Assembly (NCBI GenBank): GCA_045130275.1
Contig: JBGUPL010000081.1
Location: 1,270 to 65,269, forward strand
Source of the DNA: Bacteroidales bacterium
GTDB lineage: Bacteria; Bacteroidota; Bacteroidia; Bacteroidales; WCHB1-69
Length of the DNA stretch: 64,000 nucleotides
Direction of reading: 5' to 3'
Position 1 is the first letter of the stretch; every line of letters starts with the position of its first letter. The translations under genes and the position numbers were made by a program. Below, one piece after another: positions 1 through 64,000 of this stretch. Under the pieces are notes generated by a model. That model saw nothing but the letters and a program-made list of their open reading frames with translations, was not told the DNA's origin and made no database searches.

Positions 1-352
1 CGCCGCAGAAGATGCCGTTTTCTTTGTTGCCGAAAAAGACCATTCCGCAGAGGTGAGGAATGAGGACCGCAAGTCCCATCAACGTCATAAAACCGCCGGT
101 GAGGACGTTATCTAACAGTTTCTGTTTGATGGTTTTATGTGATTTGCTCGACACATTCAGCTTCTTCATCACTTCAGCGGGGTCAAGATCGGGGTGTTTC
201 TCCATCATTGCTATCAAAATTTCCGTTTGTTTGTCGATTTCGTGGTTTTTGCGTTTATTAATCAACCATATAACCATCAAGGGCAGCACCACGCAAATGC
301 CGATTACTACGATGATTATCATTAATACTCCTAAAACTCTTACTACATACAT
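1..352 (-). CDS. hypothetical small membrane protein (partial; 3' end lies beyond window start)
   Basis: Absent from the ORF track because it runs off the window. Reverse-strand ATG at 350-352 gives MYVVRVLGVLMIIIVVIGICVVLPLMVIWLINKRKNHEIDKQTEIL..., with two hydrophobic segments and a charged linker. It is more plausible than the antisense ORF 60..368(+). Confidence 0.55.
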   Translation of the reverse strand, partial: MYVVRVLGVLMIIIVVIGICVVLPLMVIWLINKRKNHEIDKQTEILIAMMEKHPDLDPAEVMKKLNVSSKSHKTIKQKLLDNVLTGGFMTLMGLAVLIPHLCGMVFFGNKENGIFCG

Positions 353-456
353 GACTATTAATTATTAAGGTTATACATTTCCGTTCATTACCGAATCGAT
401 TCAACCGTTAAACGGATGAAGTGGGCAAAAGGTGACATTTGAGGCGAAAAAAATTG

Positions 457-464
457 TACCTTTG
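457..464 (+). promoter_or_regulatory. Bacteroidota -7 promoter box (TACCTTTG)
   Basis: Matches TAnnTTTG, 24 nt upstream of the hypB ATG. Confidence 0.55.
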
Positions 465-487
465 CACCCGAATTGGAAATAGTGTAA

Positions 488-1150
488 ATGAACGAGGTAA
501 AGGTTATCGAAATCAAAAAAAGCGTCTTTGCAGAGAATGAGAAAGATGCTGATGCTCTTAGAGTTGAATTGAAAAACAAAGGGGTGTGTCTCCTCAATTT
601 GATGTCTGCTCCCGGCAGCGGCAAGACCACCACTCTTATCCAGCTAATTAACAGGATTAAAGACAAAATCCGTGTTTCCGTGATGGAAGCCGACATCGAC
701 AGCGATGTGGATGCGGTGAAAATCAAGGAGGCCACCGGCGTGCCGTCCATCCAGTTGCACACCGGCGGCATGTGCCACCTCGACGCGGAGATGACCCGCC
801 AAGGACTCGACAACCTCGACCTCGAAGAGACCGACCTCGTCATTCTCGAGAATGTCGGCAACCTGGTCTGCCCTGCCGAGTTCGACACCGGCGCCACCTG
901 CAACGCGATGATCCTTTCCGTGCCCGAGGGCGACGACAAACCCCTCAAGTACCCCCTCATGTTCACCGTCTGCGACCTCGTCATCATCAACAAGATGGAC
1001 GTGGTGCCCTACTTCGATTTCGACATCGAACGCTGCAAGAAGAACATCCTCATGCGCAATCCCAACGCGACTATCATCCCCGTCTCCGCCAAAACTGGCG
1101 ACGGCATGGACGCACTCGCCGAATGGTTGCGGGGAAAGCTGCGCTGTTAA
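488..1150 (+). CDS. hypB: hydrogenase nickel-incorporation GTPase HypB
   Basis: P-loop SAPGSGKTT, ENVGNLVCP and NKMD GTPase motifs. Length and overall pattern are typical of HypB. Confidence 0.9.
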   Translation: MNEVKVIEIKKSVFAENEKDADALRVELKNKGVCLLNLMSAPGSGKTTTLIQLINRIKDKIRVSVMEADIDSDVDAVKIKEATGVPSIQLHTGGMCHLDAEMTRQGLDNLDLEETDLVILENVGNLVCPAEFDTGATCNAMILSVPEGDDKPLKYPLMFTVCDLVIINKMDVVPYFDFDIERCKKNILMRNPNATIIPVSAKTGDGMDALAEWLRGKLRC

Positions 1151-1218
1151 TTACTGCGTGTTGATTATTTCATGTTGATTACTGCATGTTAGTTGGTTGA
1201 AGTTAGTTAATTGATGTT
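1148..1218. repeat. left arm of inverted repeat array (units CTGCGTGTTGATTA / TTTCATGTTGATTA)
   Basis: Starts on the hypB stop codon (TAA inside GTTAATTAC). The reverse complement of 1159-1181 matches 1733-1755 at 20 of 23 positions. Confidence 0.8.
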
Positions 1219-1653
1219 ATGAAGATTTATAACTTTGAAGATTTAGTGGTTTGGCAATTGGCAAGGGAACTTGTCAAGGATATTTATGCTCAATTTGCTA
1301 CAAGTAAAGATTATGGCTTCAACAATCAGATTCAGCGAGCAGTGATTTCCATAATGAACAACATTGCAGAGGGATTTGATAGAAGTAAAAATGCAAAAGA
1401 CAATAAACAACTTTTAAGTTACCTGAATACATCTTACGGATCTTGTGGAGAAGTGAAAAGTATGTTGTATGTGGCAGAAGATTTGGAATATATAAATGCT
1501 GAAATAGCCAAATCATTACGCGAACATTGTACTGATTTGTCCATAAAAATTGCCTCATTCATGTCTCATCTCCGCAGCTATGACAGCAACAAAAATAACA
1601 AAAACAACAGCGAAGCTAACCAACAGCCGAAGGCTAACCAACAGCGAAGCTAA
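1219..1653 (+). CDS. four-helix-bundle protein (23S rRNA intervening-sequence protein family)
   Basis: LVVWQLARELVKDIY...IMNNIAEGF...GSCGEVKSMLYVAEDL pattern is typical of this family. The gene is AT-rich compared with its flanks. The last ~25 codons (NKNNKNNSEANQQPKANQQRS) are encoded by the repeat array. Confidence 0.8.
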   Translation: MKIYNFEDLVVWQLARELVKDIYAQFATSKDYGFNNQIQRAVISIMNNIAEGFDRSKNAKDNKQLLSYLNTSYGSCGEVKSMLYVAEDLEYINAEIAKSLREHCTDLSIKIASFMSHLRSYDSNKNNKNNSEANQQPKANQQRS

Positions 1654-1848
1654 TTAACAGCCGCAGGCTAACCAACAGCGAAGCTAATCAACACGAAGTA
1701 AACAACAGCCGAAGGCTAAACAACAGCAAAGCTAACTAACATGAAATAATTAACAGCCGCAGGCTAACCAACAGCGAAGCTAATCAACACGAAGTAAAAA
1801 ACAGCCGCAGGCTCACCAACACGAAGTAATAAACACGAAGTAATAACC
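1585..1848. repeat. right arm of inverted array (units TAACCAACAGCGAAGC, TAACCAACAGCCGAAGGC, TAATCAACACGAAG, TAACTAACATGAAA)
   Basis: Tandem degenerate units of 14-18 bp. Contains an exact 52-bp internal duplication (1651-1702 = 1747-1798). Ends in TAACCGTT immediately before the ATG at 1852. Confidence 0.85.
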
Positions 1849-1851
1849 GTT

Positions 1852-4671
1852 ATGCCTGAAATGTCCACCAAATTTGTCCCGAAACACAAAGGGGACAAGA
1901 ACCCGAACCCCAAGCTTCTCAAGCTGGTTCGTCACATCACCGATCGTATCCCCGGTAAAATCAAGATGGATACCGACGCCCCTGAGTATTGGGGTCTCGC
2001 CTGCATCTTCGAGGACGAGATGGATGCCGTCACCCGTGAGGCCGCTCTGGATCTGATGCTGGATATGCTGCCCGGCAATCCTTTCCGGGTGCGCAAACAT
2101 TGGACCAATGCGCAAATCCACGAGCTGAACAGCCAAAAACATTACACTCCTGACGACAAGTCTTTCGACGAACTTCTGGACCTGATGGCCCGCATGGGAG
2201 TCATGGAGTATGACTATGGCGACAAATACACCAAAGACGGGCCCGTTCCCGGATCTACCTACGAAAGGAAAGACCGCGTGTATTGGGTGCCCATGTTCGT
2301 CCCTGGCAGTGCCGAATACACCAATATGAACGAGGAACTCATGAAGAAACACCCGGAACTGGGCATGTTCTTCGAACGTATGACCTTCCTGCCGTTAGAG
2401 AAGGTCACTCCGATGGTGCCTATGGGCGGTTCCGGTATCGGCATGCACGTGATTCCGGTGGAGAAAGCCATCTCCATGGAGAATCAATCCATTGATATAG
2501 AGCATATTTCATATTGGCTTAAACGCTACGAAGGCCACCTGGCGGTGGGCATCTGCTCCTGCCGTATTGGTCGCAAAGGACTGGATGAAGGCTGCGCCGA
2601 CGATTACCACGATTGGTGTATCGGCGTGGGCGATATGGCGGAGTATCTAGCGGAGACGGGCCGAGGTCACTTCATCACCTACGATGAGTGCATGGCTATC
2701 TTGAAAAAAGCAGAGGATCATGGTTTTGTACACCAAATCACCAATATCGACGGCGAAGGCAAAATCTTCGCCATCTGTAACTGCAACGTCAAGATCTGCA
2801 ATGCGTTGCGTACTTCACAACTCTTTAATACCCCCAACATGAGCCGTAGTGCTTACGTGGCGAAGGTGGATCCGACGAACTGCGTGGCTTGCGGACGTTG
2901 CGTGGAATACTGTCCTGCGGGAGCTGTACGTCTGGGACAGAAACTCTGCACCAAACACGGCGAGCAGACCTACCCGAAACAGGAGCTGCCCGATGCCAAG
3001 AAGTGGGGACCGGAGAAGTGGGACGAGGACTACCGCGACAAGAACCGCATCAACTGCTACCCGACCGGTACGGCACCTTGTAAAACGGCCTGTCCGGCGC
3101 ATATCGCGGTGCAAGGCTATCTGAAGAAAGCGGCCGAAGGCAAATATACGGAGGCGTTGGAACTCATCAAGCGCGAGAACCCGTTCCCGGCGGTCTGCGG
3201 GCGTGTCTGCAACCGTCGCTGCGAGGATGCCTGCACGCGCGGCACCATCGACCAGCCCATCGCCATCGATGCGGTGAAGAAGTTCATTGCAGAGCAGGAT
3301 CTCAAAGCGGAGACCCGCTTCATTCCTGAGGTGAACATTTGTTCCAACGTGAAAGAATTTTGGGATGAGAAGATTGCCATCATCGGCGGCGGCCCTGCCG
3401 GTCTGAGCTGCGCCTACTACCTCGCCACGATGGGCTACAAGCCCACCGTCTTCGAGAAAGACGAGATCCCCGGCGGTATGCTGCAATACGGCATCCCCTC
3501 TTACAAGTTAGACAAAGAAGTCATCAAAGCCGAAATCGACATCATGCGCGAAATCGGTGTGGAGATCCGCACTGGCGTGGAAGTCGGCAAAGACATTACC
3601 ATACAGCAACTTAGAGATCAAGGATACAAGGGCTTTTATGTGGCCATCGGTTGCCAGGGCGGCAAATTGCCCGGCATCACCGGTGAGAATCTGCCCGGAA
3701 CCACCACGGCCATTGATTTCCTGCACAACTGCAATTGCGGCACGAAGGTCAGCGGCAAGGTCGTCGTGGTCGGCGGCGGCAACGTGGCCATCGATGCGGC
3801 GCGGGTCGCCAAGCGCGGCGGTGCCGAGTCCGTCACCATGCTCTCGTTGGAGACCGAAGACATCATGCCCGCCTCCTTGGAGGAGCGCCGCGAGGCCCGC
3901 GAGGACGGCGTGGTCATCAACCCCGGCTGGGGCCCGAAAGAGGTGCTCGGTACCGACAAAGTCACCGGCATCGTCTTCAAGAAATGCACCTCCGTGTATG
4001 ACAAAGACCACCGTTTTTCTCCGCAATATGATGAGGAAGAAACGATTACGCTGGATGCCGACTTGGTCATCTTCGCCATCGGTCAGACGGTCATCCTCAA
4101 GGATCTGCTCAAGGACACGAAAGTGGAGTTCGTGCGCGGCGTCTATCCCGTGGCCGACAAACTGACCTACCAGACCGCCGAAAAGGACATCTTCGTGGGC
4201 GGTGACTGCTTCACCGGTCCGAAGTTCGCCATTGATGCTATCGCCGCCGGCAAGGAGGGCGCCGAATCGTTGCACCGCTACGTACAGCACGGTCACCTCA
4301 CCATAGGTCGCAACCGCCGCGACTTCATCGAGCTCGACAAGGACGACATCGTGGTGGAGAGCTACGACAATTCATCCCGCCAAGTGGAGGGCGTGTCCGA
4401 GCAGGCCGACAAGTTCAAGGAATACACGCTCACGCTTACGGAGGAGCAGGTGCGCACCGAGACATCCCGCTGTCTGAGCTGCGGCGCGTCCGTAGTGGAC
4501 GAAAACCGCTGCATCGGCTGCGGCATCTGCACCACCAAGTGCGCCTTCGACGCCATCCACCTCTTCCGCGACAACCCTGACGCCAGCATCATGCGCACCT
4601 CCGAGGACAAGTTCAGCGGCATTCTGCCGTACATGCTCAAACGAGCCGCGAAGATCGTCTTTAAGAAGTAA
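1852..4671 (+). CDS. multidomain Fe-S / FAD-NAD(P) oxidoreductase (GltD-like core, two ferredoxin-type modules, Cys-rich N-terminal domain)
   Basis: IAIIGGGPAGLSCAYYL dinucleotide fold. GltD-like CPAHIAVQGY...CGRVCNRRCEDAC motif. CxxCxxCxxxCP motifs at CVACGRCVEYCP and CIGCGICTTKC. The N-terminal ~330 aa carry CSCRIG...AICNCNVKIC and belong to no family I recognise. Confidence 0.75.
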   Translation: MPEMSTKFVPKHKGDKNPNPKLLKLVRHITDRIPGKIKMDTDAPEYWGLACIFEDEMDAVTREAALDLMLDMLPGNPFRVRKHWTNAQIHELNSQKHYTPDDKSFDELLDLMARMGVMEYDYGDKYTKDGPVPGSTYERKDRVYWVPMFVPGSAEYTNMNEELMKKHPELGMFFERMTFLPLEKVTPMVPMGGSGIGMHVIPVEKAISMENQSIDIEHISYWLKRYEGHLAVGICSCRIGRKGLDEGCADDYHDWCIGVGDMAEYLAETGRGHFITYDECMAILKKAEDHGFVHQITNIDGEGKIFAICNCNVKICNALRTSQLFNTPNMSRSAYVAKVDPTNCVACGRCVEYCPAGAVRLGQKLCTKHGEQTYPKQELPDAKKWGPEKWDEDYRDKNRINCYPTGTAPCKTACPAHIAVQGYLKKAAEGKYTEALELIKRENPFPAVCGRVCNRRCEDACTRGTIDQPIAIDAVKKFIAEQDLKAETRFIPEVNICSNVKEFWDEKIAIIGGGPAGLSCAYYLATMGYKPTVFEKDEIPGGMLQYGIPSYKLDKEVIKAEIDIMREIGVEIRTGVEVGKDITIQQLRDQGYKGFYVAIGCQGGKLPGITGENLPGTTTAIDFLHNCNCGTKVSGKVVVVGGGNVAIDAARVAKRGGAESVTMLSLETEDIMPASLEERREAREDGVVINPGWGPKEVLGTDKVTGIVFKKCTSVYDKDHRFSPQYDEEETITLDADLVIFAIGQTVILKDLLKDTKVEFVRGVYPVADKLTYQTAEKDIFVGGDCFTGPKFAIDAIAAGKEGAESLHRYVQHGHLTIGRNRRDFIELDKDDIVVESYDNSSRQVEGVSEQADKFKEYTLTLTEEQVRTETSRCLSCGASVVDENRCIGCGICTTKCAFDAIHLFRDNPDASIMRTSEDKFSGILPYMLKRAAKIVFKK

Positions 4672-4678
4672 ATGTCGG

Positions 4679-4873
4679 TGACTGCGTGTTGATTACTACG
4701 TGTTGATTACTGCGTGTTGATTACTGCGTGTTAATTACTGCGTGTTAATTATTGCGTGTTACCAACAGCGAAGCTAACCAACAGCCGAAGGCTAACCAAC
4801 ATGAAATAACTAACACGAAGTAACCAACAGCCGAAGGCTCATCAACAGCCGCTGGCTCACAAACACGAAGTAA
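4679..4873. repeat. ORF-less inverted array: left arm (CTGCGTGTTGATTA)n joined directly to a right arm of TAACCAACA-hairpin units
   Basis: The arm junction is at 4760/4761 (TGCGTGTT|ACCAACAGCGAAGCTAA). The units are reverse complements of one another. Confidence 0.85.
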
Positions 4874-4875
4874 AT

Positions 4876-5223
4876 ATGCACGAATTGGGTATCGTCTTTT
4901 ACATCATCCGGGACGTCAAGAAGGTGGCGGAGGAGAACCACGTGGAGCGGGTCTCCGAAGTGGTTATGGACATCGGGGAAGTCTCCACGGTGGTACCTCA
5001 CCTTCTCACCGACTGCTGGCGCTGGGCCGCCGACAAAGAGGAGCTGCTGAAGGGTTGCGAGCTGAAATGCAACATTATCCCGGCTGTCACCTGGTGCGAC
5101 GACTGCAAACAGGAGTACGAGACGGTGAAACACGGAAAGACGTGCCCCCACTGCCACAGCGAGAATACCTGGTTGCTGCGCGGCAACGAAGTCGAGATTC
5201 GAGAGATAGTAGTTAGTAGTTAG
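4876..5223 (+). CDS. hypA: hydrogenase nickel-insertion protein HypA
   Basis: N-terminal MHELGI and the zinc site CDDC...CPHC. The 115-aa length is typical. Confidence 0.88.
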   Translation: MHELGIVFYIIRDVKKVAEENHVERVSEVVMDIGEVSTVVPHLLTDCWRWAADKEELLKGCELKCNIIPAVTWCDDCKQEYETVKHGKTCPHCHSENTWLLRGNEVEIREIVVSS

Positions 5224-5229
5224 TAGTTA
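5209..5229. repeat. heptad array (GTAGTTA)x3 across the hypA stop codon
   Basis: Three exact 7-bp units. The TAG stop at 5221-5223 lies inside the array. Confidence 0.8.
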
Positions 5230-5263
5230 TGAACGGAAAAATCACATATATTTGAAAAAAGAA

Positions 5264-5420
5264 TTCCTTGAGCAGCCTCGAAGAGGCAAGACGCACGAAG
5301 TGCAAGTAACCCCACACAAGCGACGGAGGAGCGTAGTGTGGGGTTAAGGAAACCCAGAGGCAACACGCACGAAGTGCAATTAACCCTACACAAGGTGAAG
5401 CCGCAGTGTGGGGGGCATGG
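5264..5420. repeat. TTCCTTGAGCAG half-element followed by two tandem ~74-bp hairpin-rich units
   Basis: GCCTC-GAA-GAGGC hairpin, then units starting at 5285 and 5359. Each unit has GCAC-GAA-GTGC plus an 8-bp stem (CCCCACAC...GTGTGGGG and CCCTACAC...GTGTGGGG). Confidence 0.75.
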
Positions 5421-5431
5421 AGAAAAAAATG

Positions 5432-5439
5432 TATCTTTG
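5432..5439 (+). promoter_or_regulatory. -7 promoter box TATCTTTG
   Basis: Consensus TAnnTTTG, 19 nt upstream of the ATG at 5458. Confidence 0.6.
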
Positions 5440-5457
5440 CACACGAAAGTCGAAACA

Positions 5458-6213
5458 ATGTATAAACGTATCCTCATATCAGCCATCGCAGCACTCTGCT
5501 GCCTTGCAACCTTGCCTTGCGCGGCTCAAGTTACCATAAAGTTCAAATCGCTGAAGATCAGTAACGTCACGGATAAAATATGGGAACCCGAGAAGGATCT
5601 CTTTTGTGCGTTCAGACTTCCATCCTATGATCGTGGAGACGTTTATCTCCGTATTGAAGCGGAAATCGTAAACGAGGGTGACACGGCGGTGCCCATTCCC
5701 AGCTTTGATCGCGAAAAGATGATGTTGGTGTATCACAATCCCAACCCTAGAGACAACTCTCTTGCAAACAGCATGGTTAAAAGCAGGTTAGGGGCGATAG
5801 TAAGAGTTTGTGGCATCCTTGAACCCAACTTCCCGCCACATTCGTGCAGGTACAACGATTACTGGGATTTGATCAATGTCAATAGGTTTGACGGTATGCG
5901 CCCGCTGTATTATGTCTCTGCCGCCATACCCACCATGCGTCTCTGCATGGAGGTCCCCGGCCAAGGACTGGTCTATTCCGACGCACCCGAGGAAATCATC
6001 GTCAATGGCCGGAAAATCGACCCCGACTGGCGGAACTTCGACTACTCCGACAACGCCTACCTGCTCGTGAACAACGAACTGATGCGGGAGTTCATGCTCG
6101 AAAACCCGCACCTCTTCGGCAGCACCTTCTCCGAAGACCTGCTAATGAAAGAATTTGTCAGCAATATGGCCTTCACCTACCACTGCTTCCCCATCACCAA
6201 CCCAAACAACTAA
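5458..6213 (+). CDS. secreted hypothetical protein
   Basis: Start moved to the ATG at 5458 (MYKRILISAIAALCCLATLPCAAQ signal peptide), downstream of the promoter box. The stop TAA is the first triplet of a TAACAGCGAAGC repeat unit. Confidence 0.65.
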   Translation: MYKRILISAIAALCCLATLPCAAQVTIKFKSLKISNVTDKIWEPEKDLFCAFRLPSYDRGDVYLRIEAEIVNEGDTAVPIPSFDREKMMLVYHNPNPRDNSLANSMVKSRLGAIVRVCGILEPNFPPHSCRYNDYWDLINVNRFDGMRPLYYVSAAIPTMRLCMEVPGQGLVYSDAPEEIIVNGRKIDPDWRNFDYSDNAYLLVNNELMREFMLENPHLFGSTFSEDLLMKEFVSNMAFTYHCFPITNPNN

Positions 6214-6290
6214 CAGCGAAGCTAACTAACATGAAATAACCAACACGAAGTAATCAACAGCCGAAGGCTAAAAAACACGAAGTAACAAAC
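6211..6290. repeat. right-arm-type unit array (no left arm)
   Basis: TAACAGCGAAGC TAACTAACATGAAA TAACCAACACGAAG TAATCAACAGCCGAAGGC ... Confidence 0.8.
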
Positions 6291-6305
6291 AAAAAAACAA
6301 CGAAT

Positions 6306-6641
6306 ATGTCATGCTTTATCATCCCCATGGCGCAGGCCATCGCCACAAGCGCCTACAGAAAAGCCAACGCGAAAGCGATTGAAAGTTCAGAACACGCACT
6401 CACGCGCAATATCCCGGCGTTAGAGAAGATGCTCTGGGGCGGCACCGTGATGCTCATCGTCGATCACGTCATCAACGGCGAACTCACCTGGCAGTACCCC
6501 TTCTTCACCGCCCTGGAGTCCGGCGGCTTCCCTGTCATGCTCCGCGAACTCCTCACCGTCGGCGTACCCATGTCGCTGGTCCTCACCGCCGTATGGGCTG
6601 TTTGGAGCATTGCCAAAGCCCGCAAAGTCACTGCGTGTTGA
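6306..6641 (+). CDS. small membrane protein, unknown function
   Basis: 111 aa with hydrophobic segments (GGTVMLIVDHVI and VPMSLVLTAVWAVWSI). The stop TGA lies inside the first left-arm repeat unit. Confidence 0.55.
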   Translation: MSCFIIPMAQAIATSAYRKANAKAIESSEHALTRNIPALEKMLWGGTVMLIVDHVINGELTWQYPFFTALESGGFPVMLRELLTVGVPMSLVLTAVWAVWSIAKARKVTAC

Positions 6642-6775
6642 TTACTACGTGTTGATTACTGCGTGTTGATTACTGCGTGTTACCAACAGCGAAGCTAATC
6701 AACATGAAATAACTAACAGCCGAAGGCTAACCAACAGCGAAGCTAACCAACATGAAATAACTAACTTAAATTTTA
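6629..6775. repeat. second ORF-less inverted array
   Basis: Left arm is (CTGCGTGTTGATTA)x3-4 and right arm is TAAYYAACA-hairpin units. It shares the identical 25-nt junction TGCGTGTTACCAACAGCGAAGCTAA with 4753-4777. Confidence 0.85.
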
Positions 6776-6781
6776 ACCGTT

Positions 6782-7873
6782 ATGTTTTTCCAAGTTTATG
6801 GGGCTAACGCCCTGGCCCAGTGGGGGATGTTGCTCGTTGTCCTCGTGGGTCTCATCCTGTTCAACGAGTTCGCCCGTCGCACCAAAGCCGGCGGCATCAT
6901 CACATTTTTCGTCATCCCCGTCATCCTGACGGTCTATTTCGTGGCCATCGCCATCGGAGCCCGCTCCGGAGCTGAATGGGCGGTCAACAACCAGACGCAC
7001 GTCTATATGAACGGCTGGTTCCACTACGCCAAGCTCTACGCCGCGCTCACCGGTTGTATCGGCTTCATGATGATCAAGTACAAATGGGGCATCGGCGCCA
7101 AACACTGGTTCAAACCGTTCCCGTTCATCATCGTGGCCATCAACATCCTCATTGCCGTGGCTTCCGACTTCGAATCCGCCTTTATGGGCTGGAACAAGTG
7201 GTGGCTCTCCAGCGAGGGTGTGTGGCTCTACGGCGGCTGGCACAACGTTATGAACGGCGTCGCCGGTCTGCTCAACATCCTCTGTATGACCGCTTGGTGG
7301 AACGTCTTCCCGTCCAAGGATAAGAAAGACATGATCTGGGCCGACATGACCTGGGTCTTCATCGTGGTCTATGACATCTGGAACTTCGCCTACACCTACA
7401 ACTGCTTGCCCACGCACAGCTGGTTCTGCGGTATCGCGTTGTTGCTTGCCCCGACGATTGCAGCTATTTGCTGGAACCGCGGAGGTTGGATCATGAACCG
7501 CGCCAACACGCTGGCTATCTGGTGCATGTTCGCGCAGGTGTTCCCGCTCTTCCAAGAGACCTTCAAAGACGGTTTCCAGGCCTTCAAGTGGGCTGTGCTT
7601 CCCGTGCAGTATCCCAACGGCATCGAGACCATCACGGAGATTTACGCTGCTGCCGGCGGTGAAGCTGCCGCTGTGGGCACCACCGTTGAGACCGTGGCCG
7701 GCAATCCGACCATGATGACGGTGATCAGCGCCTTGGCTCTCATCACCAACGCTGTCGCCCTGTGCTACATCATCGCCCAGGCCAAGAAGCGTCACATCAA
7801 CCCGTACAAGGAAGATGTCTTCATCAACCAGAAGTACTACAAAGATGCTATGGAGCGCGCCGATCTGGCATAA
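6782..7873 (+). CDS. polytopic Trp-rich integral membrane protein, unknown function
   Basis: 363 aa with about 9 hydrophobic helices. Preceded by the same TAACCGTTATG context as the gene at 1852. Confidence 0.7.
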   Translation: MFFQVYGANALAQWGMLLVVLVGLILFNEFARRTKAGGIITFFVIPVILTVYFVAIAIGARSGAEWAVNNQTHVYMNGWFHYAKLYAALTGCIGFMMIKYKWGIGAKHWFKPFPFIIVAINILIAVASDFESAFMGWNKWWLSSEGVWLYGGWHNVMNGVAGLLNILCMTAWWNVFPSKDKKDMIWADMTWVFIVVYDIWNFAYTYNCLPTHSWFCGIALLLAPTIAAICWNRGGWIMNRANTLAIWCMFAQVFPLFQETFKDGFQAFKWAVLPVQYPNGIETITEIYAAAGGEAAAVGTTVETVAGNPTMMTVISALALITNAVALCYIIAQAKKRHINPYKEDVFINQKYYKDAMERADLA

Positions 7874-7892
7874 TCCAAACACGAATGCTATG

Positions 7893-7928
7893 AAAAAGGT
7901 CGCAGGAAAAAAACCTGCGACCTTTTTT
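7893..7928. terminator. bidirectional intrinsic terminator
   Basis: AAAAAGGTCGCAGG-AAAAAAA-CCTGCGACCTTTTTT, located between convergent genes. Confidence 0.8.
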
Positions 7929-7950
7929 GGTTCAATAATTTCGGTAAATT

Positions 7951-9129
7951 TTACAGCGCGGCAAACGGTGCCACCGCCCGGTCGAAGATGCCGTTGACGT
8001 AGGCGAGGACCATGCCGTAGTTGCTGACCGGGATGCCTGCTTCGATGGCCGGGCGCAACCGTTCCTTCAACTGCTTGCGGGTGACCATGCAGCCACCGCA
8101 CTGGATAACCATCGCATATTGCTGGATGTCAGGGATTTGGTTGAGGCCCGACACGAAATCGAACTGCAGCTCTTTGCCCGTGAACTTGCGGATAAGACGC
8201 GGCAGCTTCACCCGCCCGATATCCTCGCAAGAGGTGAGGTGCGTGCAGGATTCCAACATCAGGATGCGGTCGCCGTCGCTAAGGTCGCGCAACTTCGGGG
8301 TCCCTTCAAGGTAAGCTCCGAACTCGCCCTTCTGGTGCGCCAATACCACGCTGAAGCCCGTCAGCGGGATGCTTTCGGGCACGGACTTCTCCACCTTGTG
8401 GAATGCCTGGCTGTCGGTGACAACCAATTTCGGGGCGCGGTGGTTTTGCAGGTAGGCCGCCACCTTGTCCTCTTTCAGCACGATGGCAACCGCCTCATTG
8501 TCAAGAATATCGCGGATGGTCTGCACTTGCGGGAGGATGAGCCGACCTTCGGGGGCTTCCGTGTCAATGGGAGTCACCAAGAGCACTTCATCGCCCTCGC
8601 CGATGAGGTCGCCGAGCAGCGAACGGGTACGGTACGCCGATTCGGGCATAATCCGCACGATTTCTTGCAGCATTTCGTCTATGCCGGAATGCGTTTTTGT
8701 ACTGACATTCAAGACTTTGCGATCATCAACATCCATCTCTCGAGGAGCGGTCAGGTCGCATTTGTTGTTGACGATGAGGTAGGGAAGTTCGAATTGGTGG
8801 AACTGTTCTATCAGCTGTCGTTCGGGGATGCCGACTTCATAATCGGTAATCACAAGGATGGCTAAATCGATGGTTTTCAACACTTCCAGTGATTTTTGGA
8901 TGCGTTTCGCCCCGACGGTGCCTTCGTCGTCGATTCCGGCGGTGTCGATGATGATGCAGGGCCCGATGCCGAAAATCTCGATGGATTTGCGCACGGGGTC
9001 GGTGGTGGTGCCGGCCGTGGCGTCCACGATGGCGACCTCCTGTCCCGTGATGGCGTTAATAAGGGAACTCTTGCCGTTGTTCCTCCGCCCAAAAATGCCG
9101 ATGTGCGGCTTGTCGTTACGTCCTTTCAT
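7951..9129 (-). CDS. hydF: [FeFe]-hydrogenase H-cluster maturation GTPase HydF
   Basis: N-terminal GTPase motifs GRRNNGKSSLINAITG, DTAG and NKCD. C-terminal cluster ligands CTH...QCGGC. Confidence 0.85.
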   Translation of the reverse strand: MKGRNDKPHIGIFGRRNNGKSSLINAITGQEVAIVDATAGTTTDPVRKSIEIFGIGPCIIIDTAGIDDEGTVGAKRIQKSLEVLKTIDLAILVITDYEVGIPERQLIEQFHQFELPYLIVNNKCDLTAPREMDVDDRKVLNVSTKTHSGIDEMLQEIVRIMPESAYRTRSLLGDLIGEGDEVLLVTPIDTEAPEGRLILPQVQTIRDILDNEAVAIVLKEDKVAAYLQNHRAPKLVVTDSQAFHKVEKSVPESIPLTGFSVVLAHQKGEFGAYLEGTPKLRDLSDGDRILMLESCTHLTSCEDIGRVKLPRLIRKFTGKELQFDFVSGLNQIPDIQQYAMVIQCGGCMVTRKQLKERLRPAIEAGIPVSNYGMVLAYVNGIFDRAVAPFAAL

Positions 9130-9132
9130 ACA

Positions 9133-10917
9133 CTAACTTATCGTTTTCGCAATCTTCTCGATATTCAAACTCCTTGCCGAGGCATCGATAATATCCTTGT
9201 AGATGCCGCCCTTCTTGTAGATTTCGTCGGGGTCGCCGTCTTCCTCCACGCGACCGTCCTTGAGGGCGTAGATGTAGTCGGCGTCGATGATCTGCGAGAT
9301 GCTGTGGGAGATGATGATGACGGTGCGGTCCTGCTTGATGGCGTCGATGCTGTTCTTGATCTGCTCGGTGGCGATGGCGTCCAAACTGGCGGTGGGCTCG
9401 TCCAAGAAGATGATGGGCGGGTTCTTGAGGAACATGCGGGCGATGGCCACGCGCTGCTGCTGCCCGCCAGAGAGGTCGGCAGCGTTGTGCGCGAATTGCT
9501 TCGGCAGCTCCATGACCTGGTCGTACAGGTGCGCCTTCTTCGCGGCCTCCACCACCTCCTCGTGCGTGGCCTCCGGGTTGCCGTAGAGGATGTTCTCCTC
9601 AATGGTGCCGTCGAAAATATGGTTCTTCTGCAAAACCAACCCGATGTTCTCGCGCAGGTAATGCGTGTCGTAGTCCTTCAAATCGACCCCGTCCAACGTG
9701 ATGGTGCCCACCTGCGGCTCGTAGAACTTGTCCAACAGGTTGACGATCGTGCTCTTGCCCGCGCCCGACAGTCCGACCAACGCCGTGATCTTGCCCGGTT
9801 CAATCTTCATGTTAACACCGAACAACGCTTGCGTGCCGTTCGGGTAGGTGAAATCGACGCCCTTCAGCTCGAAGTTGCCGTGAATGGGCTCCGGCTTGTA
9901 CTCGCCCGACGGCTCGACCTCCTTCTCGGAGTTGAGGATGCCGAAGAAGCCCTCGGCGTAGATCAGCGCGTCGTTCACGTCGTCGAAGATGCGCTGCAGC
10001 TGCGTAATGGGCGCGATGACGTTGCTGAACAACATCACGTGGTACATGATTTTACCGATGGTCATGCCGGGGTATTCGATGAGCACCAAGTAGGCGGTGA
10101 GGATGATGACCAGCACGGTACCCACCTGCCGCACGAAGCTCTTGAGTCCGTTGTAGTAGAAGGCCACCTTGCGGGTTTTCATCTGGTTCTCCGTCACTTG
10201 GTTCTGGATGTCGAGCTGTTTTTGCCCCTCAATCTGCTCGCGGTTGAAACTTTTGATGACGTTGATGGAGTCGATGATATTCTTGATACCCTGACTTTTA
10301 GTCTCCAAATGGCTACGCATCTCGCGCCGCCAACCCTTTAGCCGCCGTGCCTGCCGATAGGTAATCCAGAAATAGACCGGCACGATGCCGAGGGCGACCA
10401 AGCCGACATAGACGTTGGCCGCGAACATCAGGATAAGGGCGAGCAAGGCGCTGGTGAACAACGGCAACAGGTCGATGAAGAAGTTCTGCACCGTGCGCGA
10501 CAACGAGCTGACACCCTGGTCGATACGCGCCTGCAGCTTGCCGGTGGCGTTGTCGCCCGAGTTGAAGAAGGCCATCTTGAAGGTGAGCACCTTCTCGATA
10601 ACGCTCTGCGCCAAGTCTCGGCTCACGTAAATCCGCATCCGCTCGCCGAAGTAGTTCTGCGCGAAGGTGACCAATGCGGAGAGCAACTCCTTGCCTAACA
10701 GCACGATGGAGATAATGGTCATAATCCGTGCCGCCTGGCCCCACTGGAAGTTGGTGCCGATGAGCGCGTTGATGGCATCCACCGTCCGGTCGAGCACGAT
10801 GGCGTTGACCTGCGCCATCAAGGACCCGACCAACGTGAGGATTAAGGTGATGAGTACCAGCCATTTGTAAGGTTTCACAAACGGACGGAGGTTTTTGAAG
10901 AGTTGGAGGAGGTTCAT
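9133..10917 (-). CDS. ABC transporter, fused permease/ATPase (MsbA-like exporter)
   Basis: Six-TM N-terminal half, Walker A GLSGAGKST, signature LSGGQQQRVAIAR and Walker B IIFLDEPTASLD. Confidence 0.9.
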   Translation of the reverse strand: MNLLQLFKNLRPFVKPYKWLVLITLILTLVGSLMAQVNAIVLDRTVDAINALIGTNFQWGQAARIMTIISIVLLGKELLSALVTFAQNYFGERMRIYVSRDLAQSVIEKVLTFKMAFFNSGDNATGKLQARIDQGVSSLSRTVQNFFIDLLPLFTSALLALILMFAANVYVGLVALGIVPVYFWITYRQARRLKGWRREMRSHLETKSQGIKNIIDSINVIKSFNREQIEGQKQLDIQNQVTENQMKTRKVAFYYNGLKSFVRQVGTVLVIILTAYLVLIEYPGMTIGKIMYHVMLFSNVIAPITQLQRIFDDVNDALIYAEGFFGILNSEKEVEPSGEYKPEPIHGNFELKGVDFTYPNGTQALFGVNMKIEPGKITALVGLSGAGKSTIVNLLDKFYEPQVGTITLDGVDLKDYDTHYLRENIGLVLQKNHIFDGTIEENILYGNPEATHEEVVEAAKKAHLYDQVMELPKQFAHNAADLSGGQQQRVAIARMFLKNPPIIFLDEPTASLDAIATEQIKNSIDAIKQDRTVIIISHSISQIIDADYIYALKDGRVEEDGDPDEIYKKGGIYKDIIDASARSLNIEKIAKTIS

Positions 10918-10924
10918 TGGGAAT

Positions 10925-10952
10925 GGTTATGGGTTAGGGGTTATAGGTTATT
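10925..10952. repeat. heptad array, GGTTAKR flavour, ending GGTTATTGAAGC
   Basis: GGTTATG GGTTAGG GGTTATA GGTTATT. The same GGTTATTGAAGC end occurs at 59911-59922. Confidence 0.7.
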
Positions 10953-11053
10953 GAAGCTTTAGAGAGAGATTCATTATCTTTTTTTTGAGTTTTAGGCCGC
11001 AAAAGTACAAAATTATTTATCTAAAAACGGAATTGATTTTTTTGAAAAAAACG

Positions 11054-11061
11054 TATTTTTG
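11054..11061 (+). promoter_or_regulatory. -7 promoter box TATTTTTG
   Basis: 22 nt upstream of the hicB ATG. Confidence 0.55.
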
Positions 11062-11082
11062 CCCCGTCATTAATAAACATAT

Positions 11083-11298
11083 ATGGAATATACTGTTATA
11101 TTGGAAAAAATGGACAATGGTCAATGGTTCTGTCAATGTGAACAGGTACCAGAGGCAGTAACCCAAGGAGCCACCATTGAAGAGGCAAAAGAGAACATCA
11201 AAGATGCCATAGAGATGGTTCTGGCCGCCAAAAAAGAACTTACCAGAAAACAATTTATCGGACGTCGCATATTACGACGCAAAATAGCTATTCTTTAA
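11083..11298 (+). CDS. hicB: HicB-family antitoxin
   Basis: YTVILEKMDNGQWFCQCEQVPEAVTQGATIEEAKENIKDAIEM is a typical HicB N-terminal fold pattern. Its TAATG junction overlaps hicA. Confidence 0.8.
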   Translation: MEYTVILEKMDNGQWFCQCEQVPEAVTQGATIEEAKENIKDAIEMVLAAKKELTRKQFIGRRILRRKIAIL

Positions 11299-11486
11299 TG
11301 AAACGAACAGCCTTAATCAAATACTTATTGGAAAACAATTGCATCCTTTTCAAAGAAGGAAGTAATCATTCTGTATATATTAATAAAAATGGAAAAGGGT
11401 TATCTGCCGTTCCTCGCCATTCTGAATTAGGAGACCGCTTAGCAGTGGAAATCTGTAAGCAGCTGGGTATTCCAAAAATTAAATGA
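11298..11486 (+). CDS. hicA: HicA-family mRNA interferase toxin
   Basis: 62 aa with KEGSNHSVY...VPRHSELGDRLAVEICKQLGIP, the HicA signature. Confidence 0.8.
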   Translation: MKRTALIKYLLENNCILFKEGSNHSVYINKNGKGLSAVPRHSELGDRLAVEICKQLGIPKIK

Positions 11487-11980
11487 ATACTTTTAAAATG
11501 TGCAGACCTAAAATATTACTGATACTCTTTACACTTTGTCTTACCGCATCCTGCACAAGAGTTCGGAATAAAGTGGTGGATTTGTTGAGGACAAGTTCCA
11601 ATTTCGAAGAATACCATGTCAGGCAACTTTATCCTTCCTTGGGTCAAGATGACGATTGCGGGGTTTGCGAAGAATGGCCGCTCTACAATATGTGGTTTCG
11701 GTATCAAGGCACACCGGCGCAAGTGGAGTCTGCCATTATCGCCAAAGAATGTACCTACACAGAAATCACGCCTGACTCCGCATTTATCAGCTGTGATCGA
11801 AATTATATTTTGGAAAAACAGAGCCCTCATCAGAGAATCGACTTTTTTGACGAATGGGAAACCCTACCGGAGGATCATCTGCTATACTATCACTGCTGCA
11901 GGACGCCGCATCATCACTTTTTCGTGTTTGATACGGTTACCGGTTACGTGTATCATCACATAGTCGAATTTCGGGAATAA
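11483..11980 (+). CDS. Cys/His-rich lipoprotein, unknown function
   Basis: Lipobox LTASC. ATGA overlap with the hicA stop. Contains DDDCGVCEEW and HCCRTPHHH. The gene is AT-rich. Confidence 0.6.
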   Translation: MNTFKMCRPKILLILFTLCLTASCTRVRNKVVDLLRTSSNFEEYHVRQLYPSLGQDDDCGVCEEWPLYNMWFRYQGTPAQVESAIIAKECTYTEITPDSAFISCDRNYILEKQSPHQRIDFFDEWETLPEDHLLYYHCCRTPHHHFFVFDTVTGYVYHHIVEFRE

Positions 11981-11984
11981 AATT

Positions 11985-12190
11985 TCCCCGCACACCTAAC
12001 GGCGTGCGGAACTCATCGTGGCCGCCCATCCCTACTACCAAGCCCGGCAGACCTAACGGCCTGCCCGTGCCTGTTTTATAACTAATATGGGGAAATGCTA
12101 CGTTCGCGAACCAGCCCGTTAGGGCTGAAAGGCTCGGTAGCAAATGGGGTGTCTCGCGCGAGATTTTCGCAGGCCGTTAGGCCTGCGGGC
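11985..12190. repeat. two inverted copies of a ~90-bp two-hairpin REP-like element
   Basis: Hairpins at 11988-12009, 12046-12065, 12112-12127 and 12168-12187, all with GTTA/TAAC loops. Conserved linker YTCGGTAG. Confidence 0.8.
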
Positions 12191-13460
12191 AAACCGTTCC
12201 GAACAAATCATATTCCGCGGCGTCCGTGATTTCCACGTTGTAGAATTCGCCGACGGTGAGCGGTTGGGATTTGTCGATGAAGACGTCGTTATCGACATCG
12301 GGGGAGTCGAATTCCGTGCGGCCGATGTAGCAGTCGGGTTCCTCGCTGTCGATGAGCACCTTCATCGTGGTGCCGACGCGGGTCTGGTTGATCTCGTAGG
12401 AGATTTTCTCCTGCAGCTTCATGATCTCGTTCACCCGTTTGTTCTTTTCGGAGGCCTTGATGGGGTCGCCGAGGTCGAAGGCGGGCGTGTCTTCCTCTTG
12501 CGAGTAGGCGAAAACGCCAAGTCGCTCGAAACGGTTGCGGCGCACGAACTCCACCAGCTCCTTGTGCTGCTCGCGGGTCTCAGTCGGGTAGCCGGAGATG
12601 AGCGTGGTGCGCAGCGCGATGCCGGGAATGGTCTCGCGGATGCGGGCGATGAGGTCGTAGATGTAGGCCGAGCTGCCGCCGCGCCGCATGCTCTGCAGGA
12701 TGTCGTCGCTCACGTGCTGGAACGGAATGTCCAAATAACGGCAGTATTGCGGGTACTGCTTCATCACCTCTAAAATCTCGTAGGGGAAGTTCAGCGGGTA
12801 GGCGTAGTGCAGCCGAATCCACTGGATACCATTCACTTGCGCGAGTTTATCCATCAGGTCGGCGAGTTCGCGCTTGCCGCTGCGGTCGATGCCGTAGTAG
12901 GTGAGGTCCTGGGCAATCAACATCAGCTCCTTAACCCCTTGGTCGGCAAGACGTTGCGCTTCATCTACCAAAAGCGGGATCGGTTTGGAGACCTGCTTGT
13001 CGCGGATGAGCGGGATGGAGCAGTAGGAGCACTGGTGGTCGCAGCCCTCGGAAATCTTGAGGTAGGCATAGTGACGCGGGGTCGAGAGCATACGGTCCGC
13101 CGTGTTGAGCAGCTGGAAATCGGGGGATTCCAACAGCTTCGGCAGTTCCGCGAAGGTGAAAAAGCCATCCACCTCGGGCAGCGCCTCCTGCAGTTCCGCC
13201 ATGTTGCGTTGGACGAGGCATCCCACCACGTACAACTTCTTGATTTGGCGGCGTTTCTTGCGTTCAATTTGGTTCAGAATTTCGTTCACGGATTCTTCCC
13301 GCGCATCGTGGATGAAGCTGCATGTGTTGATGATCACGATGTCAGACTTCTGCGCGCTTTCGTAATAGAGCTCATGGCCGTTGCGGTGCAGTTGCGCAGC
13401 CATAACTTCCGAATCCACAATGTTTTTGGAACAACCTAAGGTGATGATATTGATGGTCAT
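12177..13460 (-). CDS. rimO: ribosomal protein S12 methylthiotransferase RimO
   Basis: MTTase N-domain (LGCSKN, NTCSF), radical-SAM CDHQCSYC and a C-terminal TRAM domain. Start set at MTINIITLGC (13460), downstream of the promoter box. Confidence 0.9.
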   Translation of the reverse strand: MTINIITLGCSKNIVDSEVMAAQLHRNGHELYYESAQKSDIVIINTCSFIHDAREESVNEILNQIERKKRRQIKKLYVVGCLVQRNMAELQEALPEVDGFFTFAELPKLLESPDFQLLNTADRMLSTPRHYAYLKISEGCDHQCSYCSIPLIRDKQVSKPIPLLVDEAQRLADQGVKELMLIAQDLTYYGIDRSGKRELADLMDKLAQVNGIQWIRLHYAYPLNFPYEILEVMKQYPQYCRYLDIPFQHVSDDILQSMRRGGSSAYIYDLIARIRETIPGIALRTTLISGYPTETREQHKELVEFVRRNRFERLGVFAYSQEEDTPAFDLGDPIKASEKNKRVNEIMKLQEKISYEINQTRVGTTMKVLIDSEEPDCYIGRTEFDSPDVDNDVFIDKSQPLTVGEFYNVEITDAAEYDLFGTVCPQA

Positions 13461-13478
13461 ACATTCAAATTTCAGTCG

Positions 13479-13486
13479 GCAAAGAT
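13479..13486 (-). promoter_or_regulatory. -7 promoter box TATCTTTG (reverse strand)
   Basis: 19 nt upstream of the rimO ATG at 13460. Confidence 0.6.
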
Positions 13487-13487
13487 A

Positions 13488-13518
13488 CAAAAAAAGCCGC
13501 GGCACTTACACCGCGGCT
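13488..13518 (-). terminator. intrinsic terminator after the small lipoprotein gene
   Basis: Reverse strand reads CAGCCGCGG-TGTAAGTG-CCGCGGC followed by TTTTTTT. Confidence 0.75.
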
Positions 13519-13539
13519 GAGTTTGTTTTATCAAAAGAT

Positions 13540-13758
13540 TTACTTACTTGTACACTCGAGACCGTTCTTTTTGCCGTCAATCATGACGTAAGTATTCATG
13601 TCAGAGCATTTCTTGTAGGAATCTTTATCCAATTCCACTTCTGTAGGGTTGGAAGCAACACCCATGATGTAGGTTTTGCATTCACATTTCTTGTTGCAAG
13701 AAGTTGCAACACCGGCCAGCAATAATGCGGCACCAAAAATTGCCATTACTTTTTTCAT
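13540..13758 (-). CDS. small Cys-rich lipoprotein
   Basis: Lipobox VATSC. 72 aa. Confidence 0.6.
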   Translation of the reverse strand: MKKVMAIFGAALLLAGVATSCNKKCECKTYIMGVASNPTEVELDKDSYKKCSDMNTYVMIDGKKNGLECTSK

Positions 13759-13921
13759 TTTTTTTATTTTTTAAGTGAATAATTTGGTTTATTTTTCGAC
13801 GGCAAAAATATGTTTTTTTTTAAAACAAGACGTTTTAATCTTTTTATTTGTCAACAGTCTTACGTTAGATATTTTTGTATTTTTGCAGTTTTGAAATATG
13901 TTCATTCAAAATTATATAAAA

Positions 13922-14365
13922 ATGAAAAAACTGGCTATTGTTCTTTTCGCGGCCGTTTTGGCCTTGGCATCCTGCTCCAGCACAAACCCCTACGCTGGAA
14001 AATATTCCGGCACATATACGTTTGTGACCCAAAACATCAATAAAGAGGGTAACCTGCGTATGGTTTCCAACCCTTTGACCACAGGTCTTCTCGTTTATGG
14101 TGTGATTCCCATTGACCCTGTTGCCGGCACCGCCAATATGTATGTTTCCAATGCGGATAACAGTGCCCTTGTCACGCAACTGCTCCAACAAATTCAGTTC
14201 CAGAACAACATCTACAACGCTGCCACTGAGCAAATTAAGAATGTAAAAGTGGAGGCGGTATTCTCGGGTAACACCGTGAATGTGGATATGTACTATGAGA
14301 TTGCGCTGATAGGGAATCTGCTCAACACCCGAGTAAGCATTGTCAAATTTGTCGGTACTAAGTAA
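13922..14365 (+). CDS. lipoprotein, unknown function
   Basis: Start set at MKKLAIVLFAAVLALASC (lipobox). A TATTTTTG box lies at 13878-13885. Confidence 0.6.
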   Translation: MKKLAIVLFAAVLALASCSSTNPYAGKYSGTYTFVTQNINKEGNLRMVSNPLTTGLLVYGVIPIDPVAGTANMYVSNADNSALVTQLLQQIQFQNNIYNAATEQIKNVKVEAVFSGNTVNVDMYYEIALIGNLLNTRVSIVKFVGTK

Positions 14366-14378
14366 TTTGGCATCTTTC

Positions 14379-15884
14379 ATGAATAAAAAGTGGATTCTTG
14401 GGCTTTGCATCCTTTTCGGATGGGCGTTCTGCCAGGCTCAGGACTCCACTTTTTTGCATGATTACAAAATATTTTATTATCCATCCGGCGTGAAGTCGAG
14501 CGAAGGCCGTATGGTCGATGGCAAACCCGATGGCTGGTGGAAATCTTACAATGAAAAAGGCATTCTCGTCTCCGAAGGGAACCGTAAGGATTTCCTCCTC
14601 GACAGTTTGTGGAAATTCTACAACGATGATGCTTCCTTGCGCATGACCGTGCATTACAAGGAGGATATGAAAGAAGGAGAACAGATTGTCTATCAGAAAG
14701 ATGGATACACTGTGACACGCTGGCGGCAGGACACGATTGTCGGCAGTGTGGACACTTACGATACAAACAAGACACGTCGGAAGACGATACCGTATTTTAA
14801 CGGGCTGCCGCACGGGTTGGCCAAGGAATTCAACGACACGGGGCTCGTGGTGGCTGTGACCAAGTACTATCGTGGCATCCAGAGCCGACGGGAGGTCATA
14901 AACCGTACCGACAAGTTCGGTCTCAAGCAGGGAAGCTGGAAGTATTTCTGGGATAACGGTAATTTGAAGGTCGAGGCGCAGTACCTCAACGATAAAAAGC
15001 ACGGTTTTTTCAAGTATTATGACGAGAATGGTGACTTTCTGTACGTGGAGAAATACGAAAACGATCAGTTGGTGAAGGATGCGAAGGAAACCAAGCAGAT
15101 GGAGCGGCGTCAAACCTACCATTCAAACGGGCAGGTGGCCATCGCCGCCACCTACTACAACGGACGTCCTGATGGCGTTCGGCGTGACTTCGACTCCACC
15201 GGCAAGATTATAAACGGCTATCTTTACGAGGATGGTTGGCTCCGTTACGAAGGCATCACCGATCTCAACGGACTGCGGCAGGGTATATGGAAGGAATATT
15301 ACCCTACAGGCGAACTGCGCTCCATGGGCAAATACAAGAATTCCAAGCCGGTAGGGGAGTGGAATTTCTATTTCACCGACAAAACTGTCGAGATAACAGG
15401 TGCTTACAACAACAAAGGTCAGAAAATCGGGGAATGGTTATGGTTTTACCCGACGGGTGATACTATGACGGTGGCCAACTATGAGGATGGCGAATTGGAG
15501 GGGCGTTATGTAGATTATGATGAGGAGGCACACCCGGTCACGCAGGGACAATATACGGCTGGTTATGAAGAAGGGACGTGGCTGTTTAGGAATGGTATGT
15601 CTTATGAGACAGGTCGTTATGAGGGTGGGCTTCGTGAAGGAACCTGGAAATCTTGGTTTGAGAACGGAAAGCAAGCCTCCGAAATCCAATACACAGATGA
15701 TGTCCTGGATGGAAAATATGTCTTGTATTGGGAAAACGGCAATATCCGGTTGACGGGAAAATACGAAAACGGCCTTCAGGAGGGCGTCTGGCAGTCGTAT
15801 GACGAAGAGGGGGCTCAGTCCATAACCACCTTGTTCAAAGCAGGTAAAGAATTAAAATGGAATAATTATACAATAAAAGATTAG
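14379..15884 (+). CDS. MORN-variant / YwqK-like repeat protein
   Basis: Start set at MNKKWILGLCILFGWAFCQAQ. Many G-W-K-Y repeats of about 23 aa (DGWWKSYNEKG, QGSWKYFWDNG, QGIWKEYYPTG, EGTWKSWFENG). Confidence 0.7.
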   Translation: MNKKWILGLCILFGWAFCQAQDSTFLHDYKIFYYPSGVKSSEGRMVDGKPDGWWKSYNEKGILVSEGNRKDFLLDSLWKFYNDDASLRMTVHYKEDMKEGEQIVYQKDGYTVTRWRQDTIVGSVDTYDTNKTRRKTIPYFNGLPHGLAKEFNDTGLVVAVTKYYRGIQSRREVINRTDKFGLKQGSWKYFWDNGNLKVEAQYLNDKKHGFFKYYDENGDFLYVEKYENDQLVKDAKETKQMERRQTYHSNGQVAIAATYYNGRPDGVRRDFDSTGKIINGYLYEDGWLRYEGITDLNGLRQGIWKEYYPTGELRSMGKYKNSKPVGEWNFYFTDKTVEITGAYNNKGQKIGEWLWFYPTGDTMTVANYEDGELEGRYVDYDEEAHPVTQGQYTAGYEEGTWLFRNGMSYETGRYEGGLREGTWKSWFENGKQASEIQYTDDVLDGKYVLYWENGNIRLTGKYENGLQEGVWQSYDEEGAQSITTLFKAGKELKWNNYTIKD

Positions 15885-16020
15885 GCTTCACGTTAAAAAA
15901 AATCGTATCTTTGTGGCCTTGAATTGCGGTCTGTTGATCCCTTTTATGGAAACAGATTTTTCTTTTTTGATGATAAGGATTTACAATATCCTGATCTTCA
16001 ATGTTTTATAATTTTGAAAT

Positions 16021-17652
16021 ATGAGATTTAGAATACTGATAGTTATCTTGTTATGTGGATTAATGTGGAATATGAATGCGCAGAATGGCGGTCCGGCATT
16101 GTCGGATTCTTCGGTTTCCAAGGCCGCGCAGGAGAGTTTGGAGATTTTCACCCGTAACGAGATTCGTCTGATGGATTCCTTGTTGAATGTCTGGTATGTG
16201 AAACGCGACTTGGCATCCCAAAACTCAGTGCTTTCCAAACTCACGGACGACACCACGAAATATGACAACAATGACACGTTGATTTATAAACGGTTGAGTG
16301 CTATCGAGACGCCGATTCAGGTGGCTTACAACGATAAAGTGAAGCGTTTCATCGAACTTTACTCTGTGCAACGCCAGCGTAGCTCTTCCGTGATTTTGGG
16401 TTTGGCGCAGTACTATTATCCCTGGATGAAGGCCATTTTCGACAAGTATGACTTGCCCGAGGAGTTGGTCTATATCACCATTATCGAATCTGCATTGAAC
16501 CCCACGGCTGTCTCTCCGGCGGGTGCCACTGGCATCTGGCAGTTCATGTACGGCACGGGTAAACTTTATGGGCTTGAGGTTACCTCATACGTGGATGACC
16601 GTCGTGACCCTTACAAAGCCACGGACGCTGCCGCCCGCCATTTCCGTGACCTGTACAGAATTTTCGGCGACTGGGGACTGGCCATTTCCGCCTATAACTG
16701 CGGTGCGGGTAATGTCCGGAAAGCCATACAACGCTCCGGCGGCAAAACGGATTTCTGGGGTGTCTATCCTTATCTTCCCCGTGAAACGCAAAACTATTTT
16801 CCGGCCTTTATCGGAGCTATGTATATGATGACCTACCATAACCTTTATGGCATCCAGCCGGCGACAATTTCTATTCCTTTGGATGTGGACACTATCATGG
16901 TAAACAAAGAGACTCATTTTCAACAGATTGCCAATGTGCTGAATGTCAGTTACGATGAAATCAAGTCCCTTAATCCCCAATACAAAAAGGACATTGTCCC
17001 GGCCTTTAACCAACCGATGCCTGTGCGACTCCGTTCCAAAGATATCTTGCAGTACATCGCCCTGGCCGACTCCATCCCGAATTACAACTATGACACTTAT
17101 TTCAACCCGACAAAAGATTTGAACGTAGTAGCTGCGAGTGGTTCGGCGTCCGACGATGGAATGATGATTGTCCAAAAAACACCGAACAAGTATCATACGG
17201 TCAGAAAGGGAGAAACGCTGGGAAAGATTGCCTCCAAATATCGTACAACTGTCGGTAATTTGAAAGCAATGAATCATTTGCGGAGCACGAATTTGCGTGT
17301 CGGACAAAAATTGATCGTGAAAAAAGGCACGACGGTGAAGGTTCCTAATCCGAACGCAAAGCCTACCGCACAAGATTCCACGCAGGTGATCGCCGGCAAC
17401 GTGTCTGCCGACTCCTCTTCCGCAGCGAAAAGTGATACGATAGGCGGTCCCGTGCCTGTCAAGCCGCAACCGGTAATCCAACCTGTCAAGCCGCAGCCGA
17501 GCTATACCTCCTACACGATCCGTCAAGGCGACACCCTGACCTCCATCGCCAGACGATACGGAACTACCGCCAACGATATCGCCCAATACAACAAATTGAC
17601 CAACATGGATGCTATCAAGGCGGGACAGAAAATAAGAATCCCGAAAAAGTAG
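16021..17652 (+). CDS. membrane-bound lytic transglycosylase with two LysM domains (MltD-like)
   Basis: SLT catalytic region IIESALNPTAVSPAGATGIWQFM. Two C-terminal LysM repeats (YHTVRKGETLGKIASKY and YTIRQGDTLTSIARRY). Confidence 0.85.
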   Translation: MRFRILIVILLCGLMWNMNAQNGGPALSDSSVSKAAQESLEIFTRNEIRLMDSLLNVWYVKRDLASQNSVLSKLTDDTTKYDNNDTLIYKRLSAIETPIQVAYNDKVKRFIELYSVQRQRSSSVILGLAQYYYPWMKAIFDKYDLPEELVYITIIESALNPTAVSPAGATGIWQFMYGTGKLYGLEVTSYVDDRRDPYKATDAAARHFRDLYRIFGDWGLAISAYNCGAGNVRKAIQRSGGKTDFWGVYPYLPRETQNYFPAFIGAMYMMTYHNLYGIQPATISIPLDVDTIMVNKETHFQQIANVLNVSYDEIKSLNPQYKKDIVPAFNQPMPVRLRSKDILQYIALADSIPNYNYDTYFNPTKDLNVVAASGSASDDGMMIVQKTPNKYHTVRKGETLGKIASKYRTTVGNLKAMNHLRSTNLRVGQKLIVKKGTTVKVPNPNAKPTAQDSTQVIAGNVSADSSSAAKSDTIGGPVPVKPQPVIQPVKPQPSYTSYTIRQGDTLTSIARRYGTTANDIAQYNKLTNMDAIKAGQKIRIPKK

Positions 17653-17696
17653 TTGTTTTTCGCTGTATCGTACTTGTCTGATACAAATCAGCGGCT

Positions 17697-19220
17697 ATGG
17701 GCGTAGTCATAAAACAGAGCATTAAGGGTACCCTGGTCAATTATTTGGGAATCGTCATCGGTTTCCTCACCACCTTTTTTATTGTTACTAAATATCTGAC
17801 CCAAGAGGAAATCGGCCTCAGTCGCGTGCTTATTGATGCAGGTATTCTGTTTGCCAGTTTCGCTCAACTCGGCACCAGTTCGTCCATTATCCGTTTTTTT
17901 CCCTATTTCAAAGACGAGAACGAAAAACATCACGGCTTTTTCTTTTGGACATTGATCGTCCCAATTGTCGGTTTCTTTCTCTTTTTCATTGTGGCAAAAT
18001 GTTTGGAAGGTACGATAATCCAGACATTTTCGAAGAATTCCGAACTTTTTGTCAATTATTACCGATTTGTATTCCCCTTGTCGGTGTTTATGCTTTACCA
18101 GTCGGTGTTCGAGGCAAACGCCAATGTGCTGATGCGCATCGTCGTGCCGAAATTCGTGCGCGAGGTGGGTGTGCGTGCCGGATTGCTGCTCACGTATCTT
18201 TTATACGGCTATTGGCATGTCATCGACTTGGACGGGCTTATCATAGGGATATGCATTACCTATTTCATTGCTGCGCTCGTTGACTTTTTCTATCTGCTTA
18301 CCTTAGATAAAATTTCATTCAAACCTGATTTCAAGATACTTACAAAACCGTTGTTGAAGGATTTCGGTTTTTACACGCTCTTTATGCTGTTGAATGCGGT
18401 CACAGTGAATGTGATGCCGCTGTTGAACACCTTTTTTGTCAGTGCGGGGATGGGGCTCTCTTTCACTGGTATATATGCTATTGCTAACTACATTGCTACA
18501 GTTGTGGAGATACCGAACCGCTCGCTCAATGCCATTGTGCAGCCGGAAATCTCCGAATCAATCAAGAATAACGATATTCAAAGAGCCGAAAAACTTTGTA
18601 AATCAGTGTCTTTGCACCTGATGCTTTCCAGCGCTCTTATCTTCCTCATTATATGGATTAACCTTGATGCACTGTTCTTGCTGCTGCCCAACGGCGAGAT
18701 GTATGAGGCCGGCAAGAGTGTGGTGCTGATTCTCTGTTTCGCCAAGTTCTTCAATTCCACCTTGTTTGTCAGCTCCAGTGCCCTCAACTATTCCAAATAC
18801 TACTATTGGTCATTGGCATTCACAATAATGCTCACCGCATTGGCTGTCTTGCTTAACGTGCTGTTGATCCCGCGCTTCGGTATGAATGGCGCCGCCATGT
18901 CGCATCTCCTTTCTTATCTGACATTCTACCTCTGTCTTCTGCTCATAGTTCGTCTTAAGATGAATATCAACATTTTGTCAATGGCGCAGCTTAAGGTTTT
19001 GGTTCTTGTCGCGGGGCTGTTATTGCTGAACTTCGGATGGGCAAAAAGCGTAGCTCCGCTGTTTATGAAGCTGCCGTTCTCTATGACGGTTAACGCGATA
19101 GTGGATGCAGTGGTGAAAAGTACAGTCTTGCTTGTCGTCTCCGCCGGGGTTTGTTACTTTTGGAGTATCTCGGAAGAGGTGAACCGTTTATTGCGCAAGA
19201 TGCTTAGGATTAAGCAGTAG
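17697..19220 (+). CDS. polysaccharide/oligosaccharide flippase family membrane protein
   Basis: 507 aa with about 12-14 TM helices, Wzx/MOP-like organisation. Confidence 0.7.
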   Translation: MGVVIKQSIKGTLVNYLGIVIGFLTTFFIVTKYLTQEEIGLSRVLIDAGILFASFAQLGTSSSIIRFFPYFKDENEKHHGFFFWTLIVPIVGFFLFFIVAKCLEGTIIQTFSKNSELFVNYYRFVFPLSVFMLYQSVFEANANVLMRIVVPKFVREVGVRAGLLLTYLLYGYWHVIDLDGLIIGICITYFIAALVDFFYLLTLDKISFKPDFKILTKPLLKDFGFYTLFMLLNAVTVNVMPLLNTFFVSAGMGLSFTGIYAIANYIATVVEIPNRSLNAIVQPEISESIKNNDIQRAEKLCKSVSLHLMLSSALIFLIIWINLDALFLLLPNGEMYEAGKSVVLILCFAKFFNSTLFVSSSALNYSKYYYWSLAFTIMLTALAVLLNVLLIPRFGMNGAAMSHLLSYLTFYLCLLLIVRLKMNINILSMAQLKVLVLVAGLLLLNFGWAKSVAPLFMKLPFSMTVNAIVDAVVKSTVLLVVSAGVCYFWSISEEVNRLLRKMLRIKQ

Positions 19221-19267
19221 AGCCGGGTAAACAACGGAGTCGGCATCGGCGGCACGACACTGTAAAC

Positions 19268-20620
19268 CTACACCTCAAATTTCAGCCGTTCACCTCGGGA
19301 TTCCTCGTTAATCCGCCCGTTTTCGAATACTAAATTTCCGTTGACAAACGTATGGGTCACTTTGGTGTGCGTTGTCATTCCGTCATATGGAGTCCAACCG
19401 CATTTGTAAAAGATATTCTCGTTGGAAATCAGTTCGTTGGCAGCCATATCCACAATAGCCAAGTCGGCAAAGTAGCCTTCCCGGATAAATCCTCTGCGCT
19501 TAATGTGGTACAGTGTGGCCGGATTGTGGCACATCAGTGTTACCAAATCGGCCAAAGTCAACCCGTTGCGTTTGAAATTGTCGGCCATCAGCGCGAAGTT
19601 GTGCTGAATGGAGGGAAATCCTGACTTTGCGGTGAAGTAGCTGTCCGTGAACTTTTCTTCGTGCAGATGAGGGGCGTGGTCGGAACCGATAGTGTTGATA
19701 TAGCCATCTTTCACTCCCCGCCAAAGCGCGAGTTTGTCGTTCGCCGACTTGATGGCAGGATTGCATTTGATGGCAAAGCCGAAATGGGCGTAATCACGGT
19801 CGTCAAACAGCAAGTAGTGAGGACAAGTTTCGGCAGTTATCTTTCTGTCAATCAACGGGATATTGGGGTCGAACAGCAATAGCTCCGCCCGAGTGGAGAT
19901 ATGCATGACGTGTAACCGCGCACCTGTTTTCTTTGCCAATTTCACTGCCTTTTCCGTGGAACGGTAGCAGGCTTCTTCGGTGCGCACGAACGGGTGGATG
20001 CCTGCATCGGGCACTATTTCGTGGTGGTCGGTTAATTCTTTATAATGTTGTGTGTTACGTTTGATGATAACTTCATCTTCACAGTGTGCGGCAATCAGGC
20101 ACGGCGATTCACGGAAGAGCGTTTCCAATACAGCCTCCTTGTCCACGAGCATATTGCCTGTGCTGGAACCCATGAACAGTTTAACGCCGCAAACTTTTGA
20201 GGGGTCGGTTTTCACGATTTCATCAAGATTGTCGTTTGTCGCGCCGATATAGAACGAGTAATTGGCCAACGATTTCTCGGATGCGAGGTCGAATTTTTCC
20301 TGTAAAAGGGCTTGTGTAGTGGTCTGTGGAATGGTGTTGGGCATCTCCATGAAAGAGGTCACACCGCCCGCGACCGCCGCCCGGCTCTCGCTGTAGATGT
20401 CGGCCTTGGCAGTCATCCCGGGTTCCCGAAAATGCACATGTTCGTCTATCACGCCGGGAATCAGATACTTGCCCCTGGCATCGACAACTTGCGCGTTGCC
20501 CGCATCAAAATGGTCATCGTCATGGACAATTTTGGCAATGATACCATCTTTAATATAAAGGTGAGCGCTAAATGTCTCACCTTCGTTTACTATTATTGCG
20601 TTTTTGATGAAATAGTTCAT
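19268..20620 (-). CDS. pyrC: dihydroorotase (amidohydrolase family)
   Basis: Metal site DEHVHFREPG, with CEDE and GSDHAPH. Start set at MNYFIKNAIIVNEG (20620). Confidence 0.8.
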   Translation of the reverse strand: MNYFIKNAIIVNEGETFSAHLYIKDGIIAKIVHDDDHFDAGNAQVVDARGKYLIPGVIDEHVHFREPGMTAKADIYSESRAAVAGGVTSFMEMPNTIPQTTTQALLQEKFDLASEKSLANYSFYIGATNDNLDEIVKTDPSKVCGVKLFMGSSTGNMLVDKEAVLETLFRESPCLIAAHCEDEVIIKRNTQHYKELTDHHEIVPDAGIHPFVRTEEACYRSTEKAVKLAKKTGARLHVMHISTRAELLLFDPNIPLIDRKITAETCPHYLLFDDRDYAHFGFAIKCNPAIKSANDKLALWRGVKDGYINTIGSDHAPHLHEEKFTDSYFTAKSGFPSIQHNFALMADNFKRNGLTLADLVTLMCHNPATLYHIKRRGFIREGYFADLAIVDMAANELISNENIFYKCGWTPYDGMTTHTKVTHTFVNGNLVFENGRINEESRGERLKFEV

Positions 20621-20622
20621 TA

Positions 20623-20670
20623 GTGACTTGTGAATAGTGATTATCATTCTCAATTCATAATTCATCATTA
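20623..20670. repeat. weak heptad array (TGAATAG TGATTAT CATTCTC AATTCAT AATTCAT)
   Basis: 7-bp periodicity in the spacer between the TPM stop and the pyrC start. Confidence 0.45.
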
Positions 20671-21486
20671 GAACCGTCCGCCGGCGCCGCCACCGCCGAA
20701 GCCGCCGCCACCGCCAAAACCACCAAAGCCGCCGCCGAATCCACCTCCGAAGTCGCCACCAAAGCCTCCTCCGAAGCCGCCGCGTCCGCTTCCGTAGTCG
20801 GTCCAGATGTTACCGCCATAATGGGAAGGTGGATAGAAAGTGCCGCCGCCAGTATTTCCGTTGGTGAAGCCGTTTTTGCTGTGTTTGGAGAACCAGATGA
20901 AGACAATGACGATGACGATAATGAAGAAAATAGCCAAGACAAGTTCTGCTGTATCGTCGTCATCGTCGTACAGCCGTTCCACGCTGATTTCACCCGCCGC
21001 CAGCGGCAGAATATAGGCCAATGCAGAATCAATCGCCGCATTGTAGTCGCCTTCACGCAGGGCGGGCATCATCTTCGTTTCAATGATGCGTTTCGCAATG
21101 GCGTCGGGTATGGCACCTTCCAAGTCGTAGCCGACCGAGATATAGACTTCACCGGAGGTTTCGTTTCGCGGCTTCAGCAACAGCACGACGCCATTGCGCT
21201 TGTCGGCGGAGCGCACGCCCCATTGGTCGCCTATCTCGTATGCGAACTCTGCGGCCGTGAGGTCTCCTAAGTCATTGACAGTCACCACACAGATTACGTT
21301 GGTGGTGGAATCGTTGAAGGCGACGAGACGGTACTCCTTCTCCCTGATTTCTTCCGGGGTGAGGATGCCGGCAAGGTCGTTGACCAACCGCGGCGGGTTG
21401 GGAGCAGGAGGTATGACATCCTTCCTTCCCGCCGCGCAAGTCCAAACTGCCGCTAGGGCGAATAATATGATTATCAGGCGTTTCAA
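20668..21486 (-). CDS. TPM-domain protein with TM helix and Gly/Phe-rich tail
   Basis: TPM pattern (LVNDLAGILTPEE...VVTV), a TM segment and a GGFGG-rich C-terminus. Apparent TTG start directly before the signal peptide. Confidence 0.75.
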   Translation of the reverse strand: MKRLIIILFALAAVWTCAAGRKDVIPPAPNPPRLVNDLAGILTPEEIREKEYRLVAFNDSTTNVICVVTVNDLGDLTAAEFAYEIGDQWGVRSADKRNGVVLLLKPRNETSGEVYISVGYDLEGAIPDAIAKRIIETKMMPALREGDYNAAIDSALAYILPLAAGEISVERLYDDDDDTAELVLAIFFIIVIVIVFIWFSKHSKNGFTNGNTGGGTFYPPSHYGGNIWTDYGSGRGGFGGGFGGDFGGGFGGGFGGFGGGGGFGGGGAGGRF

Positions 21487-21503
21487 GACTGTTGAGGTTT
21501 CAG

Positions 21504-22103
21504 TTAGTTGAAGTTGAATTCCACTTCGGGAGCTTTGTCAGCACCTTCGGAAGCCTTGAAATAGCCTTTCTTGTCAAAGTTGAACAGCCCGGCAATGATA
21601 TTGTTCGGGAAACTGCGGATATAGCTGTTGTAGTCGTTTACAGTTTCGTTGAATTTGCCGCGTGCCACAGCGATGCGGTTCTCCGTACCTTCCAACTGGG
21701 CCTGTAGTTCCAGAAAGTTTTGGTTAGCCTTCAGCTCAGGATAGCGTTCTACAACCACCATCAAGCGGCTCAAGGCAGAACTCAGCTGGTCTTGTGCGGC
21801 CTGGAACTTGGCGATCGATTCTTCGGTGAGGTTGCTAGGATCCACTTGTACGGACGAGGCTTTTGCGCGGGCGTTGATCACAGCCTCCAGGGTTCCTTTT
21901 TCATAGTCGGCCGCCCCTTGCACAGTCTTTACCAAGTTGTTGATCAGGTCCATACGGCGTTGGTAGGCGTTCTCTACGTCAGCCCAAGCTTGCGAGCAGC
22001 TTTCGTCTTTCGCAACCATTTTGTTGTACGGTTTCACAAGTATGGCACCCAAAACGACCAGGATACCTAAAATAATCAGGATAGTTTTTAAAATTTTTCC
22101 CAT
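21504..22103 (-). CDS. lemA: LemA family protein
   Basis: N-terminal TM helix plus NKMVAKDESCSQAWADVENAYQRRMDLINNLV, typical of LemA. It sits in the usual LemA-TPM pairing. Confidence 0.85.
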   Translation of the reverse strand: MGKILKTILIILGILVVLGAILVKPYNKMVAKDESCSQAWADVENAYQRRMDLINNLVKTVQGAADYEKGTLEAVINARAKASSVQVDPSNLTEESIAKFQAAQDQLSSALSRLMVVVERYPELKANQNFLELQAQLEGTENRIAVARGKFNETVNDYNSYIRSFPNNIIAGLFNFDKKGYFKASEGADKAPEVEFNFN

Positions 22104-22116
22104 TGTTTTTAAGATT

Positions 22117-23400
22117 TTAATGTGAATATTCTCGTTTGTTTTGTAGAGACGCCTCTGGGCGCGACTCTACGGATTGATGAATTTGTTCATATATAAGGTT
22201 CACCGCGCCCGAATTTTGCTCTACATACTCTTGGCAGATGTCACAGACGTTGTGATAATAGTCAGGATTCTTCTCATTTTCAAATTCTTCCAAAATATCG
22301 GCCATTCTATCGGCGGAATTGACAGAAAATGCCCCTCTCAGTTCCACCAACTGTACGGCTTCGTTGAAATGGTCATAGTGAGGGCCAAAGAAAATAGGTT
22401 TTCCATATACAGCCGCTTCCAGAATGTTGTGCAGCCCAGTCTTGAACGCCCCGCCGATGTAAGAAACGGTACTGTATTGGTAAAGGCGGTTCAAGATGCC
22501 AATGGTGTCGATGATAAACACTTGAGCATCAGTTAAGTTGCTCTCTTCTTTGGACGAGTACAAGGCGGTTTTATATGCGGCGAAGGTTTGCTTCACTTCT
22601 GGGGTTCTGCTGATTTCGTGGGGTGCCACAACCAGTTTATACTCAGGAAAATGCTGCAATAATTGTGCCAGCAACTGTTCGTCCGGTCCCCAAGTGCTGC
22701 CTGCCACGATGACTTTTTTGTCTTGCCGGAAAGTTTCCATAAAATCAAACGGTTGCACTTGCGCGGCAATGGCTTTCACACGATCGAAGCGGGTGTCACC
22801 GCAAACGGTAACTTGCTGTATTTTAATGCTCTCCAATAGCTGCTTCGATTTTTCCGTCTGTACGAAAAAATGCGTGGCTTGCTGCAGTTGCTTGGCAAAC
22901 CAGCGACCACAGGGTTTAAAGAAATGCTGGCTATCTCTGAAAATCGCACTAATATAGTAGAATGGTATGGACTGTTGATGCAATTGTTGCATGAAGTTGT
23001 ACCAAAACTCGTATTTCACAAAAATGGCCGTCTTGGGTTGCACGATGTCGAGGAACTTTCTTGCATTGCGAGGCAAATCCAACGGCAAATAGAAATTGTA
23101 GTCAGCAAGGGGCTTTTTTATGGCCTGCGCATAGCCTGACGGCGAAAAATAAGTTGTAATTATTTCAGTTTCAGGTTGTTCTTGCTTAATCTTCTCAATG
23201 AGCGGTTTGGCCTGTTCGTATTCTCCTAATGAAGCGCAATGCACCCACACCGGGGACTGTTTTCCGGCAAAGGTTTGCTCCAGCTCGGAGAACAAGTCCT
23301 TACGGCCGCGCACCCACTGCCGTGCCTTTTCGTTGAAAAGCGCCGCCACTCGGATGCCGAGCCCGTAAAACCAAATCCCTATGGTGTAGATTAAGCGCAT
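22117..23400 (-). CDS. waaA: 3-deoxy-D-manno-octulosonic acid transferase
   Basis: VWVHCASLGEYEQAKPLIE motif and the overall KdtA pattern. The C-terminal tail runs through a GTAGAGACG-type hairpin. Confidence 0.85.
   Translation of the reverse strand: MRLIYTIGIWFYGLGIRVAALFNEKARQWVRGRKDLFSELEQTFAGKQSPVWVHCASLGEYEQAKPLIEKIKQEQPETEIITTYFSPSGYAQAIKKPLADYNFYLPLDLPRNARKFLDIVQPKTAIFVKYEFWYNFMQQLHQQSIPFYYISAIFRDSQHFFKPCGRWFAKQLQQATHFFVQTEKSKQLLESIKIQQVTVCGDTRFDRVKAIAAQVQPFDFMETFRQDKKVIVAGSTWGPDEQLLAQLLQHFPEYKLVVAPHEISRTPEVKQTFAAYKTALYSSKEESNLTDAQVFIIDTIGILNRLYQYSTVSYIGGAFKTGLHNILEAAVYGKPIFFGPHYDHFNEAVQLVELRGAFSVNSADRMADILEEFENEKNPDYYHNVCDICQEYVEQNSGAVNLIYEQIHQSVESRPEASLQNKREYSH
22143..22170. repeat. 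GTAGAGACG...CTCTAC hairpin (family copy 1, inside the waaA 3' end)
   Basis: GTAGAGACGCCTCTGGGCGCGACTCTAC. Related to 31805-31832 and 59987-60014. Confidence 0.6.
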
Positions 23401-23451
23401 TGTTTTGATTGGTGATTGGTGAGAAATGTTCTATTAACAAAGGTTATATGT

Positions 23452-24306
23452 CTATCGATAATAGAACGTCGTTGTTGTCTTCCGTTCATAAAGCGGGATG
23501 TTCCAGCCGGCTTTGAAGCCGATCATGCCGCTGAATTTAGCTTTCATATTGTCGGTGGGACCTTCGAAAAACACGTAGTTTCGGTTCGGTTTGGTCCATA
23601 TCTCATGAAATTCGAGGCCGATGAACAAGTTCAGCATGCGGTTTTTGCGGACGAACTGGTAGCCTATGAACTGATTGAGTGCGAAACCGCCCGAACGGCG
23701 GTCGTAACCTTTGACATAATTGCCGTCAAGTTGCGGGAACTGGTTACTGTAGTCGTCGAGCCGTAGCCGGTGACTGAAATAGCCTCCACCGATGCGAAGC
23801 CAGATTCCAGAGTTTTTCCATCGGTCAACGGGGATGATTTTGCCGAAATCTGCCTGGACAGTCCAGTAGCGTCCTTCCGCCAAGATGCCACCTGGAGACA
23901 CCAGTCCGTTGCCGTCGATGACGATGCCCTCATCATTGGCCAAGGTGCCGTTGAAGAATGCCGAATCTCGCATGTTGGCGCCAAACATATAGTCGAAATG
24001 GAAACCGACCGTCCAGTTTGACTTTGATTTGAATGTGAATCCCGGCCCGACGGCGAAGTTGCTTTTGAACATTGTACGGAGGTTGCCGAGAGGGAAGTGG
24101 TAGGCGAGGTGAGCATCCAGCCAGATCATCGGGGCTGCCGTGTCAATATAGTCCTTGCTCGAGAAATCTGTCTGATAAACTGGTCTTCTCGATTGAGCGA
24201 CAGCATTCTCCGGCAAGAACAAAGCCAGCGTAACCGCGAAAAAGAGAAAAAGATGCAACAGACAGTAATCTGCCGCATCTTTCTCGGTATGCTTAAAATT
24301 AATCAT
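23452..24306 (-). CDS. predicted outer-membrane beta-barrel protein, unknown function
   Basis: Signal peptide, alternating amphipathic strands and an aromatic C-terminus (TFYYR). Confidence 0.6.
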   Translation of the reverse strand: MINFKHTEKDAADYCLLHLFLFFAVTLALFLPENAVAQSRRPVYQTDFSSKDYIDTAAPMIWLDAHLAYHFPLGNLRTMFKSNFAVGPGFTFKSKSNWTVGFHFDYMFGANMRDSAFFNGTLANDEGIVIDGNGLVSPGGILAEGRYWTVQADFGKIIPVDRWKNSGIWLRIGGGYFSHRLRLDDYSNQFPQLDGNYVKGYDRRSGGFALNQFIGYQFVRKNRMLNLFIGLEFHEIWTKPNRNYVFFEGPTDNMKAKFSGMIGFKAGWNIPLYERKTTTTFYYR

Positions 24307-24330
24307 AAATCTGATCTGAATAATAAATAC

Positions 24331-24409
24331 TTGGCTGTTGGCTTTTAGCTATTGGCTTTAAGTATGAATCACTTGCCAACAGCCAATAGCCAACAGCTAA
24401 TAGCCAAAA
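24331..24409. repeat. inverted heptad arms (TTGGCTGTTGGCTTTTAGCTATTGGC ... GCCAACAGCCAATAGCCAACAGCTAATAGCC)
   Basis: Left arm 24331-24356 and right arm 24375-24409 are reverse complements in 7-nt register. The loop is about 18 nt. Confidence 0.8.
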
Positions 24410-25609
24410 CTAGTTCGTGCGTCCTGGATAGACTTTCAGGGCTTCGCGGAGACACTCGACGGCTTTCTCCAAGTCGGAGACGTTGAGGCAATAGCTGATG
24501 CGGACTTCGTTGACGCCTTGGCCTTTCTTGGAATAGAAGCCGGTGGCGGGAGCGAACATCACGGTAGCGCCTTTGTAGCTGAAATCTTCGAGCAGCCAGC
24601 GGCAGAATTTGTCGGAGTCGTCGATGGGCAGACGTGCGACGCAGTAGAAGGCACCCTTCGGCATCGGGACGAAGCAGCCAGGGATGGCGTTCACGCCGTT
24701 GACGATGGTGTTGCGGCGGGCCACATACTCTTTGTTGACGCTGTCGAAATAGACCTTGGGGGTGTCAACGGCGGCCTCACCGAGAATCTGTCCGTAGGAC
24801 GGCGGGCTCAAACGGGCCTGCGCCATCTTCATGGCCGTGGCATAAACTTCCTTGTTATGCGTGATGAATGCACCCACACGCACGCCACATGCACTGTAAC
24901 GCTTTGATACAGAGTCTAAAAGCACTACATTGTCAGCAATGTCGGTCAGTTCCATGACGGAGAAGTGTTTCACGCCGTCATAGCAGAATTCACGATACAC
25001 CTCGTCGGCGAAGAGGAAGAGGTCGTGTTTTTTGGCGATCTCACCCAACTTCAGGATTTCCTCTTTGGAATAGAGGTAGCCGGTGGGGTTGTTGGGGTTA
25101 CAGATCATGATGGCCTTGGTCTTCGGAGTGATGACCTTCTCAAAATCCTCGATGGAGGGCAGCGCGAAGCCGTTCTCGATCGTGGAGATGATGGGTTTCA
25201 CCACCACGCCGCACATCGTGGCGAAAGCGTTGTAGTTGGCGTAGAAAGGTTCCGGGATGATGATTTCGTCGCCGGGGTCCATGCAGCTGTTGAAGGCGAA
25301 AAGGAGGCCTTCGCTGCCGCCGGTGGTGACGATGATCTCGTCAGTGGTGACCTCGATGCCCACGCTGTGGTAGTATTCCACCAGTTTCTTGCGGTAGCTG
25401 AGATTGCCGGCGGAGTGGCTGTAGGCAATCACCGGAATGTCGGCGTTGCGCACGGCGTCACGGGCTCCTTTCGGGGTCTCGATGTCGGGTTGACCGATGT
25501 TCAGATGATAAACGTGAATGCCGCGACTTTTGGCAGCATCGGAGAAGGGAACGAGCTTCCGAATAGGGGAAGACTGCATGCTTGCACCTTTTTGAGAAAT
25601 TTTCGGCAT
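24410..25609 (-). CDS. PLP-dependent aminotransferase (class I, aspartate-aminotransferase-like)
   Basis: SVSKRYSACGVRVG (PLP lysine), NPNNPTG and a typical length of 399 aa. Confidence 0.85.
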   Translation of the reverse strand: MPKISQKGASMQSSPIRKLVPFSDAAKSRGIHVYHLNIGQPDIETPKGARDAVRNADIPVIAYSHSAGNLSYRKKLVEYYHSVGIEVTTDEIIVTTGGSEGLLFAFNSCMDPGDEIIIPEPFYANYNAFATMCGVVVKPIISTIENGFALPSIEDFEKVITPKTKAIMICNPNNPTGYLYSKEEILKLGEIAKKHDLFLFADEVYREFCYDGVKHFSVMELTDIADNVVLLDSVSKRYSACGVRVGAFITHNKEVYATAMKMAQARLSPPSYGQILGEAAVDTPKVYFDSVNKEYVARRNTIVNGVNAIPGCFVPMPKGAFYCVARLPIDDSDKFCRWLLEDFSYKGATVMFAPATGFYSKKGQGVNEVRISYCLNVSDLEKAVECLREALKVYPGRTN

Positions 25610-25770
25610 AATTTTTTATGTTATTAGATTGATAATCAGTTAGATAGTTTTATCTATTTAAGTTGCAAATATACAAAATCTTTGTACTGTGCAATGATAA
25701 ATTTGATATTTATGCCGAATGAAGATCGAAGATTGGTGCAAGTCGATCTAGATGGGGATATTTCCGAACC

Positions 25771-26193
25771 CTATTCCACCACTACCTTCAGCACACGCTG
25801 GTAATCAGGACTATACACCCTAAGGCGGCACACATCGCCCGCATGATATAGCGAGTCGCTGAACCACATCCTGAACTCGGCGGAAGTGGTGAGCACCGCG
25901 CCGTTGCTGCCCCCGTTGTATCCTGTACCTTGCTGGTAGATGTGGAAATTGTCGCTCCCGTTGACCAGCGACTCCGGATAGCCCGTGGGAAGCTGCCAAT
26001 AGAAATCATAGTGTGAACGCTGGGAAACCGTCTTGATGCCAATCTCCTGGTATGAGTTCAGCGGGACCACAAGCGTATCGGAGGTAAGTTCCTCCCCTTC
26101 CACATAAAACCGCACACTCGGGTCCACCGCCGGCCGCTCGCAAGCAGCGATGACCAAGACAAACAATAGTGAAATAAAAGCTACTCTTTTCAT
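25771..26193 (-). CDS. lipoprotein, unknown function (last gene of the ECF-sigma operon)
   Basis: Lipobox VIAAC. Confidence 0.6.
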   Translation of the reverse strand: MKRVAFISLLFVLVIAACERPAVDPSVRFYVEGEELTSDTLVVPLNSYQEIGIKTVSQRSHYDFYWQLPTGYPESLVNGSDNFHIYQQGTGYNGGSNGAVLTTSAEFRMWFSDSLYHAGDVCRLRVYSPDYQRVLKVVVE

Positions 26194-26201
26194 AATTTTA
26201 A

Positions 26202-26236
26202 TAATTCTCTTAATTTCTTAGTTTCTTAATTCTTTT
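26202..26236. repeat. heptad array, TTCTTAA flavour
   Basis: TAATTCTC TTAATTTC TTAGTTTC TTAATTC, filling the spacer between two operon genes. Confidence 0.6.
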
Positions 26237-26238
26237 CA

Positions 26239-27963
26239 TTAGAACTCATATCCTATGCCAACACTTCCCAGACCCTTGTATCCGGCACCCAGTTCAATGC
26301 TGCCGAACACGTGGCGCCAGCCGGCCTTCACGCCCAACAGCGTCACGTGGAAGGTGGAGAACTGCGTGGGCGTATAGTCACCGTTTATGCCGTCGCTGAA
26401 CCACGGATGACGGTGCTCTGGGTAGGTGACATAGTAGCAATCCTCGGTGCCGAAAAATTGCGCGAACCCGACCGACAGAGCCGAATAGAGGGTGACGTGC
26501 GGACGGTTCAGATAGGAGAATCGCACCTCGGGCATCAAGGCAACCGAATAGAATTCGCGGTTGCAGGAAGCTATGAAATCTGAACCGTTTTGTATCTTTT
26601 CAGGATCCCGATAGTAGGCTGTACTGAGCGACAGGCCAAGCCAGAACCATTTAGCCACACGATAGTGGTAGCCGATGGAAAACACCGGTGTGCTGAAGAA
26701 ATCCTCGTTGCGCCAGCTGCGGTTGGGTTCCATGCTGTTCGGATAGACGAACACAAAGTAGCGGTCGAAGAGCATCACGCCCGTGGGGTCGCACACGTCA
26801 AATTTGAACTCGTGGCGATACAGCCCTTCTTCTCTCCACTTTTCACATTTCTCAGCACACCGTTTCGACTTTTGAAATGTCTGGATGAAAGTGATTTGCG
26901 TGTTGAACATATTGCTGCGCAAGCGGAAAGTACCGTTGTCGTATGAGACTGGCATTATGTGGTCAACTCCATTATAACCGTCAATCCGTACCGAATAGTT
27001 GCCGCTGGCGAAATCCCTGAACGGGAGGTCTATGCCGACGGTCCAGCGGAGCAGTCCACCGTAACCCAACCGGAAATAGAAACCCGCATTCGCCAGCAAG
27101 TCCACATGGAAGCGATTGGCATCCAGCACTTCCGGGGCCAGTCGCAGATGGTCGTAATACTCGGTGGTGTCAGGCAATATCAGGCCAGGCATGGAGTACG
27201 GACTGCTGACATCATTGTCGTAGCCAGCCACGAAGGTGTACCACGGCATACGGAGGCGCACGCCGGCAGAGAGCGTCACCCACACCTTCTGCGAAACGGG
27301 CGCGTGAAACTCGAACTTCACCGGCATTGAGAAACCGGTGCTGTAGATGCCATAGCTGGTGTTGTTAAAGGGCACTATGTTATCGTGTGTTATCCATGTC
27401 TCGTCATTGCGATTGTGGAAATGGAGTGCCCCTGTGGTGCCGTATTCGAGTCCTGCCAAGAGGCCGAGGTACTTGGCGAAGTGGTAGGCGAACTCCAACC
27501 CGACATGGCCGCCAATGGAATTTTTGGCCTTCATATGCTGTGTGTTAGACAGTTTCGCCTTGGACAAAATGTCGGCCTCCAGCACATAACCCAACTGGAA
27601 ACCCTTGAAGAACAGGGCCTCCGGCAGATCGGCATACCACTTCTTCTTCGGCTCTTTCTGATGGAGAGCCTTTTCTGAGGCGGGCGTTTGGATGGTCTGG
27701 ACGGTGGTGTCCGCCTTTGCGGGGAGCGTATTCTCCTCTCCATTCAGACTTTCGGCGGCCTTCTCGTTTCCGACGTTATGATGAAGCCGGATGGTGTCGT
27801 GCAGGAATACCGTGTCACGGGAGACGATGGTGTCATAAACCTTTTGTGTCTCAATCACGTAGATGGTGTCGCGCTGTTGCGCCGCAAGCTCGTCCATCCC
27901 CGCCAGCATCAGCACGACAACCAGCATCAGGCTATATTTCTTGAACATGAACAGATCTTTCAT
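26239..27963 (-). CDS. large predicted outer-membrane beta-barrel protein, unknown function
   Basis: Start set at the ATG at 27963 (MKDLFMFKKYSLMLVVVLMLAG). The track start at 27972 is a TTG. N-terminal DT[IV] repeats, strand-like periodicity and a C-terminal GYEF. Confidence 0.65.
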   Translation of the reverse strand: MKDLFMFKKYSLMLVVVLMLAGMDELAAQQRDTIYVIETQKVYDTIVSRDTVFLHDTIRLHHNVGNEKAAESLNGEENTLPAKADTTVQTIQTPASEKALHQKEPKKKWYADLPEALFFKGFQLGYVLEADILSKAKLSNTQHMKAKNSIGGHVGLEFAYHFAKYLGLLAGLEYGTTGALHFHNRNDETWITHDNIVPFNNTSYGIYSTGFSMPVKFEFHAPVSQKVWVTLSAGVRLRMPWYTFVAGYDNDVSSPYSMPGLILPDTTEYYDHLRLAPEVLDANRFHVDLLANAGFYFRLGYGGLLRWTVGIDLPFRDFASGNYSVRIDGYNGVDHIMPVSYDNGTFRLRSNMFNTQITFIQTFQKSKRCAEKCEKWREEGLYRHEFKFDVCDPTGVMLFDRYFVFVYPNSMEPNRSWRNEDFFSTPVFSIGYHYRVAKWFWLGLSLSTAYYRDPEKIQNGSDFIASCNREFYSVALMPEVRFSYLNRPHVTLYSALSVGFAQFFGTEDCYYVTYPEHRHPWFSDGINGDYTPTQFSTFHVTLLGVKAGWRHVFGSIELGAGYKGLGSVGIGYEF

Positions 27964-27968
27964 AATTC

Positions 27969-28547
27969 TCAATTTTCAATATACACGGTATCTTTGACAA
28001 CGACAGTTTCGTTGATTCGCACGGTGTCGCGCTGGACGACAGTCTTCTTGATGATGACGGGCTCGGATGTTGTGGATGTCGCTGTGGTTTTGGGAGTTGT
28101 CGTTTTGACGGTTTCCTCCTTTTGAGAAGAAACCTTGGAACTATTTGAAGCGGTTGATGTTTGGCTCCCCGGCTCAACAACAGCCTGCTCAGAGGATTCT
28201 TCTGTATAAAGGACAGTACTGTCTGTGAAGGGCTCTTCCGATAAGGAGTCAGCCGTCACCAAGGCGGTTTGTTCGGCGGGAAGCTTTGAGGGCGTCTCGT
28301 CTTGCAGTGCGTGCGTGACCAGCAGGGTTCCGCCCACGCCCACGGCGAATGAGACGGTCCCTATCAGGATCTCCTTGGCGTGCGACAGCAGCCAGATGCC
28401 CGCGCCGGTTTTGGAAGCGGCTGCGGCAGCGGCAACCTGGGCGTCTGTCATCGGGGCCTGCGGCATGCGGGAGACCTCGGAGACGCCCCGCTCAAACAAT
28501 CGGTCCAAATCTTTAGCACTGCTCATATGATTCTTATGTCGTGTCAT
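27969..28547 (-). CDS. single-pass membrane protein, possible anti-sigma-like component
   Basis: ~80-aa cytoplasmic head, TM helix ILIGTVSFAVGVGGTLLV, S/T/E-rich linker and a C-terminal DTV repeat motif. Confidence 0.55.
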   Translation of the reverse strand: MTRHKNHMSSAKDLDRLFERGVSEVSRMPQAPMTDAQVAAAAAASKTGAGIWLLSHAKEILIGTVSFAVGVGGTLLVTHALQDETPSKLPAEQTALVTADSLSEEPFTDSTVLYTEESSEQAVVEPGSQTSTASNSSKVSSQKEETVKTTTPKTTATSTTSEPVIIKKTVVQRDTVRINETVVVKDTVYIEN

Positions 28548-28617
28548 GAATGGAAATGAGGGATGGTTGGGTTTTGTTGAATTGTCACTATATTACGATT
28601 TTTTTGGCTGTTGGCCG

Positions 28618-29043
28618 TTAGAATGTGAGGGTGTTCTGATACCAGAAGGTACCGTCAATGTTGATAGTGATCGTGTAGGTGCCACTGCGAATGTTGTGAA
28701 GTGTATATTCCAATGTCTTGGAACACAAACAGTCCGCAGAGATGTTGTCATCCACGCTATAGTTGATGACGATGTCGTTTCCTGCTATCTGTGCATTCAC
28801 ATCCACGTTGGAAGCTGCACAGTTGAGCAACATTTCGTGGGTGACGTGCAAGACGCCGTGAGAATAGGAGAAGACAGGATCGCTTTCGCCGTCCTTCTCA
28901 CCAGCATGGCAGGATGAGAGTTCAGAATCCGATACCTGCACATCCGTGTGAATGACCGGTCTTTCACAGGCCAGCAGCAGCCATAGGCCAGCCAAGCCTA
29001 TGACAGATATTAAACTAAGGGTGATACTGATCTTTTTCATCAT
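28618..29043 (-). CDS. lipoprotein, unknown function
   Basis: Lipobox LLLAC. The stop codon lies in GGCCGTTAG next to TTGGCTGTTGG. Confidence 0.6.
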   Translation of the reverse strand: MMKKISITLSLISVIGLAGLWLLLACERPVIHTDVQVSDSELSSCHAGEKDGESDPVFSYSHGVLHVTHEMLLNCAASNVDVNAQIAGNDIVINYSVDDNISADCLCSKTLEYTLHNIRSGTYTITINIDGTFWYQNTLTF

Positions 29044-29054
29044 ATTGATTGTCT

Positions 29055-29100
29055 CTTTAACTTTGAACTCTTAATTTCAAACTCCTAATTTTTAACTTCC
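29055..29100. repeat. heptad-like array (CTTTAAC TTTGAAC TCTTAAT TTCAAAC TCCTAAT TTTTAAC TTCC)
   Basis: 7-bp period. Overlaps the stop and the last codons of the 174-aa gene. Confidence 0.6.
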
Positions 29101-29609
29101 AAGTAGTTACTTTCTTCCGTCGCTTGGTAATGCTCGTCCGTGATGGTAAAAGTGAGTTTCCCATAGGATGGATGACCGTTGAACCAGCGGCCGTAGTGGC
29201 GTGTCTCCTCATATTGATAGAGGGTGGAACTGAAATTATAGGGACTGATGCCTGTTGTGTCCCCAGCATAATACATTACTTGCGGCCCAAGTTCCCCATC
29301 GAAGCGAAAAGTCACGCTGTTACTGTAATATTGGAGAAATGCCTGTACCCCTTCTTCAAAACTGGCAGCACCGACACCGCCGGAGTGTTGTATCACCACT
29401 TCCTGCCCCGGGACAAGCGTGTAACTTTCGTTTGTCCAGGTATGGGTGGAGTCCGTTCCACTATCGTACCAGCTATATGGGGCGGGGATGACGGTCACGC
29501 TGTGCGAAGAGGCGTTACGGATGAGCATATCCTCGTTGTAGCCTGGATCGCAAGCGGTGGCCAGCACCGTTAGCAAGATAATTGCTGTGAATTGTATCGT
29601 CAATTTCAT
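29085..29609 (-). CDS. lipoprotein, unknown function
   Basis: Lipobox LATAC. Confidence 0.6.
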   Translation of the reverse strand: MKLTIQFTAIILLTVLATACDPGYNEDMLIRNASSHSVTVIPAPYSWYDSGTDSTHTWTNESYTLVPGQEVVIQHSGGVGAASFEEGVQAFLQYYSNSVTFRFDGELGPQVMYYAGDTTGISPYNFSSTLYQYEETRHYGRWFNGHPSYGKLTFTITDEHYQATEESNYLEVKN

Positions 29610-29649
29610 ATCTGTATTATTTGGAATTTACCATCATTTTTTTCTTGTT

Positions 29650-29740
29650 ACCCGCACACCTGCGGCGTGCGAATCTCTATCGACATCGTCCTTCCCTACC
29701 GAGTCTTGCAGACCTGACGTTCTGCACCGAGGTCTCATAT
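29650..29740 (-). repeat. two-hairpin REP-like element inside the ECF operon
   Basis: Hairpins at 29653-29671 and 29708-29725 with the CCCTACCGAG linker. Homologous to 11985-12075. Confidence 0.75.
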
Positions 29741-29756
29741 CCAACTTCTTAACTTC

Positions 29757-30368
29757 TCATTTCTTTAGAAAAGTATAGCAGAAACCATCATACATTCCGT
29801 CTTCGCACATCGAAAACACTTGCCCCTCTGCCTCGCTGTAACCGAGGGTGGCGAGAAACTTGTGCGGCGTGGCCAACGAAATCTTCCCGTTGAAGGCATC
29901 TGCGATTTTTTTATGTTGCGACTCGGTAAGTCGGAAGCGTATGTTGAACCAGGAATAGAAAGGTTCGTCCTGGTCTCCCTTGTTGGTGTATAACGTTTCA
30001 TCCACGTCATAATCAATGTGATAGGTTCCGGAGACAACCTTCTCGCCATCTTTAAGTAGGGTGAAACTGCTGCCGTTGAAGACGAGTTCGGCCTCGAAAC
30101 CTTCGCTCTCGGGAGTGAACCACACGCCGGCGATGCTTCCCGTAGTAGCGGTCCACCGCCAGGTACCGTCAAGTGCTTTCTTTTCGGGTTTCGTGCATGC
30201 GGTCATCAGGAAAGCGACAGCCACCAGGAGGATGGCTACGCCCCAAACTGCGCTGCGCTTGGGTGTGGTTACTTGCCCTGTCGAGCTCTTGCCCCTTGAA
30301 CTACCCCGTCCTTCGGGCACCCCTTCTAAAAGATGGGGAATGGACTGCTTAAGGAATAATGTTGCCAT
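29757..30368 (-). CDS. lipocalin-like lipoprotein with an unusual 40-aa N-terminal extension
   Basis: Lipobox FLMTAC, then LDGTWRW (lipocalin-like start). The only in-frame ATG (30368) and the first ~35 codons lie in a REP-like element. Confidence 0.55.
   Translation of the reverse strand: MATLFLKQSIPHLLEGVPEGRGSSRGKSSTGQVTTPKRSAVWGVAILLVAVAFLMTACTKPEKKALDGTWRWTATTGSIAGVWFTPESEGFEAELVFNGSSFTLLKDGEKVVSGTYHIDYDVDETLYTNKGDQDEPFYSWFNIRFRLTESQHKKIADAFNGKISLATPHKFLATLGYSEAEGQVFSMCEDGMYDGFCYTFLKK
30267..30359 (-). repeat. expanded copy of the TTCCTTRAGCAG...GGGGCAAGAGCTCGACAGGGCA element, inside the annotated coding sequence
   Basis: Reverse strand reads TTATTCCTTAAGCAG...CCCCATCTTTTAGAAGGGG...GGGGCAAGAGCTCGACAGGGCAAG. 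Compare 34280-34336 and 52458-52500. Confidence 0.65.
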
Positions 30369-30380
30369 AATATAAATTTT

Positions 30381-30899
30381 TTAGTTTCTTAATTTCTTGA
30401 TTCTCATCGCCGTCAGCATCCCTTGTAATTCCGCCCTTGCGCGGGAGAGCAGCACTTTGGAGTTGGCGATGGAGATGTCCAGTTTTTTGGCAATCTGTTT
30501 GTGCGACCAGTGTTCTACCGCATAGAGGTTGAAGACCGTGCGCTGCTTGACACCCAGTTTCTGAATCACCTCCTCGAAATCCTCCCGCGTGAACTCGAAC
30601 CCATCCATCGTTTTTTCCTCTATCTCCTCCACAATTATGTCGGGAAGATTGTCGTCCGCCGCCACCATTTCGGGGCGGTCGCGCAGGTACATCAGCGACT
30701 CGTTGACGGCTATCTTCTTTAGCCACCCCTCGAAACTGCCCCACGCGTGATACGAACTGCCCTTTTCCATCGCCTTCAAGAAAGCGTCCTGCGCCAAATC
30801 CTCCGCCACCTGCCAGTCGCCGATATAGCGATAGCATACGCCCACCATCTTGCCGATGTTGCGTCGGTACTCCTTTGCCCAGAATTCAGCTTTCTTCAT
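30381..30899 (-). CDS. ECF-type RNA polymerase sigma-70 factor
   Basis: Region 2 (DLAQDAFLKA) and region 4 HTH (SHKQIAKKLDISIANSKVLLSRAR). The C-terminal RIKKLRN and the stop codon are encoded by heptads GAATCAA GAAATTAA GAAACTAA. Confidence 0.85.
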   Translation of the reverse strand: MKKAEFWAKEYRRNIGKMVGVCYRYIGDWQVAEDLAQDAFLKAMEKGSSYHAWGSFEGWLKKIAVNESLMYLRDRPEMVAADDNLPDIIVEEIEEKTMDGFEFTREDFEEVIQKLGVKQRTVFNLYAVEHWSHKQIAKKLDISIANSKVLLSRARAELQGMLTAMRIKKLRN

Positions 30900-31004
30900 C
30901 TATTCTTGCCGTTCTAAAATGTAGATGCAAAAATACAAAATGGTTACAAAAAAAATGTATTTTCGCCGTCTATTTTGTTATGCATTGTGCATTGAGAATT
31001 GAAA

Positions 31005-31766
31005 ATGGTACGAGCAAAAAAACGTTTAGGACAACATTTTCTGAACAACCAAGCGATCGCGCAGGACATCGCCGACGCCATCCGCACGCCTGACGCGCAC
31101 GTGCTGGAAATCGGTCCCGGCATGGGCGTGCTCACGCAATATCTTCTGCAGCGCGAGTTCCCGCAGTTCGCCGTCATCGAGCTGGACGAGGAATCCGTTG
31201 AGTATCTGCAGGTTCACTATCCGGAATTAGGTAACAACCTGATTCACGGAGACTTCCTGCAGTATCCGCTGGCCTCGTTTTATGACGGCCCGAAAGTGAT
31301 TGTCGGCAATTTTCCTTACAACATCTCCTCGCAGATTCTGTTCAAGGTGTTGGACGAGAAGGAGACCGTGGTGGAGGTCGTGGGCATGTTCCAGAAGGAG
31401 GTGGCCGAGCGGGTGTGCGCGCACGCGGGCAACAAGCAATATGGCATCCTAAGCGTCTTGTTACAAGCCTATTACGATGCTGAATACTTGTTTACAGTGC
31501 AAGAGCATGAGTTCACGCCGCCGCCGCAGGTGAAGTCGGCCGTCATACGCCTCACCCGCAACTTCGACAAGAAGCTGAACTGCGACGAGAAGACCTTCCG
31601 CACGGTGGTGAAAACGGCCTTCAACTATCGCCGCAAGACCCTCCGCAACGCCCTGCAGTCGTTGCCTTTTGACAAGACATTCGTGGAAACTGAGCCGCTG
31701 TTCACGAAACGCGCCGAACAGTTGTCGTTGCAGGATTTCGAGTATTTGACGGGGAAATTGCTGTAG
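31005..31766 (+). CDS. rsmA: 16S rRNA (adenine1518/1519-N6)-dimethyltransferase
   Basis: RLGQHFL, VLEIGPGMGVLT and VGNFPYNISS. Start is the ATG at 31005. The track start at 30999 is a TTG. Confidence 0.9.
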   Translation: MVRAKKRLGQHFLNNQAIAQDIADAIRTPDAHVLEIGPGMGVLTQYLLQREFPQFAVIELDEESVEYLQVHYPELGNNLIHGDFLQYPLASFYDGPKVIVGNFPYNISSQILFKVLDEKETVVEVVGMFQKEVAERVCAHAGNKQYGILSVLLQAYYDAEYLFTVQEHEFTPPPQVKSAVIRLTRNFDKKLNCDEKTFRTVVKTAFNYRRKTLRNALQSLPFDKTFVETEPLFTKRAEQLSLQDFEYLTGKLL

Positions 31767-31767
31767 T

Positions 31768-31832
31768 GGCGTATCGCATACGCAGTATCGCATACGCCCT
31801 ATCTGTAGAGACGCGCCATGGCACGTCTCTAC
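31768..31832 (+). terminator. tandem hairpins after rsmA
   Basis: GGCGTAT...ATACGCC (31768-31798), then GTAGAGACG-CGCCATGGCA-CGTCTCTAC (31805-31832). Confidence 0.6.
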
Positions 31833-31872
31833 GACGGGAAAAACATTTCTCCCCACATATCCGTATTTTGTC

Positions 31873-31880
31873 TATCTTTG
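31873..31880 (+). promoter_or_regulatory. -7 promoter box TATCTTTG
   Basis: 20 nt upstream of the rarA ATG. Confidence 0.6.
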
Positions 31881-31899
31881 CGCGGTCAAATTCCGTGTC

Positions 31900-33171
31900 A
31901 TGCAGAAACAGCCGTTAGCAGAGATCCTTCGCCCGCACTCTATTGAGGGCTACATCGGTCAGGAGCACCTGATGGGTGAGGGGGCGGTGTTGCGCACGGC
32001 CATCGAGAGCGGCAACATCCAATCGATGATCTTCTGGGGACCGCCGGGCGTGGGCAAAACGACTCTCGCACTGTTGATTGCGCAATCCATCGACGCGGAG
32101 TTTTTCACACTCAGCGCCATCAGCAGCGGCGTGAAGGACATTCGCGAAGTCATCGACAAGGCCAAGAAGTCCGAAAAACGCTGCATCCTCTTCATCGACG
32201 AAATCCACCGCTTCTCCAAGTCGCAGCAGGACTCGCTGCTCGGCGCGGTGGAGCAGGGCGTGGTCACCCTCATCGGCGCCACCACGGAGAACCCCTCTTT
32301 CGAAGTCATCTCCCCGTTGCTCTCCCGCTGTCAGGTTTATGTTTTGAAAGAACTTTCCAAAGATAATCTTGAGCAGCTGCTGCAAACCGCTATCGGTTAT
32401 TTGGAAGGGCAGATGAACTGCAAAATCAAATTGGAGAACACGGAAGCCCTGATGCGCATTTCCGGTGGAGATGCCCGTAAACTACTGAATGCTATTGAAT
32501 TAGTGTCTTGGATGACCCCGCCTGTGGATGGCGTCATTACGCTCACCCGCGAGCAAATCATCCATGTCATTCAGCAGAATTTGGCGCTTTACGACAAGAA
32601 GGGTGAACAACACTACGACATCATTTCCGCGTTCATCAAGTCGTTGCGCGGCAGCGACCCCAACGCCGCGGTCTATTGGATGGCTCGGATGCTGGTGGCC
32701 GGAGAGGACCCGCTCTTCATCGCCCGACGCATGGTCATCCTCGCATCCGAAGACATCGGCAACGCCAACCCCAATGCGCTGTTGCTAGCCAACAACTGCT
32801 TTCAGGCAGTGAACGTCATCGGGATGCCGGAAGCGCGCATCGTGCTGTCGCAAACAGCTGTGTATCTGGCCTCTTCGCCCAAGAGCAACGCCTCCTACAT
32901 GGCCATTGAGAATGCCTACGGGCTTGTCAAGCAGACCGGCGACCTCTCCGTGCCGATGCACATCCGCAACGCCCCGACCAAGCTGATGAAGGAACTCGGC
33001 TACCACAAGGGCTACCAATACGCTCACGATTACGAACACAATTTCGTGAATCAGGAGTTCCTGCCCGAGCAGATTGCGGGTACGAAACTCTACGAACCGC
33101 AGAACAATCCTCGCGAAAACGAACTGAGACGCTATCTGAGAAGCTGTTGGAACGAGAAATACCGCTATGTG
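31900..33171 (+). CDS. rarA: replication-associated recombination protein A (AAA+ ATPase), lacking its own stop codon
   Basis: Walker A GPPGVGKTT, Walker B ILFIDEIHRF and the MgsA C-terminal helical domain. The frame continues uninterrupted into the next module. Confidence 0.85.
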
Positions 33172-34182
33172 ATGCTGTTGCTGGCAGCACTGACTTTTTT
33201 TTTTAAGATAACTTTCGCCCAAGATTATCACTTTTCCCAATTTTATGCTAACCCGACAGGTGTGAATCCCGCATTGACGGCAGCTTTCGATGGCGTGGTG
33301 CGTGGTTCTGTCATTATGCGCTCACAATGGCTGGCGGTTTCCAAGCCGTTTATGACGATGGGCGCAGAGGTCGATGGCGCGGTCTATAAGAACCATCGAC
33401 GGCAGGAATTGTTGGGCCTCGGGCTCACGTTCAACGGCGACAAGGCCGGCGATGTGAATTATCGTTCCGTGCAGGCGGTGTTGTCAATGTCGTACATCAA
33501 AAACATTGGCCGCCACAGCCGTCACAAACTCGGACTGGGACTATACGGGGGCATCATCAATAACCATTTTGATGTGGATCCCAGTACATGGGATATGCAG
33601 TTCGTGGATGGTGTTTTCTATCCCTATCTTCCTAGTGGTGAGAATTTTGAGACAATCCAACGACTGTACGCGGATTTCGGCGCGGGAGCGTTTTGGAGCT
33701 TTTTGCCCACCAAGACGGTGCTCTTGCGGGCTGCAGTCAGTGCCTCGCATATCAACCGACCATTCTATGGCTTCGGGGAGAGCAATGCGCGGCTGCCCGT
33801 GAAGTACACCGCCCATTTCTATTCGCAGATTGCTCTTAGTCGCGAAATCTCTTTGTCTCCAATGTTTTACGCTTCCTGGCAACGTTCGCTCAGCGAGTAT
33901 TTGTTCGGATGTAATGTGGAATATTTCAACAAGAAAAACAGCTATACCACGCTTTATACGTTAGGCGGCGGACTCCTTTACCGATGGAATGATGCGCTGA
34001 TTTTCAATGGATTTGTGAGTTGGCAGAATCTCCGCTTCTCCATCGCATACGATGTCAATGTGTCGCCGTTTGTGGTGGCTACGCACGGGCGCGGCGGTCT
34101 GGAAATCGCCGTGTCTTACATTTTCAAGAAGAGGACTATTACGAGGATTGGGAAGGAACCGTGTCCGTATGACATTATGTAA
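33172..34182 (+). CDS. PorP/SprF-family type IX secretion membrane protein (in frame with rarA)
   Basis: Internal ATG at 33172 opens a signal peptide MLLLAALTFFFKITFAQ, followed by the family N-terminal motif DYHFSQFYANPTGVNPALTA. Confidence 0.75.
   Translation: MLLLAALTFFFKITFAQDYHFSQFYANPTGVNPALTAAFDGVVRGSVIMRSQWLAVSKPFMTMGAEVDGAVYKNHRRQELLGLGLTFNGDKAGDVNYRSVQAVLSMSYIKNIGRHSRHKLGLGLYGGIINNHFDVDPSTWDMQFVDGVFYPYLPSGENFETIQRLYADFGAGAFWSFLPTKTVLLRAAVSASHINRPFYGFGESNARLPVKYTAHFYSQIALSREISLSPMFYASWQRSLSEYLFGCNVEYFNKKNSYTTLYTLGGGLLYRWNDALIFNGFVSWQNLRFSIAYDVNVSPFVVATHGRGGLEIAVSYIFKKRTITRIGKEPCPYDIM
33195..33204 (+). repeat. T10 homopolymer in the PorP-like signal peptide codons
   Basis: ACT TTT TTT TTT AAG. 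Either +1 or -1 slippage creates an immediate TAA stop. Confidence 0.9.
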
Positions 34183-34279
34183 TGGTTAATGGTTAAAGGT
34201 TAAAGGTTAATGGTTAAAGGTTAATGGTTAAGGGTTAAGGGTTAAGGGTTAGTGTTTAAGGGTTAATGGTTAAGGGTTA
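34183..34279. repeat. heptad array (GGTTAAW / GGTTAAG)x~13
   Basis: Begins immediately after the TAA stop. Each unit carries TTAA, which places TAA on both strands. Confidence 0.9.
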
Positions 34280-34336
34280 TTCCTTGAGCGGCCCCGGTAG
34301 GGGCAAGAGTTCGGTAGGGCAGGTCGGAGGGTTAGC
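34280..34336 (+). repeat. REP-like half element TTCCTTGAGCGGCCCCGGTAGGGGCAAGAGTTCGGTAGGGCAGG
   Basis: GCCCC-GGTA-GGGGC hairpin plus the CGGTAG linker. Paralogues at 5264, 52458, 12108 and 30267. Confidence 0.75.
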
Positions 34337-34351
34337 AAATTCAAAGAGAAA

Positions 34352-35980
34352 ATGAAGAGCAAATCGTTTATAATAAGGAATTTATGTGTTGCCGTTATGG
34401 TGCTGTCCTTGTGGAATTCTGCTGGGGCTCAGAGCGGCGATGCATCTGTTCTGCCCACAACGGATTCTATTATCGTGACGATAAAACCCTTGCCTTCAGC
34501 CATAAATTCACATTTTTCGGAGTATGCTTGTCGGTTGTTGCCGGATTCCACTTTTTTGTTCACTTCTCTGCGCAACGATGCAGCTGAAGATCTTGAACAT
34601 TTCTTTGAAACCAACTGGTACTGTTATATTTACGAATCCAAAGCGATGCCGGAAAGGAGGTTCACGCCCGCAAAACCGCTGCCGTCGAGCGTTAATCATC
34701 CCAAGTATTTCAACAGCAATTTCTGTCTGAGTGAGGATGGGCAGCGGATGATTTTGACGCGTTGTGTGCGGGTAGGGGAGGGCGATTTGCACTGCGACCT
34801 GTGGCATACGGAAAAAGGTGGAAAAGGTTGGCAAAAGCCCAAACGGTTGCCTTCGGTTGTCAATGAAAACAACAGTTCCACGATGCAACCATGGCTGGTG
34901 CAAACATCTGATTATGAGATACTTTACTTTGTGTCTGACCGCCCTGGCGGGTACGGGAAGACCGATATTTGGTATTCTATTTTCAAAAACGGACATTTTC
35001 AGGAACCGGTCAACCTCGGGCCAATCATAAATACAGAAGGTGATGAGGTTACCCCGTTTTACGACAAAACCCATAATATGCTCTATTTCAGTTCTGACGA
35101 ACATCACAGCATGGGCGACTTCGATATTTTTTGCAGTGAGGGCGCTTTGGGAGGATGGCGGCCTGTACAACACCTTGACAAACCGTTTAATTCTGTCTAT
35201 AATGATTTTTATTTTGTTGTAAATCAGGATAATACAACCGGTTTTTTCTCTTCTAACCGTCCGTATCGCGATGTGGTGAGCGATGACACTTGTTGTAACG
35301 ATATTTTCTATGTGGATTGGAAACTTCCTGAGAAAGAGACTATTGTCGCCGAAACGCTCCCTACCGTTCATGAAAAAATCGCCTCTGTGCTGCCGATCAC
35401 GCTCTATTTCCAAAACGACTGTCCCGACCCGAAGTCTGTTTCCGACACTACCGCCAAAGACTATTTGGAATTATATAACACCTATATCGGTGATATTCAG
35501 GAATATATCCACAAGTCTGGCGAAGGATTGTCAGGTGAAGAGCAGCGCCGGGCCATGTACGCAGTGGCGGGGTTCATGTGCGACTCCGTGCAAACAGGCT
35601 ATGCACGTTTACAGCTTCTGCAACAGTATCTTACAGAAGCGATGGCGAACGGCGACACTGTGGATTTGGTCATCAGTGGATTTGCCAGTCCGTTGCATAA
35701 CAGCGAATATAACAAGCATTTATCTTCCCGAAGAATTGTCAGTCTGCTGAATTATTTGAAAAAGGCCGACAATGGGGTACTGGTCCCATATATTACAGGA
35801 AAGAAATCGGGACTGCGGTTGTATGTTTATCCGGAAGGGGCTGTGAATCACTCTTTTGAGACCGATGAGGTACGCGAGACGGTTTTTGGTTTGCGTGCCG
35901 CCAAGGACCGTAAGATTATTATTGCCAGTCCTGTCAAAAACAACGCGACCAACCATCCGCAGAAGATATCGAACGGGTAA
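34352..35980 (+). CDS. periplasmic PD40/WD40-like repeat protein with OmpA-like C-terminal domain
   Basis: Signal peptide and TolB-like PD40 repeats (DIWYSIFKNGHFQEPVNLGPIINTEGDEVTPFY). OmpA-like end (ISGFASPLHNSEYNKHLSSRRIVS). The usual partner of PorP-family genes. Confidence 0.7.
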   Translation: MKSKSFIIRNLCVAVMVLSLWNSAGAQSGDASVLPTTDSIIVTIKPLPSAINSHFSEYACRLLPDSTFLFTSLRNDAAEDLEHFFETNWYCYIYESKAMPERRFTPAKPLPSSVNHPKYFNSNFCLSEDGQRMILTRCVRVGEGDLHCDLWHTEKGGKGWQKPKRLPSVVNENNSSTMQPWLVQTSDYEILYFVSDRPGGYGKTDIWYSIFKNGHFQEPVNLGPIINTEGDEVTPFYDKTHNMLYFSSDEHHSMGDFDIFCSEGALGGWRPVQHLDKPFNSVYNDFYFVVNQDNTTGFFSSNRPYRDVVSDDTCCNDIFYVDWKLPEKETIVAETLPTVHEKIASVLPITLYFQNDCPDPKSVSDTTAKDYLELYNTYIGDIQEYIHKSGEGLSGEEQRRAMYAVAGFMCDSVQTGYARLQLLQQYLTEAMANGDTVDLVISGFASPLHNSEYNKHLSSRRIVSLLNYLKKADNGVLVPYITGKKSGLRLYVYPEGAVNHSFETDEVRETVFGLRAAKDRKIIIASPVKNNATNHPQKISNG

Positions 35981-36492
35981 TGTACACCCACATAAATGCG
36001 ACTGTAGCAGGTCAGCAGGGTGACTCCGAAGACGAAAAGCGCTAACAGCCAGCGCCTTCTGACTTTCGTCCCAAGAAAGTAGAAGAAAAGCAGCGAAGAG
36101 GTCAGATAGTTGATGGCGTGGTTCGACGGACAGCTGTAACGGCCTCCGTAGTAGTAAGTTCCGTCTTTTTTCTGAAGCAGATGCACCTGATGATCGCCAT
36201 GATATTCAAAGTCGTGCGAAGGGCGTAACCGTTTTACCGTGGGCTTGAGGACACGGGCACCTATCGTGTCAGCCAGCAAGGTTACCACGGCAATGGTGAG
36301 CAAAATTTTCCATGATTGTTTCCGGTAAAACCAGACGACCAATGCAGACAGAATCAGAAAGAAAACAATCCCGAATTGTGCGCTGGTAATTACCCACATC
36401 ACTTTGTCCCAGAAAGGCGAGTTATGGCTGTTGATGAGCTGGAACAGGCTTTTGTCCCAGTCGAATGCGGAAGAGTGGAAAAGTTCAGTCAT
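35848..36492 (-). CDS. PAP2-family phosphatase
   Basis: Motifs KPTVKRLRP, CPSNH and SRIYVGVHYPFD. Confidence 0.8.
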   Translation of the reverse strand: MTELFHSSAFDWDKSLFQLINSHNSPFWDKVMWVITSAQFGIVFFLILSALVVWFYRKQSWKILLTIAVVTLLADTIGARVLKPTVKRLRPSHDFEYHGDHQVHLLQKKDGTYYYGGRYSCPSNHAINYLTSSLLFFYFLGTKVRRRWLLALFVFGVTLLTCYSRIYVGVHYPFDIFCGWLVALFLTGLAIIILRSLAARKPKTVSRTSSVSKE

Positions 36493-36500
36493 TTATGAAT

Positions 36501-36543
36501 GGTTATTGGTTGTTGAGGGTTAGAAGGTTAGAGGGTTAGAAGG
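36501..36543. repeat. heptad array, GGTTAKW/GGTTAGA flavour
   Basis: GGTTATT GGTTGTT GAGGGTTAGAA GGTTAGAG GGTTAGAAGG. Covers the GtrA stop codon. Confidence 0.7.
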
Positions 36544-36919
36544 TGAAGAAATAGTTCATCGTGAAATTCCAAATGGTGACGACGCCGATGGCGAATATTT
36601 TGGCGAGGTAGAAGTTCCATTTCAATTTTCCGTGTAATAGATAGATTGTTAAATTATTGATTATAAGTCCAATAACAGAGATTAAAAAGAATTTACCGTA
36701 TTCAATGGGAATGTTCGTGTTGGTGCTTTGGAAGGTCCAAAGCCGATTCCAAAGGTAGTTGTTGGTGGCGGCGAGGATGAATCCGAGGGAGTTGGAGATG
36801 TACTTGTTCCAGCCGAATTTCTCTTTGCAGAGCCATGTGACGCCGAAATCGACCACCATGCCCGAAAAGCCGACCACGCAGAACTTCAAAAATTTGAGTA
36901 TCAATGTTTTGTCTAACAT
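36536..36919 (-). CDS. GtrA-family membrane protein
   Basis: 127 aa with 4 TM helices. Starts FLKFCVVGFSGMVVDFG. Confidence 0.75.
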   Translation of the reverse strand: MLDKTLILKFLKFCVVGFSGMVVDFGVTWLCKEKFGWNKYISNSLGFILAATNNYLWNRLWTFQSTNTNIPIEYGKFFLISVIGLIINNLTIYLLHGKLKWNFYLAKIFAIGVVTIWNFTMNYFFTF

Positions 36920-38581
36920 CTATCTGGGTTCTTTGATCTTTAGAGGCTTGCTGTTCGCCGACCGGCATACGAGGTTGTCCACGCAGATGACTAAAGGAGC
37001 GTCGGGAATGTACGGCACTTTGGTCGCAATTTTCACACTTCCGCCAGCGGGAATCACGATGTTGTCGGGTATGGGGCAGGTGATGGCATAGGATTCGTTT
37101 TCAAGCTTGTAAACAACATGTAACGTAACGGGCAGTTCGGGATGCGCGAAAATGAACGGTTGATCGTAGGTGTTGTGCAAAGTCAGTTTCAGATTCAGCG
37201 AATCGTTTTGCAAATGGTATTCGTCAACTTCCACGTCAATTCTGTTTGCTCCCTGGAAATTGTTTATTTTCAATAAGTTATATTCTTTGTTGCTGCAGTT
37301 GTAAATAATCTTGGTTTTTTCTTCTGGATAGGGTATTTTATAATTTGCGGGTTCAAGCACATATACCGGTTTGCCTTGGTATTTTCTGTCGAACTGCCAG
37401 ATGTCGAACTGTGTGCGGCGATTGTAAACCGAGCTCAGCGCGGTTGTCTCATGGCCGGTGTGGAACCAATACACAGAGGGGATCTGAAACGAACTTGCGA
37501 ACAGCACTGGAGTGTTGTCGCCGGGAGTAATTTGGTCATAGAAAAACGAACATCCCTCCAAAATATCGTACTTCTCATCTCCGAGAAGCGGGATGAATGG
37601 ACGTGAAACAAGGAAGAGGACGGAGATGGGAATAAGGGCGAAATTCACCCATTTGACCCATCGTTCGTTGCAAAGTTCAGTGAAAAGGAGGAGAATCATG
37701 GGGACTGTCGCGGCCATGGTCCAATGCGGTTCGGCGTGCCCTTTGCCGGTCATCACCCAGAAGAAAACGAGGAATCCGATAACGGTGAAACCGCATGCGC
37801 GCAAAAACTTATCGCGCGTGTGGCGGTTTTTCCAACAAAACCAAATCGCAAGGATCAAGCATATCGGGTTGCAGACCATAAGCTGGAGCGGCAGATATTC
37901 CAGCATGTATTGGATTTTGAATGTCGTGTTCCGTTCTATCAGATGGTATTGAAAACTCGGAAAACCGTGGTGGATCTGCCACAAGATATGGGGTAAGAAC
38001 AGAACGAGCGCCAGGAAGCCCGCAACGAGAATCTTCGGGTCTTTCAGCAGACGCAGGTTGGAAAGGAGCACGAAAGACACCACCAAAACTGCCATGTATT
38101 TGCTGTAAAGCATGGCCGCTATGGTGATGGCGAGGAAGATAGCGAGCTTCCAACTCGGCCTTTTGACATATTTTTTATATAGCAGGAAGAACAGTGCGGT
38201 GAAGAAGAGCATCGGGGCGTCCGGGCTAGTGATAAAGCCGTAGATGATGAATATCGGGATGGAAGCAGCAATCGCGAAAAAGGTGACGACAGCGCGGTTG
38301 GTGGTGAGTTTTTCTTCAATGGAAATGCCTAATAGCAAGACTGTTGCACCATGTAGCAGGACGGTCAGAAACCGGATGGAGAGGTAGCCTTTGAAGAGGA
38401 GACTGCTCAAGAAGGTCATCAGGGCCACCATGGGCGGGTGGTCGTAGTAGCCCCAGTCAAGAAACTTGCCGTAGAGGGCGTAGTATGCCTCGTCGGCGTG
38501 CAGGGGGGTGACGATGGCCTGAAACAGGTCCACTAACACCCAAAGTGCCAACAAGATATAGAACAGTTTTTGCGGTTTCAT
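36920..38581 (-). CDS. ArnT/PMT-like glycosyltransferase (GT39/GT83-type, polytopic)
   Basis: HADEAYYALYGKFLDWGYYDHPPM N-terminal motif and about 11 TM helices. Confidence 0.75.
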   Translation of the reverse strand: MKPQKLFYILLALWVLVDLFQAIVTPLHADEAYYALYGKFLDWGYYDHPPMVALMTFLSSLLFKGYLSIRFLTVLLHGATVLLLGISIEEKLTTNRAVVTFFAIAASIPIFIIYGFITSPDAPMLFFTALFFLLYKKYVKRPSWKLAIFLAITIAAMLYSKYMAVLVVSFVLLSNLRLLKDPKILVAGFLALVLFLPHILWQIHHGFPSFQYHLIERNTTFKIQYMLEYLPLQLMVCNPICLILAIWFCWKNRHTRDKFLRACGFTVIGFLVFFWVMTGKGHAEPHWTMAATVPMILLLFTELCNERWVKWVNFALIPISVLFLVSRPFIPLLGDEKYDILEGCSFFYDQITPGDNTPVLFASSFQIPSVYWFHTGHETTALSSVYNRRTQFDIWQFDRKYQGKPVYVLEPANYKIPYPEEKTKIIYNCSNKEYNLLKINNFQGANRIDVEVDEYHLQNDSLNLKLTLHNTYDQPFIFAHPELPVTLHVVYKLENESYAITCPIPDNIVIPAGGSVKIATKVPYIPDAPLVICVDNLVCRSANSKPLKIKEPR

Positions 38582-38601
38582 AACGGCGGCAAAAATACAT
38601 A

Positions 38602-38639
38602 AAAAATGTGGAGACGATTAATATCATCTCCACATTTTT
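38602..38639 (-). terminator. intrinsic terminator after tRNA-Cys
   Basis: AAAAATGTGGAGA-loop-TCTCCACATTTTT, a perfect 13-bp stem flanked by A and T runs. Confidence 0.8.
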
Positions 38640-38640
38640 G

Positions 38641-38711
38641 AGGTCTCGTCCAGATTCGAACTGGAGTCAACGGTTTTGCAGACCGGTACCTAACCACTCG
38701 GCCACGAGACC
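38641..38711 (-). tRNA. tRNA-Cys (GCA)
   Basis: Hand-folded cloverleaf. Acceptor GGTCTCG/CGAGACC, anticodon loop CTGCAAA, T-arm TCCAG-TTCGAAT-CTGGA, discriminator U73 and a G13:A22 mismatch typical of tRNA-Cys. No encoded CCA. Confidence 0.9.
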
Positions 38712-38725
38712 TTGATTTTGAGCGG

Positions 38726-38733
38726 CAAAAATA
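38726..38733 (-). promoter_or_regulatory. -7 promoter box TATTTTTG (reverse strand) for tRNA-Cys
   Basis: 15 nt upstream of the mature tRNA 5' end. Confidence 0.5.
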
Positions 38734-38791
38734 CACTTTTTTTTGATACGCCAAGCAGGGTGCGAGAAATATTTTTTCTCAAGATGTATTT

Positions 38792-38850
38792 CCCGCAGAA
38801 CCTGCATATTTACGAGGGTGTATTCTGCGCAAATTTGCGAGTTCTGCGGG
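38792..38850 (-). terminator. long hairpin downstream of pyrI
   Basis: CCCGCAGAAC...GTTCTGCGGG 10-bp stem with an inner CGCAAATTTGCG palindrome. Confidence 0.55.
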
Positions 38851-38882
38851 AAAATCAATATGAGTCGGAAGATGATACGTCC

Positions 38883-39317
38883 CTATTTCACCGGGTACGG
38901 CACCACGATATCGTCGCAGTACTCACAGCGGTAGGAGCGTTTCTCCTTGTCAACGAGGTGGAATACATGCGGGAAGTAGTGCTCCACGGAGGTGACGCAG
39001 CGCGGGTTTTTGCAACGGATGATATTTTCCACGCGGTCGGGCACTTCCAGTTTCACTTTCTTGATGGTCTTCCCCTCCTCGATGATGTTCACCGTGGCGT
39101 TCGGGTCGATCAAACCGAGGAAGTCGTAGTTGATGTCGATGACATTGTTGATTTTGATGATGTCTTTCTTTCCCATCTTTTCGCTGTAGGCGTTGCAGAT
39201 GAGCGCGACATTATAATCGGCCTTGTCAAGGTTCAGATAATTGAACACTTGGATGCCGTAGCCGGCGGTAATGTGGTCGATGACAATACCTTTTTCTATA
39301 CTGGTGATTTCTAACAT
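38883..39317 (-). CDS. pyrI: aspartate carbamoyltransferase regulatory subunit
   Basis: Start set at MLEITSIEKGIVIDHI. Zinc domain CKNPRCV...CEYC. The upstream part of the track ORF (FKFKSKFKFKSKSK) is translated repeat. Confidence 0.85.
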   Translation of the reverse strand: MLEITSIEKGIVIDHITAGYGIQVFNYLNLDKADYNVALICNAYSEKMGKKDIIKINNVIDINYDFLGLIDPNATVNIIEEGKTIKKVKLEVPDRVENIIRCKNPRCVTSVEHYFPHVFHLVDKEKRSYRCEYCDDIVVPYPVK

Positions 39318-39333
39318 GATGATTTTTTCTTTT

Positions 39334-39373
39334 GACTTAGACTTAAACTTAAACTTAGACTTAAACTTAAACC
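39334..39373. repeat. hexamer array (ACTTAG ACTTAA ACTTAA)x2
   Basis: 6-bp units with an 18-bp super-period in the pyrB-pyrI spacer. Confidence 0.8.
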
Positions 39374-39414
39374 AGTGACCATTGACTATATTCCATTCCA
39401 ACAAACACACAATT

Positions 39415-39434
39415 CACTGATCACTGATCACTGA
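39415..39434. repeat. heptad array (CACTGAT)x3
   Basis: Located directly after the pyrB stop. Confidence 0.75.
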
Positions 39435-39438
39435 AAAC

Positions 39439-40362
39439 TTAATAAATGCCTAAAAGTTTCAAGATCAACGCCATACGCACATACATGCCGTTTTTGGCTT
39501 GTTGGAAGTATTGCGCTCTGGGATCGTCATCGACTTCGGTGCTGATTTCGTTGACGCGCGGCAGCGGGTGCAGGATGTAGGTGTCGGGACGGGCGTAGGA
39601 CATCTTCTCCTTGTCGAGGATGAAGCGGTCTTTCAGGCGGATGTAGTCCTCTTCGTTAAAGAAGCGTTCGCGTTGGACACGGGTCATGTAGAGGAAGTCG
39701 AGTTGGTTCATATAGGGCTCCATTTGATCAACCTCTTCGAAGGGGATGCCTTTTTTGCGGACTACTTCCTCGCGGATGTATTCCGGCACGCGCAGTTCCT
39801 CGGGGGAGATGAAGATGAAGCGGACACCCTCGTAGTTGCTGAGGAACTTGACGAGGGAGTGCACGGTGCGGCCGAACTTGAGATCACCGCAGAAACCGTA
39901 GGTTTTGTTTTCCACACTTCCACGAAGCCGTTCGATGGTGAGGATGTCGGTGAGGGTTTGTGTGGGGTGCTGGTGGCCGCCGTCGCCGGCGTTGATCAAC
40001 GGCATGTGGATGTAGTGGCTGGCCAGACGCGGGGCGCCCTCCTTGGGATGACGCATCGCCGCGATGTCGGCGTAGCATTCCACGGTGCGGAGTGTGTCAG
40101 CGATGCTCTCACCCTTCGCGGTGGACGAGGACGCGGCTTCGGAGAAACCGATGACCTGGCCGCCCAAACGCAGCATGGCCGTCTCGAAACTTAGGCGCGT
40201 ACGGGTGCTCGGCTCATAAAAAAGAGTTGCCAGGATCTTGCCTTCGCAACTCTTGCTGTACTTCGCCGGATCGGCGATGATCTGGTGACCCAAATCGAAA
40301 ATTTCGCGGAATTCCTCGCGCGTGAAATCGTTCGGGTCGATCAAACTTCTGTTTTTTAACAT
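39439..40362 (-). CDS. pyrB: aspartate carbamoyltransferase catalytic subunit
   Basis: STRTR, HPTQ and HPLPR motifs. Confidence 0.92.
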
Positions 40363-40656
40363 AATAAACCTCCTATATTTTTAATAATTAACTACTTCCA
40401 CACTTCGCATCGGCTTTTTTCTCCCCTTAATTTACCAAAACTAAAACCAATGCAAAAATAATATTTTTTTATGTTGTTGGCTGCCGGGGCAAAAAAAAAT
40501 GTTGTGCCGAGTATTGGTCGAATGAAAATAGGTAACAATGGAACAATTTTTGTCGTTTTAAGGACATTGCCATCTCACAAAAGGATGTATTTTTGCAATT
40601 TCTTTTTTTTGTATGGCTTTTTTATGAAAATACGCTTTGTCATAGATACTTACGGA

Positions 40657-41607
40657 ATGAAAATCAAGCTGATGCTGGTGTTTTCTCTACTCTCTTTTTC
40701 TCTCCTTGCGCAGGAAAAAGTAGAGTATTTGCCTTATGGAAAAATGGATTCCTGGACAGTGCGCTACATAAAGGAGTCGATTTTGCTAGGCGGCAAAACA
40801 CGTGCTTTGTATGTCATCGCTAAGACGGACACCATCCGCCAGAACAAGCCCTACCCTTATGGAAAGAACGGTTCCCCGTGGGCGACGAGTAATGCTTATG
40901 CCAGAGTTTGCGGAGTGGAGAAGGCTGCCGTGTCAGTCACTCCGGAGCGTCGGGGCAACGGCTATTGCTGCAAATTGGAAACTTCCCTGCAGACAGTCAA
41001 GGCCGTTGGCATTGATCTCAAAGCCCTTGCTACCGGAAGCTTGTTTATGGGGCGGCTTCTTGATCCGGTGACATTGGAAGGCATCAAAGTGCCGATGAAA
41101 GCCATCGATATGGGTGTGCCTTTCACGAAGCGCCCAGTTGCGCTTTTACTTGATTACAAAGCCGTTATCCAACAGGGAAAACCGATGGTCCATGCCACAG
41201 GCTCCACAAAAGTGACTACTGTCCAAGGGCAAGACTCTGGTGAAATCGTCCTGTTTCTACAGCATCGTTGGGAGGATGCCAACGGCAATATTTTCGCTTA
41301 TCGGGTGGGAACGGCGACGGAACGCATCACCAAAAGCATCCCCAACTGGGAGAACAATCACCGTCTGCCCATACGCTATGGCGACATCACCCATTCCCCA
41401 GATTTCAAGTCTTGGGAGAAATTAGCCAAGGACCGTTTCATGGCTCGCAATTCGAAAGGAAAGATGGTGCCCGTGCAAGAAGTTGGCTTCAAGGCGGATG
41501 CGACACCCACACATATCATTCTGCAAATCTCCGCAGGTTGCCAGGAACCATTCACAGGCTGTCCCGGCAACGTGGTTTGGTGCGACAATATCCGGTTGGT
41601 GTACTGA
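40657..41607 (+). CDS. PCMD-like (putative carbohydrate metabolism domain) secreted protein
   Basis: Start set at MKIKLMLVFSLLSFSLLAQ, downstream of the TATTTTTG box at 40588-40595. The family call comes from overall pattern only. Confidence 0.5.
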   Translation: MKIKLMLVFSLLSFSLLAQEKVEYLPYGKMDSWTVRYIKESILLGGKTRALYVIAKTDTIRQNKPYPYGKNGSPWATSNAYARVCGVEKAAVSVTPERRGNGYCCKLETSLQTVKAVGIDLKALATGSLFMGRLLDPVTLEGIKVPMKAIDMGVPFTKRPVALLLDYKAVIQQGKPMVHATGSTKVTTVQGQDSGEIVLFLQHRWEDANGNIFAYRVGTATERITKSIPNWENNHRLPIRYGDITHSPDFKSWEKLAKDRFMARNSKGKMVPVQEVGFKADATPTHIILQISAGCQEPFTGCPGNVVWCDNIRLVY

Positions 41608-41668
41608 TTTGCGCCTCTTTGCCAGCCAGCGATTAGCTATAACCGTAGCCCCCGACCTCAAAAAATCG

Positions 41669-41676
41669 TATCTTTG
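41669..41676 (+). promoter_or_regulatory. -7 promoter box TATCTTTG
   Basis: 25 nt upstream of the ATG at 41701. Confidence 0.6.
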
Positions 41677-41700
41677 CCGACAGATATTTAGATTCGCTAT

Positions 41701-43191
41701 ATGGATTGTTTCTTAGGCATTGATTTAGGCAGCTCGTCCGTGAAAGTTTGCGTTTTGGACGGCGAAAGTGGACAGATAATCGCTAAAAGTTTTGCCCCGG
41801 CAACTGAGGCACCGATTCTTTCCGTCCGTAGCGGATGGGCAGAGCAGAATCCCGATGATTGGTGGTCTTACATGAAAACGGCATTGCGGCAGGCAATGGT
41901 GTCAGGACATGTCCAAGCCGAAGATGTAAAAGCCATAGGCATTACGTATCAAATGCATGGATTGGTGCTGGTTAACAAGGACTTGCACGTTCTTCGTCCA
42001 TCTATTATTTGGTGTGATAGTCGTGCGGTACCCTATGGGGATAATGCTTTCAATGCCCTTGGACACGACTTTTGCCTTTCTCATCTGCTCAATTCACCCG
42101 GCAATTTCACGGTCGCGAAACTTGCTTGGGTGCGGGAGAACGAGCCCGAAATTTTCTGCCGTATATATAAATATATGTTGCCTGGTGATTATTTGGCTAT
42201 GCGTATGACTGGCGAGGTGAGAACCACTGTGCCGGGTCTTTCCGAGGGAATGAGTTGGGATTTTGTTGATAACAAGTTGTGTGACAAGTTGTTGACCTAT
42301 TTCGGAGTTCCTTCGGAAATGGTGGCTGAACAAGTTTCCACATTTGGTGAACAAGGAAGGATTACGGCATCCGCGGCTGTTGAATTGGGGCTGTGTGAAG
42401 GTACGCCGGTCTGTTATCGAGCTGGAGACCAGCCAAACAACGCTTTTTCCCTCAATGTGCTGAATCCCGGTGAGGTGGCGGCCACGGCGGGCACTTCCGG
42501 GGTGGTGTATGGCATCAGTGAGTGTGTGAATACGGATCCTCTTTCGCGTATCAATATGTTTTCGCATGTGAACTATACTGCCGGGAAACCGCGTATCGGG
42601 GTGATGCACTGCACCAATGGTGTAGGCATTCTCAATGCTTGGATGAAGCGGATGGTAGCCTCGAATCATTCTTATGACCAATTTAACGACCTGGCTGCGC
42701 AGGCTCCTGTGGGTTCCGATGGGGTGATAGTTCTGCCTTTTGGAAACGGGGCAGAACGCATTTTGGAAAATCGTCAGGTGGGGGCATCAATTCACGGTGT
42801 TAATTTCAACACTCATAATGCCAGCAATTTGGCTCGAGCTGCACAAGAGGGTGTCGCGTTCTCGTTTAAGTACGGGATGGCTGTTATGCAAGCGACAGGG
42901 ATGAATACGAAAGTGATTCGTGCGGGGCGTGCCAATTTGTTCCTGAGTCCAGTTTTCCGTACTACGTTGGCCACGATCGCTGATGTGGAAATCGAGTTGT
43001 ACGACACTGATGGTGCCCGGGGAGCGGCAACTGGCGCTGCGTTGGGAAGCGGTTTTTACGCGCATACAGATGAGGCCTTCAGCGCTTTGCATAAAATAGA
43101 AGTGGTGGCTCCGGTTAGGAACCACCACGACCAATGTTTGGAAGCTTATTCCCGCTGGGAACATGCCCTGCGGCGGGAACTTAATGCTTAG
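41701..43191 (+). CDS. FGGY-family carbohydrate kinase (xylulokinase-like)
   Basis: LGIDLGSSSVKV N-terminus, GDQPNNA, and FGGY N and C domains. Confidence 0.8.
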   Translation: MDCFLGIDLGSSSVKVCVLDGESGQIIAKSFAPATEAPILSVRSGWAEQNPDDWWSYMKTALRQAMVSGHVQAEDVKAIGITYQMHGLVLVNKDLHVLRPSIIWCDSRAVPYGDNAFNALGHDFCLSHLLNSPGNFTVAKLAWVRENEPEIFCRIYKYMLPGDYLAMRMTGEVRTTVPGLSEGMSWDFVDNKLCDKLLTYFGVPSEMVAEQVSTFGEQGRITASAAVELGLCEGTPVCYRAGDQPNNAFSLNVLNPGEVAATAGTSGVVYGISECVNTDPLSRINMFSHVNYTAGKPRIGVMHCTNGVGILNAWMKRMVASNHSYDQFNDLAAQAPVGSDGVIVLPFGNGAERILENRQVGASIHGVNFNTHNASNLARAAQEGVAFSFKYGMAVMQATGMNTKVIRAGRANLFLSPVFRTTLATIADVEIELYDTDGARGAATGAALGSGFYAHTDEAFSALHKIEVVAPVRNHHDQCLEAYSRWEHALRRELNA

Positions 43192-44591
43192 TCAGCGAAT
43201 CCGTGAAACACATCATCCACATCGTCCTTTAACTCATAGAGGACAGCGTTGTTGGCCTCTTCCACGGTGACCTGTGCCCGGTTTTGTGATGACGTAAACA
43301 GTTCAGTGCGGTTGATGGTCGGTGTGTTAACGATAGTGGAAAAAACGCTTTCATCGTTGTAATCTATAGGAGAGAATGAATCGTTGCTTGGTTGGGGAAA
43401 GCCCAGATTGTCGAAAAGGGGGACCGGCTCAGATATCATTTCAACTGCTATGTCCTTATTTTGCAGTTTCATCTCCTGTTGGGAGGGCTGGCTGTTCTGG
43501 ATTTGTTCGATTTGGGTGTCGGAAATAGTGCTTTCCGGTGAGTCTTCCACCACAGACACGATATTTTCGCCTGTGGTGTTGATTACGACACTAGGCTCCT
43601 CGTGGTTATTGGAGTTGAAGTTGGTGACCACGAGGGAGAGCTTGACGTTGTCACCGAGGGTCTCGTCCACACCGTGTCCCCAGATAACGTGCACGTTATC
43701 GGCCTGCATGTCATCGAAACGGTCTTGCAGAATCTCAAGTTCGCCCATGGTGATTTGCTTGGTGGGACCGTAGGTGACGAAGAACAGGAAGTTCTTGGCG
43801 TCGCTGATGTCGGCATTCTCGAGCAGCGGGCAGTTGAGCACGTCGTCGAGCACTTTCTGGATGCGGTCCTCGCCTTGTGCGGTGGCGATGCCGAGGAGGG
43901 CCTTGCCGCTGTGTTCCATGATGGATTTAACGTCATTGAAGTCGACGTTTTGTCCGTGGGTGACGGTGATGATTTCGGCCACGCATTTCACGGCGTTTTT
44001 GAGAATATCGTCAACCTCCCCGTAAGCCTCGTTAATGGGCAGGGAGTTGTAGTATTTCATCAGGTTTTGGTTGTTGACGATGATGAGGGAGTCCACGTAT
44101 TTGGACATTTCCTCAATGCCGGATTCAGCGGCGGCTTTGATGCGCTTGCCCTCGAACTTGAAGGGTTCGGTGACTACGCCAACGGTGAGGATGCCCATGT
44201 CTTTGGCCACTTTGGCGACCACTGGGGAAGCGCCCGTGCCCGTGCCTTTGCCCATACCCGCGGCGATGAAAAGCATCTTCGTGTTCTCACCGATGAATTC
44301 CTTGATTTTGTCCTCGCATCCGGTGGCGAAGTTGCGCGCCACTTCAGGATTGGCACCAGCTCCGAGACCGTTGCCGAGTAACAGTTTGTCTTGGATTTTG
44401 CAGGCTTCGAGATGGCATCTGTCTGTGTTGCAGACCAAGTAGTCAACGCCTTGGATGCCCTCAGCGTACATGTGTTGGACGGCATTGCTGCCGCCGCCGC
44501 CAACACCTATCACTTTGATGGAGGATGAATTTTCTTTCGCTCCGAAATCAGGTGTAAAATTGATTGATTCTTCCATATTATTTTTTGTCAT
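43188..44591 (-). CDS. ftsZ: cell division protein FtsZ
   Basis: GVGGGGSNAV and the tubulin signature GMGKGTGTGASPV. Confidence 0.95.
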   Translation of the reverse strand: MTKNNMEESINFTPDFGAKENSSSIKVIGVGGGGSNAVQHMYAEGIQGVDYLVCNTDRCHLEACKIQDKLLLGNGLGAGANPEVARNFATGCEDKIKEFIGENTKMLFIAAGMGKGTGTGASPVVAKVAKDMGILTVGVVTEPFKFEGKRIKAAAESGIEEMSKYVDSLIIVNNQNLMKYYNSLPINEAYGEVDDILKNAVKCVAEIITVTHGQNVDFNDVKSIMEHSGKALLGIATAQGEDRIQKVLDDVLNCPLLENADISDAKNFLFFVTYGPTKQITMGELEILQDRFDDMQADNVHVIWGHGVDETLGDNVKLSLVVTNFNSNNHEEPSVVINTTGENIVSVVEDSPESTISDTQIEQIQNSQPSQQEMKLQNKDIAVEMISEPVPLFDNLGFPQPSNDSFSPIDYNDESVFSTIVNTPTINRTELFTSSQNRAQVTVEEANNAVLYELKDDVDDVFHGFAD

Positions 44592-44619
44592 TACTTTCGG
44601 TTAGTGGTTTTGCCTGTGG

Positions 44620-45996
44620 TTATGAAATTGTTTCAAAAAAGTTGGACAAGGTTTTTTTGAGCTTTTCCAACAACTGTTTAGGAGGTCTCGGCGTTGTAGG
44701 TACTTTCGGTTCATCATCTTTTTCGACAAATGAGTTGGGCACTTCGTCCACATAATCGGCAATGTGGAAGTTTTTTGTTTCCTCCTCAATGCCGTATTTG
44801 AGAAGACCGAGGGCTGTGGAGTACAAAGGCTGTTTCAGTTCGTTGGAGAGGGAGTCGGCAAAGCCGATGCCGGGGATTCCGATGCGGGTGTTGAGACCGA
44901 GATCGTATTGGCAGAGTTCCACCAGATGGCGGAGTTTGGCTCCACCGCCAGTGAGCACGAGGCCAGCTCCGTTCTGGAGCATTTTCATGCAACCGGAATT
45001 TTCCAGCTCTTTCTTCACGAATCCAAGGATGTCGTTGTGGACACGGCTGTAGATGATTTTTGCCAGCTGCTCGTCCGTGATTTTCAACGGCGGAAGACCG
45101 TGAGGGCGAAGAATGGTGCTTACCCGGCTGGCACTGCTTTTTTCGGGGATACAGCTACCGTGGTTGATTTTCAGTTCTTCGGCAGTGTCTTCGGGAATGT
45201 TGCACACGTTGGCGATATCCTTGGTGATCACGGATCCTGCGAAAGGAATCACTTTGCTGAACACGGGGTGACCGTTTTGGAAAATGACCATATCGGTGGT
45301 GCCGCCACCGATGTCAATCAACACCACGCCGCGGCGCTTGTCGTCATCCGTCAGACAAGAAAGCCCGGATGCGATGGGTTCCAGAATGAGGTCTTCAGTC
45401 TTGATGTTGACATTGGATATACAAGTGTTTATCTTTTTGATCTCCTGGATGTTGCCGGTGATGATTTGATAGTAACCCGTGATCTTTGTGCCTAACTCTC
45501 CCACGGGATCGAGTGATTCGTGGCTGGCACCGTCCGCGGAATCCTCAATGATGTATTTTTGCGGGATGATGGTGATGATCTCTTGATCCGGCGGGAGGGC
45601 AATATGTTCCACGTCCTGTCTCATGGAATCAAGTTCTTCCTGTGTGATCAGCGCGTTATGGTTTGAGCGGAAGATGTAGTGTTTGCAGTTTGCTGTACGG
45701 ATGTGACGGGCGGCGATGCCTGCGTAAACGCTGTTGATGCTGTCAATCCTTGCGTGACTGGATGCCAGCTGCACGGAGGTCTTGATGCTTTCTTGGGCCT
45801 TGAGCAAGTTCATGATGAGACCGAATTCAACACCCTTGGATGCAGATTTCCCGTGACCGAGAATCTCGATTTTGCCCCGGTTGTTCAAGTATCCGACGAT
45901 CGTGGCCACCTTCGTCGTGCCGATGTCGAGACCGACCACGATGTCGCTGGCCATTTTGTTGCTTGCAAAACTGTTTGATGAGTAGTTGTTATCCAT
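44620..45996 (-). CDS. ftsA: cell division protein FtsA
   Basis: Actin-fold motifs GLDIGTTKV and DIGGGTTD. Confidence 0.92.
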   Translation of the reverse strand: MDNNYSSNSFASNKMASDIVVGLDIGTTKVATIVGYLNNRGKIEILGHGKSASKGVEFGLIMNLLKAQESIKTSVQLASSHARIDSINSVYAGIAARHIRTANCKHYIFRSNHNALITQEELDSMRQDVEHIALPPDQEIITIIPQKYIIEDSADGASHESLDPVGELGTKITGYYQIITGNIQEIKKINTCISNVNIKTEDLILEPIASGLSCLTDDDKRRGVVLIDIGGGTTDMVIFQNGHPVFSKVIPFAGSVITKDIANVCNIPEDTAEELKINHGSCIPEKSSASRVSTILRPHGLPPLKITDEQLAKIIYSRVHNDILGFVKKELENSGCMKMLQNGAGLVLTGGGAKLRHLVELCQYDLGLNTRIGIPGIGFADSLSNELKQPLYSTALGLLKYGIEEETKNFHIADYVDEVPNSFVEKDDEPKVPTTPRPPKQLLEKLKKTLSNFFETIS

Positions 45997-46006
45997 ACGC
46001 GCGGTT

Positions 46007-46759
46007 TTATTTTCTTGTTGCTATTATTCGGTTTTTGTAGCGGGCATCCAGTTGGGCGTATGTGTTGTAGCCCTTGTGGGATAGTCCGTTCTCATACACG
46101 GTCTTGAGATTTTTGAGTTTCTCTGCTGCGTTCTCTGTGGAGCCGAAAAGGATGGACTGCCCACCGACAGCACTGGTCAGTTCGATGTCATTTTGACCGT
46201 TGATGTATATTTGCCGGAACATGGCTTGGTAAAAGTCGTTCCCTTGGATGATTTTGGTCAGTTCTAGGGCGTCCTGGATTGCGTGGGAAGCTTTCTTCCC
46301 GATTTTGAAAGTGTTGGAGATGTTTCCGTTGACAATCATCAGGTAGTCTTTCATCTTGGAGGTGAAAGGCACTGTGTTGCCGTCGTTGTCAACGAAATAA
46401 TGGTCTCCGTTCGGCGTGAACACGTGTAACACGATTTCTCTAAGGGTGTAGTCGATTACCAGTTTTTTCCCGGCGAAATGGATGAAGTTCACGCTGGCGA
46501 TGTACGGGTTTGCTTTCAACCGGTTGGTGATCTCGCCCAGATCAATCTCTTTCACCGCCTTACCGATCACCTCGATCTCCGCCGATGATATGATCTGCTC
46601 CACGTCCTTGGGACTCACGGTGACACTCTCGTTTTGCGTATGAACCACTGCAGAAATACGTTCACAACGCTGTTTCGGCATGAAGACACATGCCAAAATA
46701 AATATCACCAACAAAGTGATACTCAGCAGAATACGAACTATCGGCTTGACGTATTTCAT
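46007..46759 (-). CDS. ftsQ: cell division protein FtsQ
   Basis: N-terminal TM helix plus a POTRA-like region, positioned upstream of ftsA. Start is the ATG at 46759. The track start at 46783 is a TTG. Confidence 0.75.
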   Translation of the reverse strand: MKYVKPIVRILLSITLLVIFILACVFMPKQRCERISAVVHTQNESVTVSPKDVEQIISSAEIEVIGKAVKEIDLGEITNRLKANPYIASVNFIHFAGKKLVIDYTLREIVLHVFTPNGDHYFVDNDGNTVPFTSKMKDYLMIVNGNISNTFKIGKKASHAIQDALELTKIIQGNDFYQAMFRQIYINGQNDIELTSAVGGQSILFGSTENAAEKLKNLKTVYENGLSHKGYNTYAQLDARYKNRIIATRK

Positions 46760-46925
46760 ACAAGTTTGCACAATTACTTTCAATCTGACAAAATTAAAAT
46801 TAATAATCTTTTTTTAAGATTATTTTCCGATAAAAAAATAAACACAATATTGTTGAAATATCGGCAATCCTTTCGGTCGGCTTTTGACGGGCGCCACCCG
46901 TTCCGATTTGCTGAATTTTACTTGA

Positions 46926-46970
46926 CCAACAGCCAACAGCCAATAGCCAATAGCTAATAGCCAACAGCTA
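46926..46970. repeat. heptad array, CCAAYAG flavour
   Basis: CCAACAG CCAACAG CCAATAG CCAATAG CTAATAG CCAACAG CTA. Contains the nadK stop codon. Confidence 0.85.
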
Positions 46971-47834
46971 ATCGTTCCTTTTGTCCAACCCCCACAGCAG
47001 TTTTTCGCGGATGGTGGCGTAGAAGTTGGCGTTGTCGAACAGCACCGTACGGATGGTGAACTGCTCTTTGGTGATGTGCAGTTTGACGTTGTCGTTAAGG
47101 ATAACTCGCTGCGTGTCAACACATAGGGAATATCTTCCGCCGCGCCCTTGCACGGTAATGTCCAATTCTTGCGATGCCGGGATGACTAATGGGCGGACGC
47201 TGAGCGAGTGGGACGCGATAGGGGTGAGCACTACCACGTCGGTCTGCGGGTGCAGGATGGGGCCGCCGCAGCTCATCGAGTAGGCCGTCGAGCCCGTCGG
47301 GGTGGCCACAATCAGACCGTCGGCCCAATAAGTGTTGATGTGCTGTCCGCCGGTTGAGACGGAGATGGCGTTGATGGAGTCGCTGTCGGTGGCACGGATG
47401 GTCACGTCGTTCACTACGAAGTGTGTGTCCAAGGACAGGGGCTCGCTGCCCTCGATGTGGAGCAGCGAGCGCGATTCCAAGGTGTATTGTTGATTGAGAA
47501 GCATGCGTATGCAAGCTTCAAAGTTGTCTTTTTTGATGGCTGACAAAAAGCCAACGCGCCCAGTATTGATGCCCACCAAGGGGATTCCGAGGTCGCCGAT
47601 TAAGTTGGCGGCGTCGATGAACGAGCCGTCACCCCCAATGGAAATCATAAAGTCCACATTGCCAATATGTTGCAGGTCCAAATATGACTCAAATCGCTGA
47701 ATTTCAGTGTTTTGGCATGAAATATTATTGTGCGCCATCACCCTGCAACAGTTTTTTTGCAAAAGGGCGACGACCGAGTCGATAAGGGTCTGCGGTCCGG
47801 CACCGGGACGGCTGTAGAGCGCGAACGTGAGCAT
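46968..47834 (-). CDS. nadK: NAD+ kinase
   Basis: Start set at MLTFALYS (TAATG overlap with the buk stop). Motifs GGDGSF and ATPTGSTAYSMSCGGP. Confidence 0.88.
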   Translation of the reverse strand: MLTFALYSRPGAGPQTLIDSVVALLQKNCCRVMAHNNISCQNTEIQRFESYLDLQHIGNVDFMISIGGDGSFIDAANLIGDLGIPLVGINTGRVGFLSAIKKDNFEACIRMLLNQQYTLESRSLLHIEGSEPLSLDTHFVVNDVTIRATDSDSINAISVSTGGQHINTYWADGLIVATPTGSTAYSMSCGGPILHPQTDVVVLTPIASHSLSVRPLVIPASQELDITVQGRGGRYSLCVDTQRVILNDNVKLHITKEQFTIRTVLFDNANFYATIREKLLWGLDKRND

Positions 47835-48904
47835 TACACGTATTCCTGGATTTCGATTTCCTTGTTCAGGATCATATTGGCATTCAAAGCCATAGCTGCC
47901 ATTTCGTCTTCGCCGGGATAGACGGCCACGGGGGCGATCCATTCCACGTATTTTTTGATGCGGTTGACAACGGGTTTGCCGTAAGCAATACCGCCGGTGA
48001 GGATGATGGCATCGACTTTGCCCTTCAGCACACAGGCGTTCTCGCCAATCTGCTTGGCCACTTGGTAGGCGAAAGCTTCCTCAAGGAGATCCGCTTTCGG
48101 GTCCCCGGCGATGGCTGCCTTCTCCACGGCGTAGGCGTCGTTGCTGCCGAAATAGCCCACATAACCGCCTTTGCCGACGAGCATCTTTTGCATATCCTGT
48201 TGAGTGTATTTGCCACTGAAACAAGCTTTTAAGAACTGATTCATCGGCAGTGTTCCGGAACGTTCGGGGGAGAACGGACCCTCGCCGTCCAGCGCCTGGT
48301 TCACGTCGATGACCTTGCCCTTCTCGTGTGCACCGACACTCACGCCGCCACCCATGTGGGTGATGATGAGGTTGAGATCCTCATAGCGTTTGCCATTGTC
48401 CTTTGCGTACATACGGCCGATGGCCTTGTGGTTGAGGGCGTGGAAGATGGACTGCCGTTCAAAATCGGGGTGGCCGGAGATGCGGGCGATCTCGTTCATC
48501 TCGTCAACCATCACCGGGTCGGCGATGTAGGCGCATTCCAGTCCGATGTATTTGGCGATGCTGTCGGCGATGAGGCCACCGAGGTTGCAGGCGTGCTGGC
48601 CGCTGTAGCCCATCTTAAGGTGTTCGAGCATCAAATCGTTAACTCTGTAAACACCTGATTTAAGAGGTTTTACGAGGCCGCCGCGACCCATCACGATGGA
48701 AATGTCGTGCAGGTTGATGCCTTCTGCCTCCAAAGTGGAGGTGATGATGTTCTTGCGGAATTCATACTGGTCGGCAATCGTGGCGAATTGCGACAGCTCT
48801 TCCGTAGAATGCTTGATATTTTTCAGGAAAATCTGCTCGCTGCCGTCGAAGATGGCAACTTTGGTGGAGGTGGCTCCTGGATTGATGGCAAGAATTTTCT
48901 TCAT
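47834..48904 (-). CDS. buk: butyrate kinase
   Basis: ILAINPGATSTKVAIF, with ASKHA-fold acetate/butyrate kinase motifs throughout. Confidence 0.88.
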   Translation of the reverse strand: MKKILAINPGATSTKVAIFDGSEQIFLKNIKHSTEELSQFATIADQYEFRKNIITSTLEAEGINLHDISIVMGRGGLVKPLKSGVYRVNDLMLEHLKMGYSGQHACNLGGLIADSIAKYIGLECAYIADPVMVDEMNEIARISGHPDFERQSIFHALNHKAIGRMYAKDNGKRYEDLNLIITHMGGGVSVGAHEKGKVIDVNQALDGEGPFSPERSGTLPMNQFLKACFSGKYTQQDMQKMLVGKGGYVGYFGSNDAYAVEKAAIAGDPKADLLEEAFAYQVAKQIGENACVLKGKVDAIILTGGIAYGKPVVNRIKKYVEWIAPVAVYPGEDEMAAMALNANMILNKEIEIQEYV

Positions 48905-48950
48905 ATTCTATACTATTGGGTTAATACTTAATTTTGTTCAAAAAACAATC

Positions 48951-49349
48951 TTATTCACCGCTCGGGCTGTTCCCGGTGGAAATTCTCACAGCGGGACTGT
49001 AGGAGAGACCTGCGCTGTTCTTCACGTAGGCACACACGTAGTAGGCGGTATCCACCATCGGCAGGGTGAAAGTTGCCGAGAAAGTGTCCACTTCAGAATA
49101 GCCGTTGACTTTCACTTGTGTGGTGTAGATGTCCGTGAGTGACAACGGGCAGAACAGGCTATAGCAAAAGCCCTGCTCCATATAGTAATCGCAGCCGCCA
49201 TTGTCGGTGACCAACGCGGTGACAGTCAACTGTTTGTTCTTGTAGTCCGTGTCGGTGATAGTGGATACTGCGGTGCCGAATTTGGTGCAGCCGGCAAGCA
49301 AGAGGGCGGCGCAAAAACAAAGTGTCGTTAATCTTTTCAGCTGTTTCAT
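48951..49349 (-). CDS. lipoprotein, unknown function
   Basis: Lipobox LLAGC. A TATATTTG box lies at 49372-49379 on the reverse strand. Confidence 0.6.
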   Translation of the reverse strand: MKQLKRLTTLCFCAALLLAGCTKFGTAVSTITDTDYKNKQLTVTALVTDNGGCDYYMEQGFCYSLFCPLSLTDIYTTQVKVNGYSEVDTFSATFTLPMVDTAYYVCAYVKNSAGLSYSPAVRISTGNSPSGE

Positions 49350-49397
49350 CTTCTATAAAATTTCGCGGTGGCAAATATACAAAAATTTCACACATCC

Positions 49398-49432
49398 GGC
49401 TTTTAGCTATTCGCTTTTGGCTTTTAGCTGTC
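49398..49432. repeat. heptad array, GCTNTTR flavour (complement of CCAAYAG type)
   Basis: GGCTTTTA GCTATTC GCTTTTG GCTTTTA GCTGTC. Confidence 0.7.
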
Positions 49433-49447
49433 AAACAAAAAAAAATG

Positions 49448-49455
49448 TATCTTTG
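49448..49455 (+). promoter_or_regulatory. -7 promoter box TATCTTTG
   Basis: 30 nt upstream of the trxA ATG. Confidence 0.6.
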
Positions 49456-49484
49456 CGGCTTAATATTTTAAAACCTGTAATACT

Positions 49485-49799
49485 ATGGCATTAGCAATTA
49501 ACAATGAGAATTTTGAGACCCTGATTAAGGGCGACAAATTAGTCGTCATCGATTTCTGGGCAACCTGGTGCGGCCCGTGCAGAAGCATCGCTCCCATCGT
49601 GGAGGAGGTCGCCGCCGAGTTTGAAGGCAAAGCCGTGATCGGCAAGTGCGACACCGACGAGAACGGCGACATCGCCATGCAGTTCGGCATCATGAACATC
49701 CCCACGCTGGTCTTCATCAAGAACGGCGAGCTCGTTGACCGTCACGTCGGCGTGATCAAGAAAGAGGAGCTGGTGGCGAAAATCAACCAACATCTGTAA
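49485..49799 (+). CDS. trxA: thioredoxin
   Basis: Active site WCGPC in a 104-aa protein. Confidence 0.95.
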   Translation: MALAINNENFETLIKGDKLVVIDFWATWCGPCRSIAPIVEEVAAEFEGKAVIGKCDTDENGDIAMQFGIMNIPTLVFIKNGELVDRHVGVIKKEELVAKINQHL

Positions 49800-49826
49800 T
49801 CTGTCAATTCTTTTAAATTCAACAGT

Positions 49827-51491
49827 ATGAATACAGCTTTATTAATTTGTATCATCGGAACGATTGTCATCATTCCGTTTTTGATTTACTATGTGCGTGA
49901 GGCCAAGCTGCATCACCCTAAGGGCTTGATTGCCGCTGCTTTGAGCAACATGGGCGAGCGTTTTGGTTACTACATCATGAACGCCGTGCTCCTACTCTTC
50001 CTCGTCTCCAAATTCGGCTTGCCCGACGGCACCGCTGGCGTCATCTATTCCGTCTTCTACTTCGGTATCTACGTGCTGAGCTTGGTGGGCGGTATCATCG
50101 CCGACAAGACCCAGAACTACAACAAAACCATCCAATGGGGTTTGATCATCATGGCCATCGGCTACGTGGTGATGGCTATCCCGTTGTTCAGCAAGACCGC
50201 CGAGGGCGCTATCCTCGACAGCGGCGCAGGTTGGTGGACCATCCTCATCATCACCTGTATGGCGTTGTTGTTCATCGCTTTCGGTAACGGTTTGTTCAAA
50301 GGTAACTTGCAGGCTATCGTCGGCAAATTGTACGATGAGTTTGAAGCCGAGGCTGCCAAGAAAGGCCCCGAGGCTCTCGCGGAAGCCAAGGATCGTCGCG
50401 ATTCCGGTTTCCAGATTTTCTACGTTTTCATCAACATCGGCGGTTTCTTTGCCCCGTTCATCGCCCCGTTCCTCCGCGAATGGTGGCTGAAGGCGCATCA
50501 CCTCATCTATAACGCCGACATGTCCGGTCTCTGCCACCAGTTCCTCGCTGATGGCCAAGCAACCCAGAAGTTCACTGAAACGATGGCCGCAGTACTGCAA
50601 CCCGGCTACAATTTCACTGACACTGCCGCTTTCTGCTCTGACTATATCACCGTGTTCAACCAAGGTGTGCACTTCTCCTTCATCGCTTCTGTTTTGGCAA
50701 TGGCCATTTCATTGGTTATTTTCCTGACCAACAAGTACAAACTGCCGCAGCCGGCCAAAAAACAGCAAGCTGAAGTGGTGGAATACACCGCAGAGGAGAA
50801 ACTCGCCATGGCAAAGGAAATCAAACAACGTTTGTATGCTTTGTTTGCAGTATTGGGTATTGCTGTCTTCTTCTGGTTCTCTTTCCACCAGAACGGTCAG
50901 TCTTTGTCTGTGTTCGCCCGCGACTTCGTGCAAACGGAAAAGATTGCTCCCGAGATTTGGCAAGCTTTGAACCCGTTCTTCGTGATTGTGCTCACGCCTA
51001 TCATCATGGTCGTTTTTGCGGCTCTGGCTCGCAGAGGAAAACCCATCTCCACGCCTCGCAAGATTGCCATCGGTATGGCTATCGCTGGATGTGCATATCT
51101 TTTCCTGATGATTATCTCCATCGTGAACAATTATCCGTCAGGTACAGAGTTCCGCGCTATGGATGCTGCACAGATGCTCGCCGCTGGTCTTGCCAAAGCC
51201 GCTCCTTGGGTGTTGCTTGTCACCTATTTCTTCCTGACCGTTGCTGAACTGTTCATCTCCCCGCTGGGTCTGTCGTTCGTCTCCAAGGTGGCTCCGCGCC
51301 ACATGGTAGGCTTGTGTCAGGGTTTGTGGCTTGGTGCCACCGCTCTCGGCAACCTGCTGATCTGGCTTGGCCCTGTGATGTACAATGCTTGGCCGATCAA
51401 ATACTGCTGGGCTGTGTTCGCCGTGGTCTGCTTCGTTTCCATGGCCATCATGCTCGGCATGGTGAAATGGCTGGAGCGCGTGACGAAATAG
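49827..51491 (+). CDS. proton-dependent oligopeptide transporter (POT/PTR2 family)
   Basis: GERFGYY motif in TM1 and an MFS topology of about 14 TM helices. Confidence 0.85.
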   Translation: MNTALLICIIGTIVIIPFLIYYVREAKLHHPKGLIAAALSNMGERFGYYIMNAVLLLFLVSKFGLPDGTAGVIYSVFYFGIYVLSLVGGIIADKTQNYNKTIQWGLIIMAIGYVVMAIPLFSKTAEGAILDSGAGWWTILIITCMALLFIAFGNGLFKGNLQAIVGKLYDEFEAEAAKKGPEALAEAKDRRDSGFQIFYVFINIGGFFAPFIAPFLREWWLKAHHLIYNADMSGLCHQFLADGQATQKFTETMAAVLQPGYNFTDTAAFCSDYITVFNQGVHFSFIASVLAMAISLVIFLTNKYKLPQPAKKQQAEVVEYTAEEKLAMAKEIKQRLYALFAVLGIAVFFWFSFHQNGQSLSVFARDFVQTEKIAPEIWQALNPFFVIVLTPIIMVVFAALARRGKPISTPRKIAIGMAIAGCAYLFLMIISIVNNYPSGTEFRAMDAAQMLAAGLAKAAPWVLLVTYFFLTVAELFISPLGLSFVSKVAPRHMVGLCQGLWLGATALGNLLIWLGPVMYNAWPIKYCWAVFAVVCFVSMAIMLGMVKWLERVTK

Positions 51492-51516
51492 TCTGTTCTT
51501 ACCATAAATATAAGAT

Positions 51517-51546
51517 GAGACCTGTCGGAAGATAGGTCTCTTTTTT
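51517..51546 (+). terminator. intrinsic terminator
   Basis: GAGACCT-GTCGGAAGAT-AGGTCTC followed by TTTTTT. Confidence 0.8.
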
Positions 51547-51620
51547 AATGTAGAATTAAGAATGAAGAATTAAGAATGAAGAATGAAGAATGTAGAATGA
51601 AGAGTGTAGAATATGGAGTG
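51547..51620. repeat. heptad array, GAATKAA flavour
   Basis: AATGTA GAATTAA GAATGAA GAATTAA GAATGAA GAATGAA GAATGTA GAATGAA GAGTGTA GAATATG. Confidence 0.85.
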
Positions 51621-51719
51621 TTTGGAGGAGGTTGATATTTTTCGTTGTTTGAAGGGCGTGGAGTCTCAAAAAAATATATTTTTGCTGTCGATTTTGTGAG
51701 ATAATCTAATTAATCGTAT

Positions 51720-52403
51720 ATGAGCAAAAAAGTTTTTCAGGTTTTGGGGCTGTTTGTCTTTTTGTGTATGTTGGCCCTGACCGCCAGCGCCCAGTGGTCG
51801 TTAGGCATCAAAGGCGGGTGGGATTACACCTCCATCACGCGGTCCAACGCGGGTCGAATTGATGAAACCTATTCTCCGCTAAGCGGTTACGATGTCGGCA
51901 TACAGGCCCGTTACGGTTTCACCGACTGGTTCGCCCTCCGCGCCGACCTCAGCGTGATGCGCCGCTCCCACCGCATGGACCGCCACCTCGACTACCTCGA
52001 TTCGCTCTACACCGAGCATCATAACCTCTACCTGATGCTTCCGGTGTTGGCCGACTTCTCCTTCGGAGGCGAGCATTTCCGCGGCCATGCCATGCTCGGC
52101 GGCTATGTCGGCTATTGGCTGCAAGACCATATCAAGGGCAAAACTTACTGGATGACAGACTATTGCATGTATTACAACCCCTTTGACGAAAAGCGTCTGT
52201 TCACGCAGGAGGACCGCCGTTTCAATGCCGGATTAGTTGGAGGTCTTGGCCTGAGCTACCGTTTCACCGAGCATTGGGGCCTCAACCTCGACGCACTCTA
52301 CTACTACGACCTCGTCAGCCACCGCCGCAGCTCCCCGCACCTCCGCGACCCCCGTTACCTTAGCACGTTGTCTGTCACCTTTGGCGCATCATACGTTTTC
52401 TAG
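51720..52403 (+). CDS. outer-membrane beta-barrel (porin-family) protein
   Basis: Signal peptide, alternating strands and a C-terminal SYVF. Confidence 0.7.
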   Translation: MSKKVFQVLGLFVFLCMLALTASAQWSLGIKGGWDYTSITRSNAGRIDETYSPLSGYDVGIQARYGFTDWFALRADLSVMRRSHRMDRHLDYLDSLYTEHHNLYLMLPVLADFSFGGEHFRGHAMLGGYVGYWLQDHIKGKTYWMTDYCMYYNPFDEKRLFTQEDRRFNAGLVGGLGLSYRFTEHWGLNLDALYYYDLVSHRRSSPHLRDPRYLSTLSVTFGASYVF

Positions 52404-52441
52404 GCAATAGGCAACAGGCAACAGGCAACAGATAACAGGCG
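52403..52441. repeat. heptad array, GGCAAYA flavour
   Basis: GGCAATA GGCAACA GGCAACA GGCAACA GATAACA GGCG, starting on the TAG stop. Confidence 0.85.
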
Positions 52442-52457
52442 AATGATTTAAGACATT

Positions 52458-52500
52458 TTCCTTGAGCAGCCCCGATAGGGGCAAGAGCTTGGTAGAGCAA
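52458..52500 (+). repeat. REP-like half element TTCCTTGAGCAGCCCCGATAGGGGCAAGAGCTTGGTAGAGCAA
   Basis: Near-identical to 34280-34322. Confidence 0.8.
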
Positions 52501-52553
52501 TATGTTTCAAATGGCAATTAATCACGAATTTTGATGGATAAGAATCAAATATC

Positions 52554-53819
52554 ATGAAAAAAATCATCACAATAGTAGCAATACTCGTCCTGGTATTCAC
52601 CTCCTGCCGCAAGGAGGCCGACCACATGCCCTACATCGGCGAGAACGGCAAATTAGCCTACAGCACCTACACCGAACAGTTCGACTACCTCTGGAGAGTC
52701 CTCAGCACGGGTTATGTTTTCTGGGATGTCGATACCACCGACTGGGATGCGATGTACGAACGTTATCTTCCTGCATTCCAAAAACTTGATGAAAAGTACG
52801 AACAACAGGGTTACGTGCCGACGGATGAGTTGCAGACCCTCTATACGGGCTTGGTGGGCGGTCTGGTTGACCATCATCTGACATTCAGAGTCAAGAATTT
52901 GCATCCGGCACCCAGTGATCAAAGCTCTGCGGTGAGTGTCACCCCGTACGCGTTGGAGATCCCCACCCGCGACTACTATTACGAGTCGGCTGGCGAAGAA
53001 AATCAGGGAATCCAAATTTTCCTGCAAAACATTGAGAATCAATATACTGTCGAAACGCACGAGTCGTGCGTGGCGTATGCACCCGAGTTAGGGATGACCA
53101 TCACATACCACTATATCCTTTTCCGTTTGCCTGACGGTCGGAAGATTCCCTACCTGTGGCAGTCTTCGGCGGGTATCACGCCGGTGATGCTTCAAGGGGG
53201 CGATGGGGCGCGGTTGTTGGACCACTACTTCCGGGCCATTATGGAGACTCCCCGCGAGCAGTTGGCCGGCATCATCCTCGACAACCGCTGCAACCGAGGC
53301 GGCTACCAGGACGATCTTGACTACTTGGTCGGCAGTTATCTCAACCAGAAAACGGAGATTATCAAAACGCGTTACAAAGAAGGCCCTGGTCGTTACGAAT
53401 ATTCCCCGTGGACTTCTTATTGCCAGAGCCCGATTACTCGCTACCATCGTGATATCACGGCGGAAAACATCCCATACGTTGTGCTTTGCGATATCAATTC
53501 GGTGAGTATGGGTGAAATCGAGCCGATGGTCATCAAGGCGGTGCTGCCCACGGCGCATACCATCGGCGAGCGCACGCACGGCGGCACGGGACCGCTGCAG
53601 CCTGCCAACTGCATCGACCTCAACTACGGCGGTCCGTTCGGAACTTCGAATCTGTCTGTGGGACACTACGTCTATACCTCCACCTTCGAGGCGCAGATCA
53701 GCGGCAAAGTCTGGGAGGGCATCGGCCACACCCCCGACGAGATCGTCCTCCGCAAAGACCACAACGGCGATTTCAAACCGCAATTGGACGCGGCGTTGGA
53801 ATATATTATCGGCTATTAA
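52554..53819 (+). CDS. S41-family peptidase-like lipoprotein
   Basis: Lipobox FTSC. DNRCNRGGY and a later INSVSMGE...K pattern resemble the S41 Ser/Lys region. The call is moderate. Confidence 0.55.
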   Translation: MKKIITIVAILVLVFTSCRKEADHMPYIGENGKLAYSTYTEQFDYLWRVLSTGYVFWDVDTTDWDAMYERYLPAFQKLDEKYEQQGYVPTDELQTLYTGLVGGLVDHHLTFRVKNLHPAPSDQSSAVSVTPYALEIPTRDYYYESAGEENQGIQIFLQNIENQYTVETHESCVAYAPELGMTITYHYILFRLPDGRKIPYLWQSSAGITPVMLQGGDGARLLDHYFRAIMETPREQLAGIILDNRCNRGGYQDDLDYLVGSYLNQKTEIIKTRYKEGPGRYEYSPWTSYCQSPITRYHRDITAENIPYVVLCDINSVSMGEIEPMVIKAVLPTAHTIGERTHGGTGPLQPANCIDLNYGGPFGTSNLSVGHYVYTSTFEAQISGKVWEGIGHTPDEIVLRKDHNGDFKPQLDAALEYIIGY

Positions 53820-53846
53820 CTATTAGCTTTTGGCTATTAGCCAATT
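53811..53846. repeat. heptad arm (GGCTATTAACTATTAGCTTTTGGCTATTAGCCAATT) covering the stop codon
   Basis: Complementary in type to 53892-53920. Confidence 0.7.
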
Positions 53847-53891
53847 CCCCTGGCCCTCTTAATAGGGTAGTTTGCTTTTGCATGCCAATTG

Positions 53892-53920
53892 CAAATAGCC
53901 AACAGCCAATAGCCAAAAAA
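53892..53920. repeat. heptad arm (AAATAGCCAACAGCCAATAGCCAAAAAA)
   Basis: Inverted partner of 53811-53846. Confidence 0.7.
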
Positions 53921-53923
53921 TAG

Positions 53924-53931
53924 TATCTTTG
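53924..53931 (+). promoter_or_regulatory. -7 promoter box TATCTTTG
   Basis: 43 nt upstream of the ATG at 53974. Confidence 0.6.
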
Positions 53932-53973
53932 CCGTCGCATTTTCGAAATACAGTAATAAAAACGTCAAATAAT

Positions 53974-55371
53974 ATGAACCCCTTATTCGAACCCCAGGTT
54001 TATCAGAACAGAAGAGAGAAACTGACGGCGGCTGTCAAGAACGGTATCGCCGTGTTTTTGGGCAACCATGAAGCCCCGATGAACTATCCCGACAATACCT
54101 ATAACTTCCGTCAGGACAGTGATTTCCTCTATTTCTTCGGACTTTCCATCGCCGACATCGCGGCCGTCATCGACTTCGATGCGCACCAGTCGATCATTTT
54201 CGGCAACGACTTCACCATCGACGACATCATCTGGATGGGCGATCAACCGACGATTGCCTCTTTGGCCGAGAAGGTTGGCGTGACGGAGACCCGTCCGTTC
54301 GCGCAGCTCGCTGAGTTCATCCAGCAGGCTCAGGCACAGGGTCGCAAGGTGCACTTCACCCCGCAATATCGCGGCGACAACCAGATCCTGATGGCCAACC
54401 TTACCGGCGTTGATGTCAACCACATTCGCGAGGCCGCCTCTTTGGACCTGATCATGGGCATCGTGAACCTTCGTTCCGCGAAGGAGCAGTGCGAAATCGA
54501 TGAGATGGACAAGGCCTGCGAGATTGGTGTGAAGATGCACACCGCCGTGATGCGTCGCTGCGTGGAGGGTGAGTCCGAGCGCGAACTGGCCGGCTTGGCA
54601 GAAGGCATTGCCCTGTCGTACGGCAACGGCATCTCTTTCCCCGTGATTCTGTCGCAACATGGCGAAACGCTGCACAACCACCTGCACAACGGCATCTTGA
54701 AGGCCGGTAATATGCTGCTGATGGACGCAGGTGCGGAAGGACTGATGAACTACTGCTCCGACTACACGCGCACGCTGCCTGTGAACGGCAAGTTCACCCA
54801 GAAACAGCAGGAGATATATGAAATCGTGCTGAAGGCCAACCTGGATGCCATCGACGCGGCGCACCCGGGTATGTACAATAAAGAACTGCACCGTCTCTCT
54901 TGTGAGGTTATCGCCCAGGGACTCAAAGACTTGGGTTTGATGAAAGGCGATGTAAAGGAGGCCGTGGAGTTGGGCGCACACGCTCTTTTCATGGTGCACG
55001 GCTTGGGTCACCAAATCGGTTTGGATGTGCACGATATGGAAGGTCTGGGGCAGATTTACGTCGGCTACGACGACACCGTGCGTCCGAGCAACATCTTCGG
55101 ATGGGCGTCGTTGCGCATGGCTCGCGAGCTGAGACCGGGTTTCGTGGTTTCCATTGAGCCGGGCATCTACTTCATCCCGCACCTCATCGACATCTGGAAG
55201 AAGGAGAACAAGTTCGCCGACTTCATCAACTACGATGTGGTGGAGAAATACCGCGACTTCGGCGGAATCCGCATCGAGGACGACCTGCTGATCACCGAAA
55301 CCGGTCACCGCGTATTGGGTCCGCACTTGCCGAAGGGCGTCGATGAACTGGCGGCAATCATTGGAAAATAA
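53974..55371 (+). CDS. pepP: Xaa-Pro aminopeptidase (M24B)
   Basis: Start set at MNPLFEPQVY. Metal ligands in HGLGHQIGLDVHD, EPGIY and IRIEDD. Confidence 0.88.
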   Translation: MNPLFEPQVYQNRREKLTAAVKNGIAVFLGNHEAPMNYPDNTYNFRQDSDFLYFFGLSIADIAAVIDFDAHQSIIFGNDFTIDDIIWMGDQPTIASLAEKVGVTETRPFAQLAEFIQQAQAQGRKVHFTPQYRGDNQILMANLTGVDVNHIREAASLDLIMGIVNLRSAKEQCEIDEMDKACEIGVKMHTAVMRRCVEGESERELAGLAEGIALSYGNGISFPVILSQHGETLHNHLHNGILKAGNMLLMDAGAEGLMNYCSDYTRTLPVNGKFTQKQQEIYEIVLKANLDAIDAAHPGMYNKELHRLSCEVIAQGLKDLGLMKGDVKEAVELGAHALFMVHGLGHQIGLDVHDMEGLGQIYVGYDDTVRPSNIFGWASLRMARELRPGFVVSIEPGIYFIPHLIDIWKKENKFADFINYDVVEKYRDFGGIRIEDDLLITETGHRVLGPHLPKGVDELAAIIGK

Positions 55372-55403
55372 GGCTGTCACGCAGTTGAAAACAAAGGTCA
55401 CTT

Positions 55404-55955
55404 ATGGCCTCGCTTTGGCAGCTTTTCTGGTCATTTTTTAAAATCGGCACCTTCACCATCGGTGGTGGATACGCCATGATCCCGCTGATGGAGAAGGAGC
55501 TGGTTGACCGGCATCGTTGGCTTACCGGCGAGGAGTTCTTGGACATTATCGCCTTGTCGCAGACGATGCCGGGCATCTTTGCCGCGAACATGGCTGTGCA
55601 TATTGGATGGCGGATGCGAGGCGTTCCCGGGGCGGTCATCGCGTTGCTGGGTAATATCTTGGTGCCGATTCTGATTATCCTCGCCCTTGCGATGGGATTG
55701 CACTATTTACAGGGCAATGCCGTTGTGGAGGCGGTTTTCAAAGGGGTGCGCCCCGTTGTGGTTGCGCTCATCGCCGCCCCGGTGTTTCGTATGGCTAAGA
55801 CGGCCAAAATATCTTGCTATAACTTCTGGATTCCCCTAGTGGCAGTGTTGCTTATCTGGTTGCTTGGTGTCTCCCCGATTTGGGTGATTTTGGCGGCGAG
55901 CATAGGTGGTTTCATTTATGGTAAATATCTGGAAAAGAAGGAGGTGCGGTCATGA
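55404..55955 (+). CDS. chromate transporter family protein (half-size)
   Basis: FFKIGTFTIGGGYAMIPLM is the CHR family motif. Confidence 0.8.
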   Translation: MASLWQLFWSFFKIGTFTIGGGYAMIPLMEKELVDRHRWLTGEEFLDIIALSQTMPGIFAANMAVHIGWRMRGVPGAVIALLGNILVPILIILALAMGLHYLQGNAVVEAVFKGVRPVVVALIAAPVFRMAKTAKISCYNFWIPLVAVLLIWLLGVSPIWVILAASIGGFIYGKYLEKKEVRS

Positions 55956-56533
55956 TTTTCTGGAAATTGTTCTATACATTCTGCAAAATCGGCATCTTTA
56001 ACTTCGGGGGCGGATATGCTATGTTGGCACTCATCCAGAATGAAGTGGTGGAGAAAAACGGCTGGATGACTTCAGCTGAATTCACAGACATCGTGGCCAC
56101 GAGCCAGGTCACCCCCGGACCTATTGGTATCAACGTGGCTACCTATTCAGGCTATACTGCCGTGATAAACGCGGGTTACGATCCGTTTTGGGGTGTGATG
56201 GGCGCGTTTTTGGCTTCCTTTTCTGTGGTTCTCCTTCCATTTTTGCTGATGTTGATTGTCGGTCGGTTTATTTTGAAACACAAAGACAATCCTGTCATGA
56301 AGACCGTGATGTCAGTGCTTAAACTGGCTGTCGTCGGACTTATTGCCGCCGCCGCCGCTTTGCTGGTGACCCCCGAGACCTTTGGTGTATGGACAGTAAA
56401 TCCGCTGCAGTTTATCCTTAGCATTGCTCTTTTTGCCGCTGCTTTTTTCGCTTCTTTGAAATGGAAAACCAGCCCCATCCTGTTGATTGTATTGGCGGGA
56501 TCGGTGGGGTTTGTGGTGTACTACTTAATGTAG
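55952..56533 (+). CDS. chromate transporter family protein (half-size)
   Basis: FCKIGIFNFGGGYAMLALI, with an ATGA overlap to its partner. Confidence 0.8.
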   Translation: MIFWKLFYTFCKIGIFNFGGGYAMLALIQNEVVEKNGWMTSAEFTDIVATSQVTPGPIGINVATYSGYTAVINAGYDPFWGVMGAFLASFSVVLLPFLLMLIVGRFILKHKDNPVMKTVMSVLKLAVVGLIAAAAALLVTPETFGVWTVNPLQFILSIALFAAAFFASLKWKTSPILLIVLAGSVGFVVYYLM

Positions 56534-56569
56534 AATTATGAATGATTGCGCGGAAATGTAAGTCAATCC

Positions 56570-56608
56570 TTAATTCGCAAAATTCGTAAAATTCGCCGAT
56601 AATTCGCC
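56570..56608. repeat. AATTCG-type ~8-bp array
   Basis: TAATTCGC AAAATTCG TAAAATTCGCC GATAATTCGCCG, abutting the azlD stop. Confidence 0.65.
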
Positions 56609-56609
56609 G

Positions 56610-56945
56610 TTAGAAGAGTACGGGCAGCGCCAATTCCACGATGATGGCGACCAGCACCGCGACGATGGCCACGCGCACTAGGCCGCGGTCGCGCCAGGCC
56701 ATGATGATAGCCACTGCTGTGGCGACGACGGCGGAGACCGAGATGTGCGGTTCCACCCCGGTGGCCGTGGTAGAGTAGAGCACATCGGGGAAGGTCATTG
56801 CTGAAAGCACACAAAACGGGATGTAATAGATGAAGTCCTGAATCCATTCGTTTTCCAGCTTTCGCCGCACGAACCCGATGGGGATCACGCGGATGAGGTA
56901 GGTGGTCAGGAACATTAAGAACATGCAAATAATCAGATAGCTCAT
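56610..56945 (-). CDS. azlD: branched-chain amino acid exporter small subunit AzlD
   Basis: 111 aa with 4 TM helices. Overlaps and follows azlC. Confidence 0.75.
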   Translation of the reverse strand: MSYLIICMFLMFLTTYLIRVIPIGFVRRKLENEWIQDFIYYIPFCVLSAMTFPDVLYSTTATGVEPHISVSAVVATAVAIIMAWRDRGLVRVAIVAVLVAIIVELALPVLF

Positions 56946-57682
56946 GCTTCACTCCTTTCTGCCGCGAGGGCGGCTTTGCGACGACGTTTCACTTCTTTGA
57001 TGCTTGCGCAGATGGCGGCACCGAGAATGGCTGCAGTAATGATGGACCAGCCGCCGCCACCCACTTTTGAGAGCGCGTTGATGCCGGGCACATATTTGAA
57101 AATGCATGACAAGGCAGCCGCTACCACCACCGCAAGTGCCACCTTGCGGCTCTTACGAGCCGGTGGAATGATGATGGCGATGAACATGCAGTAGAGTGCG
57201 ATGCCCATGCAGCCCTGCATCATCGGGGATAGCAGGTTTGAGGCGATGGCACCTAACAAAGTGCCTGAGGTCCAGCCTAATATGGGTGTCAGCATCAGAC
57301 CGCCGAAGAACGGGAAACTCACCTCGTCGGGTTCCATGGCCGCCAAGGCGAACACCTCGTCTGTGATGCAGTAGGCCATCACCGCCCGTTTGTAAAACGG
57401 CATCTCCGGATCCACCTTCTGTGACAGTGAAAGCGACATCAGAAAATAGCGCAAGTTGATAACGAATGTGGTGATTATCAATTCGATATAGGCAGCTCCT
57501 CCCTCAATCAGACGAATGCCGGCGAACTGACCGGCGGAGGCCATGTTGGTCAGGGAAATCAACGTCGCCTGCAACGGCGAGAACCCCATCTTAACAGCTA
57601 TCAACCCGAAGGTAAAAGACACAGGAATATACCCCAAACAGATGGGAAATCCGCGCTTTATACCTCTAACAAATTCATTCAT
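56942..57682 (-). CDS. azlC: branched-chain amino acid exporter AzlC
   Basis: GIKRGFPICLGYIPVSFTFG is the AzlC N-terminal motif. Confidence 0.8.
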   Translation of the reverse strand: MNEFVRGIKRGFPICLGYIPVSFTFGLIAVKMGFSPLQATLISLTNMASAGQFAGIRLIEGGAAYIELIITTFVINLRYFLMSLSLSQKVDPEMPFYKRAVMAYCITDEVFALAAMEPDEVSFPFFGGLMLTPILGWTSGTLLGAIASNLLSPMMQGCMGIALYCMFIAIIIPPARKSRKVALAVVVAAALSCIFKYVPGINALSKVGGGGWSIITAAILGAAICASIKEVKRRRKAALAAERSEA

Positions 57683-57765
57683 AAATGGTTAACGTTTTCT
57701 ATTCACCGCTGCAAATGTACACTTTATTCGGGAATTTTCGACATTCTTTTGATTATTCTTGAATA

Positions 57766-57831
57766 GGCAAAAGGCAAAAGGCAAAAGGCAATAGGCAACT
57801 GCCAACAGCTAACAGCCAACAGCCAATAGCC
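57766..57831. repeat. heptad array switching flavour (GGCAAAA x3 > GGCAATA > GCCAACA/GCTAACA x4)
   Basis: Continuous 7-bp register. Its right part encodes the last residues and the stop codon of dcp. Confidence 0.85.
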
Positions 57832-59851
57832 CGTCTCGTTCCAACAACGCGTCGATCTTCGGTTCGCGCCCACGGAAATTGATGAACATCTCCATCGCAT
57901 CGACGGAACCACCCTTGGACAAGATGGTTTCCAGATACTTTTGCGCGGTTTCCCGGTTCATCACACCATTTTCTTTGAACAGTGCAAATGCGTCAGCATC
58001 AAGCATTTCCGCCCATTTGTAGCCATAGTATCCTGCGGCGTATCCTCCGGAGAATAGGTGCCCGAAAGAGGTGCTCATGCATGCACCCGGCACCACAGGC
58101 AATACCTCTACCGTGTCGAAAACGGAGCGTTCTAGACGAAGGATATCGTCCACGTTGTCGGCTGGCATCGTGTGCCACATCATGTCAAGGTAGCCGAAAG
58201 AGAGCTGTCGAACACATAGGTAACCAGCCATAAAACGGTTGAGGTTCTTCAGTTGCGTGACGTATTCTTCCGGAATGGGTTCGCCGGTTTGGTAGTGTTT
58301 GGCGAAAGTTTTCAGAAATTCGGGTTCGGTGAGCCAGTTCTCGTTCAGTTGCGAGGGAAGCTCCACGAAATCGCGGGGCGAGTGCGTGCCCGACAGCGTG
58401 GCGTAGTTCACCTCCGACAACATCCCATTCAGCGCGTGTCCGAACTCGTGCAGGAAAGTGTTCACCTCGTCAACGGTCAGAAGGGACGGCTGTTCTGGAG
58501 TCGGGGGCGTGAAGTTCATCACAAGGCTCACCCACGGACGCACATCCTGACCGTCGGCATCCACATGCTGGTCCCGAAACTCTGTCATCCAGGCACCGCT
58601 GCGTTTGGTGCTGCGTGGGTGGAAATCCAAATAGAGCACGGCCATGAATTTTTCTTTCCGAAAAACTTCAAATACCTGAACGTCAGTATGATAAGGTTGT
58701 ATAGCGTCCGATTTCTCGAATCGTAGGTCGTAAAGGGTGGAGGCTAATCCGAAGACACCGTCAATCACTTGGTTCAGCGGGAAATAGACCTTCAGTTTCT
58801 CCATATCGAGACAGAATTTCTCTTGGCGGAGTTTTTCCATGTAGTAGCTGAGGTCCCAGCGTTGAAAGGTGCCTTCAAAACCTTGTTTCAGGGCGAATTG
58901 TTTCAGCTCTTCGATTTCGCGTTTGGCAGCGGGCAACGCGGCGGCCTTCAGGTCGTCCAAGAGTTGATATACGTGTTTCAGGTCCTTGGCCATACGGTTA
59001 CGCAATGCATAGTCGGCATAATGTTGATAACCAAGAAGATGCGCTATTTCTTCGCGGCATTTCAGAATGGTCTTGATATTCTCGCAGTTGTCGAATTCCC
59101 CGCCAAATGCTTTGGCGCTGGAGTGCAAATAGACCTCTTCACGCAAGGAACGGTCGTCAGCGTAAGTCAGCACGGTGTTCACATCGGGGGCGGAAAGATC
59201 GAAGACGTAGCCGTCCAGCCCTTTGTCGGCAGCTTTCCCGGAGGCTATGGCACGGGCGCTTTCGGGGATTCCGGCCAGACGCGGCGAGTCTTTCTCGAGG
59301 TGTATGAACCAGGCGTTTGTGGCTTTCAGCGCGCGTTGCCCAAAATCTAACTGCCGGTTGGCCAGTTCCATGCTCAGTTCACGATAGCGCTCTTTCTCTT
59401 TTTCCGCAAGGTTGGCGCCGCCCGACACGAATGCGTCGTAGGTTTTGTCTAACAGGATTTTTTCCGCGCCTTGCAAAGCGTTGTCCTGTTGCTGTTTTTC
59501 GTGAACGGCTTTCACCCGTGCGAAAAGTCCGGGGTGCTGATAGACTTCGTTCTCGTACTGGACTAACAGCGGCTGCACTTTCTCGGCAGTGGCCTGCATC
59601 TCGTCGTCGCCGTCGCATTCGAGGATGTTGAAGAAGAGATCGGCGATGGTGGAAAGCAGTTCGCCCGCGCGGTCTAGGGCCACCACAGTGTTTCCGAAGT
59701 CCGGCGCGGCGGGATTATTGACAATCTGTTCGATATCCTGTTTGGCTGCCGCAATAGCCTCTTCAAAGGCAGGCAGATAGTGTTCAGTTTTGATTTCGCG
59801 GAACGGCGGGGTCTGCCGCGGGGTGGTCCATTGTTTCAGTAAAGGGTTCAT
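57809..59851 (-). CDS. dcp: M3-family peptidyl-dipeptidase / oligopeptidase
   Basis: Zinc site HEFGHALNG with a downstream E. 680 aa. Confidence 0.88.
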   Translation of the reverse strand: MNPLLKQWTTPRQTPPFREIKTEHYLPAFEEAIAAAKQDIEQIVNNPAAPDFGNTVVALDRAGELLSTIADLFFNILECDGDDEMQATAEKVQPLLVQYENEVYQHPGLFARVKAVHEKQQQDNALQGAEKILLDKTYDAFVSGGANLAEKEKERYRELSMELANRQLDFGQRALKATNAWFIHLEKDSPRLAGIPESARAIASGKAADKGLDGYVFDLSAPDVNTVLTYADDRSLREEVYLHSSAKAFGGEFDNCENIKTILKCREEIAHLLGYQHYADYALRNRMAKDLKHVYQLLDDLKAAALPAAKREIEELKQFALKQGFEGTFQRWDLSYYMEKLRQEKFCLDMEKLKVYFPLNQVIDGVFGLASTLYDLRFEKSDAIQPYHTDVQVFEVFRKEKFMAVLYLDFHPRSTKRSGAWMTEFRDQHVDADGQDVRPWVSLVMNFTPPTPEQPSLLTVDEVNTFLHEFGHALNGMLSEVNYATLSGTHSPRDFVELPSQLNENWLTEPEFLKTFAKHYQTGEPIPEEYVTQLKNLNRFMAGYLCVRQLSFGYLDMMWHTMPADNVDDILRLERSVFDTVEVLPVVPGACMSTSFGHLFSGGYAAGYYGYKWAEMLDADAFALFKENGVMNRETAQKYLETILSKGGSVDAMEMFINFRGREPKIDALLERDGLLAVGC

Positions 59852-59858
59852 TTTTTAA

Positions 59859-59922
59859 AGGTTAATGGTTAATGGTTAAAGGTTAAAGGTTAATGGTTAA
59901 AGGTTAATGGTTAAAGGTTATT
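59859..59922. repeat. heptad array (GGTTAAW)x8, ending GGTTATTGAAGC
   Basis: Same flavour as 34183-34279. Confidence 0.9.
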
Positions 59923-59946
59923 GAAGCCTGATTGCTTTTCTCTTTT

Positions 59947-59980
59947 CACTGCTCACTAATCACTAATCACTAATCATCAC
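59947..59980. repeat. heptad array (CACTAAT)x3-4
   Basis: CACTGCT CACTAAT CACTAAT CACTAAT CATCAC. Confidence 0.8.
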
Positions 59981-59986
59981 AAACAA

Positions 59987-60014
59987 TATAGAGACGCCAA
60001 AACTGACGTCTCTA
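59987..60014 (-). terminator. TAGAGACG...CGTCTCTA hairpin after skp (family copy 3)
   Basis: ATAGAGACG-CCAAAACTGA-CGTCTCTAT. Confidence 0.55.
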
Positions 60015-60044
60015 TCATATATATATTACATTAACAATACGAGG

Positions 60045-60548
60045 CTATTTGATGCCTAATTCGTTGCGAACGGCGTTGGTGAGATCGTAGGAGTCGTTGT
60101 GGAAAGCGCACATGGTGATGTCAAACACATAGGTGTATTTGTCCGTTTCAGCCACTTTTTTAATGGCTTCCAGTAGTTTTTCCTGAAAAGGTTTGAGCAG
60201 TTCGATCTGCTTGGCTTGGATGTCCAGTTGGCTGGAGGAGACAAAATCTTGCAGACGTTGGTAAAGTTTCATCAGCTCGTCTTCCTTTACTTTGAGGATG
60301 GCGGTTGAGGTGGTCGTGTTGGCCAGGTTAGCATATTCCGTCTGTTTGACCTTGAATTCTTCGGCCATTTGTTGACCTACTGTTTCCAACTCCTGTTGAT
60401 ATTCCAACAGAGCGGTCTGCACGGAGTCGATGCCCGGCATCTCTTTCAAGATGGTGCCGTAGTCCACATGACCGAATTTTGCCTTTTGCGCATAACCAGT
60501 CGTGGCACAGAGTATGGCAACCGTGATTATAATAAGGAACTTTTTCAT
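60045..60548 (-). CDS. OmpH/Skp-family periplasmic chaperone
   Basis: Signal peptide, coiled-coil pattern and a C-terminal NELGIK. Confidence 0.85.
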   Translation of the reverse strand: MKKFLIIITVAILCATTGYAQKAKFGHVDYGTILKEMPGIDSVQTALLEYQQELETVGQQMAEEFKVKQTEYANLANTTTSTAILKVKEDELMKLYQRLQDFVSSSQLDIQAKQIELLKPFQEKLLEAIKKVAETDKYTYVFDITMCAFHNDSYDLTNAVRNELGIK

Positions 60549-60558
60549 CGCCCAAATG

Positions 60559-61056
60559 TTATTTAATGCCTAATTCTTTCTTGACCAGTGGAGTGATATC
60601 GTCGGACGTGCCGTAGTAAAGCAGCGTTTTTGTGTCGAAGATATACGAGTAACCGTTTGCTTTCGCCACTTTATTGATAGCTTCTTGAATGGCATCTTGG
60701 AACGGTTTGGCTAACTCGTACTGTTTGTCTTCAAGGTCATCTTGTGCGCTAGCTTGGAATTCCTGGATGCGGTTGCCGAGGTCCATGAGCTCTTTTTCGC
60801 GGACTTGACGGACGGCGGATGACATGGTGCCTACTTCGCGGTCAAATTTATCCTTCTTGGTCTGGTATTCAGACATCATATTTTCATACATAGTCTGCAA
60901 ATCTTGTTGAAAGGCCTGAAGCTTGATTTGCAGGGAGTCGATGCCGGGCATCACCTCCAGAATTTCACTTGAATTAACGTGTCCGTATTTTTGCGCGTGT
61001 GCGGCTTGTACGGAGAACAATCCGGCAATAGCCAGAATCATTAATACCTTTTTCAT
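60559..61056 (-). CDS. OmpH/Skp-family periplasmic chaperone
   Basis: Paralogue of the previous gene (KELGIK end). Confidence 0.85.
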   Translation of the reverse strand: MKKVLMILAIAGLFSVQAAHAQKYGHVNSSEILEVMPGIDSLQIKLQAFQQDLQTMYENMMSEYQTKKDKFDREVGTMSSAVRQVREKELMDLGNRIQEFQASAQDDLEDKQYELAKPFQDAIQEAINKVAKANGYSYIFDTKTLLYYGTSDDITPLVKKELGIK

Positions 61057-61088
61057 TGACTTTCTTTACTTTATGTTCTAACTAATTA

Positions 61089-61622
61089 TTAATCATCCAA
61101 ATCTCTGTTGGAGGAGATGCCCATCTTTTGGAGCACCTGCTCGTTGATGTCCCACTTCGGGTCAGCGTAAATGATGGTCAGGTCGCCAGCGGTGTCAAAC
61201 ACGAAGGCGTAGCCTTTTTCTTTGGCATAATCGTTCACGGCATTTATCACGCGGTCTTGGATAGGTTTTACCAATTCCTCGCGTTTCTTGAAGAGGTCGC
61301 CGTTCTGACCGAAACGTTTCTTTTGCAGCTCTTTAGCGGCTTTCTCTTGGTTGATGATAGCTTCTTCGCGGCTTTGTTTGATTTGTTCAGGCAGCGTGAT
61401 GGACTCCACCTGGTAACGTTTGTACATGGAATCGATGGTGGAGAATTTGGCTTCGATTTCTTTTTGCCATTGTACGGCAACACGGTCTAATTCTGCCTGA
61501 GCTTCCTTATACTCAGGGATTTGAGAAAGAAGATATTCGGAATTGATATACGCGTATTTTTGCGCGAATCCGAAAAACATGAGCAGTGTGAATAATCCTG
61601 TGAATAAGAGTTGCTTTTTCAT
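61089..61622 (-). CDS. OmpH/Skp-family periplasmic chaperone (divergent third copy)
   Basis: KYAYINSEYLLSQIPEYKEAQAELDR pattern. Confidence 0.8.
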   Translation of the reverse strand: MKKQLLFTGLFTLLMFFGFAQKYAYINSEYLLSQIPEYKEAQAELDRVAVQWQKEIEAKFSTIDSMYKRYQVESITLPEQIKQSREEAIINQEKAAKELQKKRFGQNGDLFKKREELVKPIQDRVINAVNDYAKEKGYAFVFDTAGDLTIIYADPKWDINEQVLQKMGISSNRDLDD

Positions 61623-61673
61623 ATCCTGAAATAATTTTGATGACGTTGTAAAGACTGTTATTTTGGAATAAGT

Positions 61674-64000
61674 TTAATCGATGGATTGGTTGATGGAGAT
61701 ATGGAAGTGGCTGCCAGAGCTGGTAGAGGGCATTCCGGGCACGGGGTCGAAACCGTAGCCCCAGTCGAAGCCGAGCAGGCCGAACATGGGAAGATAGACG
61801 CGTACGCCCAAACCGAGGGACTTGTACATATCGAACGGGTTGTATTGTCGTTTGTCAATCCAGCCTTTACCAGCTTCCGCGAAAGCCAGCACATAGACTG
61901 TGGCCGACGGATTCAGCGTGATAGGATAGCGCAGCTCCGCTGTGAATTTCTGGTAGATGGAGGCGCCTATGACGTTGCCGTTCACGTTGGGAGACAGCAC
62001 TTCGTCGTCGTAACCGCGCATACCGATGATTTCACGACCATCGTAGGACCAGTTGGACATGCCGTCGCCGCCCAGGTAAAAACGTCCGAACGGGGAGATG
62101 CCGATAGTCTGGTTATAACAACCCATGAATCCCATCTTCATACGCACGTTGAGGACGAGATTGTCCACAATGCGTGTAAACCACGACACATTGAACTTCC
62201 ATTTGTGGAATTCCAGGAACTTGTATTTTTCCTGGTCGGTAGCCCCGGTGTAGTCTTTGTGTCCGATGACGGAGTAGGGCGGGGTGAGTTGTAGGGAGAA
62301 TGAAATGTCAGAGCCTTCTCGCGGGTAGATGGGGGCGTTGACGGAGTTGCGCGACAACGTGAAAATATAACTGATACTGTGTGCGTAACCATTGGAGAAA
62401 ATGAATCCGCCCCAGTTCCGCACTTTGTAGTATTCGTAAGAGAGTGTGTGCGACATGTGGAAGTAATCGTCAGGCCATTTTAGCTTGTTGGCCAAAGATA
62501 GGGAGGCACCTGCGATGCTGGTGTAAGCAAATAGACTGTCTTTTCTGGAGTAGCCGTTGTTTTGGCGTTGGTAATAAACACCTAATGTCAAAGCGTTGGG
62601 TTTTTTGCCGCCGAGCCACGGTTCCGTGAAGGAGAAACTGTAGTACTGGTAATATTTGGTGCTGACGGAGGCGTTGAGGGAGATGCGCTGACCGTCACCG
62701 CCCGGGATGGGTGTCCAAGCATCTTTCTTGAAAAGTTTCCGTGTGGAGAAATTGTTGAAGGTGATGCCGGCGGTGAGCATGAACCCCGTGGCACCGTAAC
62801 CGGCAGATAGTGAGAGTTGGTCGGAACTGGTTTCCTCCACCACGTAATTGATGTCAACGGTGCCGTCAGCCTCGTTCGGCTTCGGTTGCACGTCCATCTT
62901 TTCCTGGTTGAAGTAGCCCATAGACATCAGCATTTGTTGCGAACGGATGATGTCGGCACGGTTGAACAACTGTCCTGGAATAGTGGTCAGTTCACGCAGG
63001 ATCACGTTGTCGTTGGTTTTGGTGTTACCCGAGACAGTGATCTTATTGTATTTTGCTTGTTTGCCTTCGCGGATACGGATTTCGATGTCTATGGAGTCGC
63101 CATCGATGCCCACTTCCACAGGGTTGGCACTGAAAAACAGGTAGCCGTTGTTCATGTAGAGAGAGGCGATGTCCTCGCCGTCCTCCTTCATGGTTAGGTT
63201 TTTGTTGAGCAAGGTTTGGTTGTACACGTCGCCTTTGTTGATCCCCAAAAGTTGTTTTAGCAGCGAGGTCGGATAAATGGTGTTTCCGATGAAATTGATG
63301 TTGCGGAAATAGTACTGAGGACCTTCGTTGACATCAATGTCAATGTACATTTTGTTGTTTTTCACATAGAATGTATCATTTGTGATGACGGCATCGCGGT
63401 AGCCGAGCTCGTTGTACCGGTTAATGAGGTTCACCTTGTCTTTTTCATAATTTGCCTTGATGAACTTCGAAGGTTTGAAAATCCGGAGTTTCACACGGTC
63501 GGAGAAATAGTCATCCATGTGGTCTTTGATGTCTTTGGACTCGTAGTAGCCTTTGTGTTTGAGGCAGTAGGCGATGGCGGTGTCAGCCTTGTAGAAAGGC
63601 ATAAAGCGGAAACGTTCCTTGGTTTCCTTCATGGATCGCAGCAGCACGGCATCGGTGACGCCGGAGTTGCCGTTGATATTGATCTTTTCTATTTTGACTT
63701 TCTTGGATTTTTGGATGTTGAACAACAGATTGACGGCGTTTTTGACTTTCTCGTCGGGAATCTCCTGGACATCCACTTGACAGCTATAGAAGCCTTTGTC
63801 GATGTAGTATTTGCGGATGATGTTCTGGCAGGTGATTTTCATGTTGTCGTTGACGATGTTGCCCTGAGCGATGCCCATCTTTTCGCGGAGGTCGTTTTCC
63901 TCGCTCTTGGTGGTTCCTTTAAAGCCGAAGGCGCTCAGTCGGGCGCGGTCTTCGAGGCGGATGTCGAGGAAAATGAGGTTGCCTTGCACGCGTGTGGCAG
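61674..64000 (-). CDS. bamA: outer membrane protein assembly factor BamA (partial; N-terminus beyond window end)
   Basis: POTRA repeats followed by a 16-strand barrel region. Located upstream of the skp genes. Confidence 0.9.
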   Translation of the reverse strand, partial: ATRVQGNLIFLDIRLEDRARLSAFGFKGTTKSEENDLREKMGIAQGNIVNDNMKITCQNIIRKYYIDKGFYSCQVDVQEIPDEKVKNAVNLLFNIQKSKKVKIEKININGNSGVTDAVLLRSMKETKERFRFMPFYKADTAIAYCLKHKGYYESKDIKDHMDDYFSDRVKLRIFKPSKFIKANYEKDKVNLINRYNELGYRDAVITNDTFYVKNNKMYIDIDVNEGPQYYFRNINFIGNTIYPTSLLKQLLGINKGDVYNQTLLNKNLTMKEDGEDIASLYMNNGYLFFSANPVEVGIDGDSIDIEIRIREGKQAKYNKITVSGNTKTNDNVILRELTTIPGQLFNRADIIRSQQMLMSMGYFNQEKMDVQPKPNEADGTVDINYVVEETSSDQLSLSAGYGATGFMLTAGITFNNFSTRKLFKKDAWTPIPGGDGQRISLNASVSTKYYQYYSFSFTEPWLGGKKPNALTLGVYYQRQNNGYSRKDSLFAYTSIAGASLSLANKLKWPDDYFHMSHTLSYEYYKVRNWGGFIFSNGYAHSISYIFTLSRNSVNAPIYPREGSDISFSLQLTPPYSVIGHKDYTGATDQEKYKFLEFHKWKFNVSWFTRIVDNLVLNVRMKMGFMGCYNQTIGISPFGRFYLGGDGMSNWSYDGREIIGMRGYDDEVLSPNVNGNVIGASIYQKFTAELRYPITLNPSATVYVLAFAEAGKGWIDKRQYNPFDMYKSLGLGVRVYLPMFGLLGFDWGYGFDPVPGMPSTSSGSHFHISINQSID

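Follow-up and report, generated by a model that had tools for sequence, protein, structure and literature searches.

The function of the protein encoded by 23S rRNA intervening sequences (IVSs), and the origin and movement of IVSs, have been debated since the early 1990s, and the hypotheses reviewed include a remnant of transposition and a protein for mobility (PMC4990558). Here we asked whether an IVS-like arrangement, with an ORF for a protein of this family in the loop between the arms of a long inverted repeat, exists between protein-coding genes, and whether it behaves there as a mobile cassette. The analysis concerned a 64,000-nucleotide stretch of a Bacteroidales contig, hereafter the window, in which a first-pass annotation had proposed such a cassette downstream of hypB.

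A PF05635 gene enclosed by a long inverted repeat

The cassette and its host genes are arranged as follows.

457..464, + strand: Bacteroidetes-type promoter motif TAccTTTG before hypB (regular expression TAnnTTTG)
488..1150, + strand: hypB, CobW/HypB/UreG GTPase, upstream host gene (PF02492, E 7.9e-20; stop codon TAA at 1148-1150)
1138..1218, + strand: left (5') arm, antisense units followed by a degenerate 7-mer leader
1219..1653, + strand: four-helix-bundle (4HB) protein gene, PF05635/TIGR02436, 144 aa (profile matches, 34.5% GC, dN/dS)
1585..1851, + strand: right (3') arm, A-rich trailer followed by about 16 sense units up to the ATG of the next gene
1651..1798, + strand: exact 52-bp duplication in the right arm (1651-1702 = 1747-1798; TRF period 96, 2.3 copies)
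1852..4671, + strand: Fe-S/FAD oxidoreductase, 939 aa, downstream host gene (PF07992, PF14691 and Fer4 domains)

The ORF at 1219-1653, described at first as an AT-rich member of the 4HB family, was borne out on both counts. It matched PF05635 (E 2.3e-28; 98.9 bits, cutoff 33.8; residues 7-111 to profile positions 1-104 of 106) and TIGR02436 (E 2.9e-25; 88.6 bits, cutoff 24), residues 7-119 of the protein matched in sequence the solved pentamer PDB 2GSC (XCC0516; E 1.6e-8), and its GC content was 34.5%, compared with 54-57% in hypB, the oxidoreductase gene and hypA. The protein is therefore a member of the PF05635/TIGR02436 (23S rRNA IVS protein, S23p) family and is Avd-like and probably pentameric. 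The motif GxxRxxxSxxxNxxE has been described for XCC0516 homologues (PMC3936711); the 4HB protein carries it except at the first position, which in its subfamily is Q instead of G, and residues R40, S44, N48 and E51 were invariant in the subfamily alignment. The conserved domain comprises codons 1-120 (1219-1578), for which dN/dS values of 0.03-0.14 indicated strong purifying selection, while in codons 121-144 the reading frame runs on into the right-arm repeats, giving tails that differ among relatives. The domain has a pI of 6.1 and is not basic. Searches of Pfam and NCBIfam gave no match to the ORF beyond PF05635 and TIGR02436 and no catalytic motif was recognised in it, PADLOC gave no defence-system match, and no other PF05635 ORF was found within the 64-kb window.

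The gene is bracketed by arrays of short units in opposite orientations. In the left arm, antisense units of 14 nt, GATTACTGCGTGTT, are present in about 3.3 copies at 1145-1190 and pass into a leader of degenerate 7-mers (GTTAGTT/GGTTGAA; 1188-1218) that closes with TGTT directly at the 4HB ATG; a leader of the identical type precedes the 4HB gene in contigs L040, L052 and L057 of relatives. The right arm begins with an A-rich trailer (1585-1601) and continues with units at 1602-1849 (period 48, 5 copies, score 308 in a tandem-repeat search). Both arms were thus present as first described, with small corrections to their coordinates. The left arm had been said to begin on the hypB stop codon; the TAA does lie inside a unit, but the register starts earlier, at 1138, within the final hypB codons. 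The right arm reaches the next gene as proposed, its last unit stopping 2 nt short of the ATG at 1852.

The sense form of the repeat unit is AACACGAAGUAAUC. Right-arm units of 14, 16 or 18 nt consist of AACA, a stem half (C, GC, GCC or T), GAA or GCA, the complementary stem half and TAAYC, and the consensus of this family is AACA-stem-GNA-stem'-TAAYC. The stems of the mini-hairpins covary (C..G, GC..GC, GCC..GGC, T..A) around the fixed GNA loop, with GAA making up 90% of loops in the right arm and GCA 61% in the left. The sequence AACAGCGAAGCTAA was matched nine times with at most one mismatch, against 0.03 expected, and AACACGMAGTAA 20 times, against 0.58 expected. The 52-bp identity between 1651-1702 and 1747-1798 reported in the first-pass annotation is exact and stems from the recent tandem duplication of a 96-nt block of six units. 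The window also carries TCACTGA/TCACTAA and further 7-mer arrays. A CRISPR-like array was considered and rejected, the units being contiguous and unique spacers absent, as was a riboswitch or leader, Rfam giving nothing at E <= 1 in the repeats and the spacers being dispensable in relatives.

This long inverted repeat has the PF05635 ORF exactly at its apex, which is the IVS-like layout that had been recognised. Positions 1159-1181 and 1733-1755 were again found to match at 20 of 23 positions (87% complementary over 23 nt). In the minimum free energy fold of 1140-1860 (z -3.7) the partner of the left arm is the right-arm stretch at about 1730-1810, and the predicted arm-arm duplex reached -72 kcal/mol, compared with -44 +/- 5.6 kcal/mol for shuffled left arms (z -4.9; 0/100 shuffles), all duplex z-scores being derived from mononucleotide shuffles. 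Among 12 cassettes from the window and its relatives, seven gave duplex z-scores of -4.9 to -9.3 and five paired weakly; in L165, right units AACATTCACTC are the counterparts of left units GAGTGAATGTT. The mutual complementarity claimed for the arms was therefore upheld as predicted pairing, but the arms are not mirror images, differing in their loops and in length (70 nt on the left, about 250 nt on the right). The models indicate that the flanking inverted repeats can form a long stem around the 4HB ORF, as in ORF-bearing IVSs. Sense and antisense arm duplexes did not differ significantly in stability (48/82, p = 0.11), and with pairing equally stable in both senses there is no G-U signature of selection at the RNA level.

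The host operon and its ORF-less arrays

The proposal that this layout is not confined to rRNA was confirmed: the cassette lies between hypB and the oxidoreductase gene, and no rRNA match was found in positions 1-9000 of the window or at the 20 related loci checked. Over positions 1-8200, the TAnnTTTG expression found intergenic sites at 457, before hypB, and at 5432, before a lipoprotein-like gene, and none upstream of the 4HB ORF. The motif at 457..464 is likely to be the promoter of a presumed common transcript that carries the cassette. A scan for sigma-70 promoters and intrinsic terminators, which is ill-suited to Bacteroidetes, showed no excess over shuffles.

Arrays of the same family occur further along the window without a 4HB gene.

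4672..4875, + strand: ORF-less hairpin in slot B, from the oxidoreductase stop codon to the hypA ATG (repeat searches, fold)
6196..6291, + strand: right-type-only array between the lipoprotein-like ORF and a small ORF (repeat searches)
6628..6765, + strand: ORF-less hairpin in slot C, from the small ORF to the DUF5692 gene (left units 6628-6681, right units 6685-6765)

All three had been missed in the first-pass annotation. The slot B hairpin has left units at 4681-4760, the apex TGTT-ACC-AACA and right units at 4761-4873, and the predicted folds of 4672-4875 and 6628-6765 modestly beat their shuffles (z -1.8 and -1.5).

Presence, absence and position of the cassette in relatives

Exact matches to the 4HB protein were limited to one 652-bp contig, and there were none to HypB. 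The window is placed near metagenome-assembled genomes (MAGs) of ruminant-gut Bacteroidales/Paludibacteraceae, such as RUG083 and RUG11592 (92-96% nucleotide identity). ORF-less hairpins with left and right units occur in many spacers of such genomes, and in 65 array-bearing loci a 4HB gene was present in the hyp operon only. The arms are members of a hypervariable family of spacer repeats, which greatly outnumbers the 4HB gene, and are not terminal repeats of the cassette's own. Nearly all arrays are flanked by co-directional genes, and they terminate at start codons. Where a spacer contained both unit types, left preceded right in 18 cases and followed it in none. In ORF-less spacers the two types stand side by side, whereas in all 12 cassettes the units upstream of the gene were of left type only and those downstream of right type only, and the 4HB ORF was co-oriented with the host genes. 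Unit copy number differed between contigs with identical 4HB proteins (L002/L003, L008/L009), and spacers ranged from 2 nt to 360 nt among close relatives and were interchangeable with unrelated elements. All comparative data derive from metagenomes assembled from short reads, where repeats may be mis-joined, and in L002 and L015 the assemblies break inside the arrays, leaving runs of N.

The 4HB gene occupies three spacers of the one operon. Slot A (hypB|oxidoreductase) was filled in the window and in L002-12, L018, L040, L052, L078, L165-167 and L170. Slot B (oxidoreductase|hypA) was filled in L057 and, independently, in L164, which are two contigs of one project, and slot C (small ORF|DUF5692) in L014 and L065, two MAGs in which slot A is contiguous and unambiguously empty. 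L022 had no copy in any slot. In other relatives the hypB|oxidoreductase spacer was empty or held an ORF-less hairpin, and empty and filled sites aligned at both flanks, which identifies the 4HB cassette as an insertion. Slot B hairpins are flanked, relative to spacer-less relatives, by a 9-nt direct duplication, GAAGTRAAT, which could equally be a repeat unit.

The divergence of the gene was discordant with that of its surroundings. Between the window and L008 the neighbouring genes had dS values of 0.26-0.74 and the 4HB gene 2.67, whereas between L014 and L065 the neighbours had values of 0.32-1.13 and the 4HB gene 0.03. L170 carries in slot A the allele lineage found in slot C of L014 and L065 (dN 0.02). 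These comparisons show allele replacement. Comparison of hypB loci did not reveal the same ORF and arms in all relatives with no other copies, the pattern of an ordinary resident gene, and the search for the arms elsewhere found ORF-less arrays at 4672-4875, at 6628-6765 and in many spacers of relatives. Occupation of three spacers and of other loci, together with the discordant dS, supports the mobility proposed at the outset, on an evolutionary time scale.

The layout in paralogues and distant relatives

The same layout surrounded 4HB paralogues at three unrelated loci, namely M20 peptidase|CoaE, HisRS|DUF1599 and hypothetical|DUF2764. We also analyzed a metagenomic sample of 70 PF05635 relatives with 40-58% identity. 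At least five inverted 7-mers were shared between the flanks in 52 of the 70 (74%), compared with 19% for neighbouring ORFs (delimited with a crude ORF caller) and 22% for flank pairs that were non-cognate; the observed mean was reached in 0/10000 permutations. Neighbouring genes were co-oriented with the PF05635 gene in 51/56 and 54/61 cases (about 90%). A stringent test for tandem repeats in the flanks was positive in only 9-13 of the 70 loci. Among these relatives, inverted flanks are therefore general and long tandem arrays are not.

The inverted arrays of distant relatives use repeat sequences unrelated to those of the window. A shared core was enriched across lineages, with AAAGT(T/C) 13.7-fold upstream and ACTTT/AACTT about 11-fold downstream, although kinship among the 70 loci may account for part of this enrichment; its polarity was kept in about 29 loci and reversed in four. 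The neighbours of the 4HB gene in seven contexts were hypB, oxidoreductase, hypA, DUF5692, M20 peptidase, CoaE, HisRS, DUF1599 and DUF2764, and in the contexts examined none of the genes beside it was a known nuclease, recombinase or reverse transcriptase.

A probable transposase-less cassette and its alternatives

The apex position, the variety of operon spacers occupied and the recurrence of the layout in relatives indicate that the element behaves as a movable cassette beyond rRNA. We consider it probable that it is an IVS-like, transposase-less gene cassette, transcribed together with its host operon and able to relocate from one repeat hairpin to another. The cassette, presumably promoterless, would be read as part of a hypB-oxidoreductase-hypA transcript. 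Relocation and exchange could proceed without a transposase through recombination, gene conversion or template switching between shared repeat arrays, and the arrays themselves may lengthen and shorten by slippage. In the transcript, the G/U-rich 5' arm would pair with part of the A/C-rich 3' arm and loop out the ORF, as in 23S IVSs. The duplex would be a plausible substrate for RNase III, cleavage of which could separate the cassette mRNA from the flanking cistrons, and the surplus 3' arm with its GAA-capped mini-hairpins may double as the leader of the next gene. Equal sense and antisense pairing, weak pairing in 5/12 cassettes, the modest folding of the ORF-less hairpins, unequal arms, the pI of 6.1 and the risk of mis-joined repeats in the assemblies behind slots B and C count against the cassette reading.

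It is very improbable that the 4HB gene is an ordinary resident around which generic operon-spacer filler happens to be inverted. Arrays do fill many spacers without the gene, and its closest homologues occupy the same hypB|oxidoreductase position in several lineages. However, two generic spacers would give the order left-right-gene-left-right, whereas every cassette has left units upstream and right units downstream only; in addition, relatives lack the gene or carry it in other slots, it and its neighbours have diverged to different extents, and inverted flanks recur in 74% of distant relatives despite unrelated repeats. The arrays could instead be host cis-elements, resembling REP/BIME or heptamer repeats, that set the stability or translation of downstream mRNA in Bacteroidetes lacking Shine-Dalgarno sequences, with the 4HB gene a mere passenger. 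This is possible, although we lean against it: near confinement to co-directional gene pairs with ends at start codons, an A/C-rich right arm much longer than the left, and loop and stem usage that is asymmetric relative to transcription all fit such a role, but the apex position of distant PF05635 genes with different repeats is left unexplained, and spacers that range from 2 nt to 360 nt and can be swapped with unrelated elements argue against a required regulatory function.

Two further readings concern the repeats themselves, and we regard each as unlikely. Mini-hairpins with a GNA triloop of the d(GCGAAGC) type are unusually stable in single-stranded DNA, and the arrays might be slippage-prone minisatellites, inverted by template switching during replication, with no function in RNA and with the gene there by chance. 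Hypervariable copy number and the very recent 52-bp duplication, equal sense and antisense pairing, stem lengths that covary (C, GC, GCC) around the fixed GNA loop, and assemblies that break inside arrays (N runs in L002 and L015) are all as expected on such an account. It conflicts with the asymmetry of GAA/GCA loops and stem lengths, which is consistent relative to the direction of transcription, and with co-orientation in 12/12 cassettes and about 90% of relatives, and it leaves the recurrent link to one protein family unexplained. In the other view, protein and repeats form one system: the units, as RNA or as single-stranded DNA, would be recognised by the Avd-like protein, which would either propagate and maintain the arrays, as RAYT does for REP/REPIN, or regulate array-bearing transcripts in the manner of TRAP, which acts on repeated triplets. 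The co-occurrence of the gene with polar inverted arrays throughout the family, the polar core enriched across lineages, strong purifying selection on the protein and the many ORF-less arrays per gene copy are consistent with it, as is the homology of PF05635 to Avd, which acts on an RNA template (PMC10053308; bioRxiv 10.1101/2023.10.23.563531). On the other side, the domain has a pI of 6.1, both binding and catalysis are hypothetical, no nuclease, recombinase or reverse transcriptase stands beside the gene in the contexts examined, and the motif enrichment may partly stem from relatedness of the 70 loci.

The preferred reading, a transposase-less cassette moving among repeat hairpins, admits a broader and more speculative extension, which we put forward tentatively and regard as doubtful. 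PF05635 genes with polar inverted arrays may constitute a widespread class of transposase-less hairpin-apex cassettes resident in host transcripts, of which the 23S IVS would be the rRNA case, and the Avd-like protein may recognise the units as RNA or single-stranded DNA, aiding spread or retention of the cassette and the ORF-less arrays or controlling array-bearing operons. If so, the IVS protein, the intergenic heptamer repeats and the origin of Avd would be linked.

Implications

A single operon here offers a natural series of filled and empty sites, of relocated copies and of exchanged alleles. The 4HB gene is under selection and lies in what would be an ordinary mRNA, so that processing and repeat binding by the protein are open to test with the ribosome left untouched. 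If the layout is family-wide, scattered PF05635 genes, among them those counted as CRISPR-associated, might be reinterpreted as selfish passengers, a candidate partner protein would be at hand for the intergenic heptamer and minisatellite arrays found in Bacteroidetes and in Cyanobacteria, and an origin would be suggested for the DGR accessory protein Avd. At a practical level, the arrays break short-read assemblies and create mosaic operons.

Comparison with known systems

The closest counterpart is the ORF-bearing 23S IVS of Leptospira and Coxiella burnetii, which encodes a protein of the same PF05635/S23p family and shares with the cassette an ORF in the loop of an inverted-repeat stem, co-oriented with and, for the cassette, presumably inside the host transcript. 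Such IVSs are likewise sporadic, show signs of transfer and have ORF-less versions at the same kind of site. Both elements are AT-rich relative to their hosts; the Coxiella IVS has about 36% GC in a genome of 42.5% (PMC4990558). The Coxiella IVS ORF is decaying and apparently untranslated (PMC4990558), unlike the 4HB ORF with its strong purifying selection. IVSs lie in helix 9, 25 or 45 of 23S rRNA, whereas the cassette lies between protein-coding genes, and the unique 28-bp IVS stem contrasts with arms that consist of 14-18-nt units repeated in tandem, in varying copy number, and that are unequal in length. Excision from the precursor by RNase III, without re-ligation, is established for IVSs and is hypothetical for the cassette.

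REP/BIME elements with their RAYT genes (REPtrons, REPINs) place one gene between inverted hairpin-forming repeats that are also dispersed without it, and RAYT is a homologue of HUH/Y1 (IS200/IS605-like) transposases. The cassette likewise has a gene within inverted repeats and the same repeat dispersed without the gene, but it encodes no HUH/Y1 transposase and its repeats are tandem arrays with a strict left-then-right polarity. Compared with an insertion sequence or MITE, it has no transposase and its arms are variable arrays instead of fixed termini, while the 9-nt duplication at slot B might be a target-site duplication or, equally, a repeat unit.

TAACTGA heptamer repeats are known from Beggiatoaceae, Cyanobacteria and Bacteroidetes (MacGregor 2015, PMC4679880), including Paludibacter, and long simple-sequence repeats (LSSRs) were treated earlier (Mrazek 2007, as cited in PMC4679880). 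Heptamer arrays are intergenic and forward, end a few nucleotides before starts, and are lineage-specific, copy-variable and sporadic (PMC4679880). With these and the LSSR arrays the cassette shares tandem units based on 7 nt, forward intergenic placement near starts and variable copy number. Its units, however, are of 14, 16 or 18 nt (a 7-mer spacer and a mini-hairpin) and are paired with an inverted array, whereas the heptamer literature describes direct repeats, notes one inverted set and reports no embedded gene (PMC4679880); we found no link to PF05635 in that literature.

Avd, the accessory variability determinant of DGRs, belongs to a homologous four-helix-bundle family (PMC10053308) and acts, together with a reverse transcriptase, on a template RNA whose function depends on specific RNA segments upstream and downstream of it (PMC10053308; bioRxiv 10.1101/2023.10.23.563531); the cassette has no adjacent reverse transcriptase, template repeat or variable repeat in the contexts examined. 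In our literature search, in which coverage of subscription journals was thin and which is weak evidence to that extent, no paper turned up that describes PF05635 genes flanked by repeats in operons. Genes annotated 23S_rRNA_IVP are interspersed in cas operons, for example between cmr3 and cmr2, a placement that Zhang et al. (2013, PMC3936711) read as a possible functional association with CRISPR-Cas, without describing flanking repeats. In lying between genes of one direction in unrelated operons, these family members are placed in the same parasitic-looking way as the cassette.

A polar pair of repeat arrays encloses the four-helix-bundle gene

The window opens with 8 kb of genes that all run in one direction, with repeat arrays in several spacers.

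Genes and arrays of the operon region
488-1150, +: hypB, first gene of the string
1145-1190: antisense units GATTACTGCGTGTT of the left (5') arm, upstream of the four-helix-bundle (4HB) ORF
1219-1653, +: 144-aa 4HB ORF, PF05635/TIGR02436 member
1602-1849, +: ~16 sense units of the right (3') arm, including an exact 52-bp duplication
1852-4671, +: 939-aa Fe-S/FAD oxidoreductase
4672-4875: ORF-less hairpin, antisense then sense units, apex TGTT-ACC-AACA, oxidoreductase/hypA spacer
4876-5223, +: hypA, then a lipoprotein-like ORF
6196-6291: sense-only array
6306-6641, +: small ORF
6628-6765: ORF-less hairpin, same order and apex, small-ORF/DUF5692 spacer
6782-7873, +: DUF5692 gene

The four-helix-bundle family PF05635/TIGR02436 was originally recognised in intervening sequences (IVSs) of 23S rRNA. 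A profile match placed the 144-aa ORF clearly in this family; by sequence, XCC0516 (PDB 2GSC) is its one relative of solved structure. The ORF has a GC content of 34.5%, versus 54-57% in its neighbourhood. Strong purifying selection acts on the protein domain encoded by codons 1-120 (dN/dS 0.03-0.14); the C-terminal tail, which arises by reading on into the repeats, is variable among relatives.

One unit family makes up both flanks of the ORF. The sense-strand unit reads AACA - stem - GNA - complementary stem - TAAYC, and stems of C..G, GC..GC, GCC..GGC or T..A give unit lengths of 14, 16 and 18 nt. A degenerate 7-mer leader follows the left-arm units and ends ...TGTT right at the 4HB ATG. Matches to the unit pattern in the window far exceeded expectation (9 vs 0.03 and 20 vs 0.58). 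The first-pass annotation had reported a 20/23 match between the arms (1159-1181 with 1733-1755) and the 52-bp duplication, and both proved exact. When 1140-1860 was folded, the left arm paired with 1730-1810 (z -3.7), and the predicted arm-arm duplex reached -72 kcal/mol, versus -44 for shuffled arms (z -4.9). These data uphold the proposed IVS-like layout, with the 4HB ORF at the apex of inverted arrays.

The cassette, that is, the ORF with its arms, would be co-transcribed from the hypB promoter, since the Bacteroidetes promoter motif TAnnTTTG occurs in intergenic positions at 457 and 5432 and a motif scan of the operon region found none before the 4HB ORF. RNase III has been shown to process the IVSs of Coxiella, Salmonella and Leptospira (PMC4990558), and by analogy the arms may pair in the transcript and then be cleaved by RNase III. 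Several results nevertheless tell against a model of a simple RNA stem: pairing was as stable in antisense as in sense, the ORF-less hairpins folded only slightly better than shuffles, and the two arms are unequal in size and composition. In the 3' arm 90% of the loops are GAA, and in the 5' arm 61% are GCA (sense GAA 209/232 and antisense GCA 44/72 across the hyp-operon loci, namely the window and L002-L078), so that an A-G mismatch would recur regularly, roughly once per 14 nt, if the arms paired. Only in the 3' arm are GC and GCC stems frequent; antisense units mostly have 1-bp stems and sense units often 2-3-bp stems. This asymmetry keeps a constant relation to the direction of transcription, which suggests that the 3' arm doubles as the leader of the following gene.

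The arms are part of a general family of spacer repeats

The arms are not exclusive to the cassette, and the first-pass interpretation needs correcting on this point. The same arrays occur without the ORF at 4672-4875 and 6628-6765 and in many MAG spacers; the arms are members of a spacer-repeat family of general occurrence. Scanning for AACAGCGAAGCTAAYYAACA in one genome per species yielded 65 loci, nearly all from ruminant-gut Bacteroidales/Paludibacteraceae MAGs, among which PF05635 ORFs were found in hyp operons only. Within these loci, 121 of 139 classifiable arrays lay between co-directional genes, and where a spacer held both orientations antisense always preceded sense (18 to 0). Unit copy number varied between contigs with identical 4HB proteins (L002 vs L003, L008 vs L009). 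The only non-Bacteroidales unit-pattern matches were L059 (CACXIR010000073.1, labelled as a Fibrobacter succinogenes MAG), whose DUF5692 gene is 98% identical to the window's and which is probably a misbinned contig, and L027 (a Scytonematopsis MAG), whose single match may be due to chance.

The hypB stop (1148-1150) and small-ORF stop (6639-6641) lie inside antisense units (GTTAATTA, GTTGATTA), and the 4HB protein (1579-1653) and the lipoprotein-like ORF (6196-6213) both have C-terminal tails that are translated sense units. Thus, arrays have overwritten gene ends, and protein tails vary between strains.

Many further intergenic 7-nt tandem arrays were observed in the window (GGTTAAT x14, GCCAACA, AGGCAAC, TCACTGA/TCACTAA and AATGAAG), at 24331-24407, 34180-34279, 39335-39434, 46926-46972, 51547-51621, 52402-52440, 57765-57831 and 59855-59976. 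The array at 24331-24407 is an inverted pair, TTGGCTG.../...GCCAACA, G/T-rich then A/C-rich, with the polarity of the main unit family; the 18-nt unit likewise begins with the 7-mer AACAGCC. A second dispersed element, of the form CCTTGAGCAGCC(C/T)C-GNNA-GGGGC...CCCCACAC...GTGTGGGG with several GAAG-looped hairpins, lies at 5262-5425, 30354 (-), 34282 and 52460, and in relatives at L003 8300-8390, L008 9190-9260, L065 and L072. In relatives it fills spacer slots that hold tandem-array hairpins in the window, so that different repeat elements use these spacers interchangeably as landing sites. Relatives without the oxidoreductase/hypA spacer read AAGAAGTGAAT directly followed by ATGCACGAA (L008 8330-8350, L014, L043), and in each version with arrays GAAGTRAAT stands on either side of the inserted hairpin (window 4665-4676 and 4864-4875). 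This 9-nt direct duplication resembles a target-site duplication, or could be the last repeat unit (ACGAAGTAA).

The 4HB gene occupies the hairpin apex and has moved between spacers

In all 12 cassettes examined, the upstream spacer held antisense units only and the downstream spacer sense units only. Insertion at a hairpin apex predicts this pattern, which two ordinary spacers that merely flank the gene would not yield. We placed seven operon proteins on the orthologous operons of other species and found the 4HB gene in three different spacers.

Loci carrying the 4HB gene, by spacer
hypB/oxidoreductase: window, L002-12, L018, L040, L052, L078, L165-167, L170
oxidoreductase/hypA: L057 and the independent contig L164
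small ORF/DUF5692: L014, L065

The hypB/oxidoreductase spacer of L014 and L065 is contiguous and lacks the 4HB gene. The L022 operon had no 4HB copy in any slot; an ORF-less hairpin stands in the cassette's place and can be aligned with the window cassette's flanks on either side. Together, the empty slots and this alignment bear out the insertion claimed in the first-pass annotation. At the same spacer, L066 carries a different 7-mer array.

The divergence of the 4HB gene is discordant with that of its neighbours: between the window and L008 its dS was 2.67 (neighbours 0.26-0.74), and between L014 and L065 it was 0.03 (neighbours 0.32-1.13). In its first slot, L170 has an allele of the same lineage as the third-slot copies of L014 and L065 (dN 0.02). 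More distant paralogues, at 61-65% identity, occur in three unrelated places (M20 peptidase/CoaE, HisRS/DUF1599 and hypothetical/DUF2764), each preceded by antisense-type and followed by sense-type arrays. The suggestion of mobility outside rRNA is supported by the three slots, the loss in L022, the discordant dS and the paralogues; the gene has been relocated, lost and exchanged.

Across the whole operon (488-7873 vs L008, L014, L022, L040, L057 and L065), dS formed a mosaic with several-fold differences between adjacent genes. Against L014, the window's dS was 2.2 for hypB and 0.56 for hypA; against L066, amino-acid identity was 85% for HypB and 98.7% for the oxidoreductase. These sequence comparisons fit an operon pieced together by recombination, with its breakpoints in the repeat spacers. 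The cassette may relocate by recombination or conversion between arrays common to all spacers; no transposase, recombinase or reverse transcriptase was found beside the 4HB gene in any context examined. The main caveat is that all comparisons use repeat-rich DNA assembled from short metagenomic reads. Arrays break such assemblies; public scaffolds have N runs within arrays (L002 9340-9440, L015 2430-2465), and most 4HB homologues lie on contigs of <4 kb.

Inverted arrays accompany related genes in metagenomes

A metagenome scan with the family alignment returned the 80 nearest loci (L084-L163; 40-88% identity, many sample kinds), 70 of them usable, which sample the branch nearest to the query and not the whole PF05635 family. 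Flanks paired at z <= -3 in ~40 of the 70. At least five inverted 7-mers were common to both flanks in 52 of 70, compared with 19% for neighbour ORFs and 22% for non-cognate flank pairs, and none of 10000 permutations reached the observed mean. The flank repeats vary by lineage (GTTCAAG/NNNGAAC; GTTTATAAA/TTTATAAAC; a 7-mer with GCGCC-GAA-GGCGC mini-hairpins) around a polar core, with AAAGT(T/C) enriched 13.7-fold upstream and its complement (A/G)ACTTT ~11-fold downstream. L087 and L113 have the window's unit architecture, a 7-mer plus a GC-rich mini-hairpin with GAA or GCA triloops. Around 90% of neighbouring ORFs were co-oriented with the 4HB gene, and no rRNA was found in the 20 strongest cases. 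The association of PF05635 genes with inverted arrays appears to extend well beyond the window locus.

Comparison with known systems

Arrays of 7-nt direct repeats have been described in Bacteroidetes, including Paludibacter (PMC4679880). In the literature found, of incomplete coverage, there was no report of PF05635 genes embedded in repeat hairpins within operons. REP/RAYT systems have a similar layout, but the cassette has no HUH transposase. Avd of diversity-generating retroelements is a homologue of the PF05635 family (PMC10053308), yet no retroelement adjoins the cassette. PF05635 genes scattered within cas operons (PMC3936711) are in keeping with the cassette's parasitic placement.

The closest known system is the ORF-bearing 23S IVS, which shares with the cassette its protein family, ORF-in-loop topology, sporadic distribution, ORF-less variants and, as predicted here, residence in a host transcript. 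The cassette lies outside rRNA and is therefore not a member of that class; its arms are variable tandem arrays. With this cassette, the long-standing question of the IVS protein becomes testable in an mRNA context.

Follow-up and report, generated by a model that had tools for sequence, protein, structure and literature searches.

Short-repeat arrays with cores matching the GNA mini-hairpin rule form the arms of intervening-sequence-like cassettes in operon spacers of a Bacteroidales genome

Very short DNA hairpins of the form d(GCGAAGC) or, more generally, d(GCGNAGC) have been characterised by Hirao and colleagues (PMC13037366, PMC3201870). These mini-hairpins form only with G-N-A loops, and GCGNAGC melts at temperatures running from 76 to 70 C for N = A, G, C and T (PMC13037366). 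Their stability depends strongly on the C-G closing pair (PMC3201870; PMC13037366). The RNA versions are far weaker, with r(GCGAAAGC) melting at 39 C, and standard energy models are said not to capture the stability of the DNA forms (PMC13037366). The known natural cases are single hairpins, located at phage or plasmid priming sites or at a phage promoter. Here, we describe a repeat family whose palindromic cores share the G-N-A triloop and the 5'-C/G-3' closing pair, with a loop preference (A >> C > T) that broadly tracks the published stability order, but which stands in tandem, with up to about 20 units, in the spacers of chromosomal operons. Half of the units have stems of only 2 bp (AC/GT or AT/AT) and so lie outside the characterised heptamer, which has two G-C pairs.

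Other described systems resemble the setting of these cores rather than the cores themselves. In the ORF-bearing intervening sequences (IVS) of 23S rRNA from Coxiella burnetii and Leptospira, a PF05635 gene sits in the loop of a stem made of inverted tandem repeats, as it does here; the repeat number varies between strains, and the elements have been proposed to be selfish or mobile (PMC4990558). However, the IVS arm is a plain heptamer inside rRNA, whereas our unit is 14-18 nt long with an internal palindrome, lies in operon mRNA spacers between protein genes, and is present in many copies that are gene-less or one-armed. Heptamer arrays (GGGNATC in Xanthomonas and Nostoc (PMC4692102); TAACTGA in Beggiatoaceae, Cyanobacteria and Bacteroidetes (PMC4679880)) share the placement in alignment with ORFs, the G-rich strand after the stop codon, the C-rich strand before the start codon and the variable copy number, all of which are seen here. 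One known heptamer array forms a quadruplex, while the structure proposed here is the mini-hairpin, and the unit here is two heptads, of which one has turned into a hairpin palindrome and grown, giving 16 and 18 nt. The REP/BIME sequences associated with Y1 (RAYT) proteins are likewise extragenic hairpins within transcription units, form alternating clusters and act as single-stranded DNA hairpins. In contrast to the present arrays, which are tandem, have no GTAG and are not beside any of the six Y1 genes, REP sequences carry GTAG and a 20-40-nt imperfect hairpin, flank Y1 and occur singly or in pairs (BIME). Overall, the element is of the intergenic short-repeat hairpin or IVS-like cassette kind, distinguished by arrays of units that match the GNA mini-hairpin rule and by signs that the cassette changes place. 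Rfam returned no family at E <= 1 over positions 1-12500, two chance-level hits elsewhere excepted, and literature searches found no account of such arrays. CRISPR was dropped as a candidate, as the units have no unique spacers between them.

The window (the whole 64,000-nucleotide stretch that was analysed) comes from a genome assembly of 3.19 Mb in 134 contigs with 50.6% G+C. Its arrays are listed in Table 1. Each of the head-to-tail units at 1601-1848 opens with an 8-nt header, TAAYYAAC, and continues with a palindromic core centred on three bases (AGC-GAA-GCT, AGCC-GAA-GGCT, AGCC-GCA-GGCT, AC-GAA-GT, AT-GAA-AT and one AGC-AAA-GCT). This agrees with the first-pass annotation of this DNA, which gave TAAYYAACA plus a tiny palindrome with a 3-nt loop and listed the first four of these cores. 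Tandem Repeats Finder reports periods of 14, 34, 48 and 96 for this array; 14, 16 and 18 are the unit periods and 34, 48 and 96 are higher orders. The unit is thus not exactly 7 nt, although the 14-nt form can be read as two heptads.

Table 1 Arms and cargo of the short-repeat elements in the window.
Feature	Position	Strand	Description
Left arm of cargo-bearing cassette	1136..1218	-	hypB-to-oxidoreductase spacer; cores AGCGCAGCT, ACGCAGT, ATGAAAT, ATGCAGT
Cargo PF05635 gene (23S rRNA intervening-sequence protein, four-helix-bundle)	1219..1653	+	Pfam E 1.6e-28; ORF
Right arm of cargo-bearing cassette	1601..1848	+	About 16 units of 14, 16 or 18 nt; ends 3 nt before ATG at 1852
Left arm of cargo-less foldback, oxidoreductase gene-hypA	4672..4760	-	Six 14-nt units, cores ACGCAGT or ACGTAGT
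Right arm of oxidoreductase-hypA foldback	4759..4875	+	Seven units, one AGCC-GCT-GGCT exception
Right arm without left arm, 251-aa gene to 111-aa gene	6196..6305	+	Five units, then A-rich tail
Left arm of second cargo-less foldback	6629..6681	-	First unit gives 111-aa gene its last four codons and TGA stop
Right arm of second cargo-less foldback	6680..6781	+	Ends at TAACCGTT before ATG at 6782

The arrays run into neighbouring genes and supply final codons and stop codons to hypB, the 111-aa gene and the 251-aa gene. The final codons of hypB and its TAA stop (1148-1150) lie inside the first unit of the cassette's left arm, and the TAA stop of the gene upstream of the lone right arm sits in that arm's first header. 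The cargo is affected in the same way: the conserved part of the PF05635 gene ends near 1590, and its final 20 codons and stop come from right-arm units. In the foldback before hypA, the outermost left-arm unit overlaps GAAGTAAAT at the stop codon, and the right arm terminates in a second GAAGTAAAT immediately before the hypA ATG. The right arm of the cassette carries TAA stops in all three frames and is composed of 46% A, 27% C, 17% G and 10% T.

The first-pass annotation had also counted exact motifs. GCGAAGC is present on the + strand at all eight sites that it reported (1610, 1644, 1678, 1774, 4768, 6216, 6689 and 6737), the last of which it had placed one base too early, at 6736. The six copies of GCCGAAGGC (1626, 1708, 4784, 4830, 6260 and 6719) are correctly positioned, and an additional, unrelated copy lies at 3133 within the coding DNA of the oxidoreductase. 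Exact GCGAAGC is not enriched in the window as a whole (11 observed vs 10.8 expected), and it shows no excess genome-wide, with 495 occurrences on both strands of the 3.19 Mb, 44 of them inside arrays. GCCGAAGGC is over-represented in the window (8 observed vs 0.67 expected, with 0 of 100 shuffles reaching 8). Within the one dispersed repeat family, GCGAAGC is concentrated about 30-fold, and heptamers that obey the rule N-C-GNA-G-N' occur at about 25 per kb per strand within arrays vs 0.8-1.1 per kb elsewhere, while three control motif sets, in which the closing pair is wrong or the loop is reversed, score 0 in arrays. The motifs are thus truly enriched, but within a single repeat family and without a genome-wide signal. 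An absence of enrichment together with an absence of strand or positional bias had been named beforehand as fatal to the hairpin proposal; what we observe is a strong bias of the arrays both in position and relative to the transcribed strand.

We parsed 1021 units in 174 non-identical arrays from the source genome and from loci of relatives; as units multiply by duplication, these counts are not independent and unit numbers exaggerate how many separate events took place. Of the 1021 cores, 922 (90%) are perfect palindromes around a 3-nt centre, a further 69 have one mismatch and 20 are irregular. The loops of the palindromic cores are GAA (738), GCA (112), GTA (27), GGA (1), AAA (32) and others (12), such that 878/922 (95%) have a G-N-A loop: G, or rarely A, comes first, the last position is nearly always A and the middle one varies. 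The closing pair is C-G in 836 (91%) and T-A in 86 (9%) of these cores, and never G-C or A-T. There are 16 types of stem, every one of them complementary, and one-sided variants are rare and mostly singletons. By number of arrays, the abundant stems are AC/GT (126, a class inflated by the retrieval of relatives' loci with an ACGAAGT pattern), AGC/GCT (74), AGCC/GGCT (69) and AT/AT (53), and the rare ones include AGCCC/GGGCT, AGGC/GCCT, ACCGC/GCGGT, ATCGC/GCGAT and GTGC/GCAC. Four unit types make up 88% of units.

How the stems change is also informative. The double change from C..G to T..A is found in 53 arrays, against at most 9 arrays for each single-step intermediate. Stems grow by symmetric, two-sided insertions, giving cores of 7, 9, 11 and 13 nt and units of 14, 16 and 18 nt, with 15- or 17-nt units at about 2%. 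Because there are 16 complementary stems, because one-sided variants are rare and because the loop retains its G and A as the middle base changes, the palindromes exceed what descent from one founder unit would give, and the cores look like real, conserved elements of hairpin type. As far as the sequences can say, their statistics match the published rule for GNA DNA mini-hairpins with a 5'-C/G-3' closing pair (PMC13037366, PMC3201870). The earlier description of the arrays as strings of hairpins is accordingly borne out in its palindromes and complementary stems, but with a limit: a core with two G-C pairs (AGC/GCT or AGCC/GGCT, containing exact GCGAAGC or the CCGAAGG type) is found in only about 45% of units. 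Units with 2-bp stems (AC/GT and AT/AT) are about 52%, and AC-GAA-GT is the commonest. Cores with two G-C pairs are the only ones for which extraordinary stability is on record, which limits the mini-hairpin reading.

Using our own rough gene calls for context, we found the arrays almost always between co-directional genes. Where two arrays abut, reverse-complement units come 5' and forward units 3' in 47 cases, and the opposite order occurs in 0; GTTAAC is present in 28/38 paired arrays. Among arrays of a single orientation between co-directional genes, 50 are sense and 11 antisense. For 8 of these 11, a sense partner lies no more than 3 kb downstream, which makes them left arms parted from their right arm by cargo. 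The end of the forward arm lies a median of 21.5 nt from the next start codon. On the sense strand, left arms are T/G-rich, and right arms are A/C-rich with TAA stops in all frames. The layout is therefore a stop codon, reverse-complement units, a centre (often GTTAAC) or cargo, forward units, about 20 nt and the next start codon. The arrays make up both arms of an IVS-like foldback, which is lodged between the stop codon of one operon gene and the start codon of the next, co-directional one. The arms of one element differ in unit class (14-nt vs 16/18-nt) in nearly every element, which 0 of 2000 permutations matched, so an element is never a perfect palindrome. Arm lengths can also be very unequal, up to 19 vs 5 units.

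The family amounts to about 180 units at about 20 loci in the source genome. It is present in 26 of the 54 other species of the genus and in 7 of the 10 species of a second genus; across 20 further genera of the family, single hits were obtained in 3 species of two genera and none in the other 18. A reversed-pattern control gave 0-1 hit per genome. In a scan of one genome per species over all prokaryotes, nearly all assemblies with the repeat were from uncultured Bacteroidales or Paludibacteraceae of the rumen and gut. The source genome is also rich in other 7-nt arrays, which have no internal palindrome.

Comparison across the genus shows that, as judged from orthologous loci, the cassette occupies different spacers in different species. 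Orthologues of the cargo gene (73-98% identical), with arms of the same family, are found in three different spacers of the operon: hypB-oxidoreductase in the source genome and three others, oxidoreductase-hypA in one species, and 111-aa gene-DUF5692 gene in three species. In the source genome, the latter two spacers hold the gene-less foldbacks at 4672-4875 and 6629-6781. Two species have no insert in the spacer before hypA (AAGAAGTAAATATG; AAGAAGTAAATATGCAC). This spacer holds arrays of varied length in three species and a gene-bearing cassette in one, and elsewhere in the genus it contains REP-like elements or an unrelated heptamer array. GAAGTRAAT is found at both ends of the insert in this spacer, with a variable base that agrees between the two copies in two species (TAA vs TGA target); as it overlaps the GAAGTAA of the unit itself, the string may reflect microhomology and not a target duplication, and a second insertion site that we compared showed no clear duplication. 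No transposase lies in or beside any array, and no enzyme that moves the cassette was found. The lone right arm at 6196-6305 is what is left of a foldback: in species without the 251-aa gene, hypA is followed by a left and a right arm side by side, and the sequence that ends the pair before the 111-aa gene is the same.

Turnover within the arrays is mainly by whole units, and unit numbers vary among near relatives. In a metagenome contig whose flanks are 92-95% identical to ours, the right arm at 4759-4875 is 100% identical, and the left arm has three units vs six. The exceptional AGCC-GCT-GGCT unit is kept unchanged in a relative. Conservation is mixed overall, as one orthologous single arm is about as conserved as its better-conserved flank, one arm is completely identical and another has turned over, a pattern that fits either selection or recent exchange. 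An array that is fully conserved between more divergent flanks could reflect selection on the sequence rather than self-maintenance. Each of the five PF05635 genes in the source genome stands between inverted short-repeat arrays, and the unit differs from one gene to the next. Of the 27 genomes of the genus that carry arrays, just 8 have the orthologue of the gene at 1219-1653, so the arrays do not depend on a dedicated protein partner encoded in cis.

The explanation that we favour, and to which we give about an even chance, is that the cores are the hairpin parts of a sub-repeat from which the arms of an IVS-like cassette are built, that they would fold when the DNA is single-stranded, and that they maintain themselves rather than serve as a host device. 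Whenever replication, transcription or repair exposes an arm as single-stranded DNA, each of its cores would snap into a C-GNA-G mini-hairpin on the unit strand, and the 8-nt headers would stay as linkers between them. Misalignment would be phased by whole units and would lead to expansion and contraction of the array, and cores damaged on one side would be corrected or replaced, keeping the stems complementary. An arm of 14-nt units could still pair with an arm of 16/18-nt units through the headers, and no perfect long palindrome would arise. The arrays would thus be self-maintaining parts of a mobile or recombining cassette. Operons may tolerate them because the forward arm provides an A/C-rich, stop-rich and nearly unstructured mRNA leader upstream of the next start, and the limits of this tolerance in the mRNA would set the orientation and position of the arrays.

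The strongest rival, which we consider possible but on balance unlikely, is that the arrays act in operon mRNA, either as an unstructured leader or platform for a protein (S1, Csp or the four-helix-bundle protein), or as a long imperfect stem in which left and right arms pair as in 23S rRNA IVS and which RNase III would cut or which would hold stop and start close for coupled translation, the mini-hairpins then being RNA recognition or barrier elements. It draws on placement and on the IVS precedent. The arrays lie between co-directional genes at a median of 21.5 nt from the start, and the ratio of sense to antisense single arrays, 50 to 11, is effectively 50 to 3; both this strong bias and the fixed spacing from start codons speak for constraints on the RNA and count against the single-stranded DNA explanation. 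RNase III cleaves the heptamer-repeat stems of Coxiella IVS (PMC4990558), TAACTGA arrays upstream of starts have been proposed as sites of a translational regulator (PMC4679880), and the identically placed GGGNATC arrays are transcribed (PMC4692102). In addition, the predicted MFE and centroid structures of the 721-nt cassette RNA both join the left arm to the distal right arm, with the ORF enclosed (z = -3.8). The core statistics, however, do not support a function in mRNA. Predicted RNA stabilities of the cores are 0 to -3.7 kcal/mol, weak enough that the idea of an RNA nuclease barrier, raised in the first-pass annotation, is left without support. A single arm folded as RNA reaches -4.2 kcal/mol over 113 nt and is no more structured than its shuffles (z = -0.07), the cargo-less foldback RNAs are weakly better than shuffles (z = -1.4 and -2.5), and arms as unequal as 19 vs 5 units fit poorly with a stem. 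Left arms, of which the mRNA carries only the complement, obey the G-N-A rule just as well (91% of 259 units antisense to transcription vs 87% of 492 sense units). There is also no RNA wobble signature among the one-sided variants, as those compatible with G.U pairing (T.G, 8) are no commoner than the incompatible ones (C.A, 6), and the PF05635 orthologue is present in 8 genomes vs 27 with arrays. We therefore lean towards single-stranded DNA rather than mRNA as the probable setting of the hairpins, because the cores follow the DNA rule for loop and closing pair, because this rule is kept equally on antisense and sense strands, and because there is no G.U excess; sequence exchange between arms could mimic the equal rule-keeping, so this preference is a lean and not a proof. 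Against folding as DNA, nearest-neighbour models give 0 kcal/mol and no predicted fold for the 14-nt units (AC-GAA-GT, AT-GAA-AT), about half of the total; for units of 16 and 18 nt they give only -0.5 to -2.3 kcal/mol as DNA, and -0.4 to -3.7 kcal/mol over all the models run. In this fragmented assembly, local GC skew is no predictor of gene orientation (49.5% agreement).

Two further alternatives fit the data poorly. It is improbable that the arrays are neutral spacer filler, without structure or function, in which founder palindromes were multiplied by replication slippage and unequal recombination: such a history would suit the dominance of four unit types (88% of units), the predominance of whole-unit gain and loss, the abundance in this genome of 7-nt arrays that have no palindrome, and the retention of the AGCC-GCT-GGCT exception in a relative, but it does not account for 16 complementary stems, symmetric two-sided growth with odd lengths at about 2%, a C..G to T..A double change in 53 arrays vs at most 9 per intermediate, a loop that varies only in its middle base, or a polarity of 47 to 0. 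More improbable still are sites that act in duplex DNA, with the cores bound by a dimeric protein or the arms serving as terminal repeats for a transposase. Although palindromic cores, inverted arms around cargo and the 9-nt direct repeat flanking one insert are what such sites would look like, stem length ranges between 2 and 6 bp while the 3-nt centre stays the same, which shifts the spacing of half-sites and is unsuited to a fixed dimer; moreover, the five PF05635 cassettes have unrelated arms, no transposase is adjacent to an array, and the six Y1 genes are beside other repeats.

Our preferred explanation of self-maintaining, DNA-folding arms can be extended to the movement of the cassette. 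As the order is always reverse-complement and then forward units, the 3' arm of either DNA strand has the G-N-A loops. GNA mini-hairpins are known to resist 3' exonucleases and to exclude SSB. The strict polarity, by which the 3' arm of whichever strand is a string of G-N-A loops, might then mark the working ends of a single-stranded DNA intermediate that copies cassettes between spacers; we regard this as a long shot. Gene-less derivatives would be copied likewise, and a host Y1/HUH nuclease or a primase might act on the hairpins.

Should the cores fold in the way that the sequence rules imply, the GNA mini-hairpin would have its first tandem arrays in nature; to our knowledge, the motif is otherwise known from single phage and plasmid origin sites and from biotechnology. 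Within one genus, the family shows empty sites, gene-less foldbacks, single arms and the same cassette in three spacers of one operon, and such evidence of movement was previously lacking for short-repeat hairpins with PF05635 genes and for 23S rRNA intervening sequences. A single-stranded DNA intermediate, if true, would give a first mechanistic handle on the widespread heptamer-hairpin cassettes. Contigs were seen to end in arrays, where the assemblies are broken. As the arrays break assemblies and rewrite the terminal and stop codons of their neighbours, they matter for the annotation of rumen and gut Bacteroidales genomes.

Y1 proteins of the IS200/RAYT type were considered as specific partners of the arrays. 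Y1 (PF01797) genes are present in 46 of the 55 species of the genus, and the nine species without them are also without arrays. However, 19 species have Y1 genes without arrays, and the six copies in the source genome are all flanked by other, REP-like hairpin families and none by arrays, so Y1 was rejected as a specific partner and kept only as a distant candidate. One such family lies in the window itself. The C-GAA-G theme that the first-pass annotation had extended to 5270-5376 is indeed present there, with GCCTCGAAGAGGC at 5275 and GCACGAAGTGC at 5293 and 5367, but it belongs to an element at 5264-5420 (GCCTC-GAA-GAGGC / GCAC-GAA-GTGC) of a separate, REP-like family, found elsewhere in the genome at the flanks of a Y1 gene. 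These REP-like hairpins likewise use C-GNA-G loops, and in other species they occupy the same spacers.

The array before hypA, built of mini-hairpin units, shows no substitutions over 157 aligned bases between the window (4719-4875) and a metagenome contig (Ga0310691_10000248, 2662-2818), and the identical bases include the single GCT loop that breaks the loop rule. The genes on either side share 94.8% and 92.0% identity. An unchanged array between diverged flanks points to either sequence constraint or recent exchange. Elsewhere in the operon the repeat units run into coding sequence: in hypB, the 111-aa gene and the 251-aa gene they encode the C-terminal residues together with the stop codon, and between species these three protein tails diverge exactly where the array starts.

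The 251-aa gene, which has its own Bacteroidota-type promoter motif (window ~5436-5450), is missing in several sister species. As a foldback array in these species lies directly after hypA, with the right arm that is found at window 6196-6305, the gene looks like cargo inserted at the foldback centre. Four further genes for PF05635 four-helix bundles are present in the genome, each bracketed by inverted arrays whose 7-nt unit differs from gene to gene (TTAAAGG, AGGCAAC, CAGTGAA and GCCAACA).

A REP-like family is represented downstream of hypA, and in sister species the spacers upstream of hypA and of the DUF5692 gene contain it in place of mini-hairpin arrays. Its members also flank a Y1 transposase gene on another contig (PF01797, RAYT-like; C54:16557-17841). 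C-GNA-G loops occur in the hairpins of this family as well.

Features located in the window and on other contigs (C-numbers) of its genome
Feature	Location	Remark
Repeat-encoded end, hypB	1136-1150	
Repeat-encoded end, 251-aa gene	6196-6213	
Repeat-encoded end, 111-aa gene	6629-6641	
GCCTC-GAA-GAGGC / GCAC-GAA-GTGC element	5264-5420	REP-like family, downstream of hypA
251-aa secreted protein gene	5458-6213	no Pfam match
Plain heptamer arrays	24331-24407, 57765-57831	cargo-less inverted pairs
Plain heptamer arrays	34180-34279, 39335-39434, 46926-46972, 51547-51621, 52402-52440, 59855-59976	
Other PF05635 loci	C85:84300-85100, C121:92800-93600, C133:39400-40150, C110:32000-32750	inverted 7-nt arrays
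GAATTAA / GAATTAT array plus mini-hairpin forward arm	C21:13580-13760, C29:89300-89360, C95:34375-34420	

Contigs terminate inside long arrays of the mini-hairpin family (C102 end, C103 start, C54 start); these repeats therefore break the assembly, and their real copy numbers are probably higher than counted. Plain heptamer arrays, which lack internal palindromes, occur in many of the window's other intergenic spacers. Some spacers are chimeric, joining an unrelated GAATTAA / GAATTAT heptamer array, just 3' of the upstream stop codon, to a mini-hairpin forward arm whose matching left arm is absent.

Follow-up and report, generated by a model that had tools for sequence, protein, structure and literature searches.

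The spacer of about 200 bases between two genes of a hydrogenase-maturation operon, those for an oxidoreductase and HypA, is filled by a gene-less array of short repeats. We lean, if only slightly, towards regarding this array as a hypervariable, genus-specific inverted minisatellite, which is tolerated at the operon junction and acts as homology partner of a related cassette carrying a four-helix-bundle gene. The array was analysed in a window of 64,000 nucleotides (contig C81, positions 1270 to 65269) from a Bacteroidales genome, designated G000, which comprises 3.19 Mb in 134 contigs with 50.6% G+C.

From the TAA stop codon of the oxidoreductase gene to the ATG of hypA (4672-4875), the sequence consists entirely of repeats, and a T/G-rich left arm abuts an A/C-rich right arm. 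The left arm is made up of one degenerate unit, five units of 14 nt, and one cut unit, the right arm of seven units of 13 to 18 nt (Table 1). About six left units directly followed by a right arm had been described in the first-pass annotation, and this arrangement was confirmed, except that the arms meet at 4761/4762, one base from the 4760/4761 given there. TRF detected the left array at 4681-4760 (period 14, 5.7 copies, 93% matches) and the right one at 4761-4849 (5.6 copies, 74% matches). The mini-hairpins of the right arm are AGC-GAA-GCT, AGCC-GAA-GGCT (twice), AT-GAA-AT, AC-GAA-GT (twice), and AGCC-GCT-GGCT; the left-arm units are the reverse complement of such A-type units with AC-GCA-GT or AC-GTA-GT mini-hairpins. 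The string CTGCGTGTTACCAACAGCGAAGCTAA at the arm junction (4758-4768) is common to this array, the array at 6629-6781, and the orthologous arrays of G057 and G058, and a perfect palindrome, TGTTAACA, is found at the centre of most other members of the repeat family. Counterparts of the degenerate first unit are ATGTTGGTGA in G057, ATGTTAGTGA in G012, and ATATTGGTGA in L047. In the window, TAAATG at this unit opens a mini-ORF of six codons (ATG TCG GTG ACT GCG TGT TGA).

Table 1. Coordinates of the array, its units, and related features, and distribution of the four-helix-bundle gene over operon junctions
Feature	Position or genomes	Strand	Remark
Gene-bearing family member (cassette) between hypB and the oxidoreductase gene	1148..1851	+	
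Four-helix-bundle gene, PF05635	1219-1653	+	Pfam E = 2e-28
Upstream gene, 939-aa Fe-S/FAD (GltD-like) oxidoreductase	1852..4671	+	TAA stop 4669-4671
Direct repeat GAAGTAAAT, 9 nt, left copy	4665..4673	+	last codons and TAA of the oxidoreductase gene
Degenerate first left-arm unit ATGTCGGTGA	4672..4681	+	
Left 'u' arm, five 14-nt units CTRCGTGTTRATTA and cut sixth	4682..4761	+	TRF and unit table
Left-arm unit CTGCGTGTTGATTA	starts 4682 and 4710	+	
Left-arm unit CTACGTGTTGATTA	start 4696	+	
Left-arm unit CTGCGTGTTAATTA	starts 4724 and 4738	+	
Left-arm cut sixth unit TTGCGTGTTA	4752-4761	+	
Arm junction TGTT-ACC-AACA	4758..4768	none	
Right 'A' arm, seven units	4762..4870	+	core YMAYYAACA and mini-hairpin
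Right-arm unit CCAACAGCGAAGC	start 4762	+	
Right-arm unit TAACCAACAGCCGAAGGC	starts 4775 and 4821	+	
Right-arm unit TAACCAACATGAAA	start 4793	+	
Right-arm unit TAACTAACACGAAG	start 4807	+	
Right-arm unit TCATCAACAGCCGCTGGC	start 4839	+	
Right-arm unit TCACAAACACGAAG	start 4857	+	
Direct repeat GAAGTAAAT, right copy	4867..4875	+	-1 to -9 context of the hypA start
TAAAT after the right arm, then hypA ATG	ATG at 4876	+	
hypA, 115 aa, intact, directly 3' of the array	4876..5223	+	Pfam HypA E = 3e-31
One-sided A-type family array, leader of 111-aa gene	6196..6291	+	
Second gene-less inverted array of the operon, p111/p363 junction	6629..6781	+	
Four-helix-bundle gene at the hypB/oxidoreductase junction	G000, G057, G058, G012		
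Four-helix-bundle gene at the oxidoreductase/hypA junction	G019		
Four-helix-bundle gene at the p111/p363 junction	G005, G017, G002b		

Apart from the repeats the spacer contains nothing else, as had been claimed. Each frame of both strands has two to seven stop codons, and no ORF, for a PF05635 protein or any other, lies between the arms. Searches of Rfam at gathering thresholds gave no match in the spacer and only a tRNA in the whole window. Scanning both strands from 4300 to 5300 revealed neither sigma-70-like promoters nor intrinsic terminators, and the Bacteroidetes -7 motif TAnnTTTG was absent from 4600-4900 in a regular-expression search. The right arm is poor in T and is followed by AAATATG, that is, by no T-run of the kind found at terminators. 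Rho utilisation on the C-rich right arm and translational coupling through mini-ORFs were also considered and set aside, the evidence pointing neither way.

That the two arms are reverse complements of each other was borne out. When the left arm was aligned locally with the reverse-complemented right arm, the score was 43, a value reached by none of 1000 shuffles of the right arm (mean 14.3, maximum 31), and direct and reversed-only control alignments scored 9 and 10. Each right unit of 16 to 18 nt costs a gap of 2 nt against the 14-nt left units. The single long hairpin proposed from this complementarity holds only weakly. For the plus strand, an RNA fold of -54.1 kcal/mol was obtained (z = -1.72), which is marginal since 13 of 200 dinucleotide shuffles were equal or better; as DNA, the same strand gave z = -2.33, with 2/200 shuffles equal or better. 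The minus strand folds better as RNA (-66.3 kcal/mol, z = -3.47, 0/200), A.C mismatches on the plus strand being G.U pairs on the minus strand. Among 14 inverted arrays of the family, each compared with 50 shuffles, z ranged from -1.7 to -8.5; the better strand was sense in six and antisense in eight, so neither strand has the advantage, and the sense fold of the array described here was the weakest of all. The suggestion that the element is a terminator or processing site thus finds no support from folding, and the T-run is missing as well. Arms differ greatly in length between alleles, with 2-10 left units against 4-15 or more right units. With arms so unequal and unit types that differ, pairing is reduced to helices of 9-12 bp between bulged mini-hairpins. 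Folding and arm lengths together favour an origin at the DNA level over a selected mRNA structure.

The units define a family, named here 'AACA + G-N-A mini-hairpin' units, of genus-specific inverted minisatellites at gene junctions. A unit of 14, 16, or 18 nt combines the core YMAYYAACA with a stem of 2-4 bp around a loop of 3 nt, which is mostly GAA. All seven right units and, as reverse complements, all left units fit this definition, and the array shows the T/G arm followed by the A/C arm, the TGTT...AACA centre, and a spacer filled from stop to start. In a census of 197 units, 184 (93%) could form a Watson-Crick stem of 2-4 bp with a 3-nt loop. The loop was GAA in 149 of them, GCA in 17, and GTA in 6, giving 172 with G-N-A. 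Stems were AC/GT, AT/AT, AGC/GCT, or AGCC/GGCT; as both sequence and length vary across these four types, it is the pairing itself that is kept.

In G000, 21 clusters of at least three units, corresponding to about 20 arrays, were found against one copy of the gene. Nine of the clusters are inverted arrays without a gene and a tenth is the right arm of the cassette, which brings the inverted ones to ten; the other eleven are one-sided. At least nine of these eleven are A/C-rich on the sense strand and lie directly 5' of a start codon. Genome-wide, 1023 merged tandem arrays are present, mainly with periods of 7, 14, or 21, and 73% of the leader arrays, located just 5' of starts, are A/C-rich on the sense strand. 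The unit-dimer pattern AACAGCGAAGCTNAYYAACA was detected in 24 of 55 genomes of the genus, with 40 matches in G000, 36 in G012, and 61 in G057, and the reversed pattern used as control had no match. None of 297 other genomes, which span 207 other genera of the order, contained it. The arrays cluster in particular operons: four junctions of the hyp operon are occupied, and contig 14 of G057 has seven arrays within 14 kb. In about 30 inverted arrays from G000, nine congeners, and four metagenome contigs, the T/G arm always comes first and the A/C arm second, and this holds for co-directional, convergent, and divergent junctions. As the arrangement is unchanged by reverse complementation, common descent suffices to explain the polarity without functional constraint. 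The fixed polarity points to a defined element that is copied, and away from slippage occurring independently at every site. The family was not found described in the literature on GCGAAGC intergenic repeats and on four-helix-bundle or IVS genes with inverted repeats in Bacteroidales.

The array at 6629-6781 matches the oxidoreductase/hypA spacer at 119 of 140 positions, which is closer than the match to the cassette arms, and shares 53 identical nucleotides with 4681-4777, covering left arm and junction string. A recent copying of the left arm in G000 from the p111/p363 array was considered and dropped, because G057 and G058 show the same arm type and junction at the oxidoreductase/hypA site. 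Judged by these sequences, the two arrays are older paralogous copies.

Membership in the same repeat family as the 1148-1851 cassette, which had been suspected, was confirmed. Identities with the cassette amount to 39/45 for the left arm and 93/114 for the right arm, both far above shuffles. A close orthologue of the cassette gene (at least 73% identity) is present in 8 of 55 genomes of the genus, in single copy each. It is always located in the hyp operon, between a T/G and an A/C arm, at one of three different junctions (Table 1), and in G000 gene-less inverted arrays occupy exactly the two junctions that hold the gene in other species. The cassettes of G000 and G019, although located at different junctions, agree in the inner left arm, at about 32 of 37 nt by eye count, and have different outer arms. 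This pattern fits an exchange by recombination within arrays. Sixteen array-positive genomes are without the gene, and neither the ORF nor its conserved inner flanks have remnants at the centre of the 4672-4875 array. As arrays outnumber the gene and the inner flanks have left no trace, the description as a solo or empty form of the cassette is partly supported: it is right for the kinship, and it does not extend to a demonstrated line of descent through gene loss.

Comparison of the same junction in relatives revealed gain, loss, and changes in length. In G018, G005, and the metagenome contigs L050 and L053, the spacer has only 2-6 nt (TAAATATG, TAAAAATG, TAACTATG); repeat-free spacers of 11 and 37 nt are found in G003 and G016, and an unrelated element with GAA-loop hairpins in G002, G021, and G017. 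Arrays orthologous to that of G000, which agree with it in left-arm type and junction, are present in G057 (2 left and 15 or more right units, >337 nt), G058 (4+4 units, 127 nt), and L047 (3+7 units, 162 nt). Another left-arm unit occurs in G012 (2+12, 236 nt), in L046 and L049 (10+13, 385 nt), in L048, and in G002b, the second operon copy of G002; alleles of the G012 type thus extend from 2+12 to 10+13 units. In G019, the array at this junction carries a 94%-identical four-helix-bundle gene at its centre. The empty alleles of G018 and L052 read AAGAAGTAAATATGCACGAA, which is the window sequence minus 4674-4875, and deletion between the two copies of GAAGTAAAT, removing one copy and everything between, yields exactly the G018 allele. 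With GAAGTAAAT at both ends, the insertion alters neither the stop context nor the 9 nt preceding the hypA start. When features of a MITE were looked for, this 9-nt direct repeat was seen to flank the array in a form that cannot be told from homology of a unit to the native end of the gene.

Between G000 and L047, no substitution was found from 4677 to 4956 apart from an indel of 42 nt, corresponding to three left units fewer in L047, and the right arms are identical over 113/113 nt. In the oxidoreductase gene, the 470 nt before this stretch differ by about 7%. Compared with both L047 and G057, the block 4677-4956 has 0-1 substitutions, yet the arrays are 162, 204, or 337 and more nucleotides long. 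Unit copy number changes faster than point substitutions accumulate. In the first 81 nt of hypA, array-bearing alleles have 0-4 mismatches, compared with 15-18 for the empty ones, so that the array and the 5' end of hypA travel as one recombined haplotype block. The right arm and hypA segment identical to L047 are read as a recent haplotype exchange, although purifying selection would look alike.

G000 has seven other PF05635 paralogues, and six of them are flanked on both sides by inverted arrays, in each case of a different heptamer family. Neighbouring inverted pairs detected by TRF in this genome have gaps of either 3-25 nt (nine pairs, all gene-less) or 382-858 nt (nine pairs), and six of the latter nine enclose a PF05635 gene. 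At the locus of a second paralogue, the arms are mirror images in 16/16 congeners, a result obtained from own-arm versus direct-control counts, the cross-genome arm matrix being confounded by conserved flanking genes. The unit family at this locus varies by lineage and is of the GCCAACA type, ACTTAG, ATGAACT/ATGACT, or TTGACR. Mirror arms that are kept while the unit family changes indicate that the arms co-evolve, which could come from quasi-palindrome template switching, arm-to-arm conversion, or recognition by the encoded protein. At most second-paralogue loci, a motif resembling the Bacteroidetes -7 promoter element lies between left arm and gene; if this is a promoter, the arms there are not on one transcript.

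For the inverted minisatellite towards which we lean, the following history can be proposed. Each arm would be a tandem array lengthened and shortened by replication slippage, probably helped by the very stable mini-hairpins that each unit can form in single-stranded DNA. The mirror-image arms around the TGTT/AACA centre would be kept by descent of all copies from one quasi-palindromic founder, and template switching or gene conversion between the arms and with neighbouring arrays of the operon may add to the symmetry. Placed exactly between stop and start and bounded by the 9-nt direct repeat, the array could be lost precisely, and it would leave the stop context and the start-proximal leader as they are. 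Stops in all frames and an A/C-rich arm facing the downstream start, as in most leader arrays of G000, would allow the operon to tolerate it, presumably with no effect on expression. Arrays of the family would provide the homology by which the single-copy four-helix-bundle gene is exchanged, together with inner arm segments, between operon junctions, and the hairpin in the oxidoreductase-hypA mRNA would be a by-product. Some observations speak against this reading. The A/C-rich leaders, both among the one-sided arrays and genome-wide, suggest a selected composition and thus some function. The 9-nt repeat may just reflect the resemblance of the last unit, ACGAAGTAA, to the native gene end, AAGAAGTAA. 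No enzyme for the spread of the arrays was identified, the PF05635 gene being the only linked gene seen in an analysis not directed at transposases.

It is unlikely that the array is instead an intercistronic element acting as RNA, that is, a transcribed hairpin which is cut by RNase III, or serves as stabiliser or barrier, and uncouples or tunes hypA; in one variant, the stop and start codons at the stem base might preserve termination-reinitiation coupling. Such cutting would be analogous to that of intervening sequences (IVS) in 23S rRNA and of Correia elements, and the IVS of Coxiella is excised by RNase III at a 28-bp stem with partly tandem heptamers (PMC4990558). With both neighbours on the plus strand, and only 2-6 nt between them in relatives, the array would lie inside the operon transcript; the stop precedes it by 8 nt, the start follows directly on the closing TAAAT, and all 14 inverted arrays tested beat their shuffles in folding. 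The sense fold, however, is marginal and surpassed by the antisense fold, and across the family the sense strand is not preferred. Between close alleles, arm lengths diverge over the range given above and unit types often differ, the helices of 9-12 bp are interrupted by bulges, and arrays are also located at convergent junctions and between divergent genes. At the second paralogue locus, a conserved, putative Bacteroidetes-type promoter motif lies inside the left arm, which, if functional, would put the arms on separate transcripts. A scar left by loss of the gene from a cassette like that of G019 is very unlikely. The gene does sit at this junction in G019, and the centre TGTT-ACC-AACA resembles the sequence following the gene tail in G005 and G019 (AAAACCAACAGCG and AAAACCAACGCG) and could be the joint. 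The same junction string in the p111/p363 array marks it as a copied feature, however, and the conserved inner flanks (GTTAGTTGGTT...GATGTT upstream, AACAAAAAYAACAAAA downstream) are absent. Arrays far outnumber gene copies, and at this locus few congeners are more distant than G019 (hypA 80%, oxidoreductase 86% identical), no closer relative having the gene at the junction.

The units may also be binding sites, in DNA or RNA, for the ring-forming four-helix-bundle protein encoded at 1219-1653, an explanation to which we assign a rather low probability. Gene-less arrays would then be extra sites or non-autonomous partners, by analogy to REPINs and their RAYT. The unit pattern is present in all eight genomes bearing the orthologue and in 16 of the 47 that lack it (hypergeometric p = 6e-4, with no correction for kinship), the gene is found in each of the four genomes richest in arrays, and the bracketing of six of the seven other paralogues by other heptamer families points in the same direction. 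So do the observations that, of the nine gene-less inverted pairs detected by TRF, seven come from one of the PF05635-bracketing families, and that the arms of the second paralogue changed unit family between congeners and remained mirror images. The association of gene and arrays is nevertheless confounded by phylogeny, and the 16 array-positive genomes without the gene include G008 with 10 matches and G060 with 7. Template switching at quasi-palindromes can yield co-variation of arms with no protein involved, families that are abundant have the highest prior chance of flanking a gene, and in Coxiella the S23p protein is probably not made in vivo according to Warrier et al. (PMC4990558).

Several known types of repeats resemble the array in part. 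MIRUs (mycobacterial interspersed repetitive units), which Supply et al. reportedly described in 1997, are minisatellite-like tandem repeats within operons, between a stop and the next start. They are similar in their strain-level copy-number variation with little harm to the operon, but are direct repeats of 46-100 bp with small translation-coupling ORFs, not inverted and without mini-hairpins. BOX elements of Streptococcus pneumoniae and REP/BIME-REPIN sequences are modular intergenic repeats with variable internal modules and hairpin potential, and REPIN-RAYT systems combine many gene-less copies with a single gene that has inverted copies on either side. The units here are arranged in tandem and are not single palindromes of about 20-40 nt, and the only linked gene seen is that for PF05635, of unassigned function, a RAYT gene not having been specifically sought. 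Lineage-specific, abundant short tandem arrays that fill spacers and vary in copy number are also known as intergenic heptanucleotide repeats, such as the G-rich heptamers of Xanthomonas and Nostoc (PMC4692102; compare cyanobacterial STRR) and the TAACTGA direct repeats of Beggiatoaceae (PMC4679880). Those are mostly simple heptamers running in one direction, whereas composite units of a 9-nt core and a mini-hairpin (14, 16, or 18 nt) form two head-to-head arrays, a quasi-palindrome, in the present case. Most 16- and 18-nt units contain, exactly or in extended form (AGC-GAA-GCT, AGCC-GAA-GGCT), the extraordinarily stable DNA mini-hairpin d(GCGAAGC)/d(GCGNAGC), which is known (review PMC13037366) as a biophysical object and occasional genomic motif and is not known to form an interspersed repeat family.

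Among described systems, the Coxiella IVS is closest to the gene-bearing form. ORF-bearing IVS of 23S rRNA, known from helix 45 in Coxiella burnetii and from Leptospira, carry an S23p/PF05635 gene (Warrier et al. 2016, PMC4990558). As in the gene-bearing form of the family, the PF05635 four-helix-bundle gene is found in the loop, and the stems of both are terminal inverted repeats that include short tandem repeats in strain-variable number. Origin and mobility of the IVS are unexplained, and an interpretation as selfish element has been proposed. The array described here differs in its location in an mRNA spacer between protein genes instead of helix 25 or 45, the window being without an rRNA match, in the missing ORF, and in having arms of six and seven units of 14-18 nt where the IVS has a 28-bp stem. 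Excision by RNase III is known for the Coxiella IVS, whereas the array is known from its sequence, with a marginal sense fold.

A single junction thus shows three states across related genomes, empty, array only, and array with gene, with exact end points. For IVS-type four-helix-bundle cassettes such a series is rare, and filled and empty sites, as well as movement, are hardly documented. New here are this series with its exact ends, the variation of unit number at the strain level, and the haplotype block linking array and hypA. From the comparison, the repeat arms are seen to exist, spread, and vary independently of the gene, which occupies their centre only occasionally and in single copy. 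The question shifts accordingly from the movement of a cassette to what makes and maintains mirror-image minisatellites and why a gene lives there. In practical terms, the arrays are usable as strain-level length markers; they are a likely cause of assembly breaks, arrays being located at the ends of contigs C102 and C103, and a likely source of mis-called C-terminal extensions in rumen Bacteroidales MAGs. There is also a small chance that the gene-less arrays are cognate DNA or mRNA sites of the toroidal four-helix-bundle protein made from the sister array of the same operon. In that case, every PF05635 paralogue would have a repeat family of its own, with one gene-bearing and several gene-less arrays, in a partnership resembling that of REPIN and RAYT or of regulator and operator. 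If the arrays do bind the protein, an orphan protein family of many phyla would gain a function, and cognate sites of this kind would account for the orphan '23S rRNA IVS protein' family as well as for the lineage-specific tandem repeats between genes.

Inverted heptamer arrays bracket six of the seven other PF05635 genes of the genome from which the window derives (G000), each gene with a different family, and the families in question rank among G000's most abundant heptamers. A second paralogue of the four-helix-bundle gene, on contig C110, occupies a single conserved locus in 16 congeners. Mirror-image flanking arrays were found at this locus in all 16, the unit family of the arms varying by lineage (GCCAACA-type, ACTTAG hexamer, ATGAACT/ATGACT, or TTGACR). 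In most of them, a TTTTGTATTTTTGCAAA-like motif, which looks like the -7 promoter element of Bacteroidetes, is located between left arm and gene. The window itself harbors additional heptamer arrays; one is a gene-less TTGGCTA/GCCAACA inverted pair of the family that brackets the C110 gene.

Locations of repeat arrays, array-associated genes and hairpin elements
Feature	Location	Remarks
Additional heptamer arrays	window 24331-24407	gene-less inverted pair
	window 34180-34279	
	window 46926-46972	
	window 57765-57831	
	window 59855-59976	
Second four-helix-bundle paralogue	G000:C110:32216-32575	orthologues L061-L076
Array-bracketed PF05635 genes, G000	C121:93031, C110:32231, C133:39585, C85:84515, C26:2275, C103:23704	
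GAA-loop hairpin element	L021, L023, L024, L026	hypB/oxidoreductase, oxidoreductase/hypA and p111/p363 junctions of G002, G018, G017, G021
GAA-loop hairpin element	window 5264-5420	spacer 3' of hypA
Cluster of AACA-family arrays	G057:C14:49000-66500 (L043)	
ACGAAGT-type AACA-family arrays	G000 C102:15769-15954, C103:1-113	contig end and start

In the congener G057, seven arrays of the AACA family are present within 14 kb, and two of these (5+30 and 7+34 units), located at convergent gene ends, measure 600-700 nt. Contig C102 ends and contig C103 starts within long arrays of this family, which probably broke the assembly at these edges.

Congener junctions devoid of AACA arrays are often occupied by a different element, which looks REP-like and also occurs in the window. 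It consists of GAA-loop hairpins, CAGCCCCGAAGGGGC, GCGCGAAGCGC and CCCCACAC...GTGTGGGG, followed by CTCGGTAG. Two diverged copies of the entire hypB-oxidoreductase-hypA operon are present in G002 (L021 on C9, L030 on C113), their hypA genes being 96% and 85% identical to that of G000. One copy has REP-like spacers, the other AACA arrays and the four-helix-bundle gene. Contamination (5%) may account for this duplication, or the second copy may have been acquired by transfer.

In the operon of the window, hypB and the 111-aa gene both have their stop codon (1148-1150 and 6639-6641, respectively) in a left arm, within its first unit. The final ~30 codons of the four-helix-bundle ORF, past Pfam residue 111 (1570-1653), are right-arm array sequence (…NKNNKNNSEANQQPKANQQRS), and the annotated C-terminus is thus repeat-derived.

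At the oxidoreductase/hypA junction, the window was compared with a metagenome allele (L047, Ga0310691_10000248). Positions 4677-4956, spanning the array plus the 5' 81 nt of hypA, show no substitutions, the sole difference being a three-unit indel, whereas the gene upstream of the array is ~7% diverged. Moreover, two distinct hypA 5' haplotypes exist, one with array-bearing and the other with empty alleles. Taken together, these sequence comparisons indicate a block that has undergone recombination and is linked to the array.
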